In this document: positions 1-64,000 of the stretch, piece by piece | Layout: each line of letters opens with the position of its first letter | Numbering within the stretch: position 1 is the stretch's first letter | NCBI GenBank assembly: GCA_030606335.1 | Contig: JAUWGP010000003.1 | Span: 26,065 to 90,064, forward strand | Length of the DNA: 64,000 nt | Direction of reading: 5' to 3' | DNA from: a candidate division WOR-3 bacterium | GTDB taxonomy: Bacteria; Hydrothermota; UBA3073 | Position numbers and translations under genes: made by a program | The notes under the pieces: model-generated | Databases searched by the model: none | Seen by the model: only the letters and a program-made list of their open reading frames with translations | What the model was told of the DNA's origin: nothing

Positions 1-2
1 GT

Positions 3-1220
3 GCAAGACTTGCTGCACGGAAACTTAGAGAAGGTCTAAAAAATCTTGTAATACCTACTATCCTCTTTGAAGAACTGGGCTTAACTTATGTTGGCCCACT
101 CGATGGTCATAATATACGAAGCCTGGTTGAGGCGCTTGAATCTGCTAAGGAATCGAACGGACCTCTATTACTACATGTATTGACAGAAAAGGGAAGAGGA
201 TATGAACCAGCAATAAATAATCTGCCATTATTCCATGGACTTGGACCATTTGATGTGGAGTCTGGAAAACTTATAAAAAAGGATGGACCTCCAACCTTTA
301 CAAGGATATTTGGTGAAACCCTTTGTAAGCTTGCTGAAAAGAACGATAAAATTATTGCTATTACTGCAGCAATGCCTGAAGGGACTGGAACATATCATTT
401 CAGAGATAAATTTAAGGATAGATTCTTCGATGTGGGAATTGCTGAGCAGCACGCTGTGACGTTTGCAGCAGGTATGGCTCTTGAGGGTTATATACCAGTA
501 TGTGCCATTTATTCAACATTCCTACAAAGGGGATTTGATCAGATAGTTCATGACATAGCCCTTCAGAATATCCCTGTTATCTTCTGCCTTGACAGGGCTG
601 GTCTTGTGGGAGAAGATGGACCAACTCATCACGGTACATTTGATCTGACTTATCTCCGCATGATACCAAATATGGTTGTTATGAGCCCAAAAGACGAGAA
701 TGAATTCGTTGATATGCTCAGCTTAGCTGTAAACTATAAAAAGGGACCTATTGCAATAAGATATCCAAAGTCCTTTGCAATAGATTCTAATGAAAAACCA
801 TCAAAAATTAAAATTGGAAAAGGAGAGATCATTAGAGAAGGCAATGACGGTTTTATACTTGCCATAGGTTCACTCGTATACCCTGCAATTGAGGCAAGTG
901 ATATTTTAAAGAAGAAAGGATTTGGTGTTGGTGTATTCAACGCAAGATTTGTAAAGCCTATTGATAAAAGTACAATCATCCAGGTTGCAAAAAAGACAAA
1001 CAAAATAATAACCTGTGAAGAAAATGCATTATATGGAGGATTTGGTAGTGCAGTTTTAGAGGTTCTTGCAGATAATAAAATAATATGTAATGTTCTTCGT
1101 CTGGGAATTCCTGATAAATTCATAGAACATGGCTCAAGAACAATACTACTTGAAAAATTAGGACTTACAGCCAATGGCATAACAAAGAAGGTAGAACAAT
1201 TCCTGAAAAAGGAGAATTAA
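3..1220 (+). CDS. dxs: 1-deoxy-D-xylulose-5-phosphate synthase, C-terminal part (5' end lies outside the window)
   Basis: Frame 3 is open from the window start: ...FEELGLTYVGPLDGHNIRSLVEALESAKESNGPLLLHVLTEKGRGYEPA..., which is the transketolase-like pyrimidine-binding and C-terminal region typical of DXS. The ORF track only begins at the internal TTG at 180. Confidence 0.88.
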   Translation, partial: ARLAARKLREGLKNLVIPTILFEELGLTYVGPLDGHNIRSLVEALESAKESNGPLLLHVLTEKGRGYEPAINNLPLFHGLGPFDVESGKLIKKDGPPTFTRIFGETLCKLAEKNDKIIAITAAMPEGTGTYHFRDKFKDRFFDVGIAEQHAVTFAAGMALEGYIPVCAIYSTFLQRGFDQIVHDIALQNIPVIFCLDRAGLVGEDGPTHHGTFDLTYLRMIPNMVVMSPKDENEFVDMLSLAVNYKKGPIAIRYPKSFAIDSNEKPSKIKIGKGEIIREGNDGFILAIGSLVYPAIEASDILKKKGFGVGVFNARFVKPIDKSTIIQVAKKTNKIITCEENALYGGFGSAVLEVLADNKIICNVLRLGIPDKFIEHGSRTILLEKLGLTANGITKKVEQFLKKEN

Positions 1221-1654
1221 TGTCTCTCTTTACCCCACAGGAGCGTAGGATTATATATATTCTTATAGCTATACTGGTAATTGGCTCTTCTATATATTTC
1301 TATAAATTAAAGAACCCTTTTTTTGCACCAGAGCTTGACAAGGCAATTTTAGAAATGAGCTATAATGAGGAATCCATTGACAGTCTTATCAGGTTATCTA
1401 CTTCATCATCAAAAACAGCCACAAATATCACTTCAAAAAAGGGAAACAATATAACTGAATTGATGATAAACATAAATACTGCAAGTAAAGAAGAACTTAC
1501 ATTACTACCAGGAATAGGGCCAGTATATGCAGAAAGAATAATCGAGTATAGAAAAGAGAATGGCGGTTTCAAAAACATAGATGAGATAACGAATGTGAAG
1601 GGTATAGGGGAAAAGAGATTTGAAAATCTAAGGGATAAGATAAAGATAGAATAA
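1220..1654 (+). CDS. comEA: ComEA-like helix-hairpin-helix DNA-binding protein
   Basis: N-terminal transmembrane segment plus C-terminal LPGIGPVYAERIIEYRKENGGFKNIDEITNVKGIGEKRFENL (tandem HhH motif). AAGGAG Shine-Dalgarno upstream; start overlaps the dxs stop (taATG). Confidence 0.75.
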   Translation: MSLFTPQERRIIYILIAILVIGSSIYFYKLKNPFFAPELDKAILEMSYNEESIDSLIRLSTSSSKTATNITSKKGNNITELMININTASKEELTLLPGIGPVYAERIIEYRKENGGFKNIDEITNVKGIGEKRFENLRDKIKIE

Positions 1655-2037
1655 TGGAAATAGAATCAATAATAGAGAAGGCAAAAAAGGCAAGGGAAAA
1701 CGCATACGCGCCTTACTCCGGCATTAAGATAGGAACAGCTATATTGACTAAAAGTGGAAAGACATTTACAGGCTGTAACATTGAGAATGCATCATATGGA
1801 CTAACAATTTGTGCGGAGAGGGTAGCTATAGCAAATGCTATATCAGAAGGAGAAAGAGAATTTGAGCTTCTTGTTATTGCATCTGATGATTTTTCATATC
1901 CCTGTGGCGCCTGCAGGCAGGTCTTAATTGAATTTTCTGGTGATATAAAGATAATATTGGTAAATAAAAAGGGAGATATAATTGATACAACAATCAAGAA
2001 GCTCCTTCCGCACCCTTTTTATATTTCTCGTAAATAA
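1654..2037 (+). CDS. cdd: cytidine deaminase
   Basis: CAER zinc-ligand motif and PCGACRQ motif; 127 aa is the typical tetrameric CDA size; start overlaps the upstream stop. Confidence 0.85.
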   Translation: MEIESIIEKAKKARENAYAPYSGIKIGTAILTKSGKTFTGCNIENASYGLTICAERVAIANAISEGEREFELLVIASDDFSYPCGACRQVLIEFSGDIKIILVNKKGDIIDTTIKKLLPHPFYISRK

Positions 2038-2051
2038 CTATCATTATATTT

Positions 2052-2525
2052 ATGATAAATCCTATCAGATATTTTCTCTCCCTGCCCATGAAAAGACAGA
2101 TCGTAGATATGGGAGAGATAGCAAGACACTCGAGACACATTGCGGTCATATTCCCAATGAATGATAGTAACATGTTTAAAAGCGATATAGTAAAATTGAT
2201 TAAAGATGACTTCAGTGGATGCAAGATATATGCAATTGTTAGCAGAGGAAGCGAAGTAATTAATTTCGATGAAATAGTATATCTTGACTCGAATTTAGTC
2301 ATCTTCGGAAGAAAGTTTTTCAAAACAAAGGCACTTCTAAGAAATCTCCATATCGATATATCGTTTGATTTAAACCAAACGATAGATATAATAACTTATT
2401 TGGTTGGTGCGTCACTAAGAATAGGAATAATAGACTCACCATTTTTTAACGTTGTAGTGAAAGGAGCAAACAATAACCCCAATAAAATGTTCTCTATTTT
2501 TAATAATAATCCTTTGAGTTTATAG
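2052..2525 (+). CDS. hypothetical protein
   Basis: 157-aa ORF, co-directional with and tightly packed between its neighbours; no motif recognised. Confidence 0.35.
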   Translation: MINPIRYFLSLPMKRQIVDMGEIARHSRHIAVIFPMNDSNMFKSDIVKLIKDDFSGCKIYAIVSRGSEVINFDEIVYLDSNLVIFGRKFFKTKALLRNLHIDISFDLNQTIDIITYLVGASLRIGIIDSPFFNVVVKGANNNPNKMFSIFNNNPLSL

Positions 2526-2598
2526 GACAAATACGTCTCACGGTAACGATATAAAAGTTTTTATTTTAAAATTATTGCATTTACTCACGGAGGTATAT

Positions 2599-3003
2599 AT
2601 GAAAGAAGGAAGAGGTGGACTTGCAAATATCCTAATAGCAGGAACTTACCTTAAAGGCAACCTGAAAGCCGATGGTGGTGTAAGGATTGATGGCACTGTA
2701 GAGGGAGAGGTCACTGTTAGCGACACATTCGTTTTAGGAAAGACGGGTGTAGTAAAGGGAACAATAAAAACAAAAGATGCTCTAATTGGAGGTAAGGTTA
2801 TAGGTAATATAAAGAGCCAGGGTAAAGTCGAGTTGAAGACTGGTTCTGTTGTAAATGGAGATATAATCTGCAAGAGACTAACTATGGAAGAGGGAGCAAC
2901 ATTTGATGGTTTCTGTAAAATGACAGAAGATAAACCTGATAAAGAAAGAAAAATGGTTACACTGAATCAGAAGGAAGTGGAGAAAGAACCAGCAATTAGA
3001 TAA
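2599..3003 (+). CDS. bactofilin-family cytoskeletal protein
   Basis: Gly/Val-rich beta-helical repeats (GTVEGEVTVSDTFVLGKTGVVKGTIKTKDALIGGKVIGNIKSQGKVELKTGSVVNGDIIC), the DUF583/bactofilin pattern. GGAGG lies 5 nt upstream of the ATG at 2599; the ORF track starts at 2575. Confidence 0.7.
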   Translation: MKEGRGGLANILIAGTYLKGNLKADGGVRIDGTVEGEVTVSDTFVLGKTGVVKGTIKTKDALIGGKVIGNIKSQGKVELKTGSVVNGDIICKRLTMEEGATFDGFCKMTEDKPDKERKMVTLNQKEVEKEPAIR

Positions 3004-3174
3004 TACAATAAACCTATTAGTATATAAAAAATACCTCGACAACTGAAACCTTGTAATCAACAAACCTGATTTTTGTCGAACTAGCAGATATAATTACCAC
3101 AAAGTACACAATTTTGCGTCAACGCTTTTATAATTACATTTAATCAGCTCTTCAATAAATCAGGAGGTAAAATT

Positions 3175-3957
3175 ATGTGCTGGGGATTGGAAAATCGATT
3201 AAGTCGCATATTTCAGAAGGATAATCATACCATTATGCTGGCAGTAGATCATGGATACTTTTTAGGACCAACATCTGGTCTTGAAGTTCCTAAAAAGACC
3301 ATTGAACCACTGATTTCCTTTGCTGATTCCTTAATGCTAACCAGGGGAATACTTCGCACTTCTATATCCTCTGATATACCTGTTCCTATTGTACTTAGGG
3401 TATCGGGTGGAAATAGTATCATTGGTAAAGAACTCTCTGATGAAGACATTACAGTTTCGATGGAAGATGCAATCCGCCTTAATGTCTCTGCGGTGGCACT
3501 CTCAATATATGTTGGAAGTGAATACCAGCACCGCACTATTATTAATCTTTCCAGATTGGTTGATGAAGGTGAAAAATATGGTATTCCAGTCCTGGCTGTA
3601 ACAGCAGTGGGAAGAGAAATGGTTCGTGATTCGAAATATCTTGCCTTATGCTGTCGCATTGCAGCAGAACATGGTGCACACTTTGTTAAGACATACCATT
3701 GTAAAGATTTCAGGAAGGTTGTAGAGAGTTGTCCTGTACCCTTAGTAATAGCAGGTGGTAAAAAGATTCCAGAGAAAGATGCACTACAAGTTGCATTCAA
3801 TGCAATACAAGATGGTGCTTCCGGTGTTGACATGGGGAGAAATATCTTCCAATCAACTCATCCTGTTGCAATGATTAAAGCTGTGCGTGCAATTGTGCAT
3901 AAGAATGCTTCTGTAGACGATGCATACAATATATTCAACGAATTAAAGTCGAAATAG
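3175..3957 (+). CDS. class I aldolase, DhnA family (fructose-bisphosphate aldolase / ADH-synthase like)
   Basis: About 260 aa TIM-barrel aldolase pattern (IMLAVDHG...VLRVSGG...HFVKTY...PLVIAGG); AGGAGG Shine-Dalgarno at 3163-3168. Confidence 0.65.
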   Translation: MCWGLENRLSRIFQKDNHTIMLAVDHGYFLGPTSGLEVPKKTIEPLISFADSLMLTRGILRTSISSDIPVPIVLRVSGGNSIIGKELSDEDITVSMEDAIRLNVSAVALSIYVGSEYQHRTIINLSRLVDEGEKYGIPVLAVTAVGREMVRDSKYLALCCRIAAEHGAHFVKTYHCKDFRKVVESCPVPLVIAGGKKIPEKDALQVAFNAIQDGASGVDMGRNIFQSTHPVAMIKAVRAIVHKNASVDDAYNIFNELKSK

Positions 3958-3975
3958 TATACGATCACTTTATGA

Positions 3976-4217
3976 AATGTGCCTGTCATTGCGAACGAAC
4001 GGTGTGCATGGCAATCTCATCCCTTGTTATCAATTATTTTTGGAGTGCATTACCTTGGTAATGCAATATGGTAATCCAATTTCTTTATCACTATTACATC
4101 TAAATGAGATTGCTTCACCCGTCAATTCGTCGTACTTCTTGACGGACGACGGGCTCGCAATGACAAAAGTGAATGCCTGTCGTTGCGAGTGAACTTAGTG
4201 AGTGCAGTAATCTCATA
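3976..4217. repeat. composite dispersed repeat, copy A ('tgtcattgcgag...ggcaatctcat' family)
   Basis: gtcattgcgaacgaac...ggcaatctcat at 3985-4020, gtgcattaccttggtaatgca at 4045, and gacggacgacgggctcgcaatgacaaaagtgaatgcctgtcgttgcgag...gtaatctcat at 4150-4217. The same modules recur at 20598, 27421-27660 and 57100-57440. Confidence 0.6.
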
Positions 4218-4239
4218 TAGATAAATATCTTCAAAATCA

Positions 4240-4995
4240 CTAATGTCCTGTTGGTAGGTCTATAAACTCGATATCTATACCAAATTTCGTGTTGATATAA
4301 CTACCAAGTGCCTTTATACCAAGCGTTTCAGTAGCATAGTGTCCGGCAAATATACAGTTCATCTTTGCCTCTTTTGCCACCCAGTAAGCACTGTGGCGTG
4401 GTTCACCAGTCACAAAGACATCAAATCCCAAATCAATTGCCTCTCTCAGATAACCAATTCCTCCCCCGCTTATATATCCTATTGTCCTAATTCTATCCTG
4501 ACCAAATCTCCAGGAGATAATCTGTGTTTTAAACTCACTATTTATCTTATCTATCAACTCCTCTATATGGATAGACTGTTCTAATATTATCTCTTTTCCT
4601 AAACTTATTCCACCCTCTATACCAAAACCTATACCTTCCTTCCCACCAAATAACTTCACCGCCTGAGCATTGTTACCAAGTTCATGATGGACATCAAGAG
4701 GTAAGTGACATGAGTATAATCCTATATTGTTATCAAGTAGAAATTTTATTCTCTCATATAGCACTCCTGATATATGAGATGCAACTTCCTTTTTAAAAAG
4801 TCCATGATGAACAAGGAGTAGATTTGCGCCTCTTTTTTTCGTCTCTATAAATGCCTCAAGCGATGCATCAACTGAAAGGGCTATCTTTTCAATATCACCT
4901 TTATTATCTACCAATAATCCATTTACAAGGATATCATTAATCTTATCTACCTGTAGTAGTTGGTTTATTTTTTCTGCCAGTTCTCTTGATTTCAT
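4240..4995 (-). CDS. Nif3-family dinuclear metal-centre protein (GTP cyclohydrolase 1 type 2 homologue)
   Basis: NIF3 hallmarks (LLLVHHG, HLPLDVH, AGHYATE). The start is taken at the internal ATG at 4995, which has a GGGGAGAG Shine-Dalgarno; the longer ORF to 5076 would run into the upstream repeat element. Confidence 0.8.
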   Translation of the reverse strand: MKSRELAEKINQLLQVDKINDILVNGLLVDNKGDIEKIALSVDASLEAFIETKKRGANLLLVHHGLFKKEVASHISGVLYERIKFLLDNNIGLYSCHLPLDVHHELGNNAQAVKLFGGKEGIGFGIEGGISLGKEIILEQSIHIEELIDKINSEFKTQIISWRFGQDRIRTIGYISGGGIGYLREAIDLGFDVFVTGEPRHSAYWVAKEAKMNCIFAGHYATETLGIKALGSYINTKFGIDIEFIDLPTGH

Positions 4996-5021
4996 ACTCT
5001 CCCCTTGCCTTTTCCTTAATG

Positions 5022-5412
5022 CAAAACTTAACCACAGAGAACACAGAGAAATTAAATCAAAATTACTAATTAGCAATGTGTAATTATAAATTTGTGAAAA
5101 ATCCTTTTTAAACTGCTAACTTTATATTTTACATTGTTTCTTTGTCTCTGTGACCTCTTATCCATCTCAAGATCTGTTCCGTGGGATCCGTATGGAATGA
5201 ATAGGTATAAGGTCACCTTCCTAATTATCTTACCTGCTAGCTGGCAGGTGGTAGACAGACAATTCCTGTGAAATCATATCCGTTAGCTAATGAACATTAT
5301 CTGGATTCACTCTGTTAAATAGTTATAAAATTGAGTAAAAGAAATCACTCCTGGTACTTTATTTAACAGGAGAACCACGGAGAATTAATTTTTCTCTGTG
5401 CTCTCTGTGGTT
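5022..5412. repeat. MITE-like element with CCACAGAGAACACAGAGAA terminal inverted repeats, copy 1
   Basis: ccacagagaacacagagaa at 5022-5040 and its inverse ttctctgtgctctctgtggtt at 5392-5412. The interior shares ctgtgaaatcatatccgttagctaatgaacattatctgga with copy 2. Confidence 0.55.
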
Positions 5413-5425
5413 TATTTCATATTTT

Positions 5426-7405
5426 TTACAGTATCCTCTTTTTTACCATAGATTGTAATTTCCTTATTCTATCCCTTACTTTAATTGCCTCCTCAAAATT
5501 TTCCTCATCTGCAAGTTTCCCCATAATTTTTGTCAGTTTGCTTATCATCTCCATACCTTCTATGCCTTCTAAAATTTCATACACCTCTCCTTTTTCTTTT
5601 ATACGTGTATCTGCTATGGATGTGGAGCGGAGAATCTCCTCCTTAGTTTTATATATAGTCTCTGGAGTTATGTTATGTTTCCTGTTATATTCTAATTGTG
5701 CCCTACGTCTTCTCTCCGTCTCTTCTATAGTTTTCATCATAGAACCTGTGATGTTATCAGCATACATTATTACTTCTCCATTCACATTCCTTGCAGCTCT
5801 CCCTGCAGTCTGTATAAGGGATGTATATGAGCGTAAGAATCCTTCGTGATCTGCATCTAGAATAGCAACGAGAGATACCTCGGGTAGATCCAGTCCCTCC
5901 CTTAGTAGATTTATACCAACAAGGCAATCAAATTCTGAAAGCCTTAGATCCCTCAGGATGTCTACCCTCTCTATAGCATTTATCTCAGAGTGTATATACC
6001 TTACTTTTATATCTAATCTTGCAAGATAATCTGTTAATTCCTCTGCCATTCTTTTTGTCAGGGTTGTAACAAGAATCCTCTCCCCCCTTTCCACTCTCCT
6101 TTTTATCTCCTCTAAAAGATCATCTATCTCATTCTTTTTTGGTTTTACAGTAATCTTCGGGTCTTGAATACCTGTTGGTCTTATGATCTGCTCGACAATA
6201 TGGGATGAATTTCTAAATTCAAAATCACCAGGTGTTGCTGAGGTAAAGATTATCTGTGGAACTTTCTCTAAAAACTCATCAAATGTAAGGGGGCGGTTAT
6301 CGAGTGCAGAAGGTAGTCTGAATCCATATTCAACCAGTGTCTCTTTCCTCGAACGGTCACCAAGATACATGCCTATAATTTGAGGGATAGTAACATGAGA
6401 TTCATCAATTATACAGAGAAAGTCGTCAGGAAAGAAATCAAGCAGACAGAACGGTCTCGAGCCTGGCTTCCTTACTGAAAGATGACGCGAATAGTTTTCT
6501 ATACCTGTGCAGTATCCGACCTCTCTAAGTAGTTCTATATCATATTTCGTGCGTCCTTCAAGTCTCTGAGCCTCAAGTAGTTTTCCCTTATCTTTAAAAT
6601 ACTTCAACCTATCCTCCAGTTCCTGCTCTATGTCTTTTATTGCCCTTCCTAATCTCGTGTGGTCTGTAACAAAGTGTCTTGCGGGATAAATATGTACCCA
6701 TTCCCTTTCTTCAATCTTCTTGCCTGTAAGTGGATCAATCATAGATATCTTTTCTACAGTATCACCAAAAAAATCAATTCTAACACCACCCTCCTCATAT
6801 GCCGGACGAACCTCAACCACATCACCCTTTACCCTGAATGTTCCTCGGAGAAAATCAAGGTCATTTCTCGCATAATGGATGTCAACAAGCCCTTTTAACA
6901 GCTTCTTTCTCGAGATTAATTCGTTCTTTTTTACCCTTACCACATGTTTTTTATAATCCTCTGGGGAACCAAGTCCGTATATACAGGATACTGATGCAAC
7001 GATAACTACATCATTTCTCTCAATGAGTGCACTTGTAGCCCGTAGACGTAATTTATCTATTTCGTCGTTTATGGAGGCGTCCTTCTCTATATAGAGATCT
7101 GTTGCAGGTAAATACGCCTCAGGTTGATAATAGTCGTAATAAGAGATAAAATACTCAACCGAGCTGCCCGGGAAAAAACCCCTATATTCGCCGAATAACT
7201 GCGCAGCAAGAGTCTTATTATGAGAGATGACGATTGTGGGTTTATCCACTCTCGCTATAACATTACCCATTGTGAATGTCTTGCCAGAACCAGTTATGCC
7301 CAGAAGTGTCTGGAACTTATAACCCTTATTAATCCCCTCTACAAGCCTATCCACTGCCTGGGGTTGGTCACCAACAAGTGAGAATTTCGATGTTATATTA
7401 AACAT
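5426..7405 (-). CDS. uvrB: excinuclease ABC subunit B
   Basis: 659 aa. Walker A GITGSGKT, helicase motifs and a C-terminal UVR domain ([13 protein letters not shown]); the whole length follows the UvrB pattern. Confidence 0.95.
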
Positions 7406-7410
7406 ATCCT

Positions 7411-7560
7411 CTTCTCTCTTCCCCCTTCGCCTTATTTATCCCGTAGAATGCGTAGCTATTCTATCGGGACGCCCTACGCCCTATACTCCTCTCTTATCGC
7501 AACGAGGACGTTGCTCCTACCATAGATCGTCCGTCAAACGACGGACTCCTACTTTTAATT
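7411..7560. repeat. dispersed hairpin repeat ('cccgtagaatgcg...ctattctatcggg' module plus 'ctcctctcttatcg-hairpin-ctcctacc' module), copy 1
   Basis: About 75 nt are near-identical to 25140-25215, and 7478-7522 parallels 24999-25048 with a different but still self-complementary stem. Confidence 0.5.
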
Positions 7561-7599
7561 TACTATTTTCGATTGTCGATTTACGACTGCTTTCCAATT

Positions 7600-7990
7600 T
7601 GTTTTCCTCAATAGTCAGTTGTCATTAGTCATTCAATATCCCCAACATTAAACATTAAACATTTCACATACAACATGTATCATTTAACCAATTAACTTTT
7701 CAACTAATTAATTCGTGTGTTTATTGAGTTTATTGAGTTTGTTGTGTTCATTGAGTTTTTTTAGTTGATTTGGTTTATTTAGTTCGTTTAGTTGATTTAG
7801 TTGTTATATATAATAACCAATAACCATTAACTAATAACATTTAACATTAAACATTTAACATTTACTACTCCACTGATAACCGATAACCTAATTAACTAAT
7901 CAACCAATTAACCAATCAACTATTCCTTCTATCGCGACTGGGAAGTCGCTCCTACCTTATGCCATCTGATACATTTAACATTCAACATTT
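7600..7990. repeat. AT-rich low-complexity degenerate tandem repeats
   Basis: Runs of taaacatt/acatttaacatt, tattgagttt and ttagttgattt units. The ttgagtt motif recurs at 24700-24760. Confidence 0.5.
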
Positions 7991-8009
7991 CACATTCAAC
8001 ATTTTCCCT

Positions 8010-10229
8010 TTATCTCTCCTTCACCTCCAGTATGTACGGAATCATATATAGATACTCAGAGGAAAGGAGCGACCTAATAGACGATAAATAATTGTCTAAA
8101 TCAAATGGTGAACCCATCATGCCTAAACTAAATCCTGTCTTCGGTTTAGGATATATATCGACATCTCTTTCCTTGATATCCGCCATTCTCTGTGCCTCAT
8201 CCAGCGCATCGAGCAAGCCTCCTATTTCATCTATAAGCCCTAACTCCTTTGCCTTAATTCCACTCCATATCCTTCCCTCTCCAATGGAGTGTATATATTC
8301 TTTTGAAGTATCCCTCTCTGATGCAACAAGATTGATAAACCTATCATAATACCATTCAACAGATTTTTTGATTCTCTCACGTTCATATTCATCCCACTTA
8401 TGTATCTCAGACATTATATCTGCATGCTTACCCAATTTTACTATATCCCATGATATTCCAATTTTATCATAGAGCTCCTTAAAAATAAAGTTTATCCAGA
8501 AAACACCTATAGAGCCTGTAAGTGTAGTATTGTCTGAAAATATTTTATCCCCATATATGGATATCACATATCCGCCTGAACCTGCAACACCACCCATTGA
8601 GATTATAACAGGTTTATCCTTACTTATATCCCTTAATGCATTTGTGATTAGTTCTGATGCTAATGCATCTCCCCCACCAGAATTCACTCTCAAGACCACT
8701 GCCTTTACATCTTCATCATCCCTTATACCCTCAAGCGTCTTTACCATATCATCTGAGCCCATATAACCCTGTGATGACTTTCCCCGTATGATATTTCCAT
8801 CCGCAATAACAAGTGCTATCTTTTTCTTGCCTTTTCTCCATTCTCTTCCCACTATCTTTTCTTTTTTAAATTTTCTTGCTCCAGAACCAATAAGCGAATC
8901 CAAATCCTGTTTTTCCAGTGCGGCATCTACCAATCTCGCCTCTATTGCTCCATCACTATTAAAAAAAATGCCTTCATCAATGAGTTTTTGCAGGCTATCT
9001 GTTGACATACCCCTTGCCTCAGCGATAATCTCAATTGTAGGATAATAAACATCTTCAAGATACTCTATGATCTGAAGGCTGTCTTCCTCAGACATATCCT
9101 TTCTTTCAAATGTCTCAGGAGTAGATTTAAATCTACCTATTCCTTCAACCTGAGCCTCTACACCGATTTTTTCCATTGTTCCCTTAAAATATATCCTTCT
9201 GATCTGTATGCCAGGTATAACAACTTTTCCAACTGGATGTACAAATATTGAATCTGCTATAGATGAAAGGTATAAAGAGCCCAGACCATAAGATAGCGAG
9301 TATATGTATATTTTCTTACCACTTGCCTTAAATCGACTCAGTTCATTCCTTATCTCCTCCCATTTGCTCATATGCATCAAAGAACCTTTTAATTCCAAAA
9401 CCAGACCTTTACAGGCATCATCCTCTGAAAGTTCCTTTATCTGAGATAATAACTTATAAAAGGGTGCCTCGATCTTCTCAAACAAAAATTGACTTCTTTT
9501 AAGCTCGGGATAAGAACCTTCTATCTTTAGCTCTGCAAAGCAAGGTTTGGGTTTCATGAAGGTTGGATATTTCTCGTTTGATAGGACTAAACCTGCATTA
9601 TAAGTTTCGTTATCATCATTTTTACCATATCTGCCACCTAAACCGATATTACCAAAAGAGATGGAAATACCTGCATTCCATACATCCTCATTACCATAAC
9701 CCTCTATGAAAATTCCATCCACAGGTTCTACCTTCAATCCCACGAAATAATCCGAAGACTCATCCTCAACATTGTAGTTATAATCAAAACTTAGTGTTAT
9801 TCTATCAGTACCTGGTCTAATGCCTATACCAGACTTGAGTAAAAAATTGTCTCCTATCTTATCACCCACAAACCCAAGTGAAAGAAACCTGTGGGGTCTT
9901 ACCGTTGTTCCAATAAGGTAACCCTTTGTATCACCAAATTTGTATCCATAACCCATATGTAGCCAATTGCATATTCGAGCTCCACTTGATAGCACATAAC
10001 TTGTTTGTTCACCCCTTATAACTGTTCCAAAACCCAGATTACCAAGCGAAAGACCGATGGTATGTGAAGTATCTATATCACTAAAACTTCCAAGATAAGA
10101 TAATTCAAGCCCTGGAGATATTGCAATCCCTGACGGATTTACAAATGACGAAAACGACCTCTGAGTTGTTGATACACTTACATCAGCAAAAAGTGTAATC
10201 ACAACAGACATCAGGATGTTTACCAACAT
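8010..10229 (-). CDS. sppA: signal peptide peptidase SppA (67K type, two ClpP-like domains) fused to an N-terminal beta-rich (outer-membrane-barrel-like) domain
   Basis: C-terminal two thirds carry tandem S49 peptidase domains (VLRVNSGGGDALASE...GGVAGSGGYVIS, and a second, degenerate S49 repeat). The N-terminal ~240 aa have alternating hydrophobic and Gly/Ser/Asn-rich strands (GYGYKFG, ISISFGNIGLGGRYG). Confidence 0.8.
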   Translation of the reverse strand: MLVNILMSVVITLFADVSVSTTQRSFSSFVNPSGIAISPGLELSYLGSFSDIDTSHTIGLSLGNLGFGTVIRGEQTSYVLSSGARICNWLHMGYGYKFGDTKGYLIGTTVRPHRFLSLGFVGDKIGDNFLLKSGIGIRPGTDRITLSFDYNYNVEDESSDYFVGLKVEPVDGIFIEGYGNEDVWNAGISISFGNIGLGGRYGKNDDNETYNAGLVLSNEKYPTFMKPKPCFAELKIEGSYPELKRSQFLFEKIEAPFYKLLSQIKELSEDDACKGLVLELKGSLMHMSKWEEIRNELSRFKASGKKIYIYSLSYGLGSLYLSSIADSIFVHPVGKVVIPGIQIRRIYFKGTMEKIGVEAQVEGIGRFKSTPETFERKDMSEEDSLQIIEYLEDVYYPTIEIIAEARGMSTDSLQKLIDEGIFFNSDGAIEARLVDAALEKQDLDSLIGSGARKFKKEKIVGREWRKGKKKIALVIADGNIIRGKSSQGYMGSDDMVKTLEGIRDDEDVKAVVLRVNSGGGDALASELITNALRDISKDKPVIISMGGVAGSGGYVISIYGDKIFSDNTTLTGSIGVFWINFIFKELYDKIGISWDIVKLGKHADIMSEIHKWDEYERERIKKSVEWYYDRFINLVASERDTSKEYIHSIGEGRIWSGIKAKELGLIDEIGGLLDALDEAQRMADIKERDVDIYPKPKTGFSLGMMGSPFDLDNYLSSIRSLLSSEYLYMIPYILEVKER

Positions 10230-10268
10230 ATACCCTCCTTTGTTTATATAGTATTGTTAAAAATCTCA

Positions 10269-10558
10269 CCACAGAGAACACAGAGAATGTTAAGTATTAA
10301 GGAATTATAAAAGATTCTTCTCCCTCCCCCCTGTGGCCTCTCTATATAACCAATCCTTTGACATTTATACATAGAAATTTATAAATTAAAACAGGGATTT
10401 AAAGAGATTGAAAGAAATTCATTTTTTTAAAAATAATACATTCTCTTAAGTTCTCTTTCCATCCCTGTAAAATCATATCTGTTAGTTAACGGACATTGTC
10501 TGGAGAGCACAGAGAATTAAATTTACTCTGTGATCCGTCTGAGACGGACTGTGGTTTC
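10269..10558. repeat. MITE-like element with CCACAGAGAACACAGAGAA terminal inverted repeats, copy 2
   Basis: ccacagagaacacagagaa at 10269-10287 and the inverted copy ctctgtgatccgtctgagacggactgtggtttc at 10526-10558. The interior is shared with copy 1. Confidence 0.55.
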
Positions 10559-10732
10559 ATATTCTATTTGACACTACCAATTGTTTATATAATAAAAATC
10601 CTAACTAACCCGTATTAATAAATACGAAATTTTTCATAAAAAGTTTCACACAATTATAACCTTAAATTTTTTAAAAGTCAAGAGAAAATGATGTCCGATA
10701 GTTTGTAATAAAGTTGTTTTATATAAAAAATC

Positions 10733-10761
10733 TTGCAAAATTAAAAAATCTGTGGTATAAT
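10733..10761 (+). promoter_or_regulatory. sigma70-like promoter upstream of hsdR (TTGCAA-N17-TGgTATAAT)
   Basis: -35 ttgcaa at 10733-10738, 17-nt spacer, extended -10 tggtataat at 10753-10761, about 24 nt upstream of the hsdR ATG. Confidence 0.45.
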
Positions 10762-10784
10762 TCGTAAATTACTTCTAATAAATT

Positions 10785-13133
10785 ATGGAAAAATTTAATA
10801 TGCATCTCAGCGAAGCAGATACAAGAGCAAAATTAATTGACCCCGCTCTCCATCTTTCTGGATGGACAGAAGACCTTGTAAGACGTGAAGAAACTGAGAG
10901 AGGTATTGATATTATAGATGGAAAACCACGCAGAAGAAGAAGGGGACGAATAGATTATATTCTACGCATTAAAGTTAATATTAACTCACAACCCATCGCA
11001 GTTGCTTTAATAGAAGCTAAGAAAAGCGATAACCCACCTGATAAAGGACTCGAACAAGCAAAGAAGTACGCAAGACTAAATAACGTACCTTTTGTATATT
11101 CTTCCAATGGTCATCTCTTTGTGGAATATGACAACTTTACAGGTAAAACTTCTCACCCGAATTCTTTAGAAAAGTTTCCTACACCATTTGAACTACGACA
11201 ACGCCATGAAAAAGGGATTGGTATTTCACTTGATAAAGAAAATGCAAAGCCACTTCTTATCCCGTATCCAGGAGGTGAAGCAAGCCGTCGTTATTATCAG
11301 GATGCAGCAATTCGTGCTACACTCGAGAAAATTATACAGGGAAAAAAACGGATGCTCCTATTCCTTGCTACAGGCTCCGGGAAAACCTTCATTGCGGTTC
11401 GTCTTTTGAAGAAGATTGCAGATGCTGGGCATTTACATCGTGCTTTATTTCTTTGTGACAGGGATGAACTCCGAAATCAGGGACTTTCAGCATATCAAAA
11501 TATTTTTGGTGCTGATGCTGCTCCTGTATCTACTGCAAATCCACAGAAAAACGCAAGAATTTTAATAGCAACATATCAAACTCTTAATGTAGCAGGCGAG
11601 AACGAAGATGCTAAATTCTTACTCGATAACTATCCTGAAAACTATTTCAGTCATATAATAATCGATGAATGCCATAGGAGTGCCTGGGGTAAATGGAGTA
11701 TCGTGCTAAAAAGAAATTCCGATGCAATTCAAATAGGACTTACAGCCACTCCACGTTACTGGGAGGGTGGTAGTAAGGAGGAAAAAAAAGTAGACAAAGA
11801 GATAACTGCTAACAACCTTCAATATTTTGGCGAACCAATTTACGAATACTCAATGTCACAAGGAATTGAAGATGGTTATCTCCCTGCTTGTGAGGTGATA
11901 AGACGCGATGTGAATCTCGATATAATAGGTGTCACACGAAATGATATTAAAGTATTGGGAGCAAGAGATGCTACAACAGGTAAGCAACTTACACCCGACG
12001 AAACCCGTGAGATATACGAAGCTACATCCTTTGAGGATATTATTCAATTGCCTGACAGAGTAGAAACAATGTGTAAAGACCTTTTTAAAATGTTCCTTCA
12101 AACGGGTGGACCTCACCAGAAGACAGTTATTTTTTGTGTGCGTGATACCCATGCAGATGCCATTGCCGCTGAAATAAATAATCTTTATGCTGAGTGGTGT
12201 GATAGAAATAAGCAAAAAAGATATGAGCCTTATGCATTCAAATGCACTGCTTCTGTGGGAGGAAGCAAATATATATCAGATTTGCGTAGCTTAGAGCGAA
12301 GTCATTTTATCGCTACTACAGTTGATTTAATAACTACAGGAGTTGATATACCAATATTACGTAATGTAGTATTCTTTAGATATATCCGTTCTCCAATATA
12401 CTTTCAACAAATGATGGGAAGGGGGTCAAGAATTCATCTTCCTACAAATAAATTGATGTTTCGGGTTTATGATTATACGGATGCTACAAGACTGTTAGGA
12501 GAAGAGTTTAAGTCAAAACCCTCACCCACACGAGAAAAAAAGGAAACAGAAGAGGGAGAAAAAGAAAGAATAATCCGAGTAGAAGGATTTGATGTTCGAA
12601 TTAATCCTGCCGGAACTTATATTGTCACTGAAAAAGAAGGAAGATTATCAATGGTTACAGTAGAGGAGTACAAGCAGACTATTGCAGAGCACTTGGTTGA
12701 AAATGTTAAAACATTAGACGATCTTCGTCATAGATGGATAAATCCTGAGGAACGTGGAGAGCTTATAGATTCCCTTCCCGAAGACGGACGAGGAATAAGA
12801 ATGCTGCAGGAACTTCTTAATCGAAAAGAATATGACCTTTATGATTTAATGGCAGAAATCGGGTTTGGTGTATCCCCTAAAAGTCGTGAGGAAAGAGTTG
12901 AAGCCCTTCAATATAAACATGCTGACTGGTTTAAACATTTACCCTCAGAAACAGCAAAAACATTGTTTGCACTTGCAAGGCAATTTGAAAGAGGCGGTAC
13001 TGAAGAATTAGAAAACCCGTATGTTTTCAATGCTCCTGATGTTGTTAAAGCGGGTGGACATCAAGCTTTAAAGGTGCTTGGTGGACCAAAAGACATTATT
13101 ATTGAGATGAAAAGGAGGTTATTTGCAGCCTGA
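10785..13133 (+). CDS. hsdR: Type I restriction enzyme R subunit (EcoEI-like size class)
   Basis: N-terminal HsdR signature MHLSEADTRAKLIDPALHLSGW; helicase motif I LATGSGKT and motif II IIIDECHRS; 782 aa. Confidence 0.9.
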   Translation: MEKFNMHLSEADTRAKLIDPALHLSGWTEDLVRREETERGIDIIDGKPRRRRRGRIDYILRIKVNINSQPIAVALIEAKKSDNPPDKGLEQAKKYARLNNVPFVYSSNGHLFVEYDNFTGKTSHPNSLEKFPTPFELRQRHEKGIGISLDKENAKPLLIPYPGGEASRRYYQDAAIRATLEKIIQGKKRMLLFLATGSGKTFIAVRLLKKIADAGHLHRALFLCDRDELRNQGLSAYQNIFGADAAPVSTANPQKNARILIATYQTLNVAGENEDAKFLLDNYPENYFSHIIIDECHRSAWGKWSIVLKRNSDAIQIGLTATPRYWEGGSKEEKKVDKEITANNLQYFGEPIYEYSMSQGIEDGYLPACEVIRRDVNLDIIGVTRNDIKVLGARDATTGKQLTPDETREIYEATSFEDIIQLPDRVETMCKDLFKMFLQTGGPHQKTVIFCVRDTHADAIAAEINNLYAEWCDRNKQKRYEPYAFKCTASVGGSKYISDLRSLERSHFIATTVDLITTGVDIPILRNVVFFRYIRSPIYFQQMMGRGSRIHLPTNKLMFRVYDYTDATRLLGEEFKSKPSPTREKKETEEGEKERIIRVEGFDVRINPAGTYIVTEKEGRLSMVTVEEYKQTIAEHLVENVKTLDDLRHRWINPEERGELIDSLPEDGRGIRMLQELLNRKEYDLYDLMAEIGFGVSPKSREERVEALQYKHADWFKHLPSETAKTLFALARQFERGGTEELENPYVFNAPDVVKAGGHQALKVLGGPKDIIIEMKRRLFAA

Positions 13134-14034
13134 AAAGGAGATATTTGATTTTCTTGTTGAAAATGCAATATACCCTATGATTAGTAAGAAGGGTAAGGTC
13201 TTCTTTAAATATCCGAAGAAAGGAATGTTAACTGAGGCTAAAGCAAGAGAAATTATTGAACAATTGGATATTAAGACCAGAAATGACTGCAAAAAATTAA
13301 GGGAAAAAATCAGAAACCTGAGATCTGCATTCAGAGAAAATCGTCCTATAAGCAAATGGATTAAAGAGGAAAGACCAAGGGAGATGCTGGTTAAATACGG
13401 TCCCGAGTTCCTCCCTTTATCAAAACTTCTTGCAATAATATTAAGGATAGGAAGGGAAGGAATAAGTGCAGAAGAACTATCAAAAAGGTTATTGAATAAG
13501 TTTGGTGCATTAAGGAAAATAGATACTGCAACAATTTCTGAGATACGTGAGATAGAAGGAATAGGTCTTGCAAAAGCAGCACAAATAAAAGCTGCACTTG
13601 AACTTGGTAAAAGGCTATATAAAGAAACTGCTGTAAGGAAGAGAAAGATAACAAAACCAGATGAACTTATTGAGTATGTAGCAGAATATTACGGTCCTTA
13701 TCTAAGGGACTCTGTTAAAGAGTTTTTTTATGTCATACTTCTGGATATAAAAAATAAACCTATTGATAACGTGGAAATAAGTAAGGGTAGTATAAATGCA
13801 AGTGTGGTAGATCCAAAGGATATTGTAAAAGAAGCAACTATACGGTCAGCCTCGTCAATAATTTTGGTTCATAATCATCCATCAGGTGAGACAGACCCAT
13901 CTGAAGAGGATAAAAGGTTAACAAAATCAATTATAGATGCCTGTGAACTCATTGATATAAAGGTATTAGACCATATAATCATTGGAAAAAATCAAGAAGA
14001 CTATTTTAGTTTCGTAAAGAACGGATTGATATAA
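13123..14034 (+). CDS. radC: RadC-like JAB/MPN-domain protein with an N-terminal extension
   Basis: ERPREMLVKYGPEFLPLSKLLAIILRIGREG, HhH motif IEGIGLAKAAQI, JAMM motif LVHNHPSGETDPSEEDKRLT. TTG start with AAGGAGG 5 nt upstream; overlaps the hsdR stop by 11 nt. Confidence 0.8.
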   Translation: MQPEKEIFDFLVENAIYPMISKKGKVFFKYPKKGMLTEAKAREIIEQLDIKTRNDCKKLREKIRNLRSAFRENRPISKWIKEERPREMLVKYGPEFLPLSKLLAIILRIGREGISAEELSKRLLNKFGALRKIDTATISEIREIEGIGLAKAAQIKAALELGKRLYKETAVRKRKITKPDELIEYVAEYYGPYLRDSVKEFFYVILLDIKNKPIDNVEISKGSINASVVDPKDIVKEATIRSASSIILVHNHPSGETDPSEEDKRLTKSIIDACELIDIKVLDHIIIGKNQEDYFSFVKNGLI

Positions 14035-14050
14035 TAGAGATTATTTTATT

Positions 14051-15526
14051 ATGAAAAAATATAAAATATTCGTAAGTGGCGTTCAGAGAGAGCTCAAAGA
14101 GGAGCGGTTTGCAGTAAAAGAAATCATCACTCTGAACACTTTTTTAAAGAAATACTTTGATGTCTTTCTTTTTGAGGACCTGCCAGCCAAAAGCAAGCCA
14201 GCAGAAAAGGTCTACCTTGGAAAAGTCTCGGAGAGTGATATCCTGCTATTGTTATTGGGAAAGGAGTATGGACAACCCAGTCCTGATGGTCTTTCAGCTA
14301 CAGAAAGGGAATTTAGAAAGGCTGTGGAACGGAATTTGAAAATCCTGGTTTTTTTGAGAGGAGAAGATGACTCTACCAGAGACAGGCGGGTTAGAAATCT
14401 TATACGGGAGATAAAAAGACCGGGCAGTGGATATACTTATGATGAATTTAATGGTACGTCCGATTTAAAAGAATGTGTTTTCAATAGTCTTGTAGAACTC
14501 CTGGAGGATGATGGTATTCTTGCCAGGCTCCCCTTCGATTCTACAATTTGTGAAGAAGCAACTTATGAAGACATAAATGAAGAACTGGTAGAGAACTTCC
14601 TGAAGTATAGAGCAATAAAACTAAAAGTGGAAGTTCCTGAAATACCCATAAGAGATTTCTTAGTAAAGACTATTAAAGCGGTCCGGGAATTAGACGGAAT
14701 CTTTAAGCTAACTAATGCAGCGATTCTTTTCTTTTGTGATTATCCTCAAGAATTCATTTCTCAAAGCAGTATAAAGATAGCAAGATACAGGGGGAATTCA
14801 AGGATAGAATTTATTGACTCACAGGAACTTACTGGTCCATTCTATAAAATAATTGATGATTTAGAGATATTCTTTAAAAGAAATACCCGATTAGCCAGCA
14901 AGATTGTGGAGTTTAAGAGAGTGGATATTCCCGAGTATCCCTTTGAGGCAATAAGAGAAGGAATAGTCAATGCAATGGCTCACAGAGATTATCTCCGCAT
15001 TGGTTCTAATATTCAGATGGATATCTTTAACGATAGAATAGAGGTCACCAGCCCCGGAGGACTTCTTCCAGGGTTGGACATTAAAAATCTGGAAGGGGTT
15101 CATGAGACGAGAAACAAAAGGATTTGCAAAATCTTTCACGAAACGAAAGATATGGAAAGATATGGGACTGGTATTACTAAAATGAAGAATTGGATGACAG
15201 AACACGGTTTGAAGCCGCCAGTAATAACTCAACCAGGTGATTTCTTCAGAATTAATTTTTATGGTCCGGGTGATAAGATATTAGATTTAGTTCCCAATAT
15301 ACCCGAAGAAAGACAAACAGATTTGAAAAAATTGGGCTTAAATAACAGACAAATAGAAGCATTAAGATTGATGGTAAATGAAGGGAAAGCCTTAACAAAC
15401 AGAAAATACAGAGAATTGTTTAACGTTAGCAATCAAACATTCGTTAGAGATATGCGACTACTGTCCAAGTTGGAATTTGTCACTTCCGAAGGTAAAGGTC
15501 GGTCTTTGCAATACAAAGCAAAATAA
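14051..15526 (+). CDS. DUF4062 / AlbA_2 (divergent AAA) / HATPase_c_4 protein with C-terminal HTH (Schlafen-like 'RecG-related' regulator family)
   Basis: N-terminus KIFVSGVQRELKEERFAVKEII...ILLLLLGKEYG matches the DUF4062 pattern. The middle has AIREGIVNAMAHRDYLRIGSNIQMDIFNDRIEVTSPGGLLPG (HATPase_c_4). The C-terminus has an HTH (NNRQIEALRLMVNEGKALTNRKYRELFNVSNQTFVRDMRLL). Confidence 0.6.
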   Translation: MKKYKIFVSGVQRELKEERFAVKEIITLNTFLKKYFDVFLFEDLPAKSKPAEKVYLGKVSESDILLLLLGKEYGQPSPDGLSATEREFRKAVERNLKILVFLRGEDDSTRDRRVRNLIREIKRPGSGYTYDEFNGTSDLKECVFNSLVELLEDDGILARLPFDSTICEEATYEDINEELVENFLKYRAIKLKVEVPEIPIRDFLVKTIKAVRELDGIFKLTNAAILFFCDYPQEFISQSSIKIARYRGNSRIEFIDSQELTGPFYKIIDDLEIFFKRNTRLASKIVEFKRVDIPEYPFEAIREGIVNAMAHRDYLRIGSNIQMDIFNDRIEVTSPGGLLPGLDIKNLEGVHETRNKRICKIFHETKDMERYGTGITKMKNWMTEHGLKPPVITQPGDFFRINFYGPGDKILDLVPNIPEERQTDLKKLGLNNRQIEALRLMVNEGKALTNRKYRELFNVSNQTFVRDMRLLSKLEFVTSEGKGRSLQYKAK

Positions 15527-15527
15527 C

Positions 15528-15700
15528 AATGTCACGAAACAAGTCCAAATGTCACGAGAATGTCATGAAAAAGCATGTCACGAAAAGTGAGAGAATGTCA
15601 CGGAATGCGTCACGAAAAAAGTATCCACAAAGGTGGAAAATTAATTTAAGAAATGTCCCTAAAAATTAAAAATGTCCTTAATAATGTCCGAAATCAGTAA
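15528..15700. repeat. array of about 9 degenerate AATGTCAC / AATGTCC motifs
   Basis: caATGTCACgaaa, aaATGTCACgag, aATGTCAtgaaa, gcATGTCACgaaa, gaATGTCACgga, gCGTCACgaaa, then aATGTCCct, aATGTCCtta, aATGTCCgaaa, irregularly spaced 12-21 nt apart. Confidence 0.5.
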
Positions 15701-15767
15701 TCCTAAGATAGAACTTCCAGCAGGCTGGCGATGGGTGAGACTGGGCAAGAAGATAGAAATTTATTGA
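15684..15767 (+). pseudogene. hsdS: hsdS N-terminal remnant (27 codons)
   Basis: Encodes MSEISNPKIELPAGWRWVRLGKKIEIY*, matching the N-terminus of the full hsdS (ILPPDWRWVKLGEVCEF); ctggcgatgggtga is shared at the nucleotide level. Confidence 0.5.
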
Positions 15768-15774
15768 TTTATAT

Positions 15775-16458
15775 GTGGAGGTGTCGTTAATGCTTAATCT
15801 ACAGAGAGGAATTCCAATCGAAGATGGAGATTTGTTTATCTTAGATACAAATCCATTCAGATTTTTGTATCTGGCAGCGGAAAGCCTAATCAAAGATGCA
15901 GAGCAAGCTGCAACCAAAAATAAGCATCGGGTTGAAATTAATCATTCTATTGGAGCACTTGTGGTGCTTCTTCTATCTACCGAAGCACTCATAAACAGAG
16001 TGTATGAGTGTTTCCTTAGAAGTAAATTCCCCAGACAGATATACGAAGAGATTATGGGTAAATGGTCTCTCACAATGAAATGGTATTTTGCTCCTCTGAT
16101 TTATAAATCTGGTGGTAACAATAAAACCTTTGATGTTAAAAAAGAACCCTGGCAATCTTTTTCTGAACTGAAAAAGATCAGGGATTATTTTGCTCACCCA
16201 AAGCCAGCCCAATTTCCCTTTACAGTATTAGATGCTAAAAAAAAGATCTTGGATGTTAATGAGGGCGTTATACCAAGATGGCCCCAAACAACAATTCCTA
16301 AAGACTTGAACCATTTTCGTTGGAAGGATGCTCAAACGGTTTTGGAAATTATTAATAAAATGATTGATAAATTAGACTCCTTCATGGGGGGAACAATCAA
16401 AAAGGACGATTGGTATTTAATAGAACAAATGAGTAAATATGAAAAAGCAGCTGAATAA
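15775..16458 (+). CDS. hypothetical protein embedded in the Type I RM locus
   Basis: About 222-227 aa. GGAGG at 15777-15781 precedes the ATG at 15790; the track ORF starts at GTG 15775. No recognisable motif. The 3' end overlaps the hsdS start by 20 nt. Confidence 0.5.
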   Translation: MEVSLMLNLQRGIPIEDGDLFILDTNPFRFLYLAAESLIKDAEQAATKNKHRVEINHSIGALVVLLLSTEALINRVYECFLRSKFPRQIYEEIMGKWSLTMKWYFAPLIYKSGGNNKTFDVKKEPWQSFSELKKIRDYFAHPKPAQFPFTVLDAKKKILDVNEGVIPRWPQTTIPKDLNHFRWKDAQTVLEIINKMIDKLDSFMGGTIKKDDWYLIEQMSKYEKAAE

Positions 16459-17581
16459 AGAAATACTTCCACCCGACTGGCGATGGGTGAAGTTGGGGGA
16501 AGTATGTGAGTTTGCGTATGGTTCAGGATTACCGGTACGAGATAGATTGAAGGGTCTCATTCCTGTATTTGGCTCAAACGGTGTTATTGGTTACCATAAC
16601 ATGGCAATTACTCAAAGTCCTACAATTATAATTGGTCGCAAGGGTTCAATTGGTCAAGTGAATTCTTCAGAATCTCCATGTTGGCCAATTGATACAACTT
16701 ACTACATTGACGAATCCAAAACCTCCTGTTATCTACATTGGCTGTACTGGTTACTTAAGTACCTGAGACTAGACGAACTTAATAAAGCGACTGGGGTGCC
16801 AGGTTTGAATCGTAATGACGCCTATAGTCAAGTTATCCCCCTCCCTCCTCTTTCTGAGCAGAAGCGCATCGCTGCAAAAATTAAGGAGTTAATGCAGGAG
16901 GTAGAACATGCCCGAACAGCCTGCGAAAAGCAATTAGAGGCAGCAAAAGCCCTTCCCTCCGCATATCTGCGAGAGGTCTTTAAAAGCGAAGATGCAAAGA
17001 AGTGGGAGAGTAAGAGGTTGGGAGAGGTTTGTGAGACTACAAGCGGAGGCACTCCATATAGAGGGAATAAAGAGTATTTTGACGGGGATATTCCCTGGGT
17101 GAAATCGGGAGAATTGGAAGACAATTACATCTATGACACGGAAGAGAAAATAACAGAATTAGGTCTTAAAAATTCTAGTGCTAAAATTTTGCCTATGGGA
17201 ACATTGTTAATTGCAATGTATGGAGCAACTGTTGGAAAGTTGGGGGTCTTGAATATTTCCGCTACTACTAATCAAGCTATTTGTGCCATTATTCCAAATT
17301 CCAAAGCCTCGACCAATTTTCTCTTTTTCTTTTTCATGCATTTTAGAAGAGACCTGGTCAATAAATCTTATGGAGGTGCTCAGCCAAATATCAGTCAAGA
17401 ACTAATAAAAGAAACACACATTCCTTTTCCGTCTATAAAAACCCAGCATCGTATTGCCGCTGAACTCAAAGAAAAAAAAGCAGAGGTAGATAAACTTCAC
17501 TCATCCATTGAAAGACAATTTGAAGCAATAAACGCCTTGCCACAGGCAATTTTAAGGAAGGCATTCATAGGGAAGTTGTGA
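16439..17581 (+). CDS. hsdS: Type I restriction-modification specificity subunit (two target-recognition domains)
   Basis: Two half-repeats, each starting with a conserved motif (LPPDWRWVKLGEVCEF / ESKRLGEVCETTSGGTP), each followed by a conserved coiled-coil spacer (LPPLSEQKRIAAKI..., FPSIKTQHRIAAEL...). Confidence 0.9.
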   Translation: MKKQLNKEILPPDWRWVKLGEVCEFAYGSGLPVRDRLKGLIPVFGSNGVIGYHNMAITQSPTIIIGRKGSIGQVNSSESPCWPIDTTYYIDESKTSCYLHWLYWLLKYLRLDELNKATGVPGLNRNDAYSQVIPLPPLSEQKRIAAKIKELMQEVEHARTACEKQLEAAKALPSAYLREVFKSEDAKKWESKRLGEVCETTSGGTPYRGNKEYFDGDIPWVKSGELEDNYIYDTEEKITELGLKNSSAKILPMGTLLIAMYGATVGKLGVLNISATTNQAICAIIPNSKASTNFLFFFFMHFRRDLVNKSYGGAQPNISQELIKETHIPFPSIKTQHRIAAELKEKKAEVDKLHSSIERQFEAINALPQAILRKAFIGKL

Positions 17582-17634
17582 TGGAAATTAAACCTACTAC
17601 ATTTATCTCTGTGATATCAACAAAAATATAAGAA

Positions 17635-18702
17635 ATGAATCTAAATAAACGGTCAAATAGCTTTTCCCAAGAAAATATTACTCGCATTACAGAATTCTTT
17701 AAAAATCAGCAACTTCCTGAACCTCATTTACATCTTTTTAAGAGTGTGGTTTGGAAGGGATATCGTTGGAGAGCAATTTGGAACACTCTCCATTATCGTC
17801 CACTTCATGAAACATTTCATGAATTTATCATATATATTTTGAAAGCAACTTTTGGTGAAAAATGGCGCAAAGAGCAGATGAATTTGTCTGAAGAAGAAAG
17901 ACATATTCTTATTCGCTGGGTTAAATCTTATGGTGAATGGAAAAAAGCTACTCATAATGATGAAAAGAAAGAAGGCGAGTATATCTATGGTGCTATCCCA
18001 AGTGGTGAAGTTATGGCACTCCATTCATTTGCTTATGATATATATTGCCTCCAAGTAGTCAATAAGTTACCAAACTTCTTAGTAAATAGACTGAAGAATA
18101 AAAATGAATTCCAAGGTGCAAGATATGAAATAGCTGTGGCTGCTATTATCGCTCGAGCGGGCTTTGCTATAACCTTCCTCGATGACAAGGTTAAAAGTCA
18201 AAAGCATTGTGAATTCGTCGCCAAGAATAAATATTCTGGGTTACAAATTGGAGTTGAAGCTAAAAGTCGAAGAAGGAAAGGTGTACTCCATGAAAAAGGA
18301 AATTTGAATTACTCTTCAGTTGTAAGAGGAGACATTGAGAACCTTTTTGAAAAGGCTCTTACTCAGAGGCCCAAGAACATGCCATATTTTATTTTCATCG
18401 ACTTGAATGTAATGCCTACCCCAGACCCAGAAATTCCCCCTGACAAAAAACCATGGTTTAAGGATATAAAATTGCTATTAGATAGATATGGGATACCTTC
18501 TAAAGAAAATCCAGATCCGTTTAATGCATTGGTGTTGACTAATTTTTCTTATTATTATTTGGGAAACTTACCTATTACTCATTTGGGAGAATACGGTCTA
18601 ATCATCTCTGAAATTCCAGAATACCCGTGCAAAGATATGCAGGCTATAAGTGAAATATGGGAAAGTTTAGGACGGTATTCTCATATTCCGAAAGATGTAT
18701 AA
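17635..18702 (+). CDS. hypothetical protein between hsdS and hsdM; possible PD-(D/E)xK-like nuclease core (inference)
   Basis: 355 aa with no P-loop. The segment ARYEIAVAAIIARAGFAITFLDDKVKSQKHCEFVAKNKYSGLQIGVEAKSRRRK fits a helix-E, strand-D, strand-ExK arrangement. Confidence 0.45.
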   Translation: MNLNKRSNSFSQENITRITEFFKNQQLPEPHLHLFKSVVWKGYRWRAIWNTLHYRPLHETFHEFIIYILKATFGEKWRKEQMNLSEEERHILIRWVKSYGEWKKATHNDEKKEGEYIYGAIPSGEVMALHSFAYDIYCLQVVNKLPNFLVNRLKNKNEFQGARYEIAVAAIIARAGFAITFLDDKVKSQKHCEFVAKNKYSGLQIGVEAKSRRRKGVLHEKGNLNYSSVVRGDIENLFEKALTQRPKNMPYFIFIDLNVMPTPDPEIPPDKKPWFKDIKLLLDRYGIPSKENPDPFNALVLTNFSYYYLGNLPITHLGEYGLIISEIPEYPCKDMQAISEIWESLGRYSHIPKDV

Positions 18703-18725
18703 CCTTATACCCTAAATTATCTTAT

Positions 18726-20231
18726 ATGCGAAAAAATTCTCACAAAATAACCACACCACAATCTCTGAATGCCTATATCAAGGGTATCTGTGATATTATG
18801 CGGAGGTCGGGAAGAGCTGGGGCTCTCCAGTATGTGCCTGAACTTACCTGGATGCTCTTCCTCCGTATTCTTGATGAAAAAGAGGAGATAGAAGTAGAAT
18901 ATACTAAAGCATTAGGTAGAGAATTTATTCCTTCACTCCAATATCCATATCGCTGGCGAGATTGGGCTGCTCCTGATGGAGAAAAAAGAAAGGAATTACA
19001 AGAGGGAACATTTGGAAGATTTATGAGCTTCGTCGATGGAGACCTGCTCCCTACCCTCAAAAAATTAAAGGATAAACCTGGTGCAACTCCTCGTCAGAAG
19101 GTTGTCAGTCAAGTCTTCTCCTCTTTTGAAAAAACGGGTATTGATACCGAACGCAATCTTTTAGATATACTTGATAAAATTCATGAACTCTCCTTGGAGC
19201 AAGTTGAAGAAACCCACATGTTCACACTCTCCCAGGTCTATGAGGGACTGATACAGAAAATGGGTGAGAAAAACAACGACGGTGGACAGTTTTTCACACC
19301 AAGAGAGGTTATTCGTGTTATGGTTAAAGTGATTGACCCGAAGATTGGAGAAACCGTTTATGACCCCTGCTGTGGAACGGGTGGGTTTCTGGCTCAGGCA
19401 TATCTACATATGAATAAAAATGCAACAATAGCAGATGACATTGAAACCCTCAAGATTAGAACCTTCTACGGTAGAGAGAAAGAAAATCTTGTTTACCCCA
19501 TTGTCCTTGCAAATCTCGTGCTTCATGAGATAGATGAACCACATATATGGCATGGCAACACGCTAACAGGTCATGAGGTTTATGGTGGACTTTTCCAAAG
19601 TGCACCCGTCCTCTTTGATGTAGTCCTCACTAATCCTCCCTTTGGTGGTAAAGAGGGAAAAGATGCTCGGACTCATTTTGCCTATAAAACCAGCTCTACA
19701 CAGGTATTGTTCTTGCAACATGTCATTGATAACCTTAAAAATAGTGGCAGGTGTGGAATCGTAATGGATGAAGGTGTTTTATTCCGCACAAATGAGAAAG
19801 CCTTTGTCCAGACTAAACGCAAACTCTTGAGTGAGTGCAACCTCTATTGTATTGTAAGTCTTCCTCCCAAGGTATTCCTTAATGCTGGTGCAGCAAGTAA
19901 AACCAATCTACTTTTTTTCACTAAAGGTGAACAAACTAAAGAAATATGGTATTATGACCTATCTGATTTAAATGTAACAAAAAGGCAGCCCTTAACTATG
20001 CATCACTTTGAGGAGTTCTTTAAATTATTACCAGAAAAAAAAGAAAGTGAGCATTCCTGGAAGGTTCCAATAGAAGAAATAGAAGAGAAAAATTACGACA
20101 TAAAAGCAGTAAATCCAAACAGAAAAATCGAGGAAGACACAAGAAGCCCGCAAGAGCTATTAGCAATTATTGAGTCCCAGCAAAAAGAAATCACAAACGC
20201 ATTATCAAAATTGAAAGATAAAGGCTTGTGA
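18726..20231 (+). CDS. hsdM: Type I restriction-modification N6-adenine DNA methyltransferase subunit
   Basis: HsdM N-domain (GALQYVPELTWMLFLRILDEKEE), GTGGFL SAM-binding motif, NPPFGG catalytic motif. The start is taken at the ATG at 18726, after the stop of the upstream gene. Confidence 0.9.
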   Translation: MRKNSHKITTPQSLNAYIKGICDIMRRSGRAGALQYVPELTWMLFLRILDEKEEIEVEYTKALGREFIPSLQYPYRWRDWAAPDGEKRKELQEGTFGRFMSFVDGDLLPTLKKLKDKPGATPRQKVVSQVFSSFEKTGIDTERNLLDILDKIHELSLEQVEETHMFTLSQVYEGLIQKMGEKNNDGGQFFTPREVIRVMVKVIDPKIGETVYDPCCGTGGFLAQAYLHMNKNATIADDIETLKIRTFYGREKENLVYPIVLANLVLHEIDEPHIWHGNTLTGHEVYGGLFQSAPVLFDVVLTNPPFGGKEGKDARTHFAYKTSSTQVLFLQHVIDNLKNSGRCGIVMDEGVLFRTNEKAFVQTKRKLLSECNLYCIVSLPPKVFLNAGAASKTNLLFFTKGEQTKEIWYYDLSDLNVTKRQPLTMHHFEEFFKLLPEKKESEHSWKVPIEEIEEKNYDIKAVNPNRKIEEDTRSPQELLAIIESQQKEITNALSKLKDKGL

Positions 20232-20239
20232 GATATAAT

Positions 20240-20451
20240 ATGATAAAATCTAACCCTTTCACTCCAAAGTCTGGTTTGGAGCAGAAAATCTTTTTCAATA
20301 GGGAAGATGAGATAAAATTGCCGATATTGAGATAAAAAGTTTGAATGTTTATCTTCGTAGGTTGGTAGAGAAAGAAATCTTAATTGGTGTTAGGCGTGGC
20401 GAATATAAATTAAAAGACATTCTATTGTGTGAATACCTGAGAAGAAAATAA
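20240..20451 (+). pseudogene. degraded remnant of an AAA-type (PF01637-like) ATPase gene
   Basis: Frame A encodes MIKSNPFTPKSGLEQKIFFNREDEIKLPILR*, the characteristic NPF.P...FxxREDEI N-terminus of 'archaeal-type' ATPases. A second frame at 20353-20451 encodes LRRLVEKEILIGVRRGEYKLKDILLCEYLRRK*, a wHTH-like C-terminus. The body of the gene is missing. Confidence 0.3.
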
Positions 20452-20812
20452 CAAAAATTACAAATCAAGCCTAATGTTGTAATTTCTGTAATTTTGGATA
20501 TAGAATTCTTAGGGATCGTAGGGTCAAGTCTCAACATAAGACATTTTTATTGGCGAGGGAAGTTCGGTGGCGGGGTACTCCAACGAGAGCTGTAATTTGA
20601 GTGCATTACCTTGGTAATGCAAGTGGGCGGTAGCAAGCTATTGCAATTCTTAATCTCTAAGATAGATTTTATTTAATAAAAAGGAAATATTAATAGGGAT
20701 TACAATTAGAAAGATAAACTTCTTTTGGTAAGACTAATGGGGGTCAGTTCTTGGCACACTCCAAAGAAGTTTTAATAGCACTGTAGAAATTAATCAGTAT
20801 TAGGATATAGAT

Positions 20813-21859
20813 ATGTTTAAACCAAAATTCACAATCACCAATAAAATAAACAATTTCCTTCTTGAAATTGAGAGGGCAAGAGGATTTTTGGAGGCGGCAA
20901 AGTTAAAGGAGGCATGGATAAAGGATATGCAAAGTGAAGCACTTATCCTTGAAGCGCACCACTCTACACATATTGAAGGAACTCAACTGACCTTATCCCA
21001 GGCTCAAAGAATTCTTACCGGCAAATCTGTAAAGGGCATTAGGAAAGATGATCGTCAAGAACTCCTGAACTATAAAGAGGCAACTGATTTTGTCTCCGAA
21101 TACCTGGGGAAGAAATTAGAAATCACGGAGGATTTAATTAAGCAGATACACAAGATTTTAGTTAAAGATGTCAGGGGTGGAACCCTTGAGCCAGGAAGAT
21201 ATAGAAAAGTTCAGAATTATGTAGTCAACTCCTTGACAAGAGCAATAATTTATATTCCGCCCCCTCCAGAGGAAGTTCCTAAACTAATGAAAGAATTCGT
21301 TGAATGGTTAAACGTAAAAAAGAAGATATCACCTGTGCTCATGGCAGGGATCAGTCAATATCAGTTTGTTGACATTCATCCCTTCTTAGATGGAAACGGA
21401 AGGACTGCTCGTGTTTTATGTACGCTCATTCTTTATCAGAATGAATATGATTTTAAAAGGCTTTTTTCATTGTCCGAATATTACGACAAAAAACGCCGGA
21501 GGTACTACGACGCCATTCAATCAGTGAGAGAGAATAATATAGATATGACAGAATGGCTCGAATATTTTACAGAAGGACTGAAAAATCAATTGATAGAAGT
21601 AAAAACAAAGGGAGAAAAGGCAATTAAAAAGGAAGTTCTCATTGAGAAGGCTAAAAGATTTAACTTAAACGAGCGTCAACAGAAAATTTTATTACATTTA
21701 TTGGAGCAAAAGCGGATTTCGGTTGAGGAAATCAGACAGAAATATAATTTGGTTAGAAGAACGATTCAACGTGATTTCTCAAAATTGGTTGAGTTAGGTC
21801 TAATAAAGGAAATAGCAAAAAGCAAGACAGACCCTACAAGGTATTATGAATTACTGTGA
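20813..21859 (+). CDS. fic: Fic/DOC family protein (AMPylator-type) with C-terminal winged-helix domain
   Basis: Canonical Fic motif HPFLDGNGRTARVL; 348 aa. Confidence 0.9.
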   Translation: MFKPKFTITNKINNFLLEIERARGFLEAAKLKEAWIKDMQSEALILEAHHSTHIEGTQLTLSQAQRILTGKSVKGIRKDDRQELLNYKEATDFVSEYLGKKLEITEDLIKQIHKILVKDVRGGTLEPGRYRKVQNYVVNSLTRAIIYIPPPPEEVPKLMKEFVEWLNVKKKISPVLMAGISQYQFVDIHPFLDGNGRTARVLCTLILYQNEYDFKRLFSLSEYYDKKRRRYYDAIQSVRENNIDMTEWLEYFTEGLKNQLIEVKTKGEKAIKKEVLIEKAKRFNLNERQQKILLHLLEQKRISVEEIRQKYNLVRRTIQRDFSKLVELGLIKEIAKSKTDPTRYYELL

Positions 21860-21903
21860 CATTTTACTGCGACAATACTGTGACATTTACTGTGACATAA
21901 TTA
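21857..21903. repeat. 4 tandem CTGTGACAT units (12-13 nt period)
   Basis: ctgtgacatttta ctgcgacaata ctgtgacattta ctgtgacataatt immediately after the fic stop. The core GTGACAT is the reverse complement of the ATGTCAC array at 15528-15700. Confidence 0.5.
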
Positions 21904-21973
21904 TTGAGGTCGGGAGACCTCTCCCACAAAGTTTGTATTGGGAGAAATGGGGGTCAGGCTAATGGAGAAATGG

Positions 21974-22142
21974 GGGTCAGGCTAAGAGATAAGAAATAGA
22001 AAATAATCTCACTACTTTGCCACGAAATATCAGATGATAAAAATCTCCTTCATATTCTATCCTCAGTTTCCTGGCATATTTTTATTTTACTATAACTTTC
22101 CCTCTATCTCAAGCAATTATCTCTTATCTTTTAGCCTGACCC
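21974..22142. repeat. about 170 bp MITE-like element, copy 1 (24-nt terminal inverted repeats gggtcaggctaagagataagaaat / atctcttatcttttagcctgaccc)
   Basis: The TIRs are perfect reverse complements over about 20 nt. The interior is near-identical to 24808-24978. A partial extra TIR copy sits at 21942-21964. Confidence 0.6.
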
Positions 22143-22161
22143 ACAATACCACTCTAAAATT

Positions 22162-24702
22162 ATGTTTAGATTATATAGACTAATCCTATTCACAGTCATC
22201 TCATCCTCCCTGTTTGGCAGGGCATTATCATTAGAAGAGGCAAAGGTATGCAACCCTGAGATTAAGAGGTTGATTGAATGTGCAAGTGGAGATGAAAAAG
22301 AGTGGGTGGATTTGCTTCTTCAATATATGCCAACCATTGACCTTGTAACCCTGAAAGCCGATTCTTTTCTTCTTGATTTTAAAGCCCTACAAATTAATCT
22401 TGATTCACTTCCCTGGGTAAAGGAAATACCTCAAGAATTTTTCGACCACTATGTTCTTCCATATCGGGTGTCACAAGAGCCATTGGAGTATTTTCGACTC
22501 CATTATGGAAGAGAGCTCTTCGAACGTGTTCGAGATTGTTCTGACTTAAAGAGTGCAGTACTTTCAGTAAATGAATGGGCTTATGAACAGATGAAATATG
22601 AACCAACATCCAGATGGGACCAATCTGCAGGTCAGACTATTAGACGAGGCATTGGGCGGTGTGAAGAAATGGCTATACTCTTTATTAAGGCATGCAGGTC
22701 AGTAGGTATTCCAACCAGAATGGTATCTTCACCCTGGTGGCCATTTACTAACTCGAATCATGCATGGGTTGAAGTCTGGACACAAGACGGATGGCATTAT
22801 CTTGGAGGTGCTGAGATGACTGCATTAGATAATACCTGGTTTAGAAAGGCAGTCAGAAGAACAGCAATCATAAAAGGTGTTACGTGGGGAGAATTTACTA
22901 AATCAAAAAAGATGGTATATTATAAAGGAGATGAATATACAGTTCTCAATCTAACATCTAACTATAGTGATACAACAGGTCTATCTATAACTGTAATGGA
23001 TACTGATGGAGCACCTGTAGAAAGTGCAGATGTCTGGATATCTGTCTTCAACTACTCATCTCTCCGTTCTGTTGCACATAAATATACCGACAAATCAGGA
23101 AAAACTCATCTGGTAGTTGGAAAGTGTGACCTATTTATTTCCTGTGGGAAGGACTCACTCTGGGATTATGATATACTGCGATTTTCAGAAGGTAATACAA
23201 CAAGCAATATCTCCCTCTTAATCGAGAAGATTTCGATACCAGATACATCCTTCTGGTTCAGGGTAAAGGATAAAGATGATGTTCCAGGAGATACGACCTA
23301 TAAGCCTCCAGAGCTATCCTATGTTCTTCATGACCTCCATCAGGAACAGGTAACCGCTGTAGACCCTGAGATTCTGAAAGAATTACCAGATACATCTTTA
23401 GAATATCGTCTTTTAAAAAACCTGAATCGCTCTCGTGGAAATCGAGAAACATTGATGAACTTCTGGAGAAAGTATGAGGAGGAACCTGAGCTTTTATTAT
23501 CCTTATGGGATGTTATGCACACAAAGGACCTCGTTGCGGTTGACAGCAGCACCATGCAGAAAATTATAGATTTGTCAAAGGATAGGCGAGAGTATTTTGA
23601 CAACTATGAGTACCCGGATTCACTATTCTTCAAATATGTTGCAAATCCAAGGATTCTATGGGAGGATTTTTATAAAGGTTCTGTATTGTTTAAGAATCCA
23701 TTCTTAGAACTCATAAGTAAAAAGCCAAATGAGATTGCAAATTATGTGGTGAGATATATCCAGAAAGAAATAGATACTCTAAGTGATAAGAACTATTTTG
23801 GTGGAAAGATGAATCCTTATCAAACACTTGCCGCAGAAACAGGCAGCTCAATTGAGAGACTGACCCTCTTTGTAGAAGCGATGAGGTCGGTTGGAATACC
23901 TGCACGCATATACTGGGATTATAAAAGTGCAGAATACTATGATGACAATTGGGTATCAGTTAAATTTGATACAACAGTAGAGATAGAAACCCAGGAGACA
24001 GTGATAGCTGCAAGATTCATACAAAATGGTGAAACACGAATAGATGTTAGATACTATTATGATTTTTCAATATGCCAGATTGAGGATGGAGTATTTAAAG
24101 ACATTACCCCCCCAATGGATACATCAATGGGTATTGTCTCCTTTACGGTTCCTACTGGAGAGTATTGCTTTATTACAGGTTTTCGTCAGGCAAAGGGAGA
24201 TGTCTTTGTCAGGGTTAATCCAGTTAAGACAGAGGAAGATACAGTGAAAATTACGGTAGAATTGGGGTTCCCGCCAATAAATGCAATCGGTTCATTTGAC
24301 TTACTCATAAGGGACTTCAAAGAACTTTCTGATATTTCTATTAGGGATACAGATGGTAATGTTCTCTCTCAGTCCGATTGGCAGAATGGTAATATTATTA
24401 TTGCTTTCCTTGACCCTGAGAAGGAAAGTTCAATATCAACTACCAAAAGACTTGCACTGATTAACGATATTCCTTTTTTGATTTTTATAAAGACTGATAA
24501 GAGGGATAACGCATTACATTTTTGTGTTGAAAATAAACTTGAGGGCAGGATCTTTTATGGTGACGAGGAAAAATTAAAAGAGATATTGAAATTCCATGAA
24601 CTCCCTTCAATTCTATTCCTACGGTATGGAAAGGCAATACTCTGGACAGAGGGTTTAAATCTTGAGATTGCAATTATGATAAGGCAAATAAAAGACAATT
24701 GA
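22162..24702 (+). CDS. secreted transglutaminase-like cysteine-protease-fold protein (two TGase-like cores, the second degenerate)
   Basis: Signal peptide. Core 1 has GRCEEMAILFIKACRSVGIPTRMV ... HAWVEVW ... DGWHYLGGAE (Cys-His-Asp). Core 2 has GSSIERLTLFVEAMRSVGIPARIYWDY (Cys replaced by Ser). Confidence 0.7.
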   Translation: MFRLYRLILFTVISSSLFGRALSLEEAKVCNPEIKRLIECASGDEKEWVDLLLQYMPTIDLVTLKADSFLLDFKALQINLDSLPWVKEIPQEFFDHYVLPYRVSQEPLEYFRLHYGRELFERVRDCSDLKSAVLSVNEWAYEQMKYEPTSRWDQSAGQTIRRGIGRCEEMAILFIKACRSVGIPTRMVSSPWWPFTNSNHAWVEVWTQDGWHYLGGAEMTALDNTWFRKAVRRTAIIKGVTWGEFTKSKKMVYYKGDEYTVLNLTSNYSDTTGLSITVMDTDGAPVESADVWISVFNYSSLRSVAHKYTDKSGKTHLVVGKCDLFISCGKDSLWDYDILRFSEGNTTSNISLLIEKISIPDTSFWFRVKDKDDVPGDTTYKPPELSYVLHDLHQEQVTAVDPEILKELPDTSLEYRLLKNLNRSRGNRETLMNFWRKYEEEPELLLSLWDVMHTKDLVAVDSSTMQKIIDLSKDRREYFDNYEYPDSLFFKYVANPRILWEDFYKGSVLFKNPFLELISKKPNEIANYVVRYIQKEIDTLSDKNYFGGKMNPYQTLAAETGSSIERLTLFVEAMRSVGIPARIYWDYKSAEYYDDNWVSVKFDTTVEIETQETVIAARFIQNGETRIDVRYYYDFSICQIEDGVFKDITPPMDTSMGIVSFTVPTGEYCFITGFRQAKGDVFVRVNPVKTEEDTVKITVELGFPPINAIGSFDLLIRDFKELSDISIRDTDGNVLSQSDWQNGNIIIAFLDPEKESSISTTKRLALINDIPFLIFIKTDKRDNALHFCVENKLEGRIFYGDEEKLKEILKFHELPSILFLRYGKAILWTEGLNLEIAIMIRQIKDN

Positions 24703-24807
24703 GTTTCTTGAGTTTTCACAGTTTATTGAGTTTCTTGAGTTATTGGGTTTGTTGGGTCTTAGGGTAGTACTTAAGGGGGTCAAGAAATGGGGGTCATCAA
24801 GAAATGG

Positions 24808-24978
24808 GGGTCAGGCTAAAAGATAAGAGATAGAATATAGTCTCACTCCTATTGCCACGAGATATCAAATGATAAAAATCTCCTTCATATTCTATCCTCA
24901 GTTTCCTGGGCATATTTTCGTTTTACTTTAACTTTCCCTCTGTCTCAAGCAATTATCTCTTATCTTTTAGCCTGACCC
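24808..24978. repeat. about 170 bp MITE-like element, copy 2 (same orientation as copy 1)
   Basis: gggtcaggctaaaagataagagat ... atctcttatcttttagcctgaccc, with an interior matching copy 1. Confidence 0.6.
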
Positions 24979-24998
24979 GCAATATTCCCGCAATATTA

Positions 24999-25262
24999 CG
25001 CCCTACGCTCCTCTCTTATCGCCCCGCCAAAGGCGGGGCTCCTACCTTTTTTCTTTTCTCCTAAGTTATTCTAAATTGCTAATTGCTAATTTTGCATTGA
25101 TAATTGACTTCACCTTCTCTATTCCCTCTTTCCTCATCTCTCTTCCCCCTTCGTTTTATTTATCCCGTAGAATGCGCAGCTATTCTATCGGGACGCTCTA
25201 CGCCCTTCGCCTTACGCTCTACGCCTTACGCCCTACGCCCTTCCCTCATCACTCTTCCGTCT
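24999..25262. repeat. dispersed hairpin repeat, copy 2, plus cttacgcc/ctacgcc microsatellite
   Basis: acgccctacgctcctctcttatcgCCCCGCCaaaGGCGGGGctcctacc, tctcttcccccttcgttttatttatcccgtagaatgcgcagctattctatcgggacgc, and (c)ttacgcc x6. Confidence 0.5.
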
Positions 25263-27146
25263 TCACTTCTCCCACCTATCAGGTGTAATGTAGTCTCCGT
25301 ACTTTTCCCCTGCCTCGTTCAAACGTCTCTTTTCCTCTTCTAAAATTTTAAACAATACGGGGGGTGTATCAGTAACAGTGGTCTCATATATTTTCTTAAT
25401 TCTCTCAATCTTTGAAAGGCTTTCGGGCACCTTGATGGTAAACTGTTTTATGTAATCTTCCCTTGAATATATCTTGTTCAACAGCTCTTTAAAGATTTTC
25501 CTGAGGTCATCGTACATGGGTATATATCCTGTGGGAGTCTTTAATGCATCAATCTCGTTATACACACGCAATTCCATCCACTTGAGCCAGACACCCTTGT
25601 CAACCCTCTCGTTCATAAAATTTCCATTTCTGTCCTTAAGGAAATAGTTAACCCCAAATATCTTAGGTGGTTTTTCCATAGAACTACCGAATTTTAAATT
25701 CATATCTACGTATCTGCCAATTGGCACTGAAAGAAAATCCAGATTTGACATAGGGTTGAATTGTCTAACACCTTCTTTACCAAGTGTGGCAGCAGTTGTT
25801 TCTGATTCGAGTGATGCACCTTTGGTTATTATTCCATGTGTCCAGTCGAATGCCTCCTCTACAGGAACCCATGTATCTGAATCCCTGCCCCCATATATCA
25901 TCCCACCTATCTCAACCCCGTTTGGGTCATTCATCTTAAAGTCCACGCTCTTTAAACTACTCAGTTTAATTGTAAATCGTGCGTTTTTATGTGAGGGTGT
26001 AACCTCATTACCCTCTGTATCCTTTTTACCAGGTACCCATTCACCTGAATGGTTTTTACCCTTCTTAGGCACATCACCATCTTTACCAATCCAGTATACA
26101 CCTTTATCTTCTTTAATTAGAACATTTGAGAATATAATCTCGTTCGGTGAATTTAAAGCATTCCATATTATTGGGTCATCCTTAGAATTTACACCCATTA
26201 TTATCCCAAAAACACCTGATTCTACATTAACTGCATATGCCTTATCCCCTCTCTTCCTGATATAGGCTATGTCATCACCAACTATGGTTTCATGAGGTAT
26301 CATGGCTGTTGAGGTCTTTCCACATAAAGAAGGGAAGGCACCAGTAAAGTATGTAGTTCTTTTATCTGGTCCATGAACACCCATTAAAAGCATGTGTTCT
26401 GTAAGCCATCCCTCCTTTGCGGCTCTATGAATAGCCAAACGCATGGCAAGTTTCTTTAATCCTATCGTATTACCACCATATTGTGTGTTAACTGAATATA
26501 CAACTGCGTCTTCAAAATCAATATATATCCTTCGCTTATCTATATTCCTACTTACCTTTCTTTCATCAAGCTCCCCAGCACTGTGGACAAATTTAAAAAA
26601 CTGAGCCGAACGACCCTGTCTTTTGAATTCTTCATAACCATTTCTATAGAGCAAATCTTCACTGTGTGCCACATAAGCAGAATCAGTAAGCTCAACACAG
26701 GGAATTGAGAACTCTGAATTCGTTGGACCAAGACAGAAAAATCTTATATAGAGTTCATGTCCCTTCATTATGTCTTTCATAATCTCATGAATCTCCTGGA
26801 GACCTTCATGTTTATCAATTGTGTTTAAGTTTGGACCTAAATCTACGCCCTTTGGGACGAGAAATTTAGTGTGTCCTTTATCTCTTGCCTGGTCATAGTA
26901 TCCATCAAAATGAACAGAATGTCCCTCTATAGCCAGCTTCATTTCTTCGCCATTCCTTATTGCAGTTTCTTTGATATACCTTATATCCTCTTCTGAATCT
27001 GTTGAGATAAATACCTTATCTGGATTACACAACTCTATATACTCTGCCACAAATTGGTGCAAATGTGGATTATCTATTGCCATAAGCTTGTGATAATTTT
27101 TTTTATCCAATCTGTTTTCATGCAACTTTATTATATTTTCAGGCAT
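25263..27146 (-). CDS. pckG: phosphoenolpyruvate carboxykinase (GTP)
   Basis: FPSLCGKTSTAM kinase-1a loop, GDDIAY, QYGGNTIGLKK; 627 aa. Confidence 0.9.
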   Translation of the reverse strand: MPENIIKLHENRLDKKNYHKLMAIDNPHLHQFVAEYIELCNPDKVFISTDSEEDIRYIKETAIRNGEEMKLAIEGHSVHFDGYYDQARDKGHTKFLVPKGVDLGPNLNTIDKHEGLQEIHEIMKDIMKGHELYIRFFCLGPTNSEFSIPCVELTDSAYVAHSEDLLYRNGYEEFKRQGRSAQFFKFVHSAGELDERKVSRNIDKRRIYIDFEDAVVYSVNTQYGGNTIGLKKLAMRLAIHRAAKEGWLTEHMLLMGVHGPDKRTTYFTGAFPSLCGKTSTAMIPHETIVGDDIAYIRKRGDKAYAVNVESGVFGIIMGVNSKDDPIIWNALNSPNEIIFSNVLIKEDKGVYWIGKDGDVPKKGKNHSGEWVPGKKDTEGNEVTPSHKNARFTIKLSSLKSVDFKMNDPNGVEIGGMIYGGRDSDTWVPVEEAFDWTHGIITKGASLESETTAATLGKEGVRQFNPMSNLDFLSVPIGRYVDMNLKFGSSMEKPPKIFGVNYFLKDRNGNFMNERVDKGVWLKWMELRVYNEIDALKTPTGYIPMYDDLRKIFKELLNKIYSREDYIKQFTIKVPESLSKIERIKKIYETTVTDTPPVLFKILEEEKRRLNEAGEKYGDYITPDRWEK

Positions 27147-27420
27147 ATTATTCCTCCCCTATTTATGATGTAATACGTCAAAGAATAGCATACCATAATA
27201 TGTGGATAAAATTGGTTTCTATTATAACACCAATTTCTCAAAATGTCAATCTTTTTATATACTTCAATCTCATTTAACCTCTTAAATAACACAAGAATTT
27301 ACTTTCTATAATTTAGTTGATTCAAAATACATACGAGCATATGAATAAACTCTTAAATATAGGAATTATTAAATTTTTCTATAATCGCAGGGCTTACATG
27401 CCTAACAGCAGTCAGTAAGA

Positions 27421-27660
27421 CTTGTCGTATATTCTCTCTATTGTAATGAGATTGCCACGCTCCTGTTAGTCGCTCGCAATGACAAATAAGTCATTAAATG
27501 GTAGGCGTAGACTTTATGCCTGCGAAGGAACGAATGAGATTGCTGCGCTCACTTCGTTCGCTCGCAATGACCGGGGTTGGTATCTGTCATTGCGAGGAGT
27601 CCGTCGTCCGTCAAGAAGTGCGACGGATTGACGGACAACGAAGCAATCTTATCACTTAGA
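27421..27660. repeat. composite dispersed repeat ('cattgcgag' family), copy C
   Basis: gagattgccacgc...gtcgctcgcaatgac, gaacgaatgagattgctgcgctcacttcgttcgctcgcaatgacc, gtcattgcgaggagtccgtcgtccgtcaagaagtgcgacggattgacggacaacgaagcaatc. Inverted relative to copy A. Confidence 0.6.
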
Positions 27661-27752
27661 TTCTATGGAATACTATGTGTTAATCTTATTCTTTTAATAA
27701 TATGATAATTGGCTTTTTCAAATTTATTTTCCTAATGATATACCTAAAATAC

Positions 27753-27781
27753 TTGACAAGTCAAAAAAAATGTGATATAAT
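27753..27781 (+). promoter_or_regulatory. consensus sigma70 promoter upstream of thiC (TTGACA-N17-TGaTATAAT)
   Basis: ttgaca at 27753-27758, 17-nt spacer, extended -10 tgatataat at 27773-27781, 39 nt before the thiC ATG. Confidence 0.55.
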
Positions 27782-27819
27782 AGTCGTGCTTTTAATTTTC
27801 TTACTCAAAATAACCCACT

Positions 27820-29127
27820 ATGACTCTTATAGAAAACGCTAAAAAGGGTAAAATTACCTCAATTTTCAGGACAATAGCTAAGGAAGAGGGACAATTACCT
27901 GAATATATAAGAGAGGGTATATCAAATGGGACTATAGTAATCCCCTCTAATAGTAAAAACCCACCCAGGAAAGCCGTTGGCATAGGTAAGGGATTGCGGA
28001 CTAAAGTTAATGCAAATATAGGTACATCACCTGATATTGCTGATATAGAAACGGAGATTAAGAAGGCACGCATTGCTGATAAATATGGCTCAGATACAAT
28101 AATGGATCTATCAACTGGTGGTGATCTTTCTAATATTAGAAAGAAGATCAGAGAGGAATTTCCAGGTCCGCTTGGAACTGTTCCCATCTATGAGATAGCC
28201 TGTAGAAAGGCTCAAAAAGAAATAGATTTTAGAGATGCGGGTGAAGAGGAGATAATTGATATTATTGAGGAACATGCAAGAGATGGTGTCGATTTCGTAA
28301 CAGTGCACTGTGGGGTTACAAGAGGCGTTGTCGACCTACTCAAAAGCCATGGAAGAGTTATGGACATAGTATCTCGAGGGGGGTCTATTCTTGCTGCATG
28401 GATGGAATACAATAAGAAAGAAAACCCTTTATATACATATTTTGATAGACTTATTGAGATAGCAAGGGAATACGATCTGGTTCTTTCGCTCGGTGATGGA
28501 CTTCGTCCCGGCTCAATTATTGATTCGACAGACAAACCTCAGATAGAAGAAATGATAGTGCTTGGTAAATTAAGAGACAGAGCACTCAAAGCAGGTGTCC
28601 AGGTAATGATAGAGGGACCTGGACACATTCCAATTCATGAAGTAGAAATGAATATCAGGATAGAGAAAAGCATTTGCAAGGGTGCTCCATTTTATGTTCT
28701 TGGTCCAATTGTGACTGATATAGCACCCGGCTATGACCACATTACATCTGCAATCGGTGGTGCACTTGCAGCAGCCTGTGGTGCAGATTTCCTGTGTTAC
28801 GTTACTCCTGCAGAACATATTGGCCTACCTACAGTGGATGATGTAAAAGAAGGTGTAATTGCTGCAAGGATCGCTGCACATGCCGGGGATCTCGCCAAGG
28901 GGATAAGAGGAGCTTCCCAGATAGATAAAGAAATATCCATGGCAAGAAGGAGTCTTGACTGGAAAGAACAGAGAAAACTCGCCATAGACCCGGAAAGAAT
29001 TTCAGAAAAAAAATCAATAGAGACCTGTACAATGTGTGGTAATTATTGCGCAATAAAAATAACAGAACAGTACGTAACCAGTAAGATAGGTAAGAATGCA
29101 AAAAAAATTAAAAAGTCACAGAGATAA
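27820..29127 (+). CDS. thiC: phosphomethylpyrimidine synthase, short form
   Basis: 435 aa. ThiC core motifs including the C-terminal CTMCGNYC Fe-S cluster motif. Confidence 0.9.
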   Translation: MTLIENAKKGKITSIFRTIAKEEGQLPEYIREGISNGTIVIPSNSKNPPRKAVGIGKGLRTKVNANIGTSPDIADIETEIKKARIADKYGSDTIMDLSTGGDLSNIRKKIREEFPGPLGTVPIYEIACRKAQKEIDFRDAGEEEIIDIIEEHARDGVDFVTVHCGVTRGVVDLLKSHGRVMDIVSRGGSILAAWMEYNKKENPLYTYFDRLIEIAREYDLVLSLGDGLRPGSIIDSTDKPQIEEMIVLGKLRDRALKAGVQVMIEGPGHIPIHEVEMNIRIEKSICKGAPFYVLGPIVTDIAPGYDHITSAIGGALAAACGADFLCYVTPAEHIGLPTVDDVKEGVIAARIAAHAGDLAKGIRGASQIDKEISMARRSLDWKEQRKLAIDPERISEKKSIETCTMCGNYCAIKITEQYVTSKIGKNAKKIKKSQR

Positions 29128-29344
29128 ATCAAAAATACATAAGCTAACGTTAAAATTCTAAACAACAATTTCTAAATCCTAAACAACATCTAAATCCCAA
29201 TTTTCCAAATTCCCCGAAACATCACATGATTGTTAGGAATATATAATTTGAAGTTTATTTATAATTTCGTATTTTGAGTTTTAACTTTTTGTTTGTAATT
29301 TTTATATTTGATATTTAATTTTTTATTTTATTATAGGGGGTATT

Positions 29345-30685
29345 ATGGCTGAGAAGAAATTGTCAGTTGAAGAGCTCCTTGCAAAAGCAAATAAGCCTGG
29401 AGAGGATGCTATGAAACTACATCCTTTCTATCGAGGAAAGGTAGAGATTGTTCCTAAGTGCTGTGTTCGTGATTTTGATGACTTTGCAATATGGTATACA
29501 CCCGGAGTTGCAAAACCTTGTAGGGACATAGAGGCACATCCCGAGAAGGTATTCGAGCACACCAACAAGGCAAACTTCGTTGCGGTCATAACAGACGGCA
29601 CCAGGGTACTTGGGCTTGGTGACATAGGTCCTGAGGCGGGAATGCCTGTTATGGAAGGAAAGGCACTTCTCTTTAAATATCTTGGAGGAGTGGATGCATT
29701 CCCAATATGCCTCGATACAAAAGATCCCGAAAAGATCATAGAGACCGCTCTTCTGCTCCAACCAACTTTCGGAGGTATTAACTTAGAGGATATCTCTCAG
29801 CCGAAGTGTTTCCATGTTCTTAACGAGTTGAGGAAGCGTGCCAGAATTCCTGTATGGCATGACGACCAGCAGGGTACTGCCGCTATTATATGTGCTGGAT
29901 TAATCAACGCCGTAAAACTTGTAGGAAAGGAACTGAAAAATGTTAAAATAGTAATGGTCGGAGCTGGTGCAGCAAATATTAGAACTGCATGGGTAATTAT
30001 AAAGGCGGGTGTGGAACCAGCAAATATCATCCTTTGCGATACAAAAGGGACGCTTCACAAAGGGAGAACAGACCTCGTAGAAAAATATAAAGAAAAATGG
30101 GAACTTTGTAAGATTACCAATGCAGAGGGATTAAAAGGAGATGTTGCTGATGCTATGAAGGGAGCCGATGTTTGTATCGCAGCATCTAAACCAGGACCAG
30201 GTACCATAAAACCTGAGTGGGTTAAGAGTATGGCAAAAGATGCTATAGTATTCCCCTGTGCAAATCCAATCCCGGAAATATGGCCCTGGGAGGCAAAGGA
30301 AGCTGGAGCAAGAGTTATAGCCACAGGTAGATCTGATTTTCCTAACCAGATTAACAACTCACTTGGATTCCCTGGAATATTCAGAGGAACACTGGATGTT
30401 ATGGCAACTACTATTACCGATGAGATGTGTATAGCAGCTGCTCAAGAACTTGCAAAATGTGCTGAAGACAAGGGTTTACATGAGGAATACATTATCCCGA
30501 GTATGGGTGAGTGGGAGGTATTCCCCAGAGAGGCAGTTGCCGTCGGGCTCAAGGCTATAGAACAGGGTGTTGCAAGAATAAAACTTGGCAGAGAAGAGCT
30601 GATGAAGATGGCAGAGGAGAAAATCAAGAGGGCAAGAGATGAGACAAGCGTATTGATGAAAGAGGGATTTATTCCTTTGCCGTAG
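29345..30685 (+). CDS. NAD(P)-dependent malic enzyme (short MaeB-type)
   Basis: YTPGVAKPC, VITDGTRVLGLGDIGP, VMVGAGAAN Rossmann motif; 446 aa. Confidence 0.9.
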   Translation: MAEKKLSVEELLAKANKPGEDAMKLHPFYRGKVEIVPKCCVRDFDDFAIWYTPGVAKPCRDIEAHPEKVFEHTNKANFVAVITDGTRVLGLGDIGPEAGMPVMEGKALLFKYLGGVDAFPICLDTKDPEKIIETALLLQPTFGGINLEDISQPKCFHVLNELRKRARIPVWHDDQQGTAAIICAGLINAVKLVGKELKNVKIVMVGAGAANIRTAWVIIKAGVEPANIILCDTKGTLHKGRTDLVEKYKEKWELCKITNAEGLKGDVADAMKGADVCIAASKPGPGTIKPEWVKSMAKDAIVFPCANPIPEIWPWEAKEAGARVIATGRSDFPNQINNSLGFPGIFRGTLDVMATTITDEMCIAAAQELAKCAEDKGLHEEYIIPSMGEWEVFPREAVAVGLKAIEQGVARIKLGREELMKMAEEKIKRARDETSVLMKEGFIPLP

Positions 30686-30749
30686 TTCCTTATTCGTTTA
30701 TTGCTCTCTGTAGTAAGTTTGGCGGATTATACACCAAATAAGAATATAA

Positions 30750-30770
30750 GGACAGGGGTTTTTTCTGTCC
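30750..30770 (+). terminator. rho-independent terminator after the malic enzyme gene
   Basis: ggacaggggttttttctgtcc: a GGACAG/CTGTCC stem with a T-rich loop and tract. Confidence 0.55.
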
Positions 30771-30931
30771 AGAGGTATATCAGCCAATCAGATTATCAGT
30801 AGGAAGAGTATCAGGGCATCAGCATATCCGTTAAGATAAGGGAAGTGCCTGATACCCTGGTAAGCTGATATTCTGCCCGCTGATATAGAGATATCCTGAT
30901 ATGCACTAAAATTAATTGATCAGGGAGGTCT

Positions 30932-31438
30932 ATGTCATATATCATTGCTTTTCTGCTGTTGGTAGTACCCCAGGATTTTTTCCACCTCTCTTTAACATCA
31001 GAAGGGAAGTGCTTTGACCTTTTTCTTCCTCTACAACTTATTGAATATACGGATATATTTATGGAGAGTGAGGGTGGTCTGGATGAGTTACTAAAGAAAG
31101 CAGAACTTCATATTGGAGACACTTTAATAGATATAAATACTGAAGAAGATAAGCTGCTTATGGTTATTGTGGGAAAAGATGAGATATTGGAAAGGGGAGA
31201 AAAGTGTCTAAAGTGGCTTTGTTTGAAGATAGAGGATAAAAAAGAGGGAGACGTTACGATAAAAATTCCAATATGGGCTTTTAATGTATTATCAAAGTTC
31301 GGGGTTGATACGATGGGTGAGTTAGATGCTACTTTTTTATATACACTTGTAGAATCCATAGAGGAGATGGGAGGGGGAAGATATAAGTTTTTGGAGATTA
31401 GAGATGTAGAAAGCTCGATAGATATTTATATAGAATAG
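30932..31438 (+). CDS. hypothetical protein
   Basis: 168-aa ORF, followed by a strong bidirectional terminator. The true start may be the ATG at 31063. No motif recognised. Confidence 0.4.
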   Translation: MSYIIAFLLLVVPQDFFHLSLTSEGKCFDLFLPLQLIEYTDIFMESEGGLDELLKKAELHIGDTLIDINTEEDKLLMVIVGKDEILERGEKCLKWLCLKIEDKKEGDVTIKIPIWAFNVLSKFGVDTMGELDATFLYTLVESIEEMGGGRYKFLEIRDVESSIDIYIE

Positions 31439-31456
31439 AATCTATCTGTTAAAAAA

Positions 31457-31478
31457 GGGGGTGAGTTGTCTCACCCCC
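31457..31478. terminator. bidirectional rho-independent terminator between convergent genes
   Basis: aaaaaaGGGGGTGAGttgtCTCACCCCCtttcc: a perfect 9-bp GC-rich stem flanked by an A-run and a T-run. Confidence 0.65.
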
Positions 31479-31505
31479 TTTCCTTGTTAACCTCTTTTAG
31501 TAGTC

Positions 31506-32306
31506 TCAATCATCCCCCAGTCGCCTGAATCCTGCAACAGGCTGGAATCCGTACTTGAAGATGAAGTTGTGATGACCATTTACCTTTCTACTCGTAACCA
31601 ACATCTTGAGATAGTAACCATTTTCCAGGTAAAGGATATATATACTCCCGGTTGCTGTTATCTCTGCGTAGTTTAGATAAGCCCCTATACCGAATTCCGG
31701 AGCTATCTTTGTATTTGTGAAACCCGTCTCCCCGGTTAATGCTGTAGTATGGAATCTTGTCTCATTAGCATCATCCCACCATGCATCAGTACTTATTATC
31801 TTATCTGTTCCCTTTGCTACGCTCACTGTATCCATATAGAAATCAATTAAATCTTTGTTGCCAACTACCATAGAATATGTATTCCCGGCACCATTTTCAT
31901 CCCATCCATAGGCACTGTATCCAGTGTCAATGGGTGCATCGAACCACCAGACAGGGCCCTGATTTGCAGCAATAATTAGTTCTGTACTTGCCTCTATAGG
32001 ATTGCTCTCATCGTCGTTCCTATACGCCCTAACCCTGTATGTACCAAGTTCTGTTGGGTTATTATGGGTATATTCTGTATTGGTTACATTATCTATACTT
32101 ACATCATTCAGTCTTATGACATATCCATCGATATCAGAAGTAGGAGACGCATCCCAGGTGAGTTTAATGGAAAGACTATCGTTACCCGCAACCTCAATCT
32201 GAAGGTTACTTGGGGCCTGTAATGCCTCTACAGGTTCTGTTTTACAACCGCCGCCTGATAAAATTAGACATATTGGTGTTAGTAAAAACGGGATTAATTT
32301 TTTCAT
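31506..32306 (-). CDS. lipoprotein with fibronectin type III-like domain
   Basis: Signal peptide plus ILSGGGC lipobox-like cysteine; LQIEVAGNDSLSIKLTWDASPTSDIDGYVIRLNDVSI...YRVRAYRND (Fn3 pattern). Confidence 0.55.
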   Translation of the reverse strand: MKKLIPFLLTPICLILSGGGCKTEPVEALQAPSNLQIEVAGNDSLSIKLTWDASPTSDIDGYVIRLNDVSIDNVTNTEYTHNNPTELGTYRVRAYRNDDESNPIEASTELIIAANQGPVWWFDAPIDTGYSAYGWDENGAGNTYSMVVGNKDLIDFYMDTVSVAKGTDKIISTDAWWDDANETRFHTTALTGETGFTNTKIAPEFGIGAYLNYAEITATGSIYILYLENGYYLKMLVTSRKVNGHHNFIFKYGFQPVAGFRRLGDD

Positions 32307-32318
32307 ACCACCTCCTTT

Positions 32319-32855
32319 TTAATATGTTTTCTTTTCTATTTTTTTACGCTCTGCTTCTTTCTCCTCTTCAATTCTTTCTTCTGGCTTCTCGACAGTCTCT
32401 TTCTCTTTCACGTCGATTTTTCCTCCTTTTATATATGCTTTTAGTCCCTCAAGTCTCACACCCTCACCTTTCAATACCTCAATATCTTCAAAAAGTCCCC
32501 CAATCCTATCCCTGATGATAGGGATTTCTTCCTTTATGGGACGGGTTGCTCTGGGGTTCCCTTCTAAAATATTAAGAGAATCATTAATGGTTTTAAGTCT
32601 TATTTCTAATGATATTAACTCACGCATTCGATTCTTGAGTTTGTCTATCTCAGGGATAAGTTCCTCAGATGGATTTTCAATAATTTGCTTTTCAAGGTTA
32701 GAGGCTTGTTCTATTAAATGTTTACCTTCCTTTATATCTTGTGATAGAGAAATTATATCCGCCTTTAATCCCTTCAATCCTATCCTTACAGGATTTGCAC
32801 AGGCAAGAATAAGTACTAATCCCAGAAGCACTGCTATTGTCCATTTAAATTTCAC
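32319..32855 (-). CDS. coiled-coil lipoprotein
   Basis: Signal peptide with LILAC lipobox; heptad-rich, charged C-terminus (EEKEAERKKIEKK). Confidence 0.5.
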   Translation of the reverse strand: MKFKWTIAVLLGLVLILACANPVRIGLKGLKADIISLSQDIKEGKHLIEQASNLEKQIIENPSEELIPEIDKLKNRMRELISLEIRLKTINDSLNILEGNPRATRPIKEEIPIIRDRIGGLFEDIEVLKGEGVRLEGLKAYIKGGKIDVKEKETVEKPEERIEEEKEAERKKIEKKTY

Positions 32856-32906
32856 GATACCCCCATAATAATATTAAATATCAAAAATCAAATTGCAAAA
32901 AATTAA

Positions 32907-33204
32907 CCACAGAGAGCACAGAGATTAAAGATTATTTTCTCTGTGTTCCCTAAAGCACTATGTTTTTCTAATTCATATAATAGAATAAAAGATAATAATT
33001 CCTTTAATCTAATAGTGTAGGTGCTTTTTAAAAGAAAAACAAGTTTATTCGAAGAATCCTCCTGAAAAGTTCTCAAATCTTTCACCCTCTTATTTTGAAA
33101 TAGGAGAGCACACAGAGGAACCAAAGAGTTCTTATTTCTTTTTCCCTGCTCGCTCTATGTCTCGCTAAGGCGGGACGACCTCTGTGGTTACACTTCTGTG
33201 GTTT
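32907..33204. repeat. MITE-like element with CCACAGAGAGCACAGAGA-type ends, copy 3
   Basis: ccacagagagcacagaga at 32907-32924, ggagagcacacagagg at 33103-33118, and inverted cctctgtggttacacttctgtggttt at 33179-33204. Confidence 0.5.
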
Positions 33205-33341
33205 ATTCATAAATTTAACATAACCATTAAGAATATCAAAGATAAATCCACAAAAATATTATAAACCAATTTTAATGTTTTGTCAAGGAAATTTTTAGAG
33301 AGCTCAAAGGTAGTTTTTTAGAAGCTCTCTAAAAAATTTAC

Positions 33342-33369
33342 TTGACTTTTTCAGGATTTGTGATATAAT
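33342..33369 (+). promoter_or_regulatory. consensus sigma70 promoter (TTGACT-N16-TGaTATAAT)
   Basis: ttgact at 33342-33347, 16-nt spacer, tgatataat at 33361-33369, 12 nt before the 33382 start. Confidence 0.5.
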
Positions 33370-33381
33370 TATGAATACTAT

Positions 33382-35505
33382 ATGGAAACAATTATATCCA
33401 TATTAATCCTTACTACACTTATTTCTAATAATGGAAACATCGAAAATTTCCTGAACTCAAGCCATATATATAGTATGTTCCACAATGAGAACTTGATATA
33501 TTGTGCAACAAGTGGTGGTGCAGCGATTTTTGATACAAGTACAGGTAGTTTTGATAGAATTTTCACAGGCAAAGGACTTGCTAAAAATGATGTAAGAGAT
33601 ATTATTTTAGATAAATATGGCAATATTTGGTTTCTATGCTATGGTAAAGGTATATCGATTTTATCACCTAATAATATATGGAAAGAAGTAAGCGGCGAAT
33701 GGTATGAGATTCCTGAGTCGGTATTTTGTATAAATATCCTTTCTGATACTGTCCTTGTTGGAACTCACGATGGAATTAGATTATGGGACATAAAAAATAC
33801 GAACCCAATGGAAAAGACAGACAAAATGGAAAAAATCTCAACATATCCAGGAAATTTTGTAAAAAATATAATTTTTTTAAATGACACCTTATATATATGT
33901 ACTGATGAGGGAATCGGAAAGGTCACCCTGTCAAACATCGAGCATTTCTCAGAATGGAATACTATTACTGAAATTGGTAACGTTAATTCTGTTGAGATGT
34001 TAAGAGATACGTTATGGATAGCAACATCAGGTGGTATCTCATACATTAATGACGGAGATTATCATTATGTTGCCTCATATGACTCAAGAGATTTTACTGT
34101 TTGGGGTGGAAAATTATGGGTTGCGACATACAACGGACTCCGCCGATGGAATGGTACAGGATTCTCATTTACCCCAATCATAAAGGAATTAAGATGTTTT
34201 CTTCCTCTGTCCAAGCTCTGGATAGGTTCCTGGGGAGAGGGTATCTTAGAGTTTAATTACGATACGGTAATAACTCATATTCCTGAAGGACCAGGAGATA
34301 ATAGGATTGGTGATATAGCCGTTGATGAAGCTGGAAACCTCTGGAGTATTAATGGAGGATGTATGGTTTCTAAATACAATGTAGAGGAAGGTATATGGGA
34401 AATTTTCAATCTAAATAACGAGTGGAATGTACAAGGAGGCGGTTTAAGTGCGCTGGCAGTTGCAAAAGATAGTAAAGTATGGTTGGGTGTTTGGAACTGG
34501 TCTAACGAGGGACCTGCTCTTATACGACTATATCCTGATGGCACCCTCGACACCCTCTTCCGTCTTCAGGGTAACAATGTAATAAGTGATATTGCAATTA
34601 GTGATAGTAATGATGTATGGGTTTCAACATGGAAAATAGAGGGGGAAATTTCACGCCTTCGAAGATATAGGCGGGGTTCTATTGATTCTATTGATATTTT
34701 TACCTTTCCACCTGGAATTAACCGTATTACATTTGATAACCAGTTAAATACATGGGTTGGGTGTACCTATGAACTAAGTGGAGGTGTTTATAGAATAATA
34801 AATCAATCTGAAGCAGAAGAGCTCTTATGTCCCGAAATCCAGGGAGAGGAAATTCATTCTCTTGCATTTGACTTTGAGGGGAGAATATGGATTGGAACAC
34901 CAGCAGGGACATATGTGATCAGAGACGGAATCATAGAATATTTACTAACGAGCGGGGATACAGATGTGGTAGGAGACGTAGCACAAGACATCATATGTGA
35001 CATCCATGGCAACATCTGGCTATTACTCGAACCAACTCCTGGTGTTACTGAAGGGGGCTTAACAAAAGTCACAAGTAACTTTGAGTTCTCATCCATTACA
35101 CATGCAGATGGACTTCTACCTGTGAGTATAGACTACAGCAAAGGAAAAGACTATCTTGCCTATGACGCAACAAGAGGCTGGTTATGGATAGCAACCAGTG
35201 AGGGTATTTCAAGATACGACACTGGGATTACCCCCCCCTCCACAATCTTCTCGGTACTGGTCTATCCAAATCCCTTTTTAGAAGATGTACATACCTTCAT
35301 TAAGTTCTATTCTGATGATTTAATGGGGGGGAGCATAAGAATATACTCTCTTAGCGGTCAATGTATAAAAACATTCTCTAACATAAACGGAGATACACTA
35401 AAATGGATAAACCCTGTTCTTGCAAGCGGGGTTTACATATATACTGCATATGCTGGTTCTGAGAATAAAGATAAAACGATAGGAAAATTTTCAGTTATTC
35501 GTTAA
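33382..35505 (+). CDS. secreted beta-propeller (two-component-regulator-propeller, Reg_prop-type repeats) protein with T9SS C-terminal sorting domain
   Basis: Repeated W/G-rich blades (NIWFLCYGKGISIL, LWIATSGGISYI, LWVATYNGLRRW, RIWIGTPAGTYVI, WLWIATSEGISRYD). C-terminus VLVYPNPF...GVYIYTAYAGSENKDKTIGKFSVIR is the por-secretion-tail pattern. Confidence 0.7.
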   Translation: METIISILILTTLISNNGNIENFLNSSHIYSMFHNENLIYCATSGGAAIFDTSTGSFDRIFTGKGLAKNDVRDIILDKYGNIWFLCYGKGISILSPNNIWKEVSGEWYEIPESVFCINILSDTVLVGTHDGIRLWDIKNTNPMEKTDKMEKISTYPGNFVKNIIFLNDTLYICTDEGIGKVTLSNIEHFSEWNTITEIGNVNSVEMLRDTLWIATSGGISYINDGDYHYVASYDSRDFTVWGGKLWVATYNGLRRWNGTGFSFTPIIKELRCFLPLSKLWIGSWGEGILEFNYDTVITHIPEGPGDNRIGDIAVDEAGNLWSINGGCMVSKYNVEEGIWEIFNLNNEWNVQGGGLSALAVAKDSKVWLGVWNWSNEGPALIRLYPDGTLDTLFRLQGNNVISDIAISDSNDVWVSTWKIEGEISRLRRYRRGSIDSIDIFTFPPGINRITFDNQLNTWVGCTYELSGGVYRIINQSEAEELLCPEIQGEEIHSLAFDFEGRIWIGTPAGTYVIRDGIIEYLLTSGDTDVVGDVAQDIICDIHGNIWLLLEPTPGVTEGGLTKVTSNFEFSSITHADGLLPVSIDYSKGKDYLAYDATRGWLWIATSEGISRYDTGITPPSTIFSVLVYPNPFLEDVHTFIKFYSDDLMGGSIRIYSLSGQCIKTFSNINGDTLKWINPVLASGVYIYTAYAGSENKDKTIGKFSVIR

Positions 35506-35529
35506 TATCTACTAATTTGAATTTTTTTC

Positions 35530-35558
35530 TTGACAAATCAGGTTTTTTTTGTTAAAAT
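35530..35558 (+). promoter_or_regulatory. consensus sigma70 promoter (TTGACA-N17-TAAAAT with upstream TG)
   Basis: cttgacaaatcaggttttttttgttaaaat; nearly identical in architecture to the promoter at 61470. Confidence 0.5.
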
Positions 35559-35634
35559 ATACTAAGCACTAAAGACCTTTAGTTTTTCTTATGTTGTTTT
35601 TAATATAAACCTATCACCCCAAAAAGGAGGGGAT

Positions 35635-36801
35635 ATGCTGTTCAACTTTAAGGACATACTACGCTCCATGCGGCTTGGCTTTTCTGCCAAAAAGATATGG
35701 GTTGGGTTCCTTGGCATCCTTATTGGAACCATATTATATTCGATACTCTCATATGTAGCATTTACTCTATCACCAGACTGGAATTGGATTGAGGTTTGGA
35801 GAGAGTATAGGTTTATCCCTGTCCCAATAATAGGTTACACATTAATGCCATGGTTTAGTTGGTTAATATGGGGAGTTGGTATTGCATTCTTTGTTTTCAT
35901 AAAACTACTTGCAATTGGTGCAATATCTAAGATAACATACGAACAGCTTAAGGGAGACGAGTTCTATGAGGTCACCGAGGGAATCAAGTTCTCACTGAAG
36001 AAGTGGAAGGCTATAATATTATCTCCTATAACACTTATTATAATAACCGCTGTTATACTTCTATGTGGATTTATTTTTGGTGTGGTTGGCAGGATTCCTT
36101 ATTTTGGACAACTTGCAATTGGCATTCTCTTTATACCTATAGCTCTTGGTGCCCTATTTCTTGTATACCTTACTGTGGTACTTTTCCTTTCATTTCTTAT
36201 TGCACCCTCTGTTGTTGCCACCACCAAAAGCGATACATTTGATACACTGTTCGAGGTCTTCAGTGTACTCAATGACCAGACATGGAGGCTGGTAGTCTGG
36301 GAGATATTGGTGGCGTTTCTTTCTCTTGCTGGCACAACGATATTAGCCTTGTTTACAAAGAAGGCCTTCAGGCTTACCTATTTTGCTATTTCTTTCTGGC
36401 AGGGTCCAAGGGAATGGTTTGAAGTAATGTGGAACAATGCATTATGGTATCTACCATCCTGCCCTCCCGTTATCTGGACTGAGAATATTATAGGTAGATT
36501 TCTACCTACACTCCTTCTTCCTCATACATGGGCAACCCAGAACTGGGCAACTACATTTGGTGGTTTCTGTGTCGGAATAAGCTTTCACTTAGTTGCAATT
36601 TTCGTACTCGCCTATGGTTTATCTATATGGAGTGTTGGACAGACGATGATATATACTGTCCTTGTTAAAATGAAGGACGATAAAAACCTCCTTGAGGTAA
36701 AAGAAGAAGAGTTTGAAGAAGAGTTTGAAGAAGAAAAGGAGGAGAAGTTAGAAGAAGAAAAAGAAGAGAAATCAGAGGAAGAAAAAGAAGAAAATAATTA
36801 A
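35635..36801 (+). CDS. polytopic membrane protein with poly-Glu/Lys acidic C-terminal tail
   Basis: At least 8 predicted hydrophobic helices. C-terminus EEEFEEEFEEEKEEKLEEEKEEKSEEEKEENN. AAAGGAGG Shine-Dalgarno upstream. Confidence 0.55.
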   Translation: MLFNFKDILRSMRLGFSAKKIWVGFLGILIGTILYSILSYVAFTLSPDWNWIEVWREYRFIPVPIIGYTLMPWFSWLIWGVGIAFFVFIKLLAIGAISKITYEQLKGDEFYEVTEGIKFSLKKWKAIILSPITLIIITAVILLCGFIFGVVGRIPYFGQLAIGILFIPIALGALFLVYLTVVLFLSFLIAPSVVATTKSDTFDTLFEVFSVLNDQTWRLVVWEILVAFLSLAGTTILALFTKKAFRLTYFAISFWQGPREWFEVMWNNALWYLPSCPPVIWTENIIGRFLPTLLLPHTWATQNWATTFGGFCVGISFHLVAIFVLAYGLSIWSVGQTMIYTVLVKMKDDKNLLEVKEEEFEEEFEEEKEEKLEEEKEEKSEEEKEENN

Positions 36802-36922
36802 GAATACACAAACCTGGAGCTTTTTGCTGACAAGCCTGTCTATCGAGAGCTCCAGGTTTTTCATACTAAATGTGGTTTCGTAGGAAAGGTTAGGTTCGAC
36901 GCTATACCTCATAATATATATA

Positions 36923-37213
36923 ATGAAAGAAGATTTGATAAAGAAAATCGAGAATTTGATAAACAAGGTTCTGTGGGATAAGAACATACGTCTTGTTAGG
37001 TTGGAGCTTAAAGGATGTGAACCATATTCAATCTTAAGAGTATTTATAGATAAACCGGGTGGGGTTACAGTCGAGGATTGTAGTAATGTTTCAAAGGAAC
37101 TTTCAAATTTACTTGACATTGAAGATCCTATAAAACCGAGGTATACCCTTGAAGTATCATCACCTGGTATTGATATTAACTCTGATGTAAAAATCAATAA
37201 GAAGAAACGGTGA
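36923..37213 (+). CDS. rimP: ribosome maturation factor RimP, N-terminal domain only
   Basis: [38 protein letters not shown] matches the RimP N-domain. Sits directly upstream of nusA-infB-rbfA. Only 96 aa, with no room for the C-terminal domain. Confidence 0.6.
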
Positions 37214-37295
37214 GAAAATATAAAAAACCACACCTTCCTGCAAGCAAGCAGGTCTGTGGTTTGGCTACTAACAATAAAAAGGGTAAGGTGAATAT

Positions 37296-38534
37296 ATGAC
37301 AGTGTATAACGTATCACACTTTCTAAACCAGCTTGCAGAGGACAGGAAAATTGATCTATCCAAGGTTCAAGAACTGTTTGAAGATACTATCAAAACTATA
37401 GCCAGAAAGACCTTTGGAAGGGATACCGATGTAAATGTAAATATAAATGAATCTGATGGTTCTATATCAGTTATTATCTTAAAAGAGGTGGTAAAAAGAG
37501 TCGAACTTCAATCAAAAGAGATAGCACTGAAAGACGCAGTAAAATATGATGAGTCTGTAAAGATAGGTGATACATTGAGCATTCCCATAGAATTTGAAAC
37601 ATTTGGAAGAAATGCTATTCTATTAACCAAGCAACTTCTTTTCCAAAAACTCCGAGAGGTAGAAAGAGATGCAATATATTCTTCCTTTGAACAAAGAGTA
37701 GGTGAGATTGTAACAGGCAGCATAAGAAGAATAGAAGGAAAAAGAATATTAATTAGTCTCGATAAAACTGAAGGAGTACTCCAAAAAAAAGAACAAATTC
37801 AGGGAGAATACTTCCGCCAGGGAAGCATAATAAAGACATATATACTCTCGGTAGATCTAAAAGATGGTATACAACTATCTCGAACACATCCAGATTTCCT
37901 CAGGGGATTATTTGAATCTGAGGTTCCTGAAATTAAGGAAGGGATAGTAGAAATAAAGGACATTGTAAGGATTCCCGGGATCAGGGCAAAAGTAGCTGTC
38001 ATCAGCAATGATCCGAGGATTGATCCAGTTGGTGCATGCGTTGGTGTAAAAGGATCAAGGGTTCAGGTTGTGGTTAAAGAACTGGCAGGTGAAAAGATAG
38101 ATGTTATACAGTGGAGTCAGGATTCTCTCGTTTATGTTTCAAGGTCACTTTCTGGTGTAAAAATATTAAAAGAGGACAGGGATGAAGATAGTAAGAGAAT
38201 ACAAATTATTGTAGGCGATGATGAACTTCCCATTGCAATTGGTAAGAATGGACAAAATGCATTTCTATCCTCAAAATTGACCGGATACAGAATTGATATT
38301 ATTTCTGAAAGTATGTACAACAAAACTTCCATTGCTAACATAAAAGGATTAGCATCAGGTCTAAAAACAAAACTTCTTGATAGTGGATTTATAAGTGCGT
38401 ACGATGTTGTATTTAATGGTTTACCAAAACTACTTAAAATAAAAGGTATAGGAAAAAACCTTGCGAATAAGGCTTACGAAATTTCATCCGAAGTTGTAAA
38501 AAATATTAAACATTCGTCCGTCAATAAATCTTAA
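37296..38534 (+). CDS. nusA: transcription termination/antitermination factor NusA
   Basis: S1 domain (GEIVTGSIRRIEGKRILISL) and KH domains (PVGACVGVKGSRVQ; IGKNGQNAFLSSKLTG), within the conserved operon. Confidence 0.9.
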   Translation: MTVYNVSHFLNQLAEDRKIDLSKVQELFEDTIKTIARKTFGRDTDVNVNINESDGSISVIILKEVVKRVELQSKEIALKDAVKYDESVKIGDTLSIPIEFETFGRNAILLTKQLLFQKLREVERDAIYSSFEQRVGEIVTGSIRRIEGKRILISLDKTEGVLQKKEQIQGEYFRQGSIIKTYILSVDLKDGIQLSRTHPDFLRGLFESEVPEIKEGIVEIKDIVRIPGIRAKVAVISNDPRIDPVGACVGVKGSRVQVVVKELAGEKIDVIQWSQDSLVYVSRSLSGVKILKEDRDEDSKRIQIIVGDDELPIAIGKNGQNAFLSSKLTGYRIDIISESMYNKTSIANIKGLASGLKTKLLDSGFISAYDVVFNGLPKLLKIKGIGKNLANKAYEISSEVVKNIKHSSVNKS

Positions 38535-38577
38535 ATTGACATATCTATTGTTATATTGAGATATTTACTTAAACCTT

Positions 38578-40680
38578 ATGGAACATCTCCGAGTATATGA
38601 AGTTGCAAAAGAATTGAATCTATCAAGCGAGGCATTAACCCACCTCTTGAGAGAACAAGGCTTTAAGGTCCGCGGTTATATGAGTGTGGTTACTCAGGAA
38701 ATGCTCGATAAAGTCAAAAAAAGGATGGACGAGGACAAGCAAAGCATAAAGAAAAAGGACATGCGAAAGGAAAGACTTCGTAGAAGAAGGAAAGGAAAAT
38801 TAGAGAAGACGTTAAAGAGACCAGAAGAAAAGAAAAGAGCTGAGCTTAAAGTTAAGGAAACTCTCACTAAAATAAAGATAGGTGAGCAAAAACCTACAAA
38901 AAAGAAAGAAAAGGCTGAACAAGTTCCATCAGATGAAAAGAAAGATGAAAGAATTATACAATTACCTGAACTTATCAGTGTAGAGGAACTCGCAAAACTC
39001 CTTCTTATTTCCCCGCTTTCACTTATTAGCAAATGCGTTGAACTTGGACTCATGGTTACTATAAACCAGCGTCTGGATTATGAGACAGCAAGCATGATAG
39101 CATCTGAGTATGACTACGATACTAAACTTATATCATATTATGAAGAAGTTGCAGAAGATGAAGAAGCAAAGATAGAGAGGGCTCCCGTTGTAACACTAAT
39201 GGGACATGTTGATCATGGGAAAACCACACTTCTGGACTATGTAAGAAAGACAAATGTCGTAGCTGGTGAGAAGGGTGGAATAACACAACATATTGGAGCT
39301 TCTATGGTTGTACACCATAATAAGAAAATAACCTTCCTGGATACACCTGGTCATGAGGCATTCACAGCCATGAGAGCAAGAGGTGCACAGGTTACAGATA
39401 TAATTCTAATAGTCGTTGCTGCTGATGACGGAGTTATGCCCCAAACCGTAGAAGCAATAGACCATGCCCGTGATGCGAAGGTTCCTATAATTGTGGCAAT
39501 AAATAAAACTGACCTTGAGAATGCACACCCTGATAAGATTAAACAACAACTAATACAGCATAAACTTATGTTGGAAGAAATGGGTGGTGATATACCTACT
39601 ATTCTTGTCTCAGCAAAAAAGGGAGATGGAGTTGATGAACTCCTCGACTCAATACTTTTAATTGCTGAGATGGAGGAACTCAAGGCTCAAGAAAAGGGTA
39701 GAGCTAAAGGGTATGTAATTGAAGCGAAATTGGATAGATATAAAGGTACTGTAGCAACTATTCTCATAACTGGTGGTAGATTAAAGAAAGGAGACAGTTT
39801 TGTAGTAGGAACTACATATGGAAAGGTTCGCGCCATATATGATGAATTTGATGATATTGTAGAGGAAGCACAACCATCAGAACCTGTTATGGTACTTGGT
39901 TTCGAGGATATCCCCAGAGCTGGTGATAGATTCGTAGTTATAGAGGAAGACAGGCAAGCAAGAGAGATTGCCCGTAAAAGAAAATTAGCTAAGAAGGAGA
40001 TGACTTACCGTCCAACTGCTGTGAGAACCCTCCAATCTATTCAAGATCAGATCCAAAGTGGAGAAGCAAAAGAACTAAAAGTAATAATTAAAGGAGATGT
40101 TAGTGGCTCTGTCGAGGCCATTTCAGATTCTTTCAGGGAATTATCTACAGAAGATACAAAAATCTTGGTTGTTCATAGTGGTGTTGGAGAGATCACAGAA
40201 TCCGATGTCCTTCTGGCAAATGTCTCAGGTTCAATAATAGTTGGATATCATATTGGAGCTCCAAGCAATGTAAAAGTATTAGCTAAGAGCGAGGGTGTAG
40301 AGTTAAGGATGTATGATGTAATATACAAAGCACTTGAAGATATAAAACTAGCACTTACAGGTTTACTTGAACCCGTTTTCGAAGAAAAATTGATTGGCAA
40401 AGCTGAAATAAGAGAGGTATTTACCATACCCAGGATTGGCAAAATTGCAGGCTGCTATGTAAAGGACGGTGTGGTTGTAAAAAATGCAACTGTTAAAATC
40501 CTTAGAGATACAGAGGTTATAGGAGAGGGAAAAATAATTTCATTAAGAAGGATAAAGGACGTAGTAAATGAGGTGACAGCAGGATTCGAATGTGGGATAG
40601 GATTAGAGGATATAGATGAGTTTTATAAAGGAGATATGATTCAGGTGTATGAGGTGATTGAAAAGAATAGGGAGATTTAA
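38578..40680 (+). CDS. infB: translation initiation factor IF-2
   Basis: GHVDHGKTTLLD G1 motif, DTPGHEAF, NKTD, and a lysine/glutamate-rich N-terminal linker; 700 aa. Confidence 0.95.
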   Translation: MEHLRVYEVAKELNLSSEALTHLLREQGFKVRGYMSVVTQEMLDKVKKRMDEDKQSIKKKDMRKERLRRRRKGKLEKTLKRPEEKKRAELKVKETLTKIKIGEQKPTKKKEKAEQVPSDEKKDERIIQLPELISVEELAKLLLISPLSLISKCVELGLMVTINQRLDYETASMIASEYDYDTKLISYYEEVAEDEEAKIERAPVVTLMGHVDHGKTTLLDYVRKTNVVAGEKGGITQHIGASMVVHHNKKITFLDTPGHEAFTAMRARGAQVTDIILIVVAADDGVMPQTVEAIDHARDAKVPIIVAINKTDLENAHPDKIKQQLIQHKLMLEEMGGDIPTILVSAKKGDGVDELLDSILLIAEMEELKAQEKGRAKGYVIEAKLDRYKGTVATILITGGRLKKGDSFVVGTTYGKVRAIYDEFDDIVEEAQPSEPVMVLGFEDIPRAGDRFVVIEEDRQAREIARKRKLAKKEMTYRPTAVRTLQSIQDQIQSGEAKELKVIIKGDVSGSVEAISDSFRELSTEDTKILVVHSGVGEITESDVLLANVSGSIIVGYHIGAPSNVKVLAKSEGVELRMYDVIYKALEDIKLALTGLLEPVFEEKLIGKAEIREVFTIPRIGKIAGCYVKDGVVVKNATVKILRDTEVIGEGKIISLRRIKDVVNEVTAGFECGIGLEDIDEFYKGDMIQVYEVIEKNREI

Positions 40681-40689
40681 CAAACAAGA

Positions 40690-41001
40690 ATGCGAGATTA
40701 CTCCGATAGGAAAAATAGAAGAACAGAGACACTTTTTAAAGAAGAAATTGCCAGAATCCTTACTGAGAGAAAGGATCCTGAAATTGGTTTTGTTACAGTA
40801 ACGAGAGTGATAATCGGAAAAGATAGAAGAAAATTATTCTGTTATGTGAAATTTCTATCTGATAAAGAGAAAGGTTTGGCTGCTCTTGTATATGTAAAAA
40901 ATTCTATAAAGTCTGCAATAGCCTCAAGCGTCCCCCTAAGATTCATGCCTGATATAGAATTTCTATTAGATGAAGAATCTTATTATTCAACAATAAGCTA
41001 A
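40690..41001 (+). CDS. rbfA: ribosome-binding factor A
   Basis: About 100 aa; FVTVTRV...KL KH-like RbfA pattern; positioned after infB. Confidence 0.8.
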   Translation: MRDYSDRKNRRTETLFKEEIARILTERKDPEIGFVTVTRVIIGKDRRKLFCYVKFLSDKEKGLAALVYVKNSIKSAIASSVPLRFMPDIEFLLDEESYYSTIS

Positions 41002-41011
41002 CTTACCATAA

Positions 41012-43633
41012 ATGAGAAAGACCACACTTTTACTATTAATTACTTCTTTATTTTATCTCACCCAGGATACAAGCACAGCATCTATTCATCCATCCTCAGA
41101 AAGTGAAAAATTAACTCTATCAAATGGTCTTACTGTCATATTGGCACCAATAGACGCCTCTCCTATTTTATATACTGCAGTTTGCGTTAATGCAGGAAGT
41201 ATATATGAGGATGAATATCTCGGATGCGGTATATCACATTTCGTAGAACATACATTGACTGAGAGTACCCACAATATGACCCACAAGGAAATAGAAAGAA
41301 TGAGAGATAAAATGGGTGGGATTGAAAACGCATACACCACATATGACCATACCTGCTACCATATCACTATAACCCCGAAATACCTCTCCAACGCGCTATA
41401 CCTTCTATCATCTTACATCATGTATTCTGCCTTTGATGAATTTTTTGTTAATCAAGAGAGGGAGGTTATCTTAAGGGAAATTACAATGGGTGAAGATGAA
41501 CCAGACAATGTTATCTATAAAAAGTTTATCGAGACAATGATGAGTGAACATCCAATGAGATACCCAATTATTGGATGCACCGAGCTCTTTAAGACACTGA
41601 CAAGGGATGACCTTGTAAAATATTATGAGAGAATGTATCACCCTGAAAATACAACAGTAATAATAGCCGGTGGATTCGATAAAGATTCCGCAACTACTCT
41701 GATAGATAATTACTTTTCTGAATGGGAACGAAAACCAAACAGGAACCCTATTATTAGAGATGAATCCCCTCAGATAAGTCAAAGAAGGATTTATGTAGAT
41801 AAGGAGAGTGGTTTATCTCATCTGTTTATCGGATTCCATACCGTTAGTATAACCCATCCTGATATGTACCCCCTTGATGTTCTTTCTACTATTCTTGGTG
41901 GCAGTGAAAGCTCCCTGCTTCAGAGAGAGATAATCCAGAAAAAAGGATCGGCTTATAACGTATATTCATATTCATATACACCCCATTTTGGGGGTGGATA
42001 TTTAGGAATTTATGCCATGTGTGAACCAGGTAAAGAGATGAAATTAGAAAATGCGATTCTTAATGTGCTTGGAAATATAGAAAAGGAGGTATCTGAACAG
42101 GGTATTATAACTGCAAAAAGGAGAATGAGACGAAGGTATGAACTTGCAATCCAGACACCAGAAGACAAGGCTCAAATCCTTATTAGCAATGAGCTATCTA
42201 CTGGAGACATTGAATTTACAAATACGTACCTCTTAAACATAGAAAAGGTAGAAAAAGAAAATATTATTAATGTATGGGAGAAATATCTAACAAGGGATAA
42301 CATGACTGTAGCTGTTCTGGGCAAAGAAGAATTGCTTGAAGAAATTAGCTATGAGATTCCCTCATTCTCACAAAAACACTGGACAGACGACATAATCTAT
42401 GATACATTGAGTAATGGCATAAGGTATCTTATAAGAGAAGATTATAGTTCTTCTGTACTTTCAATTCAGTTGGTGATACTCGGTGGAGTAAGAATCGAAA
42501 CAGAGGGTAACAATGGAATATCAAATTTATTATTAAATACCTTAATACGCTCTACTGAAAAAAGGGAAACACAAGAAATTAACCAGATATTGGACGATAT
42601 GGGAACAAGTTTCAAGCCTTTTGTAGGTAACAATACTATGGGAATATCCATAGATGTGGTTAAGGAAGATAGTGAGAGAGGTATAGCACTTTTATCCGAA
42701 ATAATAAATTTTCCCTCATTCGATGAGATTGAACCAGCCAGAAAAGAGATTCTGGGTACAATAGAAAAGCAAAACGAACAACCCGCATTTTTTACCATAA
42801 ATAAAACCAAGGGGGTCTTATATAGTTCCCACCCTTACTCATTAAACCCAAAAGGAAGAAGAGAGGTTGTAGAGAATTTAACCAGGAAAGACCTAAAGGA
42901 TTTTTATGCTGCATATCTACCAACAAAGGAAATTGTAATCTCGATATTTGGAAACACGGATAAAGAGGAGGTTAAGATACTCTTAGAAAGATACTTTGGT
43001 AACATAAATGAGAAGAAAAAAGTTATTCCAGTCTTTATGAGTATTGAATTCCCTGACTCGAGCATAACAACTGAAGTTGCAGCGAATTTTGGGCAGGTAG
43101 TTGTATGTATAGCATTCCCTGGTATAGACAATAAAAATTATGACAGGTTTGCATTTGATGTAATGGATGCAGTACTAACAGGTTCATACATGCCTTCGGG
43201 CTGGCTTCATCAGGCATTGAGAGGAGAAGGCAAGGGGTATGCATACTGGATGCAGGGTGGTAATATCACTGGAATAGATGGAGGTATGTACTACTTGATT
43301 GCTGGTACTACTGAGGAATACCTGGAAACTGTAAAGGAGATAATGCTCGACCTTGTAAAAAGAATAAAGGAGTCACAGGTAACAGAAGAAGAAATTGAAG
43401 TCGCAAGAACAAGGTGTATTATGGCAAATGCCACATCTCAGCAGAAGAATAGTGATATGGGACTCAACTCTACCCTTAATGAAATATACGGACTTGGTTA
43501 TGACGCAGATAGAGACTACGAGTCTAATATTATGAAAATTTCACCCTCCGATATAAACAAGATCGCCAACAAGTATCTGAATGAATATGTTATGGTAGTT
43601 CTTACCTCAAAGGCTAATAAAGATGATCCCTGA
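41012..43633 (+). CDS. secreted M16-family zinc metallopeptidase (two-half pitrilysin-like)
   Basis: Signal peptide. Inverted zinc motif HFVEH plus a downstream Glu (EREVILRE); 873 aa, two M16 halves. Confidence 0.8.
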   Translation: MRKTTLLLLITSLFYLTQDTSTASIHPSSESEKLTLSNGLTVILAPIDASPILYTAVCVNAGSIYEDEYLGCGISHFVEHTLTESTHNMTHKEIERMRDKMGGIENAYTTYDHTCYHITITPKYLSNALYLLSSYIMYSAFDEFFVNQEREVILREITMGEDEPDNVIYKKFIETMMSEHPMRYPIIGCTELFKTLTRDDLVKYYERMYHPENTTVIIAGGFDKDSATTLIDNYFSEWERKPNRNPIIRDESPQISQRRIYVDKESGLSHLFIGFHTVSITHPDMYPLDVLSTILGGSESSLLQREIIQKKGSAYNVYSYSYTPHFGGGYLGIYAMCEPGKEMKLENAILNVLGNIEKEVSEQGIITAKRRMRRRYELAIQTPEDKAQILISNELSTGDIEFTNTYLLNIEKVEKENIINVWEKYLTRDNMTVAVLGKEELLEEISYEIPSFSQKHWTDDIIYDTLSNGIRYLIREDYSSSVLSIQLVILGGVRIETEGNNGISNLLLNTLIRSTEKRETQEINQILDDMGTSFKPFVGNNTMGISIDVVKEDSERGIALLSEIINFPSFDEIEPARKEILGTIEKQNEQPAFFTINKTKGVLYSSHPYSLNPKGRREVVENLTRKDLKDFYAAYLPTKEIVISIFGNTDKEEVKILLERYFGNINEKKKVIPVFMSIEFPDSSITTEVAANFGQVVVCIAFPGIDNKNYDRFAFDVMDAVLTGSYMPSGWLHQALRGEGKGYAYWMQGGNITGIDGGMYYLIAGTTEEYLETVKEIMLDLVKRIKESQVTEEEIEVARTRCIMANATSQQKNSDMGLNSTLNEIYGLGYDADRDYESNIMKISPSDINKIANKYLNEYVMVVLTSKANKDDP

Positions 43634-43691
43634 TGATGTTGAAAGCTTTGCATCTAATGTCATACGTTAGACAATATCATTGATTCATTTT

Positions 43692-45167
43692 TTATTTGCT
43701 AGTCTTCACAAATTTCACTGCCTTAATATAATCCTCAGAACATCTTACTCCAATAATTTTCTCTTTTAATCTCTTAATAATTTCTTCTTGTTTCATAAAA
43801 CCGAATTCTCCATCAATCTTATATCCTTCGGAGAGAATCTGCTGCATACTATTTTCGTATTCTTCAACAATATCATATGTACCCCTATATCTTATAATAA
43901 ACCACACCTCATCTAACTTAGTGATTCCCATGAGCGAATCAAGTTTATCTACACCAAGGTATGTATCCAACTTTGTACTTCCATAGAACCGAAATGGAAA
44001 TTCTGCTGTCATTACAATCGAATTATCGCTTGCTTCTTCTTCTACAGTTTCTACAATCTCTCTCCAGGGTACGATATATGCTTGATTGTGGAAATGCCTT
44101 ACCGTGTAGTAATTGAAAAGTCCATATAGATTACAGCAGATCAATAGAAAAAGGAGTGTATTACCAAATTTGGTTTCTTTTACACCTGCTGCTACAATAG
44201 TATAGGCAATCGGTGCAAGAAAAATTAGTCTGCTGGAAGAAAATGGAAAAAGTATTTGGGCAAATACAGTTGAAAGAGCAGTTGTACCAATAATAAGTGG
44301 AAGAATAAAAAAGGAAAAAGAGTATTTAGGATACCTCAGCATCCCCTTGAAGAATAGAAAATAGAATATCACTATAGTCGGTAGAGCAATAAAGAATTCC
44401 CATAGAAATATCGTCTCACCAATAGAGTAAGAGTATAGTGGATATAGCAATTTAAGGAAAAAATCTAAAGGAAGGTATGTTAAATTTCCTCCGATATGTA
44501 GAAAAAGAAGAACATAAATCCATGGAAGAAAGAGAAATACCACGATTGATTGCATAAATATCCATGTAGATAGACTGACTACCCTCTTTTCTTTCTTCTT
44601 GATAAGAAAATAAACGTTTTCTGCTACAAATAATATAACTCCTGGGTAAGCTGTATACAAGAGTAGAATATTGGACACACAGTAAAGCAATTTCCACCTT
44701 CTTTCAGGTCTCTTTATAATTTCGAGAAGTGATATTATAGACAAAACACCAAAAAACATCATAAGTGAGTAATATCTTCCCATTCGTGAATACATTACTA
44801 TGAATGGTGATGACATAAATAATAATAAGGATGAAATACCCAATTTACTCTTCTTGAAGTAGAAAAACATAAGAATGAGTGTTAACATAGAGAATACAAT
44901 GGAAGGGAATCTCAAAGCAAATTCACTTTGACCAAATGGAATCATCCAGAAATGAATAAAAATATAGTACATCGGGGAATGAATATCTATTACAAGGAGG
45001 TGTTTTAATATCTGTGATAACGGTTTTGATGCAACAATTATTGTACCTATCTCATCCCCCCAGAAGGCAAGGTTACCCAGTCTATAAATGAGTAACATGA
45101 AGAATACAATTATTAATAACCATTTATACCCCTCTATCTTATGAACCGATGATAAGAATTTATTCAT
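43692..45167 (-). CDS. GT-C fold membrane glycosyltransferase (ArnT/PMT-like, polyprenyl-phosphate-sugar dependent)
   Basis: About 11 TM helices. Acidic WGDE motif in the first extracytoplasmic loop. C-terminal soluble domain. Confidence 0.5.
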   Translation of the reverse strand: MNKFLSSVHKIEGYKWLLIIVFFMLLIYRLGNLAFWGDEIGTIIVASKPLSQILKHLLVIDIHSPMYYIFIHFWMIPFGQSEFALRFPSIVFSMLTLILMFFYFKKSKLGISSLLLFMSSPFIVMYSRMGRYYSLMMFFGVLSIISLLEIIKRPERRWKLLYCVSNILLLYTAYPGVILFVAENVYFLIKKKEKRVVSLSTWIFMQSIVVFLFLPWIYVLLFLHIGGNLTYLPLDFFLKLLYPLYSYSIGETIFLWEFFIALPTIVIFYFLFFKGMLRYPKYSFSFFILPLIIGTTALSTVFAQILFPFSSSRLIFLAPIAYTIVAAGVKETKFGNTLLFLLICCNLYGLFNYYTVRHFHNQAYIVPWREIVETVEEEASDNSIVMTAEFPFRFYGSTKLDTYLGVDKLDSLMGITKLDEVWFIIRYRGTYDIVEEYENSMQQILSEGYKIDGEFGFMKQEEIIKRLKEKIIGVRCSEDYIKAVKFVKTSK

Positions 45168-45179
45168 AAATCTCCTCCC

Positions 45180-46619
45180 TTATTTCATATAATCCTTTGT
45201 ATTTCTTAGTAGGAATATGGAGATGCCATTGCATTCCTTTATCTTTTCATAGCCCATTTCTCTTAATCTAAAAAACTCTAAGTCTTCATCATCAATTACA
45301 TCTACTATTAACCGGGGTTTATAACGTTGTAAAAGATTAGGGATATCTTCATAGGTAATAAGGTGATATCTCTCCCTTAATCTTGGAGCCACATTCTCAC
45401 TTACGTCATAGTTCGGTATCGCAAACTCAGGAACAGTTTCTCTGTCTGCCAGAAATCCAAAATAGAATCCAAAGGAAACTACCTTGTCATCCTTTTCTGT
45501 AACTGCTTCAATAGCCCTGGTTACATCTCTTATATTTGAAATTATATATTTCTTCTGCCATTCTCTTACATTAGAGAAATACATAAGAGAGCACGGAATG
45601 TAGGATGTTATGTATAAGATAAGAAGCCATTTGCTCCATGTTTTTCTTTTTAGATAACCAATATATGGTACAAGTAAGAATAAAAGAAATGGATAAATCT
45701 CTGTCATATAGCCGAAATGCGTAGGAGTAAGTATGAAATAGTATACTATAAAAAGAACTACAGCACAAATTAATGCCAACAATTCCTCTCTTCTCATTTT
45801 TCTCCACTTAATAGCTATTGCAAGTAGTATAAAAAGCACAATATTTGATGGAAAAAAGACAACCTTGGCAAGAATTAGGAATCTGTGGGTTATAAACCAA
45901 TAAAATGAAGGGGTAGTTCTGTTGAAATGATATAAAAAGTTACAGAAAAGAAAACAATCCGTATATTTAAAAAAATAATACAATGATGGAATAATACCAA
46001 GAACAAAACCAGCAACTGTATAAAGTATCATCTTCCACTCTCGCCTAAAGAGAAGAAGAATAATCGTAATAATAAGTAATACAATAAATATTGAGCGAAA
46101 ACTCACTGAAAGACCAATACAAATACCAGAAAGCAAAGAATATATACACCTTCTTCTCTTCAGGGAAAAGGAAAATAAAATAAGAAATAGAATATTTAAT
46201 AAATTCACCCAGGCTCTTTGTGTTGCCTGGATGGAGTTGTAGAAAAGCACTGCGTTACCTGTCCAGAGTATACCCATATAAACGGTCTCCTTCTTAGACT
46301 TATTAATATAAAATGTATATAGAAGGAGGATAACACCTGAGATAAGAGCAATAAGGGAAGATGATATTCTGGCGAGAAAGAAATTAGACCAACCACCACC
46401 AGAAAAAGGCAGAAAGACTAAAGCTGAGAGCGGCATCTGAGGGAAGAAAAAATCTTTATATAAGTGCATTCCTCTCGATATTAGTCTTGCTGCGGGAAAA
46501 TAATAGCTCAATTCATCTGTGAAAACATTTTGTATAAAGACAAGAGCAATAAGAATACTACCACTTATAATACAGTATAATATAATAAATTTGGATATGC
46601 TATTTCTACTTTGTTTCAT
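45180..46619 (-). CDS. GT-C-like polytopic membrane glycosyltransferase, paralogue 1
   Basis: 479 aa. TDELSYY acidic motif after TM1. About 85% identical to the 46901-48331 product. Confidence 0.5.
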   Translation of the reverse strand: MKQSRNSISKFIILYCIISGSILIALVFIQNVFTDELSYYFPAARLISRGMHLYKDFFFPQMPLSALVFLPFSGGGWSNFFLARISSSLIALISGVILLLYTFYINKSKKETVYMGILWTGNAVLFYNSIQATQRAWVNLLNILFLILFSFSLKRRRCIYSLLSGICIGLSVSFRSIFIVLLIITIILLLFRREWKMILYTVAGFVLGIIPSLYYFFKYTDCFLFCNFLYHFNRTTPSFYWFITHRFLILAKVVFFPSNIVLFILLAIAIKWRKMRREELLALICAVVLFIVYYFILTPTHFGYMTEIYPFLLFLLVPYIGYLKRKTWSKWLLILYITSYIPCSLMYFSNVREWQKKYIISNIRDVTRAIEAVTEKDDKVVSFGFYFGFLADRETVPEFAIPNYDVSENVAPRLRERYHLITYEDIPNLLQRYKPRLIVDVIDDEDLEFFRLREMGYEKIKECNGISIFLLRNTKDYMK

Positions 46620-46639
46620 TAAAATCCCTTAAGGATTTT

Positions 46640-46760
46640 CTAATTTATTTCTATGTGTTTTAAGAAGTTGGTGGTGGGTCTAAGCTGTTTTCATAGCAAT
46701 CCTGTCCCAAGAAAAATACTATTTGACAAACCCTTTATCACTACGAGATAGGGTTTCTTT
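46640..46760 (-). pseudogene. degraded 3' fragment of the GT4 glycosyltransferase gene (duplication scar)
   Basis: The reverse complement reads ETLSRSDKGFVK*YFSWDRIAMKTA*, against the intact C-terminus ETLSHKGKKLVKEYFSWDRIAVKTAETYQQL of the 48342-49526 gene. Confidence 0.5.
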
Positions 46761-46900
46761 TTTATTTTTACCCTTTAATAAATGTATAAGAAAGTCAGTT
46801 CTGCAGCATTTTATCACTGATTGTATTAAAAATTAATTTTATTTACCTTTCTGGGTTCCTATGGAAAGTAAGTAAAATTTACAAACTTATCTTTTATATC

Positions 46901-48331
46901 TCAATCACCAACTAATAAAAGCGATATACCCCTGTAATCTCCTATTTTCTTATAACCTAATTCCTTTAACTTAAAGTATTCTAATTCTGTCTTATCAATC
47001 ACATTTACTATTAGCCTGGGTCTATAGCGTTGTAAAAGCTGCGGGATGTCCTCATAAGTAGTAAGATGATACCTTTCCCTCTGTTTTGGACTTATATCCT
47101 CGCTTATGTCGTGAAGATAAAAAGCAAGTTCTGAAACAGTTTTTCTTTTCGCCAGAAATCCAAAATAGAATCCAAAGGAAACTACCTTATCATCCTTTTC
47201 TGTAACTGTTTCAATAGCCCTGGTTACATCTCTTATATTTGAAATTGAATGCCCCTTTTGCCAATCTCTGATGTTAAAGGAATACATTAAAGAGCACGGT
47301 ATATATGATGCAATATAGACAATTAGAAGCCATTTACTCCATGTTTTTCTTCTTAGATAACAGATATAGGGTACAAGTAAGAATAAAAGAAATGGGTAGA
47401 CCTCAGTCATATAACCGAAATGTGTAGGGGTAAGTAAGAAATAGTAAACTATAAAAAGGACTGCAGCACAAATTAATGCTAACAATTCCTCTCTTTTTAT
47501 TTTTCTCCACTTAACAGCTATTGAAAGTAATATAAAAAGCACAATATTTGATGGAAAAAAGATAACCTTGGAAAGAATTAGAAATCTGTGGGTTACAAAC
47601 CAATAAAATGAAGGGGTAGTCCTATTAAAATGATATAACAAATTACAGAAAATAAAATTATCCGGATATTTAAAAAAGTAATATAATGAAGGAATGACAC
47701 CAAGAACAAAACCAGCAACTGTATATAGTATCATTTTCCACTCTCGCTTAAAGAGAAGAAGAACAATCGCAATGATTAACAGTATTACAAATATTGAGCG
47801 AAAACTCACTGAAAGACCAATACAAACTCCAGAAAGTAAAGAATATATACATTTTCTTCTCTTTAAGGAAAGGGAAAATAAAATAAGAAACAGAATATTC
47901 AGTAAATTCACCCAGGCTCTTTGTGTTGCCTGGATGGAGTTGTAGAAAAGCACTGCGTTACCACTCCACAGGACACCAATATAAATAGTATCTCTCTTAG
48001 ATTTATTAATATGAAAGGTATATAGAAGAAGGATAACACCTGATATAAGTGTAAGTATGGAAGAAGATACTCTGGCGAGAAAGAAATTTGTCCATCCACC
48101 ATTTGAAAAAGGCAGAAAGACTAAAGCTGAGAGTGGCATTTGATTAAAGAAAAAATCTTTATATAATTTCTTTCCTATTGCTATTAAAGATGCTGCAGGA
48201 ATATAAGTACTTAATTCATCCGTATAAACATTTTGAGTAAAGATAAGAGCGACAAGAATACCTCCACTTATGATGCAGAATAATATGATAATTTTAAATA
48301 TGCTATCCTGACTTCGCCTCATGAAAACCAT
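46901..48331 (-). CDS. GT-C-like polytopic membrane glycosyltransferase, paralogue 2
   Basis: 476 aa, collinear with paralogue 1; even the antisense ORF shadows match (46205-46399 and 47908-48102). Confidence 0.5.
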   Translation of the reverse strand: MVFMRRSQDSIFKIIILFCIISGGILVALIFTQNVYTDELSTYIPAASLIAIGKKLYKDFFFNQMPLSALVFLPFSNGGWTNFFLARVSSSILTLISGVILLLYTFHINKSKRDTIYIGVLWSGNAVLFYNSIQATQRAWVNLLNILFLILFSLSLKRRKCIYSLLSGVCIGLSVSFRSIFVILLIIAIVLLLFKREWKMILYTVAGFVLGVIPSLYYFFKYPDNFIFCNLLYHFNRTTPSFYWFVTHRFLILSKVIFFPSNIVLFILLSIAVKWRKIKREELLALICAAVLFIVYYFLLTPTHFGYMTEVYPFLLFLLVPYICYLRRKTWSKWLLIVYIASYIPCSLMYSFNIRDWQKGHSISNIRDVTRAIETVTEKDDKVVSFGFYFGFLAKRKTVSELAFYLHDISEDISPKQRERYHLTTYEDIPQLLQRYRPRLIVNVIDKTELEYFKLKELGYKKIGDYRGISLLLVGD

Positions 48332-48341
48332 TTAAAGATTT

Positions 48342-49526
48342 TCAACTAACTACTGTGTGTTTTTTAACAAGTTGTTGGTAGGTTTCGGCTGTTTTTACAG
48401 CAATCCTGTCCCAGGAAAAATACTCTTTGACGAGCTTTTTACCCTTATGAGATAAAGTTTCTCTTAATTTCATGTCCTTCAACACATGTATAATCTTTTG
48501 TGCAATTTGCTCCTGATTTTGAGGGTCAATGAGCACTGCACTTCCTTCAATCAATCCAACGACATCCCTTACTGGACCAATATCTGATGCGATAACAGGA
48601 ACTCCAAATGCCATAGCTTCAATTAGCACTATCCCTTGAGTTTCGTAAAGTGTTGGGAAAACAAAAATACTCGCCTTTTTATATAACTCGTATATTTTCT
48701 GTCTTGGTAGGGGTCCAGTAAACTCTATATTTGAGGTTAGGTTGTTTTCCTTTATAAATTTCTGCAGTGAGTTAAAATAACCTTTTTCATCTACAGGTCC
48801 AGCGAAGATAAACATCGTATCAGGAACTTCTTTTAAAACACCTATAGATGCCCTTACTAAAGCTAACTGATTTTTTCTCCTGCAAATTCTTGCAGGGTAC
48901 ATCACAATATGTCTTTTTTCCCTGTTAGATTTATTATAATTAATATATTCCTTTATTTTTTCTACCTCTAATCCATAGTGTATCGAAGTAATTTTCAAAG
49001 AATTTAATCCAAAATGAGACACAAGTGTGTTCTTTACGCTTATAGTGGGGGTAAATATGTGGTCAATCCTCTTAAGTAGTATAGACTCTGCTATGTGCTT
49101 TATCCTGTTTAAAAGTGAGGGGTTGAGTATAAACTTAGTGTTATGAGTGGTATATAATATAACTATATGCCATTTGAAAATACTCTTTGCAATCAGTACA
49201 AACAAACCTGCAAATTGTGAGTGACTATGAATTATATCTACAGGCTTCTCTTTTAATAAGTAGTATAATTTAGGTATTGTACTATAGGCAAATGAGAGAA
49301 CCTGTAATAATGGGTGAACATCACATAGGGAGGGTATCTTTACCTCACAGAAAACAATTCCTGTTTTTCCTCTATCTATATTCGATTTTATATCGATTAT
49401 ATCAACACTATTTCCATATTTAACTAGCTTCTTAGAAAGTTCATATATTGCATTCTCTACGGCACCGACACCAATAGGTGGGATAGACATAATACCCGTA
49501 CCAATATGGACAATATTCATTCCCAT
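48342..49526 (-). CDS. GT4-family (group 1) glycosyltransferase
   Basis: GT-B C-terminal motif E...GIVLIEAMAFGVPVIASDIGPVRDVV; 394 aa. Confidence 0.8.
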   Translation of the reverse strand: MGMNIVHIGTGIMSIPPIGVGAVENAIYELSKKLVKYGNSVDIIDIKSNIDRGKTGIVFCEVKIPSLCDVHPLLQVLSFAYSTIPKLYYLLKEKPVDIIHSHSQFAGLFVLIAKSIFKWHIVILYTTHNTKFILNPSLLNRIKHIAESILLKRIDHIFTPTISVKNTLVSHFGLNSLKITSIHYGLEVEKIKEYINYNKSNREKRHIVMYPARICRRKNQLALVRASIGVLKEVPDTMFIFAGPVDEKGYFNSLQKFIKENNLTSNIEFTGPLPRQKIYELYKKASIFVFPTLYETQGIVLIEAMAFGVPVIASDIGPVRDVVGLIEGSAVLIDPQNQEQIAQKIIHVLKDMKLRETLSHKGKKLVKEYFSWDRIAVKTAETYQQLVKKHTVVS

Positions 49527-49592
49527 ATTATCCGTCTTGTATAAAAATCCTAATTTTTATGTCATCTATCACCAGATCCATATAATAACATA

Positions 49593-52500
49593 CTATCTGA
49601 TATATACAAGTTTAGATGTTTTAAGTTCGCCCTCTGTATCGAGAACAATAAAATAGACCCCATTTGCAACCTTGTTTCCGTTTTCACCTACTCCACTCCA
49701 TTTTAATGTATAAGTTCCACCCTCTCTGGGCTCGTCAAGAAGTGTCTTTATGACTCTGCCACATACATCATACACTTTTATCTTCACATGTTTAATAGAG
49801 GATATTTGATACCTTATATCAACTATTCCTCTCATGGGATTAGGATAAGGTGGAAAAATACAGTCTATATACGGAAAGTCCATAGTAACTTCTGTAATTT
49901 CAGGTATAACAAATCCGTAAAGTCCTGTGTTCCATCTATCATGTCTTGCTGAGCCCCATTCAATACTATCTCCCTCAACCTCCCATACGTATAAATAAGT
50001 TCCCTGATAGTTAGTCACCAGAAGTTCATTCATACCGTCGTCATCTATATCATCAATCACAGGAGACCTCTTTATGTTATGGTATGTCTGTACTGGAAAG
50101 CCCGGCGTGAATGAACCATCTGCCTCTATAGAATATACAGCGCCATCTGTTCCTCCAACAACCACCTCCATGTTACCATCACCATCAACATCGGCTATCA
50201 GGGGTGGAGATGCAGGGAGTGCATCTCTATGTCTCATCCTCAAGTGAACAGGCCAACCTGAAAGTAACATTCCTTCTTTATTCCATGCAGTAACCTGATC
50301 AAAACACACCATTACTATATCAGGTTCGCCATTACCTGTTACATCACCCACTGCAATACCAGGTCCCTCAGATGGAGGAGGAGAATATTCCTGTGGCCAT
50401 CCTGTTAGTGGTCTGCCAAACCTATTCAAAACCCACAACTTTTCTTCTGTAGCTGTAATAATCTCAAGTCCATCCATCTTTAAGTCTATATCTGCGATTG
50501 ACGGGTTCACTATGACATCAGCCTCAAGCCATACAGGAAAGCTGTCAATTACCTCTCCTTCAGGATTCCATACATAAAGGCTGTCTCCACCTGCAATTAT
50601 CTCAAGTGTGTCATCTCCATCTATATCGGCAATAGAAGGTGAAATTAAACTTGGGTTGACTCCAACATTAGAAAAAAGGTTCACACTCCCTGTATGCTCA
50701 ATTAAATATATATTTCCAGAAAAGGTGAGAACAATAATCTCAAGAAATCCATTGCCATATATATCTTGCAGAACAGGTGAACCAATAAGACCAACTCCTG
50801 CATCAGGTAGTAGTACAGGGAAACCCTGTTCAATCTGCCCCTCTCCATTAAAAACATATATTGAACAACATGAGGAAGCCCAAAATGGTGCAATTATAAT
50901 CTCCTCCTCTCCGTCTGCATCAATATCTCCTACAGCTGACCTGCCCCATACAGGATATTCTACATTAGCAAATTCTTCCTCATCTAAAAGCGTAGAACCA
51001 TCACAATGCCATCCATAAAGTCGACCATCATCACACCCACAAAAAACCTCTTTCCCGGTATGAGTTTTATCTATATCTGCGCAGACTACTACCCAGAAAG
51101 GCTTTTCCTTTGGTCCCTTCTTGGGCCATCCGGTTTTCATCACGGGATTTGTCTTGCCATAAATATGAGCTGATAGCCCACTTTCATTCATAAAGGAATC
51201 TATTGCACTTACTCTGTAGTAGTAGCCTGTCCATGGTAAAAGACCCTGATCGAGTAACATAGAATTTTCACTCTGTATAATTGAGTTTAATTTAATATAT
51301 CCAGTTTCTTCTACACCACTCCTGTAGATGTTGTATCCAATAGCATAATCTACAGGTTGCCAGAAAATTCTCATGCTTGTCTCACCTGGAAAGACATATA
51401 AACCCTCCGGAGGTAGTAAATTCCTTACTATAAAAGTATCCACCCATGTCCTGTCTAATCCATCTATCACCACAATACTAAAGATTGAATCACCTCCTGT
51501 ATAGGAAAATGCATCTTCTATTAGAAGGAGTGTATCGGGTTCAAATAAATCGATATTATATATACTATCAATTATATTGCTGGAGCTCAATGTTGCTGTC
51601 AGACTCTCTACCTCTCCAAATCCTGAATTCCTTAAAACAATTGACATAGAGAAGGTATCTGTTGATATTTCATTTATACTATGTCCATAGTGAAAAATCT
51701 CTGGATAATAAATATAAAGTAGGGTAGAATCCCTTGAACTCAATGTGTCATTATAATAAATATTAAAGGCAAGATATACTATAGGATCTTCCATCTCCTT
51801 GTTTATAAGAATGGTTGCAATAACTGTATCACTCTCACCTTGAGAGAGGTCCTTCATAATAAATAATGTATCTATCAGGTTGACAAGCGTGTCATTGGTA
51901 TAACCTTTTGCAGATATATTCCAGGCATCTGAACCACCACTATTCATAAACTCACATAAAAACGAAATAGAATCACCTGAAGATAAAATCTCAGGCGAGA
52001 AATCCTTAATTATAATATAAGGTTGCTCGGGTTCTACATACAGCTCACCCTCATAAGGTATATAATTATGTGCTGTCACAACAATCGATAGCATACCCTC
52101 TACCTCTGGTGTCAGCTCAAATGAGGCAACGCCGCTTTCATCTGTATATGCAGTGGCATATACATTCTCGTTTGATACACATATATAGGCACCTGAAAAA
52201 GGAAATTCATCATCGGTTACATATATATCAAATATCTGTTGTCCAACATCCACTGTGTCATCGTAGACTACAGATAATGTGTCAGGAAAATCCGTCCAGA
52301 GGTATATCTCAGGGTCTCCCAGATAATTAAGTGCATAGTTCTCCCATCTCCACCAGACCCCAGTTCCTCCAGTTATCTTGGATGCTGCATCTGCCTCTGC
52401 TGGAGAGAATAGAGAGTCGGTAAAAATAGCCTTAAAGAATGCTCTATTTATAGGTCTGGAACATTCGGGAAAGTCTGACCTTGTTGAGGCAATTATCCCA

Positions 52501-53987
52501 ATTCCACCGCCAAGGTTGCTCTCAATGTAATGTGCACAGAAGTTGTCTGAATCATAGGAATTTGTCCAACATGTTGTTAGATACATAAATCCAGATGGGT
52601 TTATCAGTGAATCCCAGTCACTTCTCCAGATAGGTGGCCATCTGGAGAGCATAACCCTTAGATCTTCGATGTACCCATGACATACAGCATACACCATATT
52701 ATAACCGGTTACGATTGAATCCAGAAATTCCTCTCTTGTGGGATATCCATAATACTCATACATCTTGCTAACAGTAAAATCATCTGGCAACTCATCTGCT
52801 ATATCCTCACAGTGTTCCATTCCATCTAAACCCCATTCTCCATTACCTGAGAAGAGCTCTGAACCTACAAGCATAATCTTCTTCTGATAGCCATATAGGG
52901 GAGATTTTTCGTATAAAAGGAGTTTTTCAACAAGACTCTCTGCTCCTTCCCTGGTTTGTACAGGTAATCTTCCTATAAATACATCATATCCCATATCGAC
53001 GTCATCCTCAGACTCGCCAAATATTCCATTGTCATTTGCATCCCAGTCTCCATCAAGACAGGCATAATACATATCAGTTGGTATCAGTTCACCTAAATTA
53101 TACTCTGCCTGAATGAATGCATACCTCACTGGTATTATATTTATACCTCCCCCAATTACTATATAACATAACCCCCACTTCTGGTACGCATCCTTTATAA
53201 AGTTTCTTATCTTCTCAGATACATCACATCCTGTATAGTATGACTCGATCCATTCCAGAGTCCTAATGGTCGACCTTACTCCCTTTCTTGATTTCCAGTA
53301 TATTAGCGGCATAAAGGATTCTTTCAGTGAATCGCTGGTTATAAGACATAGGTCTATCCTATCAGAGGTGTAACTTGGTAACTCTGTCTCGCTTTTCATT
53401 TTTAAAACTGAAAATCTTTCTTTACAATTCTTAGACCAATCACTCTCAAATATTGATAGAAACCTGTTAATTCTCTCTCTTGTGTAAATGCTTCTTTCTG
53501 GAGAGACAACGTATACTGGTTTATAACTGAATGAGAAATCAATATTCTGAATAAATGAAATACTGCTGTCTTCAGGATGATAAAGCAGTGGGTGAACTGC
53601 TATAGTAACTATTCTTTCACCAAAATATACATCCTCCCTTTTTATCTCAACTATAGAAGACGGATATATATCTGCACATTCTAATGAAATAAATGGTCCC
53701 TCTTCATTGTCAAGCCTTTTATATGGTTGAAAGGGATAGGGTATGAACTTGCCATCGAGTGATATCATCATTATATTTTCCAATCTTACTTTAGAGATTG
53801 CCATGCCATGCGGCATGACAAAATGAAGAAGTCTTTCAGGTAGTTCAGGTTGACCTACCTTCTCAGTTTTAGTACATCCACACATGGATATTCTATCGTA
53901 ACAACCCTGCTTAAGGATTGTTAAATCTCCTATATCGAAGGTCAGAGTGGTAGTAAATAATGAAATCGTTATGAAGATGCTTATCAT
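49593..53987 (-). CDS. C25 (gingipain-like) cysteine peptidase with Fn3 domain, FG-GAP/VCBS repeats and T9SS C-terminal sorting domain
   Basis: C25 core (LCLITSD...WKSRKG...IVIGGG...DMYYACLDGDWD...FIGRLPV); catalytic His (AVCHGY) and Cys (YLTTCWT); Fn3 (IFWQPVDYAIGYNIYRSG); repeated DIDADGEEEI / DVDGDGNMEV / DIDDDGMNEL FG-GAP units. C-terminus PYPNPM...KWSGVGENGNKVANGVYFIVLDTEGELKTSKLVYIR. Confidence 0.7.
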   Translation of the reverse strand: MISIFITISLFTTTLTFDIGDLTILKQGCYDRISMCGCTKTEKVGQPELPERLLHFVMPHGMAISKVRLENIMMISLDGKFIPYPFQPYKRLDNEEGPFISLECADIYPSSIVEIKREDVYFGERIVTIAVHPLLYHPEDSSISFIQNIDFSFSYKPVYVVSPERSIYTRERINRFLSIFESDWSKNCKERFSVLKMKSETELPSYTSDRIDLCLITSDSLKESFMPLIYWKSRKGVRSTIRTLEWIESYYTGCDVSEKIRNFIKDAYQKWGLCYIVIGGGINIIPVRYAFIQAEYNLGELIPTDMYYACLDGDWDANDNGIFGESEDDVDMGYDVFIGRLPVQTREGAESLVEKLLLYEKSPLYGYQKKIMLVGSELFSGNGEWGLDGMEHCEDIADELPDDFTVSKMYEYYGYPTREEFLDSIVTGYNMVYAVCHGYIEDLRVMLSRWPPIWRSDWDSLINPSGFMYLTTCWTNSYDSDNFCAHYIESNLGGGIGIIASTRSDFPECSRPINRAFFKAIFTDSLFSPAEADAASKITGGTGVWWRWENYALNYLGDPEIYLWTDFPDTLSVVYDDTVDVGQQIFDIYVTDDEFPFSGAYICVSNENVYATAYTDESGVASFELTPEVEGMLSIVVTAHNYIPYEGELYVEPEQPYIIIKDFSPEILSSGDSISFLCEFMNSGGSDAWNISAKGYTNDTLVNLIDTLFIMKDLSQGESDTVIATILINKEMEDPIVYLAFNIYYNDTLSSRDSTLLYIYYPEIFHYGHSINEISTDTFSMSIVLRNSGFGEVESLTATLSSSNIIDSIYNIDLFEPDTLLLIEDAFSYTGGDSIFSIVVIDGLDRTWVDTFIVRNLLPPEGLYVFPGETSMRIFWQPVDYAIGYNIYRSGVEETGYIKLNSIIQSENSMLLDQGLLPWTGYYYRVSAIDSFMNESGLSAHIYGKTNPVMKTGWPKKGPKEKPFWVVVCADIDKTHTGKEVFCGCDDGRLYGWHCDGSTLLDEEEFANVEYPVWGRSAVGDIDADGEEEIIIAPFWASSCCSIYVFNGEGQIEQGFPVLLPDAGVGLIGSPVLQDIYGNGFLEIIVLTFSGNIYLIEHTGSVNLFSNVGVNPSLISPSIADIDGDDTLEIIAGGDSLYVWNPEGEVIDSFPVWLEADVIVNPSIADIDLKMDGLEIITATEEKLWVLNRFGRPLTGWPQEYSPPPSEGPGIAVGDVTGNGEPDIVMVCFDQVTAWNKEGMLLSGWPVHLRMRHRDALPASPPLIADVDGDGNMEVVVGGTDGAVYSIEADGSFTPGFPVQTYHNIKRSPVIDDIDDDGMNELLVTNYQGTYLYVWEVEGDSIEWGSARHDRWNTGLYGFVIPEITEVTMDFPYIDCIFPPYPNPMRGIVDIRYQISSIKHVKIKVYDVCGRVIKTLLDEPREGGTYTLKWSGVGENGNKVANGVYFIVLDTEGELKTSKLVYIR

Positions 53988-54079
53988 AATAAAAAATTAG
54001 TTATTGGTTTACCCTGCCTGCCATATTTAATGTTTCACTTTATTACATTATGGCTTGTCCTGTAGCACAGTGTACAGGG

Positions 54080-54165
54080 TGAAATGCGAACTTGTGAGCT
54101 ATTTCATCAGGGTCATTAGTTTACCCTATGAAATGTGAACTCGTGAGCTATTTCATTGGGGTCAT
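54080..54165. repeat. tandem about 49-bp duplication, each unit carrying an ATGAAAT/ATTTCAT hairpin
   Basis: gtgaaatgcgaacttgtgagctatttcatcagggtcattagtttaccct followed by atgaaatgtgaactcgtgagctatttcattggggtcattgggctattcc. Confidence 0.5.
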
Positions 54166-55097
54166 TGGGCTATTCCCAACCTCCTTGGTAAATACATGGC
54201 AGCAAGGTCCACTGTTCTCTGACAGTTTAACCAACATCGATTACATCGGGTAAATGAACGAATCGCTTCTTTTGTCTTTCTATCTCTCCATATCTGTCCG
54301 AAACTTCTCTTATGTAGATTACCAAGCTTTATTTTCCTTGCCTCACACAGTTCAACATCACCATTTGGTTTTATTACCGGTCTAACATATATACTAAGGC
54401 AGGGAAGGTTTAACCTCCTATTTGCCCATAGAGAATAAAGGCTGTAATAATCTGAAGTAAACATATCCGATACATCATAGAGTTCTAATACTTCTCTTTC
54501 TATACCGAAATATTCAACAAAAGAGAAGTATCCAACACTGAGTCCAATATTGTGACTTTTGGTAAAATCAAGTACAAACTCCAAGTCCTCTTTTGTGTTC
54601 CATTTACTTATTGTATATTCAATCTCAATACTGCTGAACTCCTTAATTTCATCAACAATTTTCTCGACGTTCCTAAATGTATCTATACCCCTTATATACT
54701 TGTTGGTTTCAGGTTTTCCATCAAGTGAAACTGAGACATATTTCACCTTTTCGTCCTTTACAAGCGAAATCAGTTCATCTACTAAGATTCCGTTCGAAAA
54801 AACCCTTATATTTTTCCCTCTGAAAAGGGATACAATCTCTCTGCATTCAGGATGAAGGAGAAAATCACCACCTGTGATAATAAATTCCATATCATCTCCA
54901 ATTTCATCATCCGCTAATAGCATTTCAATTATAGACTTATCCAGGTCAATTTTTTCTACCATTCTCCATATATTACAGGTCCTACATCTCGATGTACATC
55001 TATTAGTTATATATATAGGCATGGAGAGAATTCGTCTTCTCCTTATCGAATAAATAAGCCTTGAGAGATTAAACGCTTTATTAAAAAATCTATCCAT
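54162..55097 (-). CDS. radical SAM enzyme with C-terminal SPASM/twitch-like Cys cluster
   Basis: CTSRCRTC (CxxxCxxC) near the N-terminus. C-terminal CEARK...CNRCWLNC cysteine cluster. The start may be the internal ATG at 55022. Confidence 0.75.
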   Translation of the reverse strand: MDRFFNKAFNLSRLIYSIRRRRILSMPIYITNRCTSRCRTCNIWRMVEKIDLDKSIIEMLLADDEIGDDMEFIITGGDFLLHPECREIVSLFRGKNIRVFSNGILVDELISLVKDEKVKYVSVSLDGKPETNKYIRGIDTFRNVEKIVDEIKEFSSIEIEYTISKWNTKEDLEFVLDFTKSHNIGLSVGYFSFVEYFGIEREVLELYDVSDMFTSDYYSLYSLWANRRLNLPCLSIYVRPVIKPNGDVELCEARKIKLGNLHKRSFGQIWRDRKTKEAIRSFTRCNRCWLNCQRTVDLAAMYLPRRLGIAQ

Positions 55098-55227
55098 TTA
55101 TAAAGCCAGATTAATATAAAATTCAGCTGTATTATAGTTATATTTAATGAACTTTTATGTAAATAATTATACCATACATAAAAAGAAATGTCAATAATTT
55201 AAAAATAAAAGACTGACCAAACATTCT

Positions 55228-56229
55228 TCAAAGATTTCCTATCAGAGATTTTAAAATTTTATAATAGCAATCCTTCGAACCAAAATATCTTGTGATAGAC
55301 CTTTTTCCAAAATCTATAAACACACCAGGTGCGTAATAAAAAAACCATGAAAGAATTTTTGCAGGCATAAAATTCTTATGAAACTCCCTAAAATATGGGT
55401 CTAAAAACGGTTTTTGGAATTTTAGATGTTGTTCTATCATCTTACCTGCCAATAATGCTGAAAGAACTCCAGAGTATATACCTGCTGCAGTAATTGGTGA
55501 GGCAAAAGCTCCTGCATCACCAATCAGAATCATATTTTTCTTTATCCTTATCCCTTCTCTCCAAATTGGGTAGCGATAGTGGTATACCTTTCCACATAGT
55601 TCAATCTCTAATTCTTCTCTCAGTTTTATTGCCCACCTTTTAGGGTCCTCAAACCCTCCAGCGCCAAAAGCAACTGTGCTTTTCTTTGGCCAGAACCATG
55701 TATATCCTGCTCCAGGTCCAATTGAAACTATAAAATCTTCAGCGCGAAGGGGTAATTCCCATTCAACAGTTTCAATCCATCGAGGATACTGGATACCTAT
55801 AGTTTTCCTCACTATGCTGAACGGTCCATCAGCACCTACAATAATTCTAGCTTCATATATAGAATTACCTGTATATACATAATTATCCTTGACCCTTCGA
55901 ACCATCTCAAAGACAACTTTGGCTCCAGCATCTGTTGCCATATCGAGCAGATAACAATCAAAATCTTCCCGTTTCACAGTAACTATTGGAGCAGCGAGTT
56001 TTAATTGCCAGCTTCTATTACCCTTTTTTAGAGTTAGATGGTCAAATCTACGCTCAAAAGGGAAATCACCTATCAGTTCACTCAGAATAAAGGGAATAGC
56101 TCCCGCACAGACCTTATACCTGGGGAATTTTCTCTTCTCAATTATCAGGACATCAAATCCTTTCGATGAAAGTAATCTACCCAATGTAGAACCTGAGGGT
56201 CCCCCACCAACAACTATTACATCGTACAT
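55228..56229 (-). CDS. FAD-dependent oxidoreductase, geranylgeranyl-reductase family
   Basis: YDVIVVGGGPSGSTLGRLLSSKGFDVLIIEKR dinucleotide fold with CAGAI; 333 aa, the typical GGR/FixC-like length. Confidence 0.7.
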   Translation of the reverse strand: MYDVIVVGGGPSGSTLGRLLSSKGFDVLIIEKRKFPRYKVCAGAIPFILSELIGDFPFERRFDHLTLKKGNRSWQLKLAAPIVTVKREDFDCYLLDMATDAGAKVVFEMVRRVKDNYVYTGNSIYEARIIVGADGPFSIVRKTIGIQYPRWIETVEWELPLRAEDFIVSIGPGAGYTWFWPKKSTVAFGAGGFEDPKRWAIKLREELEIELCGKVYHYRYPIWREGIRIKKNMILIGDAGAFASPITAAGIYSGVLSALLAGKMIEQHLKFQKPFLDPYFREFHKNFMPAKILSWFFYYAPGVFIDFGKRSITRYFGSKDCYYKILKSLIGNL

Positions 56230-56312
56230 ATAACCTTATTATATTATAAACAAATCGATTTATAAAAAAGTTACCAGGCAGGTTCCTATTTTTAAAGCTA
56301 AATATTTCCTTT

Positions 56313-56975
56313 TTAAGTTCTTCGGTGAGCCTTCAGGAATATATGCACCCCGAATCGACCACTTTTTATATTGAAGTATAAACTCTCATTTATATGTCTT
56401 ATGAATGGTATCCCAAGCGGTTTTGTATAAACTTTATCAACATTAAATCCAGCTTTTAAAAAGAGCGATAAAAGGCTTTTATGGTTGAACAACTGGATAT
56501 GAAGAGGGTCATATAGATAGTCATAGCCAGTAATAGCAGACTTAATTTTATGCAGAAATGCCCATCTATTGGGTGTAGAGACAACAATCCTCCCCTCCTT
56601 CTTGAGTAATCTCTTTATGCTGCGTAGTGTATTGAGAGGCTTGGGTAGATGTTCAACAACCTCTATCATTGTTACTGCATCATAGATATCCTTATCCATA
56701 TCTTTCAGCTTTATATTTTTAAATGATATGTCTGGATAGTTTGAAGATGCTATTTTAAGTGCCTTTTCATTTATATCTATCCCCTCTGGGACCGCTTCAT
56801 ATTTCTTTTCCAGGAGATAACAGAATTCCCCTGTTCCACATCCTACATCAAGTATCCTCTCCCCCTTCTTTGGCGAAAGGATTGTAATAATCTCCCTAAA
56901 CTCCCAATTATCGTAATCCTTAAGATGGAGTATGGCGTATCTATAGTCGTATTCCATAGTAAAATCAAAAATCAA
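56313..56975 (-). CDS. class I SAM-dependent methyltransferase
   Basis: Motif I ILDVGCGTGEF; motif post-I/II (GIDINEKALKIA; AVTMIEVVEHL). Confidence 0.75.
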   Translation of the reverse strand: MIFDFTMEYDYRYAILHLKDYDNWEFREIITILSPKKGERILDVGCGTGEFCYLLEKKYEAVPEGIDINEKALKIASSNYPDISFKNIKLKDMDKDIYDAVTMIEVVEHLPKPLNTLRSIKRLLKKEGRIVVSTPNRWAFLHKIKSAITGYDYLYDPLHIQLFNHKSLLSLFLKAGFNVDKVYTKPLGIPFIRHINESLYFNIKSGRFGVHIFLKAHRRT

Positions 56976-57099
56976 ATATTAAATATCAAAATTTTTAGCC
57001 ACAGATTACACAGATTCTCGATCTCACCTCTTTTTAAACAGGGACTTGAACGAGACATAAACGAGATTTTATCTAAAGAATAACGTGCAAGAGAGCCTA

Positions 57100-57440
57100 T
57101 GTTATTGCGAGTTAATTCCATCCTGGCTGGTGTCTTGTTAACTAACTTAGTTCACCTTTTTTCTTTGTCAAGATGCTATGGTAGTATCAGGTTCCTACCT
57201 ACGATTATGAGTCACAACGAGCCTGTCTACCGTCAGGTAGATAGGTTGCTCCAACCTCCAAAGGATACATTATTTTATAGAACACTAACTGTCATTGCGA
57301 GACTGAACGAAGTGAAGTCGTGGCAATCTCATCCTTTACTTCTAATATCTAAATGCGATTGCTTCACCTATGGTTCGCAATGACAAAAGTGAATGCCTGT
57401 CATTGCGAGCGAACAAAGTGAGCGTGGCAATCTCATTCTT
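57100..57440. repeat. composite dispersed repeat ('cattgcgag' family), copy D
   Basis: gttattgcgag..., tgtcattgcgagactgaacgaagtgaagtcgtggcaatctcat, gattgcttcacc...ttcgcaatgacaaaagtgaatgcctgtcattgcgagcgaacaaagtgagcgtggcaatctcat. The 94-aa ORF here is repeat-derived. Confidence 0.6.
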
Positions 57441-58839
57441 TATTACCTAAAACAACCCTTATATCCTCTTTTGTTATCCCCTTCATAATATAGAGTAAAA
57501 ATGTATATATAACTGCACCAATAAACACAAGCAGAATAACATTTAACGACCTCAAGAAGTAAAGAATGGCACACATTATTGCTGAAGCAAAAATCGGCTT
57601 TCCAAAAAATGTAAACAACCTAAACTTCACTACTCTATGAAAAACACGATACATAAGGTAGAACATAATTAACTCAGCACATATAGTTGCTAAAGCCGCT
57701 CCTATTATACCAAGTCTTGGTATCATAATCACATTCAGAATTATATTCGACACAGTGCCTGTCACCATTGCTACTGCATATCTCTTCTCCTGTCCTGTGC
57801 CAATTAACCCCTGTGTGTATATACTTCCTATCGTAGTAATTGCCAGGGTCCATATAAGTATCTGGAGGACTGGAGTTGAGGATGTGTAACCTTGTCCAAA
57901 TATAAACCTTATGATGGGCATTGCAAGCAAGGTCCCTCCGGCACATATTGGAATAACTACAGTTATAACTGCCCTGGCAGCCATAGAGAGTATCTCCTCA
58001 AGTTTCTTAATCGATTCCTTATAATATCTCGAAATAAGGGGAAGTATAACCATTGAAAAAACCCTATCCACAAGTAGAAGAAACATTAGAAGTTTATAGG
58101 CAACAGTATAAAGACCAACATCCGTTGTGCCTCTTATAAATCCAAGCATAGTAATATCGAAGTTAAAATATATCTGAGTCATCACAGTTCCTATTCCTAT
58201 AGGTAGGGCATGTTTCAATATTTCCCAGGTTCTGATTTCCAATCTCGGACCAACGACCTTCAGCTCACTTCTTCTTCGCACCATTAAACCGAGATATAGA
58301 GCCGCCACTGCACTTCCAGTAAACCAGAGAATCGGTACAAGATATATATTACCCGTACTTCTGACAAATAAAAGCACCAGAAATAGATACGAACCATATG
58401 ACATTATCATTGATGTACCTATGTTTCTCATCTCCTCGATTCCTCGGAAAAACCACTCAAGGGATAATGCGTATGGAAAGACAGAAAGGCAATAGAGGAT
58501 TATAAGCAGCCTCATATCCATCATGCCTTTGATAAGGAAGGTTAATATTGTAATAATTGTAAAGGCGGTTGCTGCAAGTAAAAATTTTAAGGGAATTATT
58601 TTAGTTATGTAGTCTTTTGAAAGGAGGGGTGCCTTTGCAATCTCTCTTGTGCCAATAGTTGATAAACCGAGGTCAGTAAAAATGAGTGCATAACCGAGGA
58701 ATGTGAAGGCAAAACTTAATGCGCCAAATCCTGCGACTCCCAGCACTCTCGCAAGCCAGATTGTAGCAAAAAAACCCAGGAGACGAGATAAAACATCTCC
58801 AGAGAATACAAATAGAATGTTCTTTGCAATTCTTCTCAC
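57433..58839 (-). CDS. MOP-superfamily polysaccharide/oligosaccharide flippase (Wzx-like)
   Basis: About 12-14 TM helices; N-terminus KNILFVFSGDVLSRLLGFFATIWLARVLGVAGFGALSFAF is the Polysacc_synt pattern. Confidence 0.75.
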   Translation of the reverse strand: MRRIAKNILFVFSGDVLSRLLGFFATIWLARVLGVAGFGALSFAFTFLGYALIFTDLGLSTIGTREIAKAPLLSKDYITKIIPLKFLLAATAFTIITILTFLIKGMMDMRLLIILYCLSVFPYALSLEWFFRGIEEMRNIGTSMIMSYGSYLFLVLLFVRSTGNIYLVPILWFTGSAVAALYLGLMVRRRSELKVVGPRLEIRTWEILKHALPIGIGTVMTQIYFNFDITMLGFIRGTTDVGLYTVAYKLLMFLLLVDRVFSMVILPLISRYYKESIKKLEEILSMAARAVITVVIPICAGGTLLAMPIIRFIFGQGYTSSTPVLQILIWTLAITTIGSIYTQGLIGTGQEKRYAVAMVTGTVSNIILNVIMIPRLGIIGAALATICAELIMFYLMYRVFHRVVKFRLFTFFGKPIFASAIMCAILYFLRSLNVILLVFIGAVIYTFLLYIMKGITKEDIRVVLGNKE

Positions 58840-58843
58840 AGTT

Positions 58844-59740
58844 TTAATCTATATCCTCAAGCTTCTCAACATTCGTTATCTCTACATCTGGTAGGGTTCT
58901 TTTTATCAATCCTTTCAATACCTTGCCAGGACCCACCTCTACAAACCGACTCACACCGTATTCTTTCATCGCCGTAACACATTCTACCCATCTCACAGGT
59001 GAGACTATCTGTTTCTTGAGTGCATCTTCTATCTGATTTACATCTCTGGTTAATGCTCCGGTCACGTTCAAGGCAACAGGAATATTGGGTGTGTTAAATT
59101 TGAATTTGGTCAAAACCTTACCGAATTTTTCAAAGGCAGACTGCATAAGAGGAGAATGAAATGCACCTGAAACCTGCAGCTTGATAACTCTTTTTGCACC
59201 TGCCTTCAAAGCCCTGGCAGAAGCAATCTCAACTGCCTTCTCATTTCCCGATATCACAGTTTGTGCAGGTGAATTGTAATTCGCAATAATAACATTATCG
59301 ATCTCATCTATTATTTCCTTTACCGCAGTCGTATTAAGTCCAATAATTGCACACATAGCACCAGGACTCTTCTTTCCAGCCTCTGACATAAGTTCTCCCC
59401 TGAATCTAACAATATGTAGTACATCATCAAATGAGAATACACCAGCAGCATAAAGCGCAGAATATTCTCCAAGTGAGTGTCCAGCAAAACAGTCCGGATT
59501 TAAACCCTTTTCTTTGAGTAACTCAAAACATATAATGGAATTCATAAGTATGGCAACCTGGGCATTTTTGGATTCTTTTAGAATATCTTCAGGTCCACTA
59601 AAAAGTATGTCTTTTATGTCAAAACCGAGAACCTTCTTAGAACTCTCAAAGAAATATTTTGCCTTTTCACTACCATCGTACAGGTCTTTTGCCATACCAA
59701 CATACTGTGAACCCTGTCCCGGAAAGACAAATCCAATCAT
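58844..59740 (-). CDS. fabD: malonyl-CoA:ACP transacylase
   Basis: FPGQGSQYVGM, GHSLGEYSALYAAG active-site motif. Confidence 0.9.
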   Translation of the reverse strand: MIGFVFPGQGSQYVGMAKDLYDGSEKAKYFFESSKKVLGFDIKDILFSGPEDILKESKNAQVAILMNSIICFELLKEKGLNPDCFAGHSLGEYSALYAAGVFSFDDVLHIVRFRGELMSEAGKKSPGAMCAIIGLNTTAVKEIIDEIDNVIIANYNSPAQTVISGNEKAVEIASARALKAGAKRVIKLQVSGAFHSPLMQSAFEKFGKVLTKFKFNTPNIPVALNVTGALTRDVNQIEDALKKQIVSPVRWVECVTAMKEYGVSRFVEVGPGKVLKGLIKRTLPDVEITNVEKLEDID

Positions 59741-59754
59741 AAATCCTCCTTAAC

Positions 59755-60010
59755 TCTTAAACGCAGATTACGCAGATATTTACTCTTAAACGCAGATTGC
59801 ACGGATTACACAGATTTCCACAGACTAAAATAATCTCAAATTATGTGTTAAGAAACCATTCACCCCGTGAAATAATTTATTTCACAGGGCAGGGATTATC
59901 ACAAGATACAAATCATTAAGTTATTTCCAAGCTTGTTCTTTAATTACTTAATTACCCAATAACCCAATTACCTTTTTTGATATAATCAGTAAAATCCGTG
60001 AAATCTGTGG
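59755..60010. repeat. CGCAGATT/CACAGATT-type repeat block with inverted ends (MITE-like)
   Basis: ctcttaaacgcagattacgcagat / ctcttaaacgcagattgcacggattacacagatttccacag at the left end; inverted aatccgtgaaatctgtggc at 59990-60010. A related tagccacagattacacagatt sits at 56990. Confidence 0.45.
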
Positions 60011-60030
60011 CTTAAGCTAATCCGTGGTCC

Positions 60031-60753
60031 CTACAATCGAAATCGCTCTCCTAAGTATATCCTTCTTGCTTCTTCATTATTTATCAGTTCTTCTGTTTTT
60101 CCAGATAGAAGTACTTTGCCATCATATATTACATAGGCACTGTCAGTTATCTCCAGTGTCTCTCTTACATTGTGGTCCGTTATAAGAATACCTATCCCCA
60201 TTTCCCTAAGGTTCATTATAATATCCTGTAAATCACTCCTTGAAATTGGGTCAATACCTGTAAAAGGCTCGTCAAGAAGCAAAAAGACGGGTTTTGTAGC
60301 AAGTGCTCTTGCAATCTCGACCTTCCGCCTCTCTCCTCCAGATAATATAGATGCCCTACTCTTTCTTACTTTGTTCAGATTGAATTTATTTATAAGTTCG
60401 TCAGTCCTTTTTTTTCGCTCTTCCTTTGGCTCTCTCATTATCTCCAGTATAGCAAGTATATTCTCCTCTACAGTGAGTTTGCGGAATACAGAAGCCTCTT
60501 GAGGAAGATAACTAATACCTCTTCTTGCCCTTAAGTGCATCGGCAATCTCGTGACATCCTCTTCATCAATATATATCCTACCACTTTCCGGGGTAAGAAG
60601 TCCTACAATCATATAGAAGGTGGTGGTTTTGCCTGCTCCATTTGGACCAAGAAGGCCGACAACCTCACCATTTTTTACCTCTATAGTGACCTCGTTAACT
60701 ACTTTCCTCCTGCTATAAACCTTTACAAGTTTTTCTGCTCTGAGTACAGCCAT
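60031..60753 (-). CDS. lptB: LPS-export ABC transporter ATP-binding protein LptB
   Basis: Walker [13 protein letters not shown] signature [15 protein letters not shown], Walker B LLLDEP; about 240 aa. Confidence 0.85.
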
Positions 60754-61246
60754 ATATAATAATTAAAGTTATTAATAACATCCAGTAGTATTATACATTA
60801 TATACAAACAAAAGTCAAGCAAAAAATTGGACGTCCCGCCTTTGGCGGGATCCCGAAGAAAGCGGGACAGATTCACCCTGTTAAATAACTACAATGGTAA
60901 ATGTTAAAAATCACTAATAGCTGGATATTTAACACGGTAACCGCTGATTACTCCTAATTTCTTTATTTTTGTAATTGAAAAACATTTGATACCAAAAAAA
61001 TGCTTATACTAAGCTGTATCCTCGTTTCATGTTTATCATCTTTATTCCTTTTACCCCGCCAAAGGTGGGGAAACGAAGCTTCCCAGAATTCGTATCCATA
61101 CGACCCTACGGCTCGTTCACAGAATCCGTATGGATGTGAGATCCTTACAATCTACCTAAAAAACATCATAGTAATTAGATTTGTATAATACTATTTTTAA
61201 CCAGTTAGTGTAAAAATTTTATAAATACCAATTCCTTTTGAAATCC

Positions 61247-61310
61247 GTTGAATAAATGTAATCTGCTCAATCCGTTGAATCCGTTGAATAAATATAATCT
61301 GCTCAATCCC
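61247..61310. repeat. 2.x tandem copies of a 30-nt unit (aatccgttgaataaatRtaatctgctcaatcc)
   Basis: Direct visual repeat in the 1.29-kb non-coding gap. Confidence 0.5.
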
Positions 61311-61469
61311 TGCCTACCGGCAGGCAGGCGTTGACCTGATTTTTTATAATTTTGTGAACGTATAAGCTACATTCACAGATAGAAACCTGGAAACCTTTTC
61401 CCACAATCATTCAATATTTGCTATTCACTATTTACTACTAAATATTTACTATTTAATATCATTTTTTCC

Positions 61470-61498
61470 TTGACAAATTGGTATTTTTTGATTATAAT
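61470..61498 (+). promoter_or_regulatory. consensus sigma70 promoter (TTGACA-N17-TATAAT)
   Basis: ccttgacaaattggtattttttgattataat; same architecture as the 35530 promoter. Confidence 0.5.
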
Positions 61499-62040
61499 AT
61501 ATATAAAGAGTTTTTGTAAAAATTTTTCTTCAATCTACTAAAAATATATAGGGGGTGAGGATTTATGAGGTGAGATGATTGGAGATTATTTATACCTGGT
61601 ATTTCCATGGTTTTTTGACCACTGACTACGCAATCTGAGTAAAAATCACTATAAAATAGATAAAATTACTGTTATATTTCCCATTCTTACCAAAAGAATC
61701 ATTATAGTACTTCCTCGTTAAGGATTGAAAAATTCACTCACCTTTGATCTTACAAACTAACTATAAATTTCAAGCAGCTTAAATCTCCTACCACATTTTT
61801 CTAAAATCTTCTACTATACTCAAAAAAATTCTTTACTCTATAGAAGTTTGGTTCGTATATTTTCTATTACTTACACGCAAAAAGTAATGAATTAGAAAAA
61901 AGTAAAGAGCTCTTATAAAAAATTATAGAGGATCACTATAATATAGGGAGTAAAGTTTCACAAAAAAAGAGTTTAAGCTATCTTCTATTGTATTCAAATT
62001 AGGAAAATTTACAATACAAGCTCTTTGAAAAGGAGGACAA

Positions 62041-64000
62041 GATGAAGAGTGTAAAGATATTTCTTGTAATGCTACTCGTAGGTACTATTACAAGTGGCAT
62101 ATACGCAAGACCGGTTGAAGTGTACCTCCTGCCGTCCAGTCCTGGTGAACCAAGTAAAATGATATCGCCTGATAAGCCCTCAGGCGAGTGGCTAATACAG
62201 TATGACGGCGGAGAAGGTATTTGGTATCTCATAGGACTCTTTCCCGGCGATACACTGGGTGTTTTTTTTACACCACCTGCAGCCTGTTCTCTTGTTGAGG
62301 TGCACTTCTGCAAAAAGAGATGGGGTGACGAAAGTGGTCCAACTCAATACTATGGTATTGCTGCTTATGTACCAGGAGGTGTAACACTTGATGATTATGA
62401 TGAATATCACTCCGATGCATCTATGCCTGGTCCAAGCTGCATTGGTACTATTCTTGCTGGACCCACTGCATTGGATATTAATGCTTTTGATGAGTTCGAG
62501 TGGGACACCCTTGATGTGCCTGGTAATCCTGATATAGGCACGAACAACTTCTGGGCTGGAACGACAATAGAGGATACAACGCATTCAACGAGAATAGATG
62601 CAACTGTGGACCCTCCACATCGTGCGATATGCTATAAGCAGGGAGGTACCGGACCAGAGACTAACGGTCCCGGTTGGTACTCCTCATGGCACCTCTTCTG
62701 GGTGAGGGCACTTGTTAGGGTATATGAGAACATCCCTCCTATTGTTGATGCTGATGCGTTGCTGGGAACATATGACACAAGTGACAGAACTGTGTATATC
62801 TACACAGAGGACTTTGGTCCAGTAGCTCCAGGAATTGATGAAATATACCTGTATTATTACTTAGAAGGGAAAACTGATACTCTTGCAGCTATTATGGTTC
62901 AGGATTCAGTCCTCACAGAAGGTAGTTTTGAATATGCATGGTGGCATGCAGATATACCCGGACAGTCGGCTGGATCAGTTGTACATTATTGGGTCGAATG
63001 TACTGATAATGAAGGTGCCGACGGCTCATCAGGCGAATTCTCCTATGGTGTAGGCGCAGGTACATCTGGATATGGTCTTTTATACGTGGAAAGTGATGAT
63101 GTATATGGAGATGTGGGTGTGCACGATGCATTTGGTGCTTTTTTATGGGATGTATGGTACGAATCGACCAATGGCGTCGCTGACAATACCGTAACAGACT
63201 TCTATATCAGTGGGGCTGGTGTAAAGGCGGTTTCATGGCTCAGTTTTTCAAGCTATAGTTTTGCCAACTGGTCCTTCACTCAGGCATTTAGTGACTTCAT
63301 GGATAATGGAGGATGTGTATTTATTTCCTCAGAAGATGTGGTTGGTAGTGGCTATGGTTTAGGATATGGAGGGTGGTCAGCACCATCACCACACCCACTC
63401 AGGGACTATCTAAAGGCCTATACAGGCACCGATGATTACATCACCACATCACCATTCACATTGTATGTTGAAAATACTGATTTCCTGACAGCGGGTATGC
63501 AAGATGAGCTGACAGTTGACTGTGATTCTATTGGACCCGGCACCTGGGTTGGTATATTCACAGACATTGATGCCAACTGCGTTCCTCTGTTTTATGACGG
63601 TGAAGGCAACATCCTGGGATATAGGTATGAGTCATCTAAGGGTTTTAAGGTTGTGTTTCTTTATTTTCCGTTTCATGGTATAACCTCTACAGACGACCAG
63701 GATGAATTTATATCTAACATCACTGGCTGGTTTGGTGTCGGAGCAGACATCACTGTATCTCCCGATTCTTTATACATTATAACACCCATAATAGTTACTG
63801 ATTCTTTCTGGATTGGAAATTTGGGTTCTGTTTCGCTTTCTGTAGACTCTATAACCCATGCTGCTACATGGATTACTGATATCTCACCAACAAACTTCAC
63901 AGTTGACTCAGGGGATTCTACTCCTGTGTATATAACGATGGATCCAGACTCCTTTGTATTGGGCGTTTTTGTAGGTAAAGATACACTCTGGATATGGTCT
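62041..64000 (+). CDS. large secreted protein, N-terminal about 650 aa (3' end lies outside the window)
   Basis: AAGGAGG Shine-Dalgarno at 62030-62036. Signal peptide MKSVKIFLVMLLVGTITSGIYA. Frame 1 appears open to the window end by my manual translation, and no long ORF exists on either strand here in the supplied track. No motif recognised. Confidence 0.5.

Follow-up and report, generated by a model that had tools for sequence, protein, structure and literature searches.

Hairpin repeats in 5' leaders of a WOR-3-relative genome as probable MITE-like remnants of a small transposon-like element found in many phyla

What are the three repeats of a few hundred nucleotides that interrupt the gaps between genes in a 64-kb stretch of DNA from a candidate division WOR-3 bacterium (64,000 nucleotides, hereafter the window), and did they arrive as mobile DNA? 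A sequence-only reading had described them as a MITE-like family with 19-nt terminal inverted repeats and a conserved interior block, lying in intergenic regions and perhaps donating promoters or terminators. We conclude, with a probability of roughly 0.8, that all three loci descend from a small transposon-like element found in many phyla and are now old, non-autonomous, MITE-like remnants of it. The window copies are members of this family, and they are located in 5' leaders. Their intact relatives are mobile, with terminal inverted repeats (TIRs), target-site duplications (TSDs) and placement close to Shine-Dalgarno (SD) sequences. An additional element at 59750-60030 (minus strand) is of the same kind and represents a sister subfamily.

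The motif behind the original description is real. At up to three mismatches, CCACAGAGAACACAGAGAA occurs at four window sites, 5032(+), 5392(-), 10269(+) and 32907(+), against 0.02 expected, and a generic scan for arrays (at least two CNCNNAK cores spaced 8-10 nt) found eight in the window, all of them intergenic, compared with 0.4 in shuffles. The 19-mers are not termini. They serve as arms in two internal hairpins, each composed of tandem CACAGAGNN nonamers; the element itself ends about 18 nt outside them, at a RGTAWTGTCAAAA inverted repeat, and a clean inverted pair of the 19-mer type is present in copy 1 alone. The interior block stood for copies 1 and 2, where 5265-5305 and 10464-10504 (both minus strand) are 85% identical over 41 nt, and failed for copy 3, which is without it; the remaining interiors do not align between copies. 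What had been taken for a conserved interior is better read as decayed coding sequence retained in two copies. The window thus holds three copies of 329 to about 420 nt, one sister element and one solo arm. Paired arms form long stems in copies 1-3, with fold z-scores of -3.6 to -5.1. The Rfam 15 covariance models gave no match at gathering score across the whole window, and a search to E 10 with copies 1 and 2 returned chance-level matches only. Copies 2 and 3 each contain breakpoints of short-read contigs from the same strain, and a strain-level search of the source population recovered only short Logan contigs that end inside the repeats.

Elsewhere, the same repeat accompanies a gene. In species-representative genomes, the exact 18-mer was found in more than 120 stretches, drawn from most bacterial phyla. 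An inverse partner exists for half of these matches, across a loop of less than 100 nt in 48 cases and of 250-700 nt in about 10, and PF13366 genes are found in at least five of the long-loop pairs. From the opposite direction, 73 GxxExxY (PDDEXK_3) genes were sampled by protein similarity alone, and 58 of them (79%) proved to lie within an inverted repeat that exceeded the 99th percentile of shuffles, compared with 1 of 35 control ORFs from the same contigs. Nonamer-type cores were present in 46 of the 58 bracketing repeats, and the D..ExK motif is invariant in the GxxExxY proteins of elements from many phyla. In viral contigs, the 18-mer was detected in 79 stretches, with a partner for 19 of 86 matches; these contigs showed no nearby GxxExxY ORF and no clear phage vector.

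Recent copies of such units reveal transposon structure. Identical proteins are encoded on 24 contigs (P0233) and on 16 contigs (P0239), within units of 545-546 nt that are at least 99% identical, have sharp ends and stand in differing gene contexts. Perfect 8-bp TSDs at a fixed offset were found at no fewer than five sites, some as cross-contig matches that expose assembly chimeras across the repeat. These clean duplications emerged only on comparison of recent identical copies; among 71 hairpin elements from many phyla, direct repeats of at least 8 nt were weakly enriched (11% versus 3%). In all 14 distinct right flanks, a co-oriented gene follows the element, with its SD 13-15 nt and its start codon 25-29 nt after ..TTTGACAATA. 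Across GxxExxY genes as a whole, 72-77% are co-oriented with their neighbours, a proportion that we judge to be near the general bacterial background and thus uninformative by itself. In one relative (L049), a nonamer hairpin lies in frame within hisF.

Copy 2 (10250-10578, minus strand) corresponds to the P0233 and P0239 units in its ends, its hairpin modules and what is left of the coding sequence; it is an internally deleted, pseudogenised element of 329 nt, compared with 545-546 nt when intact. Every part of the intact element is present in order, with both ends and the start codon kept and the gene cut to N- and C-terminal remnants. The outer inverted repeat, AGTATTGTTAAAAA at 10250-10263 and TTTGACACTACC at 10567-10578 (reverse complement GGTAGTGTCAAA, the 5' end), matches the RGTAWTGTCAAAA ends of intact elements on both sides, and the 3' end AGTATTGTTAAAAATCTCACCACAGAGAACACAGAGAA is close to that of the P0233 element (about 33 of 37 positions by eye). 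Against a DNA profile of intact elements, the 3' module with its coding remnant scored E = 1.5e-10, and the 5' module with the N-terminal remnant a borderline E = 0.01.

Read along the minus strand, copy 2 has its 5' hairpin and start-codon remnant (ATGAAACCACAG..) at 10508-10560, where the right arm is degenerate and split by an inserted 15-nt mini-hairpin, TCCGTCTGAGACGGA, at 10534-10548. The 41-nt block then aligns to profile positions 57-81 (AATGTCCGTTAA versus AATTTCCGTTAA) as an N-terminal coding remnant. A remnant of the last codons (..LINFNVERLKDG.., 10349-10383, minus strand, from nhmmer alignments) matches the intact consensus at about 25 of 35 nt, and is followed by a 13-nt deletion, the stop region and the 3' hairpin. 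The ATGAAACCACAGAG start of copy 2 recurs in L128 and L129 and in the P0239 element. Copy 2 also matches, at 89% identity over 108 nt, an L123 element whose locus is not orthologous, although four-fold degenerate sites are saturated between the two genomes, and it is 76% identical over 176 nt to L071. A direct repeat, TTGTTTATATA, surrounds it (10240-10250, partner 10581-10591; 11/11, empirical p ~0.006) and is TSD-like, although it sits 2-4 nt away from where intact relatives would place the junction.

Copy 1 (5015-5437, minus strand, outer limits approximate) is a whole decayed element, with the uvrB stop (5426-5428) on one side and the NIF3 start (5001) on the other. Its minus-strand order is 5' end, ATG remnant, 5' hairpin, block, filler, 3' arm and 3' end. 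The start-codon remnant ATGAAATAA (5412-5420, minus strand) is followed by the 5' hairpin CCACAGAGAG-CACAGAGAA-aaattaa-TTCTCCGTG (5376-5410, minus strand; profile positions 13-57, E = 0.0027). The 3'-module arm, two CACAGAGAA nonamers with no mismatch at 5032-5050 on the plus strand (TTCTCTGTGTTCTCTGTGG on the minus strand), matches profile positions 479-509 of intact elements. The outer arms pair with a fold z of -5.1, and the clean inverted pair comprises 5025-5051 and 5391-5417 (27 nt, 89%). We interpret the block of copy 1 as a probable decayed N-terminal coding segment of the GxxExxY gene (..EFPLKEIT..), because it shares position and orientation with the block of copy 2. Its ends, CTTAATGCAAAACTTAA and AGGATACTGTAAAAAATATGAAATAAA, each running into CCACAG, are degenerate and resemble the RGTAWTGTCAAAA ends, and no flanking direct repeat was found. 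At the position of copy 1, the relative L123 carries a related element with the same arms and a different interior.

Copy 3 (32889-33231, minus strand, limits approximate) is likewise decayed. The segment 32959-32898 aligns with the part of intact elements that spans the stop codon, 3' hairpin and arm (E = 9e-5), with the 3' hairpin, CACAGAGA-loop-TCTCTGTG, and an outer nonamer at 32907-32945 (minus strand). Its 5' hairpin (33104-33201, minus strand) is degenerate, CCACAGAAG..CCACAGAGG..CCTCTGTGTGCTCTCC, with CCACAGAAG..CCACAGAGG as the right arm and 70 nt, including a GC mini-hairpin, between CCACAGAGG and CCTCTGTGTGCTCTCC. The ends are degenerate versions of the outer repeat, and a direct repeat, AATATCAAAAAT (32877-32888, partner AATATCAAAGAT at 33232-33243; 11/12, p ~0.015), is weakly TSD-like and offset from the expected junction. 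Being 10-12 nt long and offset from where the junction should lie, the direct repeats of the window do not qualify as clean 8-bp TSDs. Both hairpin modules and an ATG remnant are present in copies 1 and 3, and their arms, order and orientation argue for placing them in the GxxExxY element family despite their degenerate ends. The sister element has CGCAGAT/CACGGAT/CACAGAT nonamer arms, and 9 nt separate the end of its 3' arm from the downstream SD, which belongs to the minus-strand gene at 58844-59740. The solo arm, CCACAGATTACACAGAT (56988-57016, plus strand), precedes the start of a minus-strand ORF (56313-56975) by about 25 nt.

Intergenic placement was confirmed for all three copies, two of which lie between divergent genes. 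Each copy is co-oriented with its downstream gene, and the distance from 3' end to SD is 10 nt for copy 2 (SppA), about 9 nt for copy 1 (NIF3) and about 24 nt for copy 3, compared with about 13 nt for intact elements. Copies 2 and 3 lie between the best promoter candidate and the start codon of a minus-strand gene, and therefore in its 5' leader. For copy 2, the candidate is TTGACT-17-TATAAT at 10653-10681 (minus strand; host context, upstream of the copy); for copy 3, a 12/12 candidate at 33258-33286 (minus strand) is paired with a GTG start at 32855. Two other species (L210 and L211) share the conserved SppA promoter with the window; the 150-nt SppA leader of L210 is without the element, and the window leader contains copy 2. 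With strong promoter candidates upstream of copies 2 and 3, transcripts can reach the host genes only by passing through the respective copy. A consensus terminator scan found none at the arms, and its sole matches were to the inserted mini-hairpin at 10534-10548. The suggestion that the repeats donate promoters or terminators therefore finds no footing in these leaders.

The window encodes no transposase, and searches with tblastn, jackhmmer and phmmer detected no GxxExxY or Y1 ORF in its 64 kb; the intact GxxExxY protein gave no significant tblastn match to it, and gene remnants were detected solely by DNA-profile searches. With no intact PF13366 / TIGR04256 ORF, the copies are derivatives rather than full members of the GxxExxY-element class, and with neither an intact gene nor a transposase, the window shows no sign of present activity in this genome. 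The label MITE-like has been upheld: the copies carry no gene, have undergone internal deletion, and are related to an element with TIRs and TSDs whose mobility elsewhere is demonstrable.

These data can be drawn together into a model. An intact element of about 546 bp begins with the 13-nt TIR RGTAWTGTCAAAA, followed by its own SD and ATG and by a 5' hairpin of tandem CACAGAGNN nonamers, through which the ORF reads. Its single gene, of about 120-155 codons, encodes a GxxExxY / PDDEXK_3 protein of predicted nuclease fold, and is followed by a 3' hairpin of the same CACAGAGNN nonamers and the second terminal repeat. Insertion creates an 8-bp TSD about 13 nt upstream of the SD of a co-oriented host gene, so that the element would be transcribed from the host promoter, in a leader or operon. 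In the WOR-3-relative genome, the gene has been lost through deletion and gain of other small hairpin repeats, with the hairpin modules and ends retained in the window copies. These copies are now probably inert passengers, and their long hairpins are presumably transcribed in the leaders of NIF3, SppA and a hypothetical gene. Whether the GxxExxY protein of the element supplies the mobilising nuclease is close to an even call, leaning slightly against.

Three other readings fare poorly. Chance occurrence of a low-complexity CACAGAGA motif, without a conserved interior, has practically no probability: the motif is a tandem repeat, and about 35 random matches to the 18-mer are calculated for 596 Gb, so some single matches in genome scans may be chance, but the excess of window sites (four against 0.02), the inverse pairing of arms, the homology extending past the motif and the association of the arms with one specific gene family refute it. 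Hairpins kept by the cell as bidirectional terminators, mRNA stabilisers or operators would fit the long stems (fold z -3.6 to -5.1), the A-rich 5' and T-rich 3' flanks seen across loci of 37-70% GC, and the arms shared at one site by the window and L123, two genomes whose four-fold degenerate sites are saturated (38-52% identical). This is nonetheless quite improbable. The arms have no predicted canonical terminator, and termination would be damaging where copies 2 and 3 lie, downstream of a promoter and ahead of the start codon that it supplies. The SppA leader of a relative does without the element, and mobility is evident from identical TSD-flanked units that recur in many contexts. The conserved outer repeat ..TGTCAAAA.. 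accounts for the A/T-rich flanks. A shade less probable still is that the copies are REPIN-like doublets of REP palindromes dispersed by a RAYT (Y1 tyrosine transposase), as their hairpin architecture, inverted doublets and intergenic location, and a Y1_Tnp gene between the nonamer arms of L084, could suggest. However, the L084 protein is an IS200/IS605 transposase (NF033573, 131 bits) that scores 21.8 bits against the RAYT model NF047646, whose cut-off is 80, and its gene brings inner hairpins of its own, indicating that an IS landed in the hairpin loop. This was the sole Y1 gene found between arms, and a RAYT/REP identity was rejected. Moreover, the window has no Y1 protein, intact relatives have TIRs and 8-bp TSDs that are absent from REP/RAYT and IS200/IS605 systems, and the same 18-mer is found in most phyla, unlike lineage-specific REPs.

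A more serious competitor, although we consider it unlikely, keeps the same element family but takes the units to be MITEs with GxxExxY as a passenger gene, for example in addiction or defence; an unlinked DDE transposase, perhaps an IS6-family enzyme, would recognise the 13-nt ends and move the units in trans. The element ends GGTACTGTCAAAAG resemble the IS26 end GGCACTGTTGCAAA at 11 of 12 aligned bases with a 2-nt gap, a likeness that at 14 nt could be chance and that makes such mobilisation by an unlinked transposase possible. The IS26 end sequence used here matched 100% beside annotated IS26 transposase genes. IS6-family elements, IS26 included, make TSDs of 8 bp, the size seen around our element, and strand-transfer activity is not known for a PD-(D/E)XK-fold protein of about 130 aa. 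Set against this, no DDE transposase with such ends was noticed in the roughly 300 loci examined, and a gene retained in this way, with invariant D..ExK and 79% bracketing, behaves as would the mobility gene of the element itself. Transposition of the IS6 copy-in type yields cointegrates rather than simple insertions, and strict SD-proximal targeting is not an IS6 trait. IS66 was also considered as mobiliser and rejected, the one IS66 fragment, in L295, having unrelated ends.

Returning to the element with its own nuclease, we tentatively extend the idea beyond the window. GxxExxY / PDDEXK_3 proteins may be, with somewhat worse than even odds, the mobility enzymes of a previously unrecognised class of minimal IS in many phyla, with about 546 bp, 13-nt TIRs, an 8-bp TSD, two nonamer hairpins, a target about 13 nt upstream of ribosome-binding sites and expression from host promoters. 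Short nonamer hairpins in many genomes, including the window copies, would then be its MITE-like debris. The AlphaFold model of the GxxExxY protein is of low confidence (pLDDT 61.5); its best Foldseek matches in the PDB were restriction endonucleases and lambda exonuclease, all at E >= 0.06 and none significant, and sequence searches found no solved homologue. The family is very large: when just 8,000 candidates were scored, over 7,000 clusters (90% identity) reached E <= 1e-20. In 2012 it was catalogued as being of unknown function (PMC3424549). Our search of the available literature with sequence strings, family names and keywords found no description of the element and no report tying the GxxExxY family to repeats or mobility.

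The PDDEXK_3 / GxxExxY family is now tied to a defined mobile unit with known ends, a target duplication and a striking target preference, which offers a concrete and testable function for this family. The unit accounts for CACAGAG-type palindromes that break short-read assemblies, and for spurious N-terminal extensions ('HREHRE', 'PQRAQ') in annotated proteins. Additionally, the unit settles between promoters and start codons, a position from which it can influence how housekeeping genes are expressed. Should the nuclease prove to be the transposase, the element would represent a new mechanistic class of IS, among the smallest.

Several known systems share parts of this design. Rickettsia palindromic elements (RPEs) are palindromic selfish DNA tolerated inside transcribed regions, and 23S rRNA intervening sequences hold a small ORF enclosed by a long stem. 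The hairpin within hisF of L049 parallels the former, and the stem-enclosed ORF the latter; the sequence families differ, and to our knowledge neither system has been described with a TIR/TSD transposon structure. IS200/IS605 elements and PATEs are similarly very small, with hairpins at their ends and non-autonomous, hairpin-only derivatives, but IS200/IS605 elements lack TIRs and TSDs and use a Y1 HUH transposase, in contrast to the TIR, TSD and PD-(D/E)XK-fold protein found here. REP/REPIN palindromes with RAYTs are extragenic, often arranged as inverted doublets and sometimes placed around a small mobility gene, and their hairpin loops serve as IS landing sites, as in L084. REPs are lineage-specific; our element has no RAYT, carries TIRs and 8-bp TSDs, and conserves its repeat unit across phyla. 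IS26 of the IS6 family shares a similar terminal sequence (GGCACTGTTGCAAA versus GGTACTGTCAAAAG) and the 8-bp TSD, but differs in its DDE transposase gene and its 820 bp, compared with 546 bp, SD-proximal insertion and nonamer hairpins here.

The closest parallels are bacterial MITEs (Delihas 2011, PMC3184786; MITEAba12, PMC6382973), which are likewise short, non-coding TIR units dispersed intergenically, with TSDs around fresh copies and descent from a longer element with the same ends. Here, the parent differs in being a 546-bp element that is not a recognised IS, and in encoding a single PD-(D/E)XK-fold protein of about 130 aa rather than a DDE, HUH or serine transposase. It also carries two internal tandem-nonamer hairpins and inserts in co-orientation at a fixed distance upstream of the SD. 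Thus, given the ends and gene remnants of copy 2 and the mobile TIR- and TSD-bearing relatives, the comparison with MITEs holds.

The three repeats first read from the window, at about 5015-5437(-) (copy 1), 10250-10578(-) (copy 2) and about 32889-33231(-) (copy 3), persist as decayed copies of a mobile element in gene leaders. The window has about 37% GC, and its UvrB and SppA homologues put it close to candidate division WOR-3. A scan of the window for the 19-mer CCACAGAGAACACAGAGAA (three mismatches or fewer) found four sites, 5032(+), 5392(-), 10269(+) and 32907(+), against 0.02 expected from shuffles. A repeat search grouped three 27-nt left ends into one family and recovered an inverted pair of 27 nt in copy 1. 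Three copies sharing a 19-nt repeat were thus present as the sequence-only reading proposed, but a clean inverted pair was only partly so, as the right arm of copy 2 is interrupted by a 15-nt GC hairpin and that of copy 3 is degenerate. The 19-mers are moreover not terminal inverted repeats (TIRs), as that reading held, but internal arms, that is, inverted runs of CACAGAG-type nonamers, with the true ends further out. Each end is a hairpin unit, CCACAGAGAG-CACAGAGAA-loop-TTCTCTGTG, and on folding the outer arms pair in the three copies (z = -5.1, -3.6 and -3.6); no Rfam family matched the copy regions.

The motif spans most bacterial phyla. Among the matches listed from species-representative genomes, the exact 18-mer CCACAGAGARCACAGAGA occurs in more than 120 stretches (calculated chance matches, about 35 in 596 Gb), with hosts including Acidobacteria, Nitrospirae, Planctomycetes, Chlamydiae, Proteobacteria, cyanobacterial isolates, Cloacimonadota, Stahlbacteria and Omnitrophota. 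Most of these listed matches consist of two to six nonamers followed by an inverse run; 68 of 133 have a strict inverse partner within 1.5 kb, with loops shorter than 100 nt in 48 cases and of 250-700 nt in about ten. Long loops contain PF13366/TIGR04256 GxxExxY genes, of a nuclease fold, in fetched loci L114, L049 (twice), L021 and L106, GxxExxY fragments adjoin arms in L061, L077 and L095, and one long loop holds an 89-aa ORF. An outer end GTATTGTCAAAA(G/C) beside CCACAGAG arms (L129:548-560; left flanks of L038, L046 and L094) recurs in WOR-3 relatives and also in MAGs carrying Nitrospirota, Thermodesulfovibrionales and Proteobacteria labels, so this one subfamily has passed between phyla without losing its ends.

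Other settings of the arms were also seen. In an Abditibacterium MAG (L084:581-1333), four to five CACAGAG nonamers on either side enclose a loop with an IS200/IS605 transposase and its own inner hairpins; the transposase fails the RAYT model, and nonamer hairpins seem to be landing sites for other insertion sequences. In Omnitrophota MAG JAGYOO010000120 (L049:2330-2420), a nonamer-type hairpin GACAGAGGTCCGAGGACAGAGG...CGGACTTCCGACTTCCGACTTC lies apparently in frame within a variable loop of the hisF product, the gene being flanked by two GxxExxY cassettes, and recalls the Rickettsia palindromic elements within coding genes. The 18-mer is found without mismatch in 79 stretches of IMG/VR viral contigs (L212-L290); an inverse partner accompanies just 19 of 86 matches, and near the 18-mers in those stretches no GxxExxY ORF was found.

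The link between arms and the GxxExxY gene is general and specific. Among 80 metagenome loci chosen by GxxExxY protein similarity alone, 73 had enough flank, and in 58 of these an inverted repeat (above the 99th percentile of shuffles) brackets the gene, compared with 1 of 35 control ORFs of similar size on the same contigs. Two or more CNCNNAK cores spaced 8-10 nt apart occur in 46 of the 58, most commonly CACAGAG (54), CACGGAG (32) and CGCAGAG (13). The family is large, with more than 7,000 clusters at E <= 1e-20 among 8,000 candidates examined, and its members are typically annotated as 128-156 aa long, since in many cases the ORF call extends across the 5' hairpin. The D..ExK positions do not vary among 4 aligned sequences; with 32 sequences aligned, the second D, E and K likewise show no variation. 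PDDEXK_3 has been listed as of unknown function, with 'multiple transfers' (PMC3424549). We found no paper in the open literature that ties repeats or mobility to PDDEXK_3, PF13366, TIGR04256 or GxxExxY; an earlier description, for instance in a subscription journal, is possible. Two independent, otherwise well-conserved GxxExxY ORFs (L128:1600-1615 and L130:1385-1392) have an in-frame stop at nearly the same codon position (..HEFK-stop and ..YEF-stop), which could be coincident decay or something programmed.

Intact units move as blocks, duplicate 8 bp of their target and land co-oriented at a fixed distance 5' of a Shine-Dalgarno (SD) sequence. The 138-aa GxxExxY protein P0233 occurs with identical sequence on at least 24 contigs, and a second, P0239, on 16. 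The P0233 unit is 546 nt, from GGTAATGTCAAAAG.. to ..TTTGACAATAC, and at least 99% identical across eight aligned contexts with unrelated flanks (ABC transporter operon, adh_short, TctC, dehydrogenase, NicX, succinyl-CoA ligase); the P0239 unit is 545 nt, with ends GGTACTGTCAAAAG.. and ..TTTGACAATAC. Perfect 8-bp direct repeats flank units at a fixed offset (AAATACAA in L291 and L293, CATGCAGG in L298, AGCATTTC in L305), and L309 has a 7/8 match. At equal offset, the left flank of L303 and L306 equals the right flank of L308 (AAAATTTA), and that of L310 the right flank of L302 (GATAATTT); thus these contigs, which seemed to lack the duplication, are assembly chimeras across the repeat. All 14 distinct right flanks have an SD-like motif beginning 13-15 nt, and a co-oriented start codon 25-29 nt, past ..TTTGACAATA. 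By a rougher measure, in 36 of the 58 bracketed cassettes an ORF of the same orientation begins no more than 45 nt from the right arm.

The window copies carry traces of this unit. The left end of copy 2, AGTATTGTTAAAAATCTCACCACAGAGAACACAGAGAA, agrees closely with the P0233 right end read in reverse complement (about 33 of 37 positions by eye), and its other end, GGTAGTGTCAAA..ATGAAACCACAG, is the left TIR followed by the gene start codon. A DNA profile built from six intact or nearly intact elements matched copy 2 at 10383-10260(-) (E = 1.5e-10), spanning the last codons ..LINFNVERLKDG.. (about 25/35 nt), a 13-nt deletion, the stop region, 3' hairpin and arm, and again at 10565-10476(-) (E = 0.01). 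It also matched the stop region, 3' hairpin and arm of copy 3 (32959-32898(-), E = 9e-5) and both hairpin modules of copy 1, and an ATGAA(A/T).. remnant lies just outside the 5' hairpin in all three. A conserved interior had been proposed for the copies; MAFFT and BLAST found as sole interior similarity a 41-nt block in copies 1 and 2 (5265-5305 versus 10464-10504, 85% identity), absent from copy 3. Its first half aligns to E-F-P-L-K codons (AATGTCCGTTAA versus AATTTCCGTTAA) and, judging from this alignment, the block is a coding remnant. Flanking direct repeats of 11/11 in copy 2 (p about 0.006) and 11/12 in copy 3 (p about 0.015) are suggestive of target duplication, but both are offset from the expected junction; none was found for copy 1.

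The whole spacer between uvrB and NIF3 is taken up by copy 1; the neighbours of copy 2 are SppA(-) and hsdR(+), and those of copy 3 are a hypothetical gene(-) and a T9SS-tail protein gene(+). All three share the orientation of the downstream host gene, their 'left' ends lying 31-52 nt 5' of the minus-strand start codon and their 3' ends about 9, 10 and 24 nt from the host SD in copies 1, 2 and 3; related elements stand 12-13 nt (L123, 5' of NIF3) and 12 nt (L210, 5' of hicB) away. In promoter scans of copies 2 and 3, the best candidates for the minus-strand genes fall past the far end of the element: TTGACT-17-TATAAT at 10681-10653 for SppA, and a 12/12 match at 33286-33258 for the hypothetical gene. 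The SppA promoter is kept in two other species (L210 and L211), and its placement puts copy 2 within the SppA 5' leader; that leader is 150 nt without arms in L210 and holds another, arm-bounded insert in L211. Consensus scans of the copy regions predicted no canonical terminator at the arms, so we discard the intrinsic-terminator reading, and donation of promoters or terminators by the copies is unsupported. Most likely the copies have no present role and are transcribed passengers, and their stems could affect how the leaders of NIF3, SppA and the hypothetical gene are processed or how these genes are translated.

Turnover was assessed in relatives. L123 (UvrB 81% identical) has arms at both matching positions of the uvrB-NIF3 spacer with a different interior, and L125 (79%) has no arms there and a different gene order. 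Substitutions at four-fold degenerate sites have reached saturation between the window genome and L123 (38-52% identity), yet over 108 nt copy 2 shows 89% identity with the element that L123 has 5' of NIF3, a non-orthologous site, which means either post-divergence spread or strong constraint on the element. A Stahlbacteria pseudogene copy (L071) shares 76% identity with copy 2 over 176 nt, and same-strain short-read contigs end within copies 2 and 3.

Intergenic DNA in this genome is unusually long (400-1300 nt) and dense with short tandem and hairpin repeats. A dispersed family at 3993-4216, 27445-27634 and 57290-57441 consists of GCTCGCAATGAC..GTCATTGCGAG hairpins (63-67 nt, 78-88% identity, both orientations), then ..CGTGGCAATCTCAT; CTCGCAATGAC runs of similar type occur in L125. 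Direct repeats of about 190 nt (21943-22148 and 24791-24988, 85-97%), each with an inner inverted repeat TGGGGGTCAGGCTAA..TTAGCCTGACCC, bracket an 846-aa ORF (22162-24702). A 76-nt repeat (93% identity) lies in two long intergenic regions (7407-7482, 25131-25206), GTTTATTGA-type nonamer arrays lie at 7712-7793 and 24696-24750, and a tandem duplication at 45180-48500 (1703-nt period, 71-85% identity) spans paralogous ORFs 45180-46619 and 46901-48331. A GC-rich mini-hairpin, CCCTGCCTACCGGCAGGCAGG and variants (61309-61331; L210:3100-3121; L062:1617-1640; L123:8215-8235; CCGTCTGAGACGG at 10535-10547), sits in arms or loops of larger elements in several WOR-3-group genomes and behaves like a second, far smaller mobile repeat.

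How the unit moves can be framed from its parts. Each intact unit brings an SD and an ATG; no promoter belonging to the unit was identified, and the element would rely on host promoters. The two nonamer hairpins would form in the transcript or when the DNA is single-stranded, and the PD-(D/E)XK-fold protein would supply the cleavage for mobility. The 8-bp target-site duplication (TSD) argues against pure double-strand-break-repair homing and for staggered target cleavage. The main rival is mobilization in trans by an unlinked transposase: the unit ends resemble the terminal repeat of IS26, which makes 8-bp TSDs. However, no such transposase with matching ends was seen in the loci fetched, and the gene has been kept across phyla, its catalytic residues intact, as would be expected of the element's own mobility gene.

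Among known systems, a REP/RAYT identity was set aside since the RAYT model was not matched, an IS200/IS605 derivative is ruled out by the TIR and TSD, and no Rfam family matches the window. The MITE-like reading was broadly right: the copies resemble MITEs in their TIRs, size, loss of the mobility gene, same-ended parent and multiple copies. To our knowledge, the parent matches no IS family, and the copies apparently originate from an undescribed mini-transposon with one nuclease-fold gene. Their chief interest lies in this parent, which combines presence in many bacterial phyla and SD-adjacent targeting with a single nuclease-fold gene.

Follow-up and report, generated by a model that had tools for sequence, protein, structure and literature searches.

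Probable GTAG-1 type REPs with at least eight different stems in closely related genomes of uncultivated WOR-3 bacteria

Introduction

In pseudomonads and xanthomonads, REPs with the head and tail described below flank genes for REP-associated tyrosine transposases (RAYTs) (Nunvar et al. 2010, PMC2817692). Published examples are TGTAGGAGCGGATTCATCCGCGAT in P. entomophila, TGTGGGAGCGGGCgTGCCCGCGAA in P. putida, GTGGGAGGGGGCTTGCCCCCGAT in P. fluorescens and GTAGGAGCGCGCTCGCGCGCGA in X. campestris (PMC2817692, Table 1), and among REP variants the palindromic character is always kept (Nunvar et al., PMC2817692). Di Nocera et al. (2013, PMC3733652) place these REPs in the GTAG-1 class, in which an unpaired dinucleotide separates GTAG from the stem and a 3-bp motif is conserved on the far side. 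REP stems are mostly 6-9 bp long with loops of 2-4 nt, the head can degenerate to GTRG or GTGG, and some subfamilies have other residues in the stem that are again complementary (PMC3733652). The repeats are found mostly between unidirectional or convergent genes, near the 3' end of the upstream gene (Di Nocera et al., PMC3733652), and inverted doublets of them (REPINs) are thought to be their mobile form (Bertels and Rainey 2011, PMC3116915).

We analysed a 64-kb segment of the chromosome of a WOR-3 bacterium (37% GC), referred to here as the window. An earlier, sequence-only reading of this DNA had picked out two hairpins with identical flanks and different self-complementary stems, next to a repeated module, and took the preserved pairing as a sign that a hairpin is under selection, e.g. 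a terminator, a small RNA or a recombination site. We find that the repeat is genuine and of an already familiar kind, in an uncultivated host: the hairpins are probably REPs of the GT(A/G)G-headed superfamily with the GTAG-1 layout, which would be mobilised by a RAYT.

Results

Perfect hairpins with common flanks and different stems

The window contains four perfect hairpins, hp1 to hp4, that have common flanks and stems that are all different. Both hairpins noticed earlier are real and lie where they had been placed, but the count of two was too low, as hp2 and hp3 had been missed. All four are read on the minus strand. hp1 (7496-7521) has the layout GGTAGGA-GCAACG-tcct-CGTTGC-GAT with a 6-bp stem-loop at 7499-7514; with its wider conserved CT-rich flank (7486-7498) it forms ctcctctcttatcgCAACGaggaCGTTGctcctacc (7486-7521), and its minus-strand reading is GGTAGGAG-CAACGtcctCGTTG-CGAT. 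hp2 (7526-7552, atcGTCCGTCaaacGACGGACtcctac) has the layout GTAGGA-GTCCGTC-gttt-GACGGAC-GAT with a 7-bp stem-loop at 7529-7546 (on the plus strand atc-GTCCGTCaaacGACGGAC-tcctac), and makes a head-to-tail tandem pair with hp1. hp3 (7931-7956, atcGCGACTgggaAGTCGCtcctacc), which lies 53 nt downstream of the sppA stop codon, has the layout GGTAGGA-GCGACT-tccc-AGTCGC-GAT with a 6-bp stem-loop at 7934-7949 (on the plus strand atc-GCGACTgggaAGTCGC-tcctacc). hp4 (25018-25046) has the layout GGTAGGA-GCCCCGCC-ttt-GGCGGGGC-GAT with an 8-bp stem-loop at 25021-25039, and forms ctcctctcttatcgCCCCGCCaaaGGCGGGGctcctacc (25008-25046) when the wider conserved flank at 25008-25020 is included. With the closing G-C pairs counted, the stems of hp1, hp2, hp3 and hp4 are 6, 7, 6 and 8 bp long.

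Comparison of hp1 with hp4 showed that the 14-nt 5' flank is identical at 14 of 14 positions and the 3' flank ctcctacc is identical too, giving 22 identical flanking bases around hairpins whose stems have almost no position in common and are of unequal length, and whose loops differ as well. The strict units all fold as isolated hairpins, as DNA or RNA; the fold of hp1 as single-stranded DNA has an energy of -6.5 kcal/mol (z -4.05), and that of hp4 is -11 kcal/mol. A looser unit at 21903-21927 (minus strand) reads GTGGGA-GAGGTC-tccc-GACCTC-AAT (stem-loop 21906-21921), i.e. it has a GTGGGA head and the tail AAT instead of GAT. A weak candidate for a decayed unit, at 57177-57212 (minus strand), has the loop agga, the flank tactacc and a 5-bp stem in which one pair is G.T. 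All of the units are intergenic, at a density of 4-5 per 64 kb.

Pairing is conserved across a family defined by its flanks

We searched ~190 kb of WOR-3 DNA (the window and related loci, the latter given L numbers) with the flanks only, i.e. ATY-G...C-TCCYAY around any G...C-closed insert of 12-22 nt. This gave 19 matches: nine with perfect stems of 6-8 bp, one with a six-bp stem containing a single G.T pair, and nine that were stemless. The ten units have stems of 6-8 bp and loops of 3-4 nt, with one G.T in ~60 stem pairs, and the common minus-strand layout is GT(A/G)GGA-G[stem-loop-stem]C-GA(T/A). The head is GTAG in seven of the ten; GTGG is found in the looser window unit and at L017 9757, and also in an off-pattern unit at L032 3379, and ATAG in an inverted partner unit and also in L013's copy of a unit referred to as GGGGTT. 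All strict units follow GTAG-GA-[G...C]-GAT or GAA. At least eight different stems stand between the common head and tail in less than 200 kb, and the differences between them are not random, as pairing is essentially never broken.

Seven units of equal geometry with five different stems were aligned without gaps (alignment A4), which we used instead of a MAFFT alignment of the six strict units (A1) whose gaps were misplaced in the stems. A4 has invariant AT..G on the 5' side of the stem-loop, GGA within the loop and C-TCC-A on the 3' side, and the conserved loop reads (A/G)GGA, which is UCCY on the opposite strand. All 42 of 42 stem cells are Watson-Crick, both sides change in five of the six pairs, and none of 500 shuffles equalled the observed pairing or covariation; registers slid along the alignment were 43-60% paired. 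The ability to form a hairpin is therefore conserved, and to this extent the sequence-only reading is supported; compensatory drift of a single structured RNA is not supported (see below).

A covariance model built from A4 (R1) scored hp1 at E 4e-12, hp3 at E 2e-11 and the looser unit at E 2.4e-10, but the last of these is among the training sequences of the model. R1 additionally recovered hp4 (E 1.4e-4), its twin in the related genome JAGMCL01, an inverted partner unit at L032 13129-13164 and the decayed candidate at 57177-57212 (16.5 bits, E 0.049). It missed hp2, having been built on 6-bp stems and 4-nt loops.

The flanks are CT-rich, so that resemblance by chance in low-complexity pyrimidine-rich intergenic DNA had to be weighed, and the 14-mer allowing up to three mismatches is indeed not enriched in the window (10 matches, 5.3 expected). 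However, exact flanks around perfect stems occur six times in two genomes, while chance flank matches are all stemless: none of 12 such matches from public collections has a hairpin. A metagenome scan for the flanks gave eight loci, all of them chance matches and none with a hairpin, and a viral-contig scan with a looser pattern gave three chance matches, again with no hairpin. In a scan of one genome per species the exact flank pair was found only in the WOR-3 MAG JAGMCL01, twice, a third match being a stemless chance occurrence. Flank similarity among ~1,550 perfect hairpins in the WOR-3 sequences searched peaks at 4/16, and at most one hairpin outside the family scores 10 or more; with scores of 10-16, the family members fall outside this distribution. 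A chance origin of the units is excluded.

The units lie in spacers built almost entirely of repeats

Locus A (7406-8009) is the spacer between a minus-strand S49 peptidase gene (sppA-like, 8010-10229) and minus-strand uvrB (5426-7405), and locus B (24703-25262) is that between a plus-strand transglutaminase-like gene and a minus-strand PEPCK gene. Apart from short tandem repeats, a 190-nt inverted-repeat element, module 1 and REP units, the two spacers contain almost nothing; the 604 nt of the sppA-uvrB spacer hold only module 1, three REP units and tandem repeats of 7, 8, 9 and 16 nt. Copy A of module 1 (7407-7482, 76 nt) abuts the uvrB start codon at 7405, adjoins hp1 and contains a bulged 10-bp hairpin at 7439-7469. 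Copy B (25131-25206, hairpin 25163-25193) lies 3' of hp4 on the plus strand, the order of module 1 and REP unit in locus B being the reverse of that in locus A. The two copies are 93% identical (71/76); this is the repeated module of the sequence-only reading, whose figure of about 95% was slightly high even over its own range (62/66, 94%).

The 33-nt core of module 1 has two matches in the window and none in 100 shuffles, and in a JAGMCL01 variant the fold is kept by a double change from A-T to G-C. Module 1 is on the same strand as the REP units at three of three loci and is bordered by GGCGTAG heptamers. Seven tandem copies of the heptamer ACGCCCT, which reads GGCGTAG on the minus strand and so has GTAG in each copy, are found at 25193-25241, and a short array of 2.1 copies at 7469-7483. 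Module 1 can be read as a putative companion module of a BIME-like mosaic. The best match in JAGMCL01 to the window's composite of module 1 and hp1 is at a different locus, L002.

The start of uvrB is itself variable. Its first ~35 nt are unusually divergent, and in L013 the purine-rich tract upstream of the ATG is 28 nt longer by tandem copies of the gaagag type (L013 1-140 compared with window 7406-7440). The longer tract creates an in-frame upstream ATG, and gene callers predict a 671-aa UvrB (P0001) that starts inside the repeat.

The ~190-nt element is present as two direct copies (21957-22148 and 24791-24984, 85-97% identical) with 28-nt terminal inverted repeats (TGGGGGTCAGGCTAARAGATAAGARATA), which bracket the transglutaminase-like gene (22162-24702); its inverted repeat has TCTCTTATC in common with the CT-rich flank of the REP units. 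A probable defence island extends over 10785-21859, with type I restriction-modification genes (hsdR 10785-13133, hsdS 16439-17581, hsdM 18657-20231) interleaved with a RadC-like gene, a DUF4062/HATPase_c_4 gene, two genes with no Pfam match and a Fic/DOC gene (20813-21859). The window has no tRNA genes.

Several other repeats were noticed. Hairpin repeats of the form GCTCGCAATGAC...GTCATTGCGAG occur at 3993-4216, 27445-27634 and 57300-57441 and at L002 4510-4580, accompanied by ...GCAATCTCAT and CCGTCAA..TTGACGG modules; their stems are conserved and their loops variable, the opposite of the REP units. The motif AACCACAGAGARCACAGAGA is found near gene ends at 5393-5417, 10260-10286, 32898-32924, 10519-10560 and 37228-37262; at 10519-10560 the hairpin TCCGTCtgaGACGGA, with hp2's stem, lies between the two halves of the motif, and at 37228-37262 AACCACA and TGTGGTT enclose a CCTGC hairpin. 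A second GTAG-headed palindrome exists in two stem versions, GTAG-GGACAGGG..CCCTGTCC and GGACAACC..GGTTGTCC-CTAC, at L032 12094-12150 and at L017 17328-17380, 1150-1200 and 4946-4966; it forms doublets in JAGMCL01 and a more distant relative, with a conserved outer stem and an inner stem that varies with pairing kept. The window and L032 have 51 nt in common with 100% identity but in different spacers, which in the window is the one upstream of sppA (10279-10329) and in L032 the one between uvrB and NIF3 (12203-12253). Tandem paralogues with no Pfam match (45180-46619 and 46901-48331; 300 nt at 85% identity) adjoin glycosyltransferase genes, and a radical-SAM/SPASM gene is immediately preceded by two tandem 49-nt copies (54069-54166, 82% identical), which have a related 36-52-nt match at L013 8428-8479.

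Units are gained, lost and replaced between closely related genomes

JAGMCL01, whose uvrB region is L032, has orthologous genes 92.8-97.8% identical to those of the window and belongs to the same species as the window's bacterium or to a sister species; identity to the window is 100% for contigs from SRR14876847 and 98.8-99.8% for those from SRR27456857 (L013). JAGMCL01 carries a 6.6-kb trehalose operon (an otsA/B fusion, a sugar-binding protein, two permeases and TreT) between sppA and uvrB, and its last gene abuts uvrB. The arrangement is the same in four more distant relatives (L014, L016, L021 and L022). The window has no trehalose operon, and the 604-nt repeat spacer stands in its place (7406-8009 compared with L032 3373-10014).

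Stems found in the window recur unchanged in JAGMCL01 at loci unrelated to A and B, that of hp1 in L002 and that of hp4 in L004, where the whole hp4 39-mer is identical (3483-3521). After the sppA stop codon the window and JAGMCL01 have in common the stretch TAA-rgggaaaatgttraatg; JAGMCL01 then continues with GTGGGAG-CCCCGCCtttGGCGGGG-CGAAGAGGGAAGAGAG, and the window with extra heptamers and then GTAGGAG-CGACTtcccAGTCG-CGATAGAAGGAATAG. As point mutation cannot interconvert these stems at ~5% divergence, the comparison indicates that the unit, or its stem, has been replaced. More generally the stem differences look like swaps of units and not like stepwise compensation, i.e. they would mark distinct subtypes of the repeat, each copied or replaced as a whole unit, because the stems differ almost everywhere and in length while the flanks are identical, because the same stems recur at other loci and in another genome, and because genomes that are 93-98% identical have unrelated stems at the same gene-relative site.

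Units also differ between strains in the NIF3-deoC spacer (window 3958-4239, L013 3306-3480, L032 13128-13277), whose flanking genes are 99.8% identical between strains. L013 and JAGMCL01 both have a segment of ~85 nt that bears a head-to-head doublet of units (L032 13129-13192); the window does not have it and carries ~200 nt of other repeats at this place. Turnover at strain level is thus rapid. Five short-read contigs end inside or at the edge of repeats, four from the window's species (L001, L013, L024 and L025) and one from a JAGMCL01 relative (L026), which is consistent with many copies per genome. L026, a LeuC relative, ends exactly at GTAGGAG, and other LeuC relatives were uninformative. 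Several copies of the family are thus present both in this WOR-3 bacterium and in close relatives, and genome-wide it would be of high copy number. Two candidate lines of evidence were rejected: contigs with exact PEPCK or sppA protein matches end inside repeats and were not used for presence or absence, and the sole indel among L017, L018 and L019 is a scaffold gap of Ns.

Could the bare palindrome, and not the whole unit, be what is replaced? The 14-17-nt palindromes would then be mobile cassettes inserted at a fixed target, GTAGGAG^CGAT (unoccupied site GTAGGAGCGAT), in the manner of the SDRs of Nostoc. These are reportedly tiny hairpin elements nested in heptamer arrays and mini-transposons, and the hairpin alone is proposed to move. 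SDRs resemble the WOR-3 units in being very small hairpins of dissimilar sequence and common structure with tandem heptamers and mini-transposons nearby; the WOR-3 units, too, lie among heptamer arrays and adjoin a miniature inverted-repeat element. In keeping with cassettes, some stems are found in other surroundings: at 10534 a CTCTGTG..CTGTGGTT repeat encloses TCCGTC/GACGGA, which is present at L004 7830 too, and CCCGCC/GGCGGG occurs seven times with various flanks, although GC-rich palindromes of this kind are common for other reasons. In addition, a relative denoted by its 76% UvrB has GGTAGGAGCGATC, i.e. the head joined to the tail with no stem, after AATGTNN heptamers in the same setting, and the exact 11-mer is expected only ~0.1 times in the DNA searched. 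However, this is a single 'empty site' that is not orthologous to any filled site. At the sppA site the flanks differ as well as the stem (GTGGGAG/CGAAGAGGG compared with GTAGGAG/CGATAGAAGG), which replacement of the whole unit fits at least as well, and in Pseudomonas head, dinucleotide, stem and tail make up one known REP unit. SDRs, moreover, are not known to have a GTAGGA head or GAT tail, while in WOR-3 head and tail are part of the unit. We consider bare cassettes quite improbable, and take whole REP units as the elements that are copied and replaced.

The hairpins as possible RNA elements

The unit might instead be primarily an RNA element, i.e. a stem-loop in the 3' UTR at which transcription ends or which shields the upstream mRNA from 3' exonucleases, with flanks that form a protein-binding or processing site and different stems that reflect selection on RNA structure alone. 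At four loci the first unit lies ~20-53 nt past a stop codon in constant orientation relative to the upstream gene, the units are isolated hairpins in otherwise unstructured, strand-biased sequence, and their loops are conserved. REPs have also been reported to act in mRNA stabilisation and termination (PMC3733652). However, the stems have no adjoining U-tract on either strand, a 7-nt tcctacc spacer preceding any T-run, and this counts against the terminator proposed by the sequence-only reading; Rho-independent terminators, which are likewise short GC-rich hairpins just downstream of genes, have a U-tract 0-2 nt after the hairpin and no conserved flanks as a feature. The organism uses the standard type elsewhere, with a textbook bidirectional intrinsic terminator (AAAGGGGGTGAGttgtCTCACCCCCTTT) between convergent genes at 31454-31481. 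An intrinsic terminator scan of both strands did not call hp1, hp3 or hp4 and rated hp2 as marginal (TCCTACTTTT), and a promoter scan gave no support.

A small RNA, which had also been suggested, is not supported either. Rfam 15 had no match at gathering score over the window and none at E<=1 over locus A, and at E<=1 over locus B only a spurious miRNA-precursor match on the neighbouring inverted-repeat element. The units occur in both orientations relative to genes, those at 21906 and 57177 being opposite to the others with respect to co-directional genes, and a G.T pair is almost never found in their stems. Whole units are also swapped or lost between near-identical strains, which is unexpected for a needed cis element. 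An RNA element as the primary identity is therefore unlikely, though a secondary role on mRNA 3' ends, as reported for REPs, is possible.

Some narrower RNA-level and coding candidates were rejected. The (A/G)GGA loop is complementary to the 3' flank TCCY in five of seven stems, but a pseudoknot (or SD/anti-SD) would need a 4-nt loop that is fully paired in spite of having no linker, which is implausible on steric grounds, and in units 3 and 9 the complementarity is broken. GGA loops as a CsrA sponge do not fit a spacer whose plus strand is G-poor (11% G) with about three GGA motifs. No small ORF with a properly spaced start codon follows the SD-like flanks, and locus A has no conserved counterpart of a 23-codon ORF seen in locus B.

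Comparison with described REPs

The units GTAGGAG-CAACGtcctCGTTG-CGAT (hp1) and GTGGGAG-CCCCGCCtttGGCGGGG-CGAA (JAGMCL01) match published RAYT-associated REPs in head and tail, and the head/tail string is the same as in the REPs of P. entomophila, P. putida and Xanthomonas, although the match with Pseudomonas covers only ~10 specified bases and may reflect convergence. Like the GTAG-1 REPs of Pseudomonas and Xanthomonas, the WOR-3 units have a GT(A/G)GGA head, a short stem that opens with G and closes with C, a short loop and a GA(T/A) tail, and differ in stem between subfamilies with head and tail in common. They are extragenic near gene 3' ends (eight of nine loci lie between unidirectional or convergent genes), and are present as singletons, dimers and tandem clusters. 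Common flanks around different self-complementary stems are thus a documented property of the REP class (PMC3733652; Nunvar et al.). The recombination site was the nearest of the three functions offered by the sequence-only reading, since units with such a head and tail are substrates of RAYTs (PMC2817692).

There are also differences. The WOR-3 host is AT-rich (37% GC) and belongs to a candidate phylum, the loops are mostly TCCY and not TT or CMA, and at least eight stems in less than 200 kb compare with one to four dominant stems per genome. The WOR-3 units lie among heptamer arrays with a second palindromic module, and a RAYT gene was not seen in ~190 kb. The REP/BIME elements of E. coli likewise combine palindromic units and short conserved motifs as variable intergenic mosaics and have a GTAG head, but their stems are longer, bulged and directly after GTAG, and their orientation is usually alternating, whereas the three units of the sppA-uvrB spacer all have the same orientation. 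The inverted doublet at L032 13129-13192, polymorphic between near-identical strains, resembles REPINs (Bertels and Rainey 2011, PMC3116915); in WOR-3, however, doublets are a minority among singletons and direct tandems, and neither excision intermediates nor an adjacent RAYT were observed.

No RAYT, IS200-type or other transposase gene was found among the window's genes (by Pfam) or in the gene tables of the related loci, and a tblastn of these loci with an approximate RAYT-like query, a weak test, gave no match; ~190 kb were examined in all. RAYTs are typically single-copy, so that one may lie outside these ~190 kb; in a RAYT-REP system it would be flanked by two REPs of one type in inverted orientation.

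Discussion

On the likely identification as GTAG-1 REPs, each unit would consist of the head GT(A/G)G, the unpaired dinucleotide GA, a short stem-loop closed by G...C and a 3-nt tail GA(T/A), and the different stems would be REP subtypes with a single head and tail in common. Both module 1 and the heptamers that contain GTAG would be companion modules that form BIME-like mosaics with the units. As no RAYT was seen in the ~190 kb, the mechanism of mobilisation is taken from the known family: the units would form hairpins in single-stranded DNA, a RAYT whose gene lies elsewhere in the genome would cut and copy them, and any effect on mRNA 3' ends would be secondary. A bolder proposal, suggested by the constant head, loop and tail around unusually free stems and regarded by us as unlikely, is that the enzyme reads the shape and flanks and ignores the stem sequence, with stems diversifying or being exchanged as cassettes at GTAGGAG^CGAT. 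If this were true, such a stem-blind system would have had sufficient activity to build a 600-nt spacer anew where a 6.6-kb operon was lost, all since the two ~95%-identical genomes diverged.

Two features are unusual here, the number of different stems that have a single head and tail in common and the fact that an operon loss associated with the repeats is recent. The units mark sites of strain-level rearrangement, including loss of the trehalose operon. Together with their companion repeats they break short-read assemblies of this lineage, and such repeats can be mis-called as coding sequence, e.g. the 671-aa UvrB model. Common flanks with different complementary stems can be the signature of REP subfamilies and do not necessarily reflect RNA covariation.

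The identification would add an uncultivated candidate phylum, in which head and tail are nearly the same, to the hosts of the GTAGGAG...CGAT class of REPs, so far known mainly from gamma-proteobacteria. It predicts a RAYT-type transposase in these WOR-3 genomes; if the lineage proves to have none, some other enzyme would maintain REPs of the GTAG-1 type. The WOR-3 REPs therefore bear on the question of whether REP-RAYT systems are ancient or have spread horizontally.

Follow-up and report, generated by a model that had tools for sequence, protein, structure and literature searches.

The sppA gene described here, from a candidate division WOR-3 genome, very likely encodes an unusual arrangement of this enzyme, namely an SppA protease in which, as structure models predict, an N-terminal outer-membrane barrel replaces the inner-membrane anchor helix within the protein. 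SppA is known from textbooks as a signal peptide peptidase of the inner membrane, where a single N-terminal TM segment anchors the E. coli enzyme (PMC9360617; PMC13236525). The initial annotation had proposed an SppA with an outer-membrane barrel instead of this anchor, and structure prediction, fold search, conservation and topology all agree with that proposal.

The open reading frame (8010-10229 of the window, i.e. of the whole 64,000-nucleotide stretch analyzed; minus strand, as for all features below) is intact and encodes 739 amino acids. Its ATG start lies 3 nt downstream of a Shine-Dalgarno sequence recognized by direct reading (AAGGAGGG, 10233..10240), and the sequence contains no in-frame start upstream of this ATG. 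As the source is a metagenome-assembled genome, an assembly error or frameshift that fused two genes, one for the barrel and the other a truncated sppA, was considered; this origin was the only prompt for the idea, and no evidence supporting it was found. The identical protein is present on independent contigs in NCBI, ENA and Logan, and more than 100 diverged homologs from independent assemblies share both the continuous architecture and the same junction, hence the probability of such an artefact is negligible and it was rejected.

The protease part can be assigned from sequence to the SppA-type peptidases of family S49, 67K type, and is apparently active. A two-domain 67K-type SppA occupies about residues 230-700, with two Peptidase_S49 matches in the 739-aa protein (E 9.5e-61) and a TIGR00705 (SppA_67K) score of 333.2 bits, above the cutoff of 311.45, so that the original SppA assignment stands. 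The TIGR00705 match relates residues 253-701 to positions 74-544 of the 590 in the model, leaving unmatched the first ~73 positions, where the usual TM anchor is located. The first S49 domain, which has a ClpP fold (residues 230-465; 8835..9542; Peptidase_S49, TIGR00705 and fold match), harbors the general base K368 (codon 9126-9128), aligned to K209 of E. coli SppA, while the second (residues 466-697; 8139..8834), recognized by Peptidase_S49 and TIGR00706 (244.7 bits), harbors the nucleophile S551 (codon 8577-8579) within the motif GVAGSGGY, aligned to S409. This Ser/Lys dyad is invariant in 101 fusion proteins. The full-length model (pLDDT 84.8, pTM 0.80) places the protease part close to E. 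coli SppA in Foldseek (3bf0/3bez, TM 0.83-0.85).

The protein thus shares with E. coli SppA (protease IV; TIGR00705; 3BF0/3BEZ) the tandem S49 domains with the equivalent dyad, ~29-30% identity with a TM score of 0.84 across ~480 residues, and a membrane tether attached at the N-terminus of the protease. The two differ in the tether itself, as E. coli SppA has one N-terminal TM segment, whereas residues 1-217 here comprise a signal peptide and a 14-stranded barrel and lack the TM helix of a 67K SppA. Barrel and protease meet at the point where the classical TM helix joins, with residue 255 aligning to E. coli ~95. At the other end, the C-terminal tail (residues 698-739; 8013..8138) is modeled with a pLDDT <50, yet its motif SSEYLYMIPY is conserved in the alignment of both long and classical SppA forms. 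According to its title, PDB entry 4kwb shows C-termini of B. subtilis SppA bound to the active sites, and by analogy this tail may be self-processed or bind to the active site.

Residues 40-217 (9579..10112) are predicted by structure modeling and fold search to form a transmembrane beta-barrel that has 14 strands, minimal loops and the FadL/PorV/BamG fold. AlphaFold2, run with a 21-sequence alignment, returned 14 strands across these residues (mean pLDDT 87.3, pTM 0.79), arranged as the antiparallel transmembrane barrel that characterizes the FadL family. Mean Kyte-Doolittle hydropathy alternates between one strand face and the other (+1.57 vs -0.83) and the glycine content of the barrel is 17%, hence the beta-strand character that had been noticed in the N-terminal region goes beyond chance; the motifs quoted in its support, GYGYKFG (residues 92-98) and ISISFGNIGLGGRYG (residues 187-201), are both present. 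About 240 N-terminal residues had been likened to small outer-membrane barrels, of which the barrel itself was borne out, but it ends at residue 217 and has 14 strands and a FadL fold rather than the 8-10 strands of a small barrel of the OmpA/OmpX type. It is followed by a confidently modeled linker of 12 residues (NEKYPTFMKPKP, residues 218-229; 9543..9578) that connects the last strand to the protease, the 10-residue blocks spanning 211-230 having a mean pLDDT of 89 and 83.

The nearest structures in the fold search are the transporters FadL, TodX and a P. aeruginosa FadL homolog, and the 14-stranded FadL-type fold is likewise shared with PorV, the outer-membrane shuttle of the T9SS (6H3I chain F), and BamG, a BAM subunit of Bacteroidota (9N2D chain B). 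Compared with FadL and TodX (Toluene_X), the barrel has roughly half their size (~200 residues vs 345-444 for the matched structures), has almost no extracellular loops and is followed by a C-terminal protease; neither Pfam nor PDB sequences gave a significant match to them, and any transport by it is putative. Toluene_X (PF03349) matched none of the 21 + 35 family members searched, and neither Pfam nor NCBIfam has a model for the barrel; sub-threshold matches of family members are to Porin_4, TraF_2, OMP_b-brl, UPF0164 and PorP_SprF. Against PDB sequences, the match to PorV falls short of significance (E 0.24) and a deeper barrel profile (A6) found no match, hence there is no sequence-level link to the solved FadL, PorV or BamG structures. 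In a small local set, the barrel profile weakly detects (E 3e-5) one protein of locus L073, which itself scores 28.5 bits with Toluene_X, just under the cutoff of 29.7.

Upstream of the barrel, residues 1-15 (MLVNILMSVVITLFA; 10185..10229) form a short hydrophobic Sec-type signal peptide with a putative cleavage site. In the WOR-3 clade this signal peptide is atypical, as it is 15 residues long without a basic n-region or a clear AxA site, and residues 2-14 are a low-confidence helix in both structure models. These features, and a position of the hydrophobic segment that matches that of the TM helix in classical SppA, would also fit an uncleaved signal-anchor in the inner membrane followed by a beta-rich, soluble periplasmic insertion. 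We consider this highly improbable. Distant members of the family carry canonical cleavable Sec signal peptides at the same position, and the N-terminus is not an alpha-helical TM or periplasmic region common to SppA homologs, as the classical SppAs aligned show a single hydrophobic helix and no barrel.

Between the signal peptide and strand 1, the N-terminal segment (residues 16-39; 10113..10184) contains two short helices (24-30 and 34-37 in the AlphaFold2 model) and the conserved motif NPSG (residues 31-34; 10128-10139; family consensus NPAG). Across the 101 fusion proteins N31 and P32 do not vary, and the conservation of A33 is 91%. The FadL family has a lateral opening in the wall of the barrel and a conserved NPA motif that is functionally important in the hatch. 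A long N-terminal tail or hatch threads the barrel in this family (PMC12611786), and residues 16-39 would be the equivalent of such a FadL-type hatch or N-tail.

The topology of the barrel can be read from the connections between its strands. The even-numbered connections have a fixed length of 1-6 residues and are conserved (information 1.1-2.7 bits), whereas the odd-numbered ones differ in length, reaching 24-28 residues, and show low conservation (0.5-1.2 bits). This alternation of fixed and variable connections is the usual pattern of outer-membrane proteins. Because the strand number is even and the conserved short turns are on the side of the chain ends, the last strand should exit into the periplasm, and the SppA protease is likely to be located on the periplasmic side.

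The arrangement is not restricted to this genome. A word-indexed homolog search with the N-terminus alone returned two fragments only, so that the family seemed rare, and a search with the A6 profile at an overly strict threshold of 1e-35 yielded no more than six fragments, without any cultured organism among the sources. The first impression was overturned by an exhaustive profile search with the barrel, which yielded 1,851 clusters at 50% identity, the majority of the best 150 of these being SppA fusions of 720-860 aa. Among the matches listed with an SppA-domain pattern from the full-length alignment, the source phyla of barrel-SppA include WOR-3, Cloacimonadota, Ignavibacteria, Zixibacteria, Calditrichota and Poribacteria, a list that is a sample and not a census. 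Among 208 full-length proteins examined, 159 have the barrel and 49 are classical, and in a neighbor-joining tree of the protease domains the classical forms make up one cluster that contains none of the sampled barrel forms. The fusions are annotated plainly as SppA throughout their source phyla, and a search of the literature found no paper describing an SppA or S49 fusion to a barrel. An outer-membrane-anchored SppA had been called unusual, which it is with respect to the literature, but in sequence data barrel-SppA is common.

A large and old branch of SppA, spread over several mostly uncultured diderm phyla, appears to be built into the outer membrane by means of a FadL-fold barrel. If this localization is confirmed, the annotation of barrel-SppAs as signal peptide peptidases should be reconsidered, and it would be the third structural reuse of the FadL-type barrel in FCB-related lineages after PorV and BamG, with the barrel defining a new domain family that currently has no Pfam or NCBIfam model. 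It would also raise the question of which substrates these organisms need to degrade on the inner side of their outer membrane.

As to function, we think it probable that the protein is an SppA-type Ser/Lys peptidase whose tether was swapped from the inner to the outer membrane, and in the favored reading it is still the same periplasmic peptide-clearing enzyme; for retention of the peptide-clearing function as such, the chances appear slightly less than even. In the proposed sequence of events, the protein would be exported by Sec and its signal peptide removed, upon which residues 40-217 would insert into the outer membrane as the predicted barrel, with the NP(A)-bearing N-terminal segment packing against it like the FadL hatch. 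The 12-residue linker would then keep the two-domain protease just under the outer membrane, as the conservation pattern suggests. A tetramer like that of E. coli SppA is presumed, in which K368 and S551 make up the active sites and which would degrade hydrophobic periplasmic peptides such as released signal peptides and similar fragments. The chemistry would be that of classical SppA, the substrate class probably likewise, and the site presumably the outer membrane. [quoted passage not shown]

OmpA and the protease pair NlpI-Prc follow the same design, in that the outer membrane holds a functional domain on its periplasmic side. OmpA combines an N-terminal 8-stranded barrel with a C-terminal peptidoglycan-binding, non-enzymatic domain, and Prc is tethered non-covalently via a lipoprotein; neither is homologous to barrel-SppA.

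The barrel could instead be a docking module that binds another outer-membrane machine, as PorV does with the T9SS translocon and BamG with BamA, so that the SppA chamber beneath clears stalled, misassembled or cleaved segments of client proteins. A relation to T9SS had been suggested in the initial annotation, and this organism does encode proteins with T9SS sorting domains. However, no conserved neighbor genes, and no link to BAM or T9SS genes, were found in the window or at four homologous loci, hence an inference of function from operon structure was rejected (a scan of the whole window with Rfam also gave zero matches). The fusion is moreover carried by Poribacteria, a phylum in which we know of no T9SS. 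The extracellular loops of PorV probably bind the C-terminal domain of the cargo, and barrel-SppA lacks such loops, is not a PorV by sequence and, as noted above, has no significant similarity to PorV. Strands 3-7 of BamG form an extracellular pillar that binds BamH, and BamG also contacts BamA (PMC12611786), but the barrel model has no such extended strands or loops, and neither PorV nor BamG has a counterpart of the fused periplasmic enzyme. The proposed T9SS link was therefore not upheld, and docking in general is unlikely.

Similarly doubtful is a protease coupled to a channel, in which FadL-like transport is kept and hydrophobic peptides, either external ones or ones drawn from the outer-membrane bilayer, pass through the lumen or a lateral gate into the proteolytic chamber, be it for uptake, for detoxification of membrane-active peptides or for disposal. 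The transporters nearest in fold, the essentially kept NPA motif and the short linker, which puts the protease at the periplasmic mouth of the barrel, are consistent with it, and B. subtilis SppA aids resistance to antimicrobial peptides (PMC7568657). On the other hand, the barrel is far smaller than the matched transporters, and the known cargo of FadL consists of small hydrophobic molecules and not of peptides. FadL has an extracellular binding groove, for which the outward-facing loops of this barrel, at 2-4 residues, leave no equivalent. Four FadL-type barrels above a tetrameric SppA chamber might even form one machine, with a proteolytic bowl fed directly through the lumen or a lateral gate; its hydrophobic substrates could be antimicrobial peptides that act on membranes or sorting signals left in the outer membrane after cleavage. 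This too is improbable, but no earlier outer-membrane channel with a covalent link to a self-compartmentalized protease would then be known, and 'signal peptide peptidase' would be the wrong name for an entire branch of the S49 family. The shortness of the outward-facing loops makes an anchor more likely than a transporter, and the role of the barrel is most likely that of an anchor.

Conservation of the NPA motif and of the periplasmic turns is complete or almost complete. This is beyond the apparent needs of a passive anchor and counts against a reading of the barrel as an anchor only.

The gene at window positions 8010–10229 on the minus strand is a single ORF of 739 aa that uses the earliest possible start codon, with a Shine-Dalgarno element (AAGGAGGG) recognizable by inspection 3 nt upstream. 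It encodes an apparently active two-domain SppA in which, very probably, an N-terminal barrel of the FadL fold replaces the transmembrane (TM) helix and attaches to the protease fold, as judged from prediction and homology, where the helix of the classical enzyme does. The identical protein, named 'signal peptide peptidase SppA [candidate division WOR-3 bacterium]' by NCBI, was found on independent contigs from NCBI, ENA and Logan, which rules out an assembly artefact, hence the gene is real; GC content and skew run across it without a break.

Pfam Peptidase_S49 matches the protein twice (E 9.5e-61), and the NCBIfam model for SppA of the 67K type, TIGR00705, gives 333 bits where its cutoff is 311. 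The latter match spans residues 253–701, but only model positions 74–544, and the usual N-terminal anchor portion of the model is left unmatched. In a phmmer alignment with E. coli SppA (PDB 3BEZ/3BF0, chain numbering offset by 25), K368 falls opposite K209, the general base, and S551 opposite S409, the nucleophile; neither residue varies among 101 aligned full-length relatives. A full-length AlphaFold2 model (pLDDT 84.8, pTM 0.80) superposes on E. coli SppA with a TM of 0.83–0.85. By every sequence criterion the protein is a catalytically competent SppA, having the sequence and catalytic features of the 67K family but not its anchor. The C-terminal tail (residues 698–739, window 8013–8138, minus strand), which is modelled with low confidence, carries a motif, ...LLSSEYLYxMPY..., that is conserved in barrel-type and classical SppAs, and may be the counterpart of the C-terminus of B. 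subtilis SppA, which is described as self-cleaved and binding in the active site.

The two types differ at the N-terminus, as three classical SppAs in the same alignment (P0029, P0054 and P0073; 583–612 aa) show a single hydrophobic helix and no barrel, whereas the first 217 residues of the window protein comprise a hydrophobic 15-residue leader, then 24 residues containing two short helices and the motif NPSG (the family version reads NPAG), and finally 14 beta-strands spread over residues 40–217. The initial annotation had proposed a fusion of SppA to a small outer-membrane-type barrel, quoting two sequence motifs that are indeed present in the ORF, and had suggested structure prediction as a check. 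A model of the N-terminus, built from a 21-sequence alignment, has 14 strands (mean pLDDT 87.3, pTM 0.79), and together with a fold search and the Peptidase_S49 and TIGR00705 matches it bears out the fusion, while the 'small' barrel can be sharpened to a 14-stranded FadL fold. The fold search matched a P. aeruginosa FadL homologue (3DWO, score 24.8), E. coli FadL (1T16, 24.1), PorV (6H3I chain F, 22.9), F. johnsoniae BamG (9N2D chain B, 20.8), TodX (3BRZ, 20.7) and the FadL-like subunit of the B. thetaiotaomicron BAM complex (18.7); these alignments cover 209–216 residues at 2.0–2.4 Å, and the remaining matches listed are all membrane barrels too. The predicted strands have a hydrophobic face and a polar or glycine-rich one (mean Kyte-Doolittle +1.57 versus −0.83), and the glycine content of the barrel is 17%.

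No curated sequence model covers the barrel domain, and its Pfam matches, all sub-threshold, belong without exception to families of outer-membrane barrels (Porin_4, TraF_2, OMP_b-brl, UPF0164 and PorP_SprF); profile searches of the PDB reached PorV at E 0.24 and, with a deeper profile, gave no match. A local barrel HMM, searched against a small local set of loci, also detects a standalone barrel shared by two loci of Poribacteria (hhalign probability 92.7%, E 4e-7) and a protein of another locus, L073, which has a near-cutoff Toluene_X (FadL) match (28.5 bits, cutoff 29.7); the resemblance to these proteins lies largely in a common N-terminal segment, '...A..DD..A...NPAGL'. The domain shares the fold of FadL, but is not recognized by the FadL sequence model and lacks the extracellular FadL loops, nor is the protein to be filed as PorV or BamG; within the FadL structural superfamily the barrel is a minimal and divergent member with a sequence family of its own. 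The standalone Poribacteria genes (~315 aa) lie 1–2.5 kb downstream of the barrel-SppA gene in both genomes (L002, about 11219–12262; L029, about 12615–13580), the former copy having weak PorP_SprF and UPF0164 matches and the latter no Pfam match.

Conservation in the 101-sequence alignment was mapped onto the 13 inter-strand connections of the barrel. The even-numbered connections are constant in length (1, 4, 2, 6, 2 and 3 residues), have a mean information of 1.1–2.7 bits and contain the most conserved positions (R111-P112, S117, G119, R138-P139 and G172), while the odd-numbered ones are weakly conserved (0.5–1.2 bits) and take nearly all insertions, up to 24–28 residues in other members. 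Conserved short periplasmic turns and variable outer loops are the standard pattern of outer-membrane proteins. Since the strand number is even, the last strand exits on the side of the conserved turns, where a confidently modelled 12-residue linker, NEKYPTFMKPKP, joins it to the protease. The even strand count, this exit and the short linker argue that the protease should, with good likelihood on alignment and model grounds, lie in the periplasm, pressed to the inner face of the outer membrane. The unusual leader of the WOR-3 clade is flagged as a caveat: cleavable signal peptides of textbook form occur in more distant members of the family, and the leaders of the clade (window 10185–10229, minus strand, residues 1–15; close relatives P0004–P0013) are very short, without a basic residue or a clear AxA site (for example MLVNILMSVVITLFA/D and MLGYVLLL..LLFDG/S).

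The protein would be exported by Sec, its barrel would be inserted into the outer membrane by BAM, and the protease would face the periplasm, perhaps as a tetramer like E. coli SppA. According to a review (PMC9360617), the E. coli enzyme has its active sites far from the membrane and acts on signal peptides once they have been released into the periplasm; in that case the substrate pool would not have to change when the tether passes from the inner to the outer membrane. 'Same enzyme, other membrane' is the most economical functional reading, which we put forward tentatively, as somewhat short of probable. By analogy with BamG and PorV (PMC12611786), the barrel might instead act as a docking module, with BAM or the T9SS as its partner, which we consider unlikely, or it might serve as a FadL-type conduit feeding the protease, which we consider slightly less likely still. 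In favour of both proposals, conservation of the NPA motif and of the periplasmic turns exceeds the apparent need of a passive anchor; against both, the outward-facing loops carried by BamG and PorV, and likewise those of FadL, are almost absent. The likeliest function is a conservative one, and the fusion would represent a clean and testable case, seemingly not described before, of a textbook enzyme relocated across whole phyla.

Searched against 1.84 billion cluster representatives, the barrel profile retrieved 1,851 proteins at E≤1e-3 (863 at E≤1e-10). Among the best 150 of the 1,851, most are 720–860 aa long, the size of the fusion, and most of the shorter matches (22 sequences inspected) continue into the start of the SppA domain and end at a contig edge. 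The named sources among the matches listed, which are a sample rather than a census, include WOR-3, Cloacimonadota, Ignavibacteria, Zixibacteria, Calditrichota and Poribacteria, a few Bacteroidota-labelled MAGs, and two MAGs labelled cyanobacterial or Sericytochromatia. In a neighbour-joining tree of the protease domains alone, which is rough, without support values and with a classical set biased towards relatives of the query, the 49 classical SppAs form one cluster that includes none of the sampled barrel forms, suggesting that the split is old and vertically inherited rather than the product of repeated recent fusions. Full-text literature searches on SppA in connection with beta-barrels, the outer membrane, FadL-like proteins or PorV, and on barrel fusions of S49 peptidases, turned up no account of the architecture, and recent work on Bacteroidota SppA describes the TM-helix form only (PMC13236525). 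Barrel-SppA is common in databases, apparently unrecognized and uniformly annotated as plain SppA.

The gene lies between uvrB and a type I restriction-modification island, and shares no neighbours with four homologous loci from other lineages, where the surroundings are entirely different; it behaves like a solitary housekeeping gene, hence the context offers no functional clue. The island (10785–21859, plus strand) comprises HsdR (10785–13133), HsdS (16439–17581), HsdM (18657–20231) and, after HsdM, a Fic/DOC-HTH gene (20813–21859), is interrupted by four genes (RadC-like JAB, DUF4062/HATPase_c_4 and two without a Pfam match), and looks like a defence island. The organism has an outer membrane and probably a T9SS, because T9SS-type cargo is encoded in the window. 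A 1,464-aa protein (49593–53987, minus strand) combines a Peptidase_C25 domain (gingipain/PorU-type), FG-GAP repeats, FlgD_ig and a Por_Secre_tail sorting domain that scores above the Pfam cutoff, and is either T9SS cargo or a PorU-like sortase, while a 707-aa beta-propeller protein (33382–35505, plus strand; Reg_prop and SGL repeats) with a sub-threshold C-terminal Por_Secre_tail (24.4 bits, cutoff 27) is probably a second substrate. The link of barrel-SppA to a T9SS-type envelope envisaged in the initial annotation is unsupported, as its neighbours are not conserved and nothing was found that ties sppA to the T9SS.

An intergenic motif of ~20 nt, ACCACAGAGARCACAGAGA, occurs in four nearly exact copies (5033–5048, 10270–10285 and 32908–32923 on the plus strand, 5394–5409 on the minus strand) and a half-copy (10503–10517), with six matches at ≤3 mismatches where 0.54 are expected. 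One copy precedes the sppA start codon by 38–58 nt, and an inverted partner comes after two of the copies; the motif may act as a regulatory site or represent a REP-like element or a hairpin. Downstream of sppA, an AT-rich non-coding gap of 600 nt (7406–8009), without an ORF of at least 60 aa or an Rfam match, holds about eleven 9-nt tandem units, TGAGTTTAT (7707–7805), several 7/14-nt repeats of the ACATTTAACATT type and a single terminator-like hairpin (7529–7546).

Follow-up and report, generated by a model that had tools for sequence, protein, structure and literature searches.

Defence genes lying within Type I restriction-modification (RM) operons are already known. In Campylobacter jejuni, hsd loci show the order hsdR, ORFs, hsdS, ORFs, hsdM, and the R-linked (rlo) and M-linked (mlo) ORFs form a strain-variable cargo with evidence of within-family recombination (Miller 2005, as summarized in PMC5183652 and PMC11411939). 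HEPN genes linked to R-M operons were described in 2013 in at least 16 clades, together with a model drawn by analogy with PrrC (PMC3710099). PrrC itself, whose nuclease domain belongs to the HEPN superfamily and which is defined by its ABC ATPase, lies within the Type IC operon EcoprrI. TgvAB, a DUF262/DUF1524 HNH pair, is embedded in a Type I operon, acts without HsdR, and is proposed to complement that operon, its homologues being far commoner outside such operons (PMC11411939). Finally, DUF4062 has been described as a TIR-like NADase defence domain in 2026 preprints (bioRxiv 10.64898/2026.05.01.722283 and 10.64898/2026.06.25.731849), with Swarozyc and Evangelion being single-gene abortive systems in which an N-terminal DUF4062 (PF13271) is followed by an auxiliary region.

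Here we describe a locus of this kind in a 64,000-nucleotide stretch of DNA (the window) from a candidate division WOR-3 bacterium. In our judgement, the region is probably an intact EcoAI/EcoEI-like Type I RM operon of order hsdR...hsdS...hsdM in the WOR-3 chromosome, whose gaps hold accessory defence genes. ORF calls and HMM searches bore out the gene row proposed by a sequence-only reading of this DNA, with all ORFs on the + strand (Table 1). That reading had called the locus atypical, which is overstated: ORFs stand in both gaps between hsdR, hsdS, and hsdM, as in the locus type already described (PMC5183652, citing Miller 2005). Nor is the architecture of a new kind, since both HEPN-RM linkage and defence genes in Type I operons are documented (PMC3710099, PMC5183652, PMC11411939). 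What distinguishes the window locus from those of C. jejuni is its phylum, its cargo (a HEPN protein without ATPase, a PD-(D/E)xK nuclease, and a DUF4062 protein, as predicted), and the resolution of crossover points and scar at the nucleotide level. The locus is flanked by housekeeping genes (UvrB, SppA, a transglutaminase-domain protein, PEPCK, and ThiC), no integrase or tRNA was found at the island or its flanks, and a promoter scan of the locus performed no better than on shuffled sequence.

TABLE 1 Features of the hsd locus in the window, in 5' to 3' order
Feature	Position	Strand	Description
hsdR	10785..13133	+	Type I restriction subunit, 782 aa, EcoAI/EcoEI-like
radC-like JAB-domain gene	13177..14034	+	285 aa; 303 aa, with an overlap into hsdR, if read from the alternative TTG at 13123
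DUF4062 protein gene	14051..15526	+	491 aa; N-terminal DUF4062, Schlafen/AlbA_2-like (pAgo-associated) middle, HATPase_c_4, C-terminal HTH-like tail
Repeat array	15529..15620	+	ATGTCACGAAA-like repeat in five copies; a sixth copy, GTCACGAAAAAAGT at 15609-15622, is more degenerate
AATGTCC repeats	15652-15690	+	Three copies, downstream of the ATGTCACGAAA-like array
hsdS 5' remnant	15684..15767	+	27 codons plus stop, encoding MSEISNPKIELPAGWRWVRLGKKIEIY; left recombination scar
Swapped cassette	15736..18734	+	Remnant tail, unkA, hsdS, unkB
unkA	15790..16458	+	222 aa, predicted HEPN fold; E65, N69, R131-x4-H136; overlaps hsdS start by 20 nt
hsdS	16439..17581	+	Specificity subunit, 380 aa, two target-recognition domains
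unkB	17635..18702	+	355 aa, predicted PD-(D/E)xK nuclease; E165, E193, E208-A-K210, D256, N258; without SEC-C motif
hsdM	18726..20231	+	Type I methyltransferase, 501 aa from ATG 18726; longest ORF from 18657
Decayed spacer	20232..20812	+	Short ORFs only; conserved with the close relative L098 up to 20504
fic	20813..21859	+	348 aa, predicted SoFic-like AMPylase, C-terminal winged HTH

The three hsd genes are all full length and retain their motifs. HsdR has a helicase motor of the SF2 type, a nuclease region at its N terminus, and an EcoEI_R_C domain (Pfam ResIII, DEAD, SWI2_SNF2, HSDR_N, and EcoEI_R_C; PADLOC REase_I, 5e-95). Its score against the NCBIfam EcoAI/FtnUII model, 483 bits, stays under the 550-bit cut-off, and by this profile comparison hsdR is related to the EcoAI family but is no equivalog. 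HsdM is an N6-adenine methyltransferase by its Pfam N6_Mtase (3e-66) and HsdM_N domains, its match to PADLOC MTase_I (1e-175), and the motifs NPPF and DPCCGTGGF in its translation; its start is probably at 18726, as in L001. The two recognition domains of HsdS correspond to two stretches of Pfam Methylase_S (1e-45), and PADLOC Specificity_I matches at 1.5e-74.

The island is also present in a close relative (L098), where it occupies the same chromosomal site but lacks unkA and unkB. By blastn, the two islands are 91% identical up to position 15735 and 92.8% identical from 18735, while between these points only the conserved regions of hsdS match. The HsdS proteins share only 35% identity: the central and C-terminal conserved regions are retained, and the recognition domains differ. 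Comparison with this relative shows that the window state arose by homologous recombination: in one exchange, unkA, an hsdS of new specificity, and unkB took the place of a previous hsdS and of a gene of 223 aa. The left crossover falls where hsdS is conserved at its 5' end, in the stretch coding for LPxGWRW, and the right one at the hsdM start codon; the junction is resolved at the nucleotide level. The hsdS N-terminal remnant noted earlier is real and can be aligned with the start of hsdS in L098, where that gene is intact; the same comparison shows it to be, by alignment, the old hsdS start left behind by the exchange. Because the collinear island of the relative lacks unkA and unkB and the breaks fall at the hsdS 5' motif and the hsdM start, we interpret the remnant as a scar left when the cassette was exchanged by homology. 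Its junction lies at about 15735/15736; rightward of this point, the DNA matches what precedes unkA in L006. Remnants of hsdS are likewise found upstream of unkA in L003/L005 and in L006-8, the latter copy with an in-frame stop. Five of the seven ATGTCACGAAA-like matches in the window fall within the repeat array (1.06 expected by chance). The same array precedes the intact hsdS of L098; lying ahead of the ancestral hsdS start, it is possibly an operator or other regulatory element.

Cargo differs between related loci. Beside the L098/L099 order (R / RadC, 491 aa / S / 223 aa / M / Fic), we found R / DUF6883, DUF4926 / unkA-S / Mrr_cat, 296 aa, PIN / M in L003/L091, R / 491 aa / unkA-S in L006-8, and M-79-unkA-S in L093. 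As part of the reading that we favor, the two internal gaps and the 3' flank of the operon would be slots that collect accessory defence genes.

The gene upstream of hsdS, here unkA, had been read as a 227-aa ORF (15775-16458) overlapping the hsdS start. The overlap was confirmed, and homologues together with an independent gene call make the ATG at 15790, giving 222 aa, the most likely start. We predict that unkA is a HEPN-fold protein with the HEPN RNase signature. Its predicted structure is an all-alpha HEPN bundle, and it has both the conserved Rx4-6H motif and the conserved acidic or polar residue of HEPN domains: in an alignment of 72 sequences, which includes relatives without RM linkage, E65 and R131-x4-H136 are invariant and N69 is found in at least 90%. 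No Pfam, PADLOC, or NCBIfam model captures unkA, and no curated HEPN profile matches the protein itself even at E<=10; the nearest profile, HEPN_RiboL-PSP (PF18735), is weakly matched by six of its 72 relatives (best E, 3e-4). As a solo HEPN protein with Rx4-6H near R-M genes, unkA resembles the clades of Anantharaman et al. 2013 (Abi2/AbiD/F, AbiU2, AbiJ, ApeA, RiboL-PSP-HEPN, and others; PMC3710099). With a dN/dS of 0.11 to 0.28, it is, by this codon measure, under purifying selection.

The unkA subfamily is small (about 11 clusters) and linked specifically to the start of hsdS. Among the loci found with readable flanks, close homologues always lie inside a Type I locus, and wherever hsdS survives they immediately precede it, the two frames overlapping or abutting, at 56 to 92% protein identity and in two gene orders. 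In L092, unkA is intact in a decayed locus from which hsdS and most of hsdR and hsdM are gone, which argues against an obligate RM complex for neutralizing unkA. Distant relatives of 330 to 380 aa that we looked up (P0310, P0332, and P0328) show no RM linkage. We rejected membership of the PrrC/RloC family: unkA has 222 aa, without an ATPase domain or P-loop family match (Pfam, PADLOC, NCBIfam).

The gene between hsdS and hsdM, unkB, encodes a predicted PD-(D/E)xK nuclease with a predicted restriction-endonuclease-like alpha/beta core. E165, E193, and E208-A-K210 vary little or not at all within its family, and the canonical Asp position varies, so that the motif reads E...E...ExK rather than D...ExK. 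We also considered an Mrr/Type IV restriction enzyme and rejected it, as neither Mrr_cat nor any other Type IV catalytic profile matched (Pfam, PADLOC, NCBIfam). The family is large, unannotated, and usually carries a SEC-C motif. Members occur within or alongside Type I loci in five independent cases, including in or adjoining the Type I clusters of L009, L012, L028, and L055, and an 81%-identical homologue also lies directly 3' of an hsdS of the same family. Most of the 80 genomic copies are nevertheless away from RM genes, in heterogeneous neighborhoods that include housekeeping genes and often recombinases, integrases, and other defence ATPases. In this respect unkB recalls TgvAB, likewise nuclease-type genes in a Type I operon, from which it differs in being a single protein with a predicted PD-(D/E)xK core.

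The searches that had been suggested for the non-RM proteins gave Pfam matches for the radC-like, 491-aa, and fic products, PADLOC matches for the latter two, and neither for unkA and unkB. The radC-like gene, also found in the island of the close relative, matches Pfam RadC (6e-40) and UPF0758_N and scores above the cut-off of the NCBIfam RadC family; its proposed translational coupling to hsdR holds only if the TTG at 13123 is used, and that start is uncertain. For the 491-aa protein, the DUF4062 (4e-18, residues 5-91) and HATPase_c_4 (2e-23) assignments stood, whereas AlbA_2 was not recovered in Pfam at E<=0.01, the middle region being matched by PADLOC Aga/pAgo-associated models (residues 159-390) and PHROG 12156 only. 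The protein, which contains a SATEREF segment, shares with Swarozyc and Evangelion the N-terminal DUF4062 followed by an auxiliary region (residues 159-489). Here this region is AlbA_2/Schlafen-like + HATPase_c_4 + HTH, a combination of which a keyword search in the text of two of the 2026 DUF4062 preprints found no mention. The fic product matches PADLOC SoFic over its full length (1.7e-71) and Pfam Fic (9e-24) plus HTH domains, scores 86.7 bits against the 550-bit cut-off of the NCBIfam SoFic equivalog, and contains a motif of the HxFx(D/E)GNGRxxR type, HPFLDGNGRTAR; L098 has a different fic allele. An ATPase pseudogene remnant proposed at 20231-20813 was not recovered: this stretch has short ORFs only, with no HMM match even at E<=10.

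We thus favor, with somewhat more confidence than doubt, an explanation that combines a Type I operon, a cassette swap, and layered defence cargo; its mechanism is inferred, and all functions of the locus genes are predictions. HsdR, HsdM, and HsdS would restrict unmethylated DNA. Co-expressed with HsdS via the overlapping frames, unkA would be a metal-independent HEPN endoribonuclease and serve as a second line of the abortive-infection type. Most likely the methyltransferase/restriction complex would restrain it, or inhibition of that complex would set it off, by analogy with PrrC minus its ATPase domain. unkB may, as a DNA nuclease working on its own, contribute a further restriction activity, possibly one directed at DNA that escapes Type I restriction, while the DUF4062 protein (a TIR-like NADase with a nucleic-acid-sensing region) and the SoFic-like AMPylase would provide further abortive layers. 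The earlier parallel with PrrC survives in part. Both are HEPN-superfamily genes, unkA by prediction, inside a Type I operon, and an RM-guarded, second-line abortive RNase is a plausible model for unkA; unkA, however, precedes hsdS, its operon is EcoAI-like and not of Type IC, and the ABC ATPase that defines PrrC is missing.

That the interleaved genes are defence cargo is plausible, and the two unknowns, with their predicted nuclease folds and conserved catalytic-type residues, are more than junk. Their proposed status as RM-coupled defence fits unkA, which is strictly linked to Type I loci and hsdS, but not unkB. The sequence-only reading had also named absence of these genes, with no phenotype, from collinear hsd loci of close relatives as counting against it, and both are absent from the L098 island. 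One could take unkA and unkB as independent single-gene defence or selfish genes that occupy a tolerated, co-expressed, frequently recombining spot in the hsd locus and hitch-hike with hsdS alleles, uncoupled from RM, much as TgvAB acts without HsdR (PMC11411939). The scattered distribution of unkB near mobile and defence genes, the stand-alone distant relatives of unkA, its retention in L092 without hsdS, and the interchangeable cargo of both slots speak for this view. We nevertheless regard it as unlikely, though a serious contender, since a linkage as tight as that of all close unkA homologues with readable flanks to Type I loci, immediately upstream of hsdS where present, is not expected of a pure hitch-hiker.

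Alternatively, unkA might be a noncatalytic, HEPN-like helical protein in the service of the RM system itself. It could aid assembly, regulate how hsdS is translated, or act in restriction alleviation or control, holding restriction back once the cassette has entered a new host. It overlaps hsdS translationally, travels with an hsdS of new specificity, exactly where delayed restriction would be needed, and lies downstream of a repeat array suggestive of regulation; moreover, some HEPN domains are noncatalytic (PMC3710099). Yet R-x4-H and the acidic residue are invariant across 72 diverged sequences, including those unlinked to RM, which is typical of catalytic HEPN RNases (PMC3710099), and the hsdS of the relative works in the same scaffold without unkA, so that we consider such a role improbable. 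Least credible is that the interleaved ORFs are passengers or annotation noise in a degenerating locus, with no present function. Scars do exist, namely the hsdS remnant and the 580-nt spacer with its short ORFs; the conservation data, however, already largely refute decay as read from sequence, given the low dN/dS of unkA, the confident predicted folds and conserved catalytic-type residues of both unknowns, and three full-length hsd genes. Beyond the layered-defence reading, we offer only tentatively, as a bolder extension that may well not hold, that unkA defines a lineage of RM "guardian" RNases that is new, lacks an ATPase, and is coupled physically to HsdS; that the retained hsdS 5' fragment is a portable homology handle by which the cassette of guardian, specificity subunit, and nuclease moves between EcoAI-like operons by homologous recombination; and that unkB founds a widespread, unrecognized single-gene nuclease defence family with a PD-(D/E)xK core usually fused to SEC-C.

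While defence genes within a Type I operon are a known layout, the unkA and unkB families are undescribed, and none of Pfam, NCBIfam, PADLOC, and PHROGs annotates them. Since layered defence on Type I operons is already established, the value of these data lies mainly in candidate discovery. Two unannotated families gain concrete predictions, a HEPN RNase tied to hsdS and a nuclease family so far labelled only "SEC-C domain protein," and both are good candidates for experiments. The island alleles of the close relatives also constitute a natural experiment, in which a change of Type I specificity and a gain of accessory defence came about in a single homologous exchange that can be followed at base-pair resolution. 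If unkA is indeed controlled by the RM complex, this would extend the PrrC principle to a minimal, ATPase-less protein.

The Type I core of the island is intact. Nine plus-strand ORFs follow one another between 10.7 and 21.9 kb, most of them identified by profile search, and the R...S...M gene row with interleaved ORFs was borne out by the ORF calls, by the profiles and by an independent Logan contig (L001) with the identical row. This order, which the sequence-only reading had called atypical, is what defines the Campylobacter hsd loci with their rlo/mlo genes (PMC5183652). The flanks are housekeeping: dxs, deoC, NIF3, uvrB and sppA on one side, and a transglutaminase-domain protein, PEPCK, thiC and malic enzyme on the other. 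One neighbouring protein falls into a cluster, at 90% identity or above, with proteins labelled "candidate division WOR-3 bacterium". Neither the island nor its flanks contain an integrase, transposase or tRNA; for this reason, and because of the housekeeping surroundings and the occupied same site in a close relative, we rejected a mobile-element origin. Scanned for promoters and terminators, the island gave about as many sites as expected (40 against 37).

Features of the island and of the homologous loci (window positions unless an L-numbered retrieved locus is named)
Feature	Location	Strand	Particulars
hsdR	10785-13133	+	ResIII/SWI2_SNF2/HSDR_N/EcoEI_R_C; NCBIfam EcoAI/FtnUII 483 bits, below the 550 cut-off
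radC-like JAB protein	13177-14034	+	alternative TTG start at 13123 overlaps hsdR
491-aa protein	14051-15526	+	DUF4062, HATPase_c_4
ATGTCACGAAA-like repeats	15529-15620		upstream of intact hsdS in L098: 2601-2677
AATGTCC repeats	15652-15690		three copies
hsdS remnant	15684-15767	+	27 codons
unkA	15790-16458	+	222 aa
hsdS	16439-17581	+	Methylase_S, two stretches
unkB	17635-18702	+	355 aa
hsdM	18726-20231	+	N6_Mtase, HsdM_N
short ORFs	20228-20451		MRYNMIKSNPFTPKSGLEQKIFFNREDEI... and ...YLRRLVEKEILIGVRRGEYKL...
Fic protein	20813-21859	+	PADLOC SoFic 1.7e-71
~190-bp direct repeat	21957-22148 and 24791-24984		upstream copy in L098: 9813-9995
left segment	12929-15735		L098 1-2808, 91% identity
swapped cassette	15736-18734		L098 2809-4708; conserved central and C-terminal hsdS regions alone match, 80-82%
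hsdM segment	18735-20504		L098 4709-6478, 92.8% identity
second replaced segment	20505-21967 (also delimited as 20505-21800)		L098 6479-9812
relative's island, L098/L099			hsdR - radC - 491 aa - hsdS (397 aa) - 223-aa unknown - hsdM - fic (379 aa) - Toluene_X - transglutaminase-domain gene
unkA loci, L006-8/L089			hsdR - 491 aa - unkA - hsdS
unkA loci, L003-5/L091	L003 2090-2667, 4803-7216; L091 7163-12289		hsdR - DUF6883 - DUF4926 - unkA - hsdS - Mrr_cat - 296 aa - PIN - hsdM
unkA locus, L093			hsdM - 79 aa - unkA - hsdS
unkA locus, L092	339-1754		decayed Type I locus
unkB locus, L009			Omnitrophota; M-S-R-YgjP-unkB-Mrr_cat
unkB locus, L012	4777-15753		Planctomycetota MAG JACRIJ010000029.1; hsdS-hsdM-Fic-hsdS-AAA_15 fragment-unkB-AlbA_2-237 aa-hsdR; unkB embedded
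unkB locus, L028			R-M-S-unkB
unkB locus, L055			unkB directly clustered with Hsd genes

A close relative (L098/L099) carries an island at the same chromosomal site, with flanking genes of 91 to 97% DNA identity. Both unkA and unkB, which the sequence-only reading had singled out as candidates for an RM-coupled function and whose conservation it had proposed to check in related genomes, are absent from this island. The 223-aa gene in the relative's slot was tested and is not homologous to unkA; it gave no family match.

Comparing the two islands showed that a cassette had been exchanged by homologous recombination, and located its two junctions, the left one about 50 nt inside the relative's hsdS and the right one at the hsdM start codon. 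The claimed hsdS N-terminal remnant is real: it aligns with the relative's hsdS start (MSEISNPKIELPAGWRWV... against MSEISNHQTELPGGWRWG...), and from GAGACTGGGCAAG rightward the window matches the sequence upstream of unkA in L006. Incoming and replaced HsdS share only 35% identity and differ in their recognition domains; a single exchange altered the predicted specificity and added two genes. Since hsdS-start remnants also stand upstream of unkA in other loci (in L006-8 with an in-frame stop), an ancestral insertion of unkA behind the hsdS start may have left a homology patch, which would now allow the patch-unkA-hsdS-cargo cassette to recombine into sister operons.

Downstream of hsdM, the second replaced segment holds a different fic allele, the window Fic having 348 aa and a C-terminal wHTH and that of L098 a Fic_N domain; the Toluene_X outer-membrane channel gene of L098 is missing from the window. 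The ~190-bp direct repeat, whose copies are 85 to 97% identical, brackets an 846-aa transglutaminase-domain gene and may represent either a repeat element or a duplication.

Upstream of the remnant lie five ATGTCACGAAA-like direct repeats and a sixth, more degenerate copy, at an irregular spacing of 11 to 20 nt, and the AATGTCC repeats that follow run into the remnant's start codon. Of seven ATGTCACGAAA-like matches in the window, five fall in this array (1.06 expected), which is kept in the relative. Its role may be that of an operator, bound perhaps by the HTH of the 491-aa protein next to it. At the other unkA loci the short repeats differ, and they mimic the start of the local remnant (ATGAGCC..., AATGCGCA...).

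The unkA gene had been read as a 227-aa ORF at 15775-16458; the gene stands, whereas its start is most likely ATG 15790, because the homologues (210 to 231 aa) begin at window Met6. Pairwise dN/dS values of 0.11 to 0.28 show that unkA is a real gene under selection. Close homologues form only 11 clusters (56 to 92% identity), an exhaustive profile search returned 154 representatives (E<=1e-3), and a metagenome scan with a narrow unkA alignment found five loci only. Profiles failed to place the protein: its core matched nothing in Pfam (E<=10), NCBIfam, PADLOC, PHROGs or PDB sequences, none of the profiles in the first four connects window unkA itself to HEPN, and Pfam HEPN_RiboL-PSP is weakly matched by 6 of 72 relatives. 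AlphaFold modelled it with confidence (pLDDT 92.2) as a mostly helical protein, and the highest-probability Foldseek matches are HEPN domains, with no significant E-value. In a 72-sequence alignment only E65, R131 and H136 are invariant, with N69 nearly so; the dyad R-x4-H is the defining signature of catalytic HEPN RNases (PMC3710099). Membership of PrrC was rejected, since unkA contains no ABC ATPase.

All close unkA homologues with readable flanks lie in EcoAI/EcoEI-like Type I loci, where unkA either overlaps the start of hsdS or directly adjoins it, L092 being the sole exception. In this locus an intact unkA with R-x4-H lies between an N-terminal fragment of hsdR and the last ~40 hsdM codons, and hsdS is gone, showing that unkA can persist without hsdS. 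Its decay also bears on whether the RM complex is needed for unkA to be tolerated. The distant profile search recovered mostly a ~347-aa subfamily, and the three distant relatives whose contexts were looked up (328 to 383 aa) stand alone, away from RM genes; RM linkage is therefore a property of the close subfamily, not to be extrapolated to the rest. The slots are modular and their cargo is interchangeable between loci. In L003 and L091, the R-S slot holds the DUF6883/DUF4926 pair and the S-M slot an Mrr_cat nuclease, a 296-aa unknown and a PIN protein, so that there too a nuclease is found where the window has unkB.

The unkB core likewise had no match in Pfam (E<=10), NCBIfam, PADLOC or PHROGs, and PDB sequences offered no related solved structure except via the SEC-C motif. 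The family is large, with 301 clusters (E<=1e-3); most of them bear the SEC-C zinc motif (CxCGSGKKYKxCC) at the N-terminus and go by no name but "SEC-C domain-containing" or "YecA family". Window unkB and its closest relatives (58 to 81% identity) lack this motif. Invariant or nearly so are ETFHEF (59-64), H90, D135, QGxRYE (160-165), C192-E193, E208-A-K210-S211, D256 and N258, and the ETFHEF...H90...D135 set, which lies in the N-terminal domain, is invariant in the family. The model had high confidence (pLDDT 88.8, pTM 0.89), and we concluded that unkB is a predicted PD-(D/E)xK-type nuclease with an uncharacterised ~160-residue N-terminal domain.

Iterative searching from the Hsd proteins of the window placed hsdM, hsdS or hsdR within 10 kb of unkB in about 8 of 80 genomic loci, and in four of these (L009, L012, L028, L055) unkB clusters with them directly. 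This proximity seems well above chance, the baseline of one Type I system per genome being an estimate. An 81%-identical homologue stands directly behind an hsdS that belongs to the same family as the window's but has a different TRD2. The 143 neighbours are heterogeneous, including five serine recombinases, three AAA_21, two KAP NTPases, two YgjP, two AlbA_2 and two integrases as well as HSP70, MreB and glycosyltransferases; certain copies sit in apparent mobile elements and others beside housekeeping genes. Plasmid tblastn gave distant partial matches only, annotated as SEC-C proteins. With so few Hsd-clustered copies and such mixed neighbours, unkB is a stand-alone gene whose Type I association is recurrent but facultative. 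Most unkB copies have no RM link. The L012 locus is unrelated to that of the window and differs in gene order, yet shares cargo families, which suggests a recurrent accessory set of Fic, Schlafen/AlbA_2-like and unkB proteins.

Among the other cargo, the 491-aa protein combines DUF4062 with an AlbA_2/Schlafen-like, HATPase_c_4 and HTH auxiliary part, and fits the layout of the DUF4062 systems named Swarozyc, Evangelion and NIR in 2026 preprints. In these preprints DUF4062 is reported to be a TIR-like NADase which, joined to auxiliary regions that vary, mediates abortive defence against phage (bioRxiv 10.64898/2026.05.01.722283, 10.64898/2026.06.25.731849). In the fic product the HPFLDGNGRTAR motif is intact and the PADLOC SoFic match covers the full length, but the NCBIfam equivalog score lies below its cut-off. 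The short ORFs between hsdM and fic, taken earlier for the two ends of an ATPase/wHTH gene lost by deletion, gave no HMM match, either singly or as a stitched peptide, leaving the ATPase pseudogene unsupported.

We infer that unkA would be a HEPN RNase co-translated with HsdS and serving as an abortive second layer, possibly under control of the RM complex in the way that EcoprrI controls PrrC (PMC3710099, PMC12707154), and that unkB would add a DNA nuclease. A 2013 publication described at least 16 R-M-linked HEPN clades together with the multi-pronged defence model (PMC3710099), and TgvAB demonstrated functional defence genes embedded in a Type I operon (PMC11411939). Defence genes within Type I operons are an already known kind. 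New here are the two families, so far unannotated, for which a fold is clearly predicted, and one case, resolved to the nucleotide, in which accessory genes moved together with an hsdS allele.
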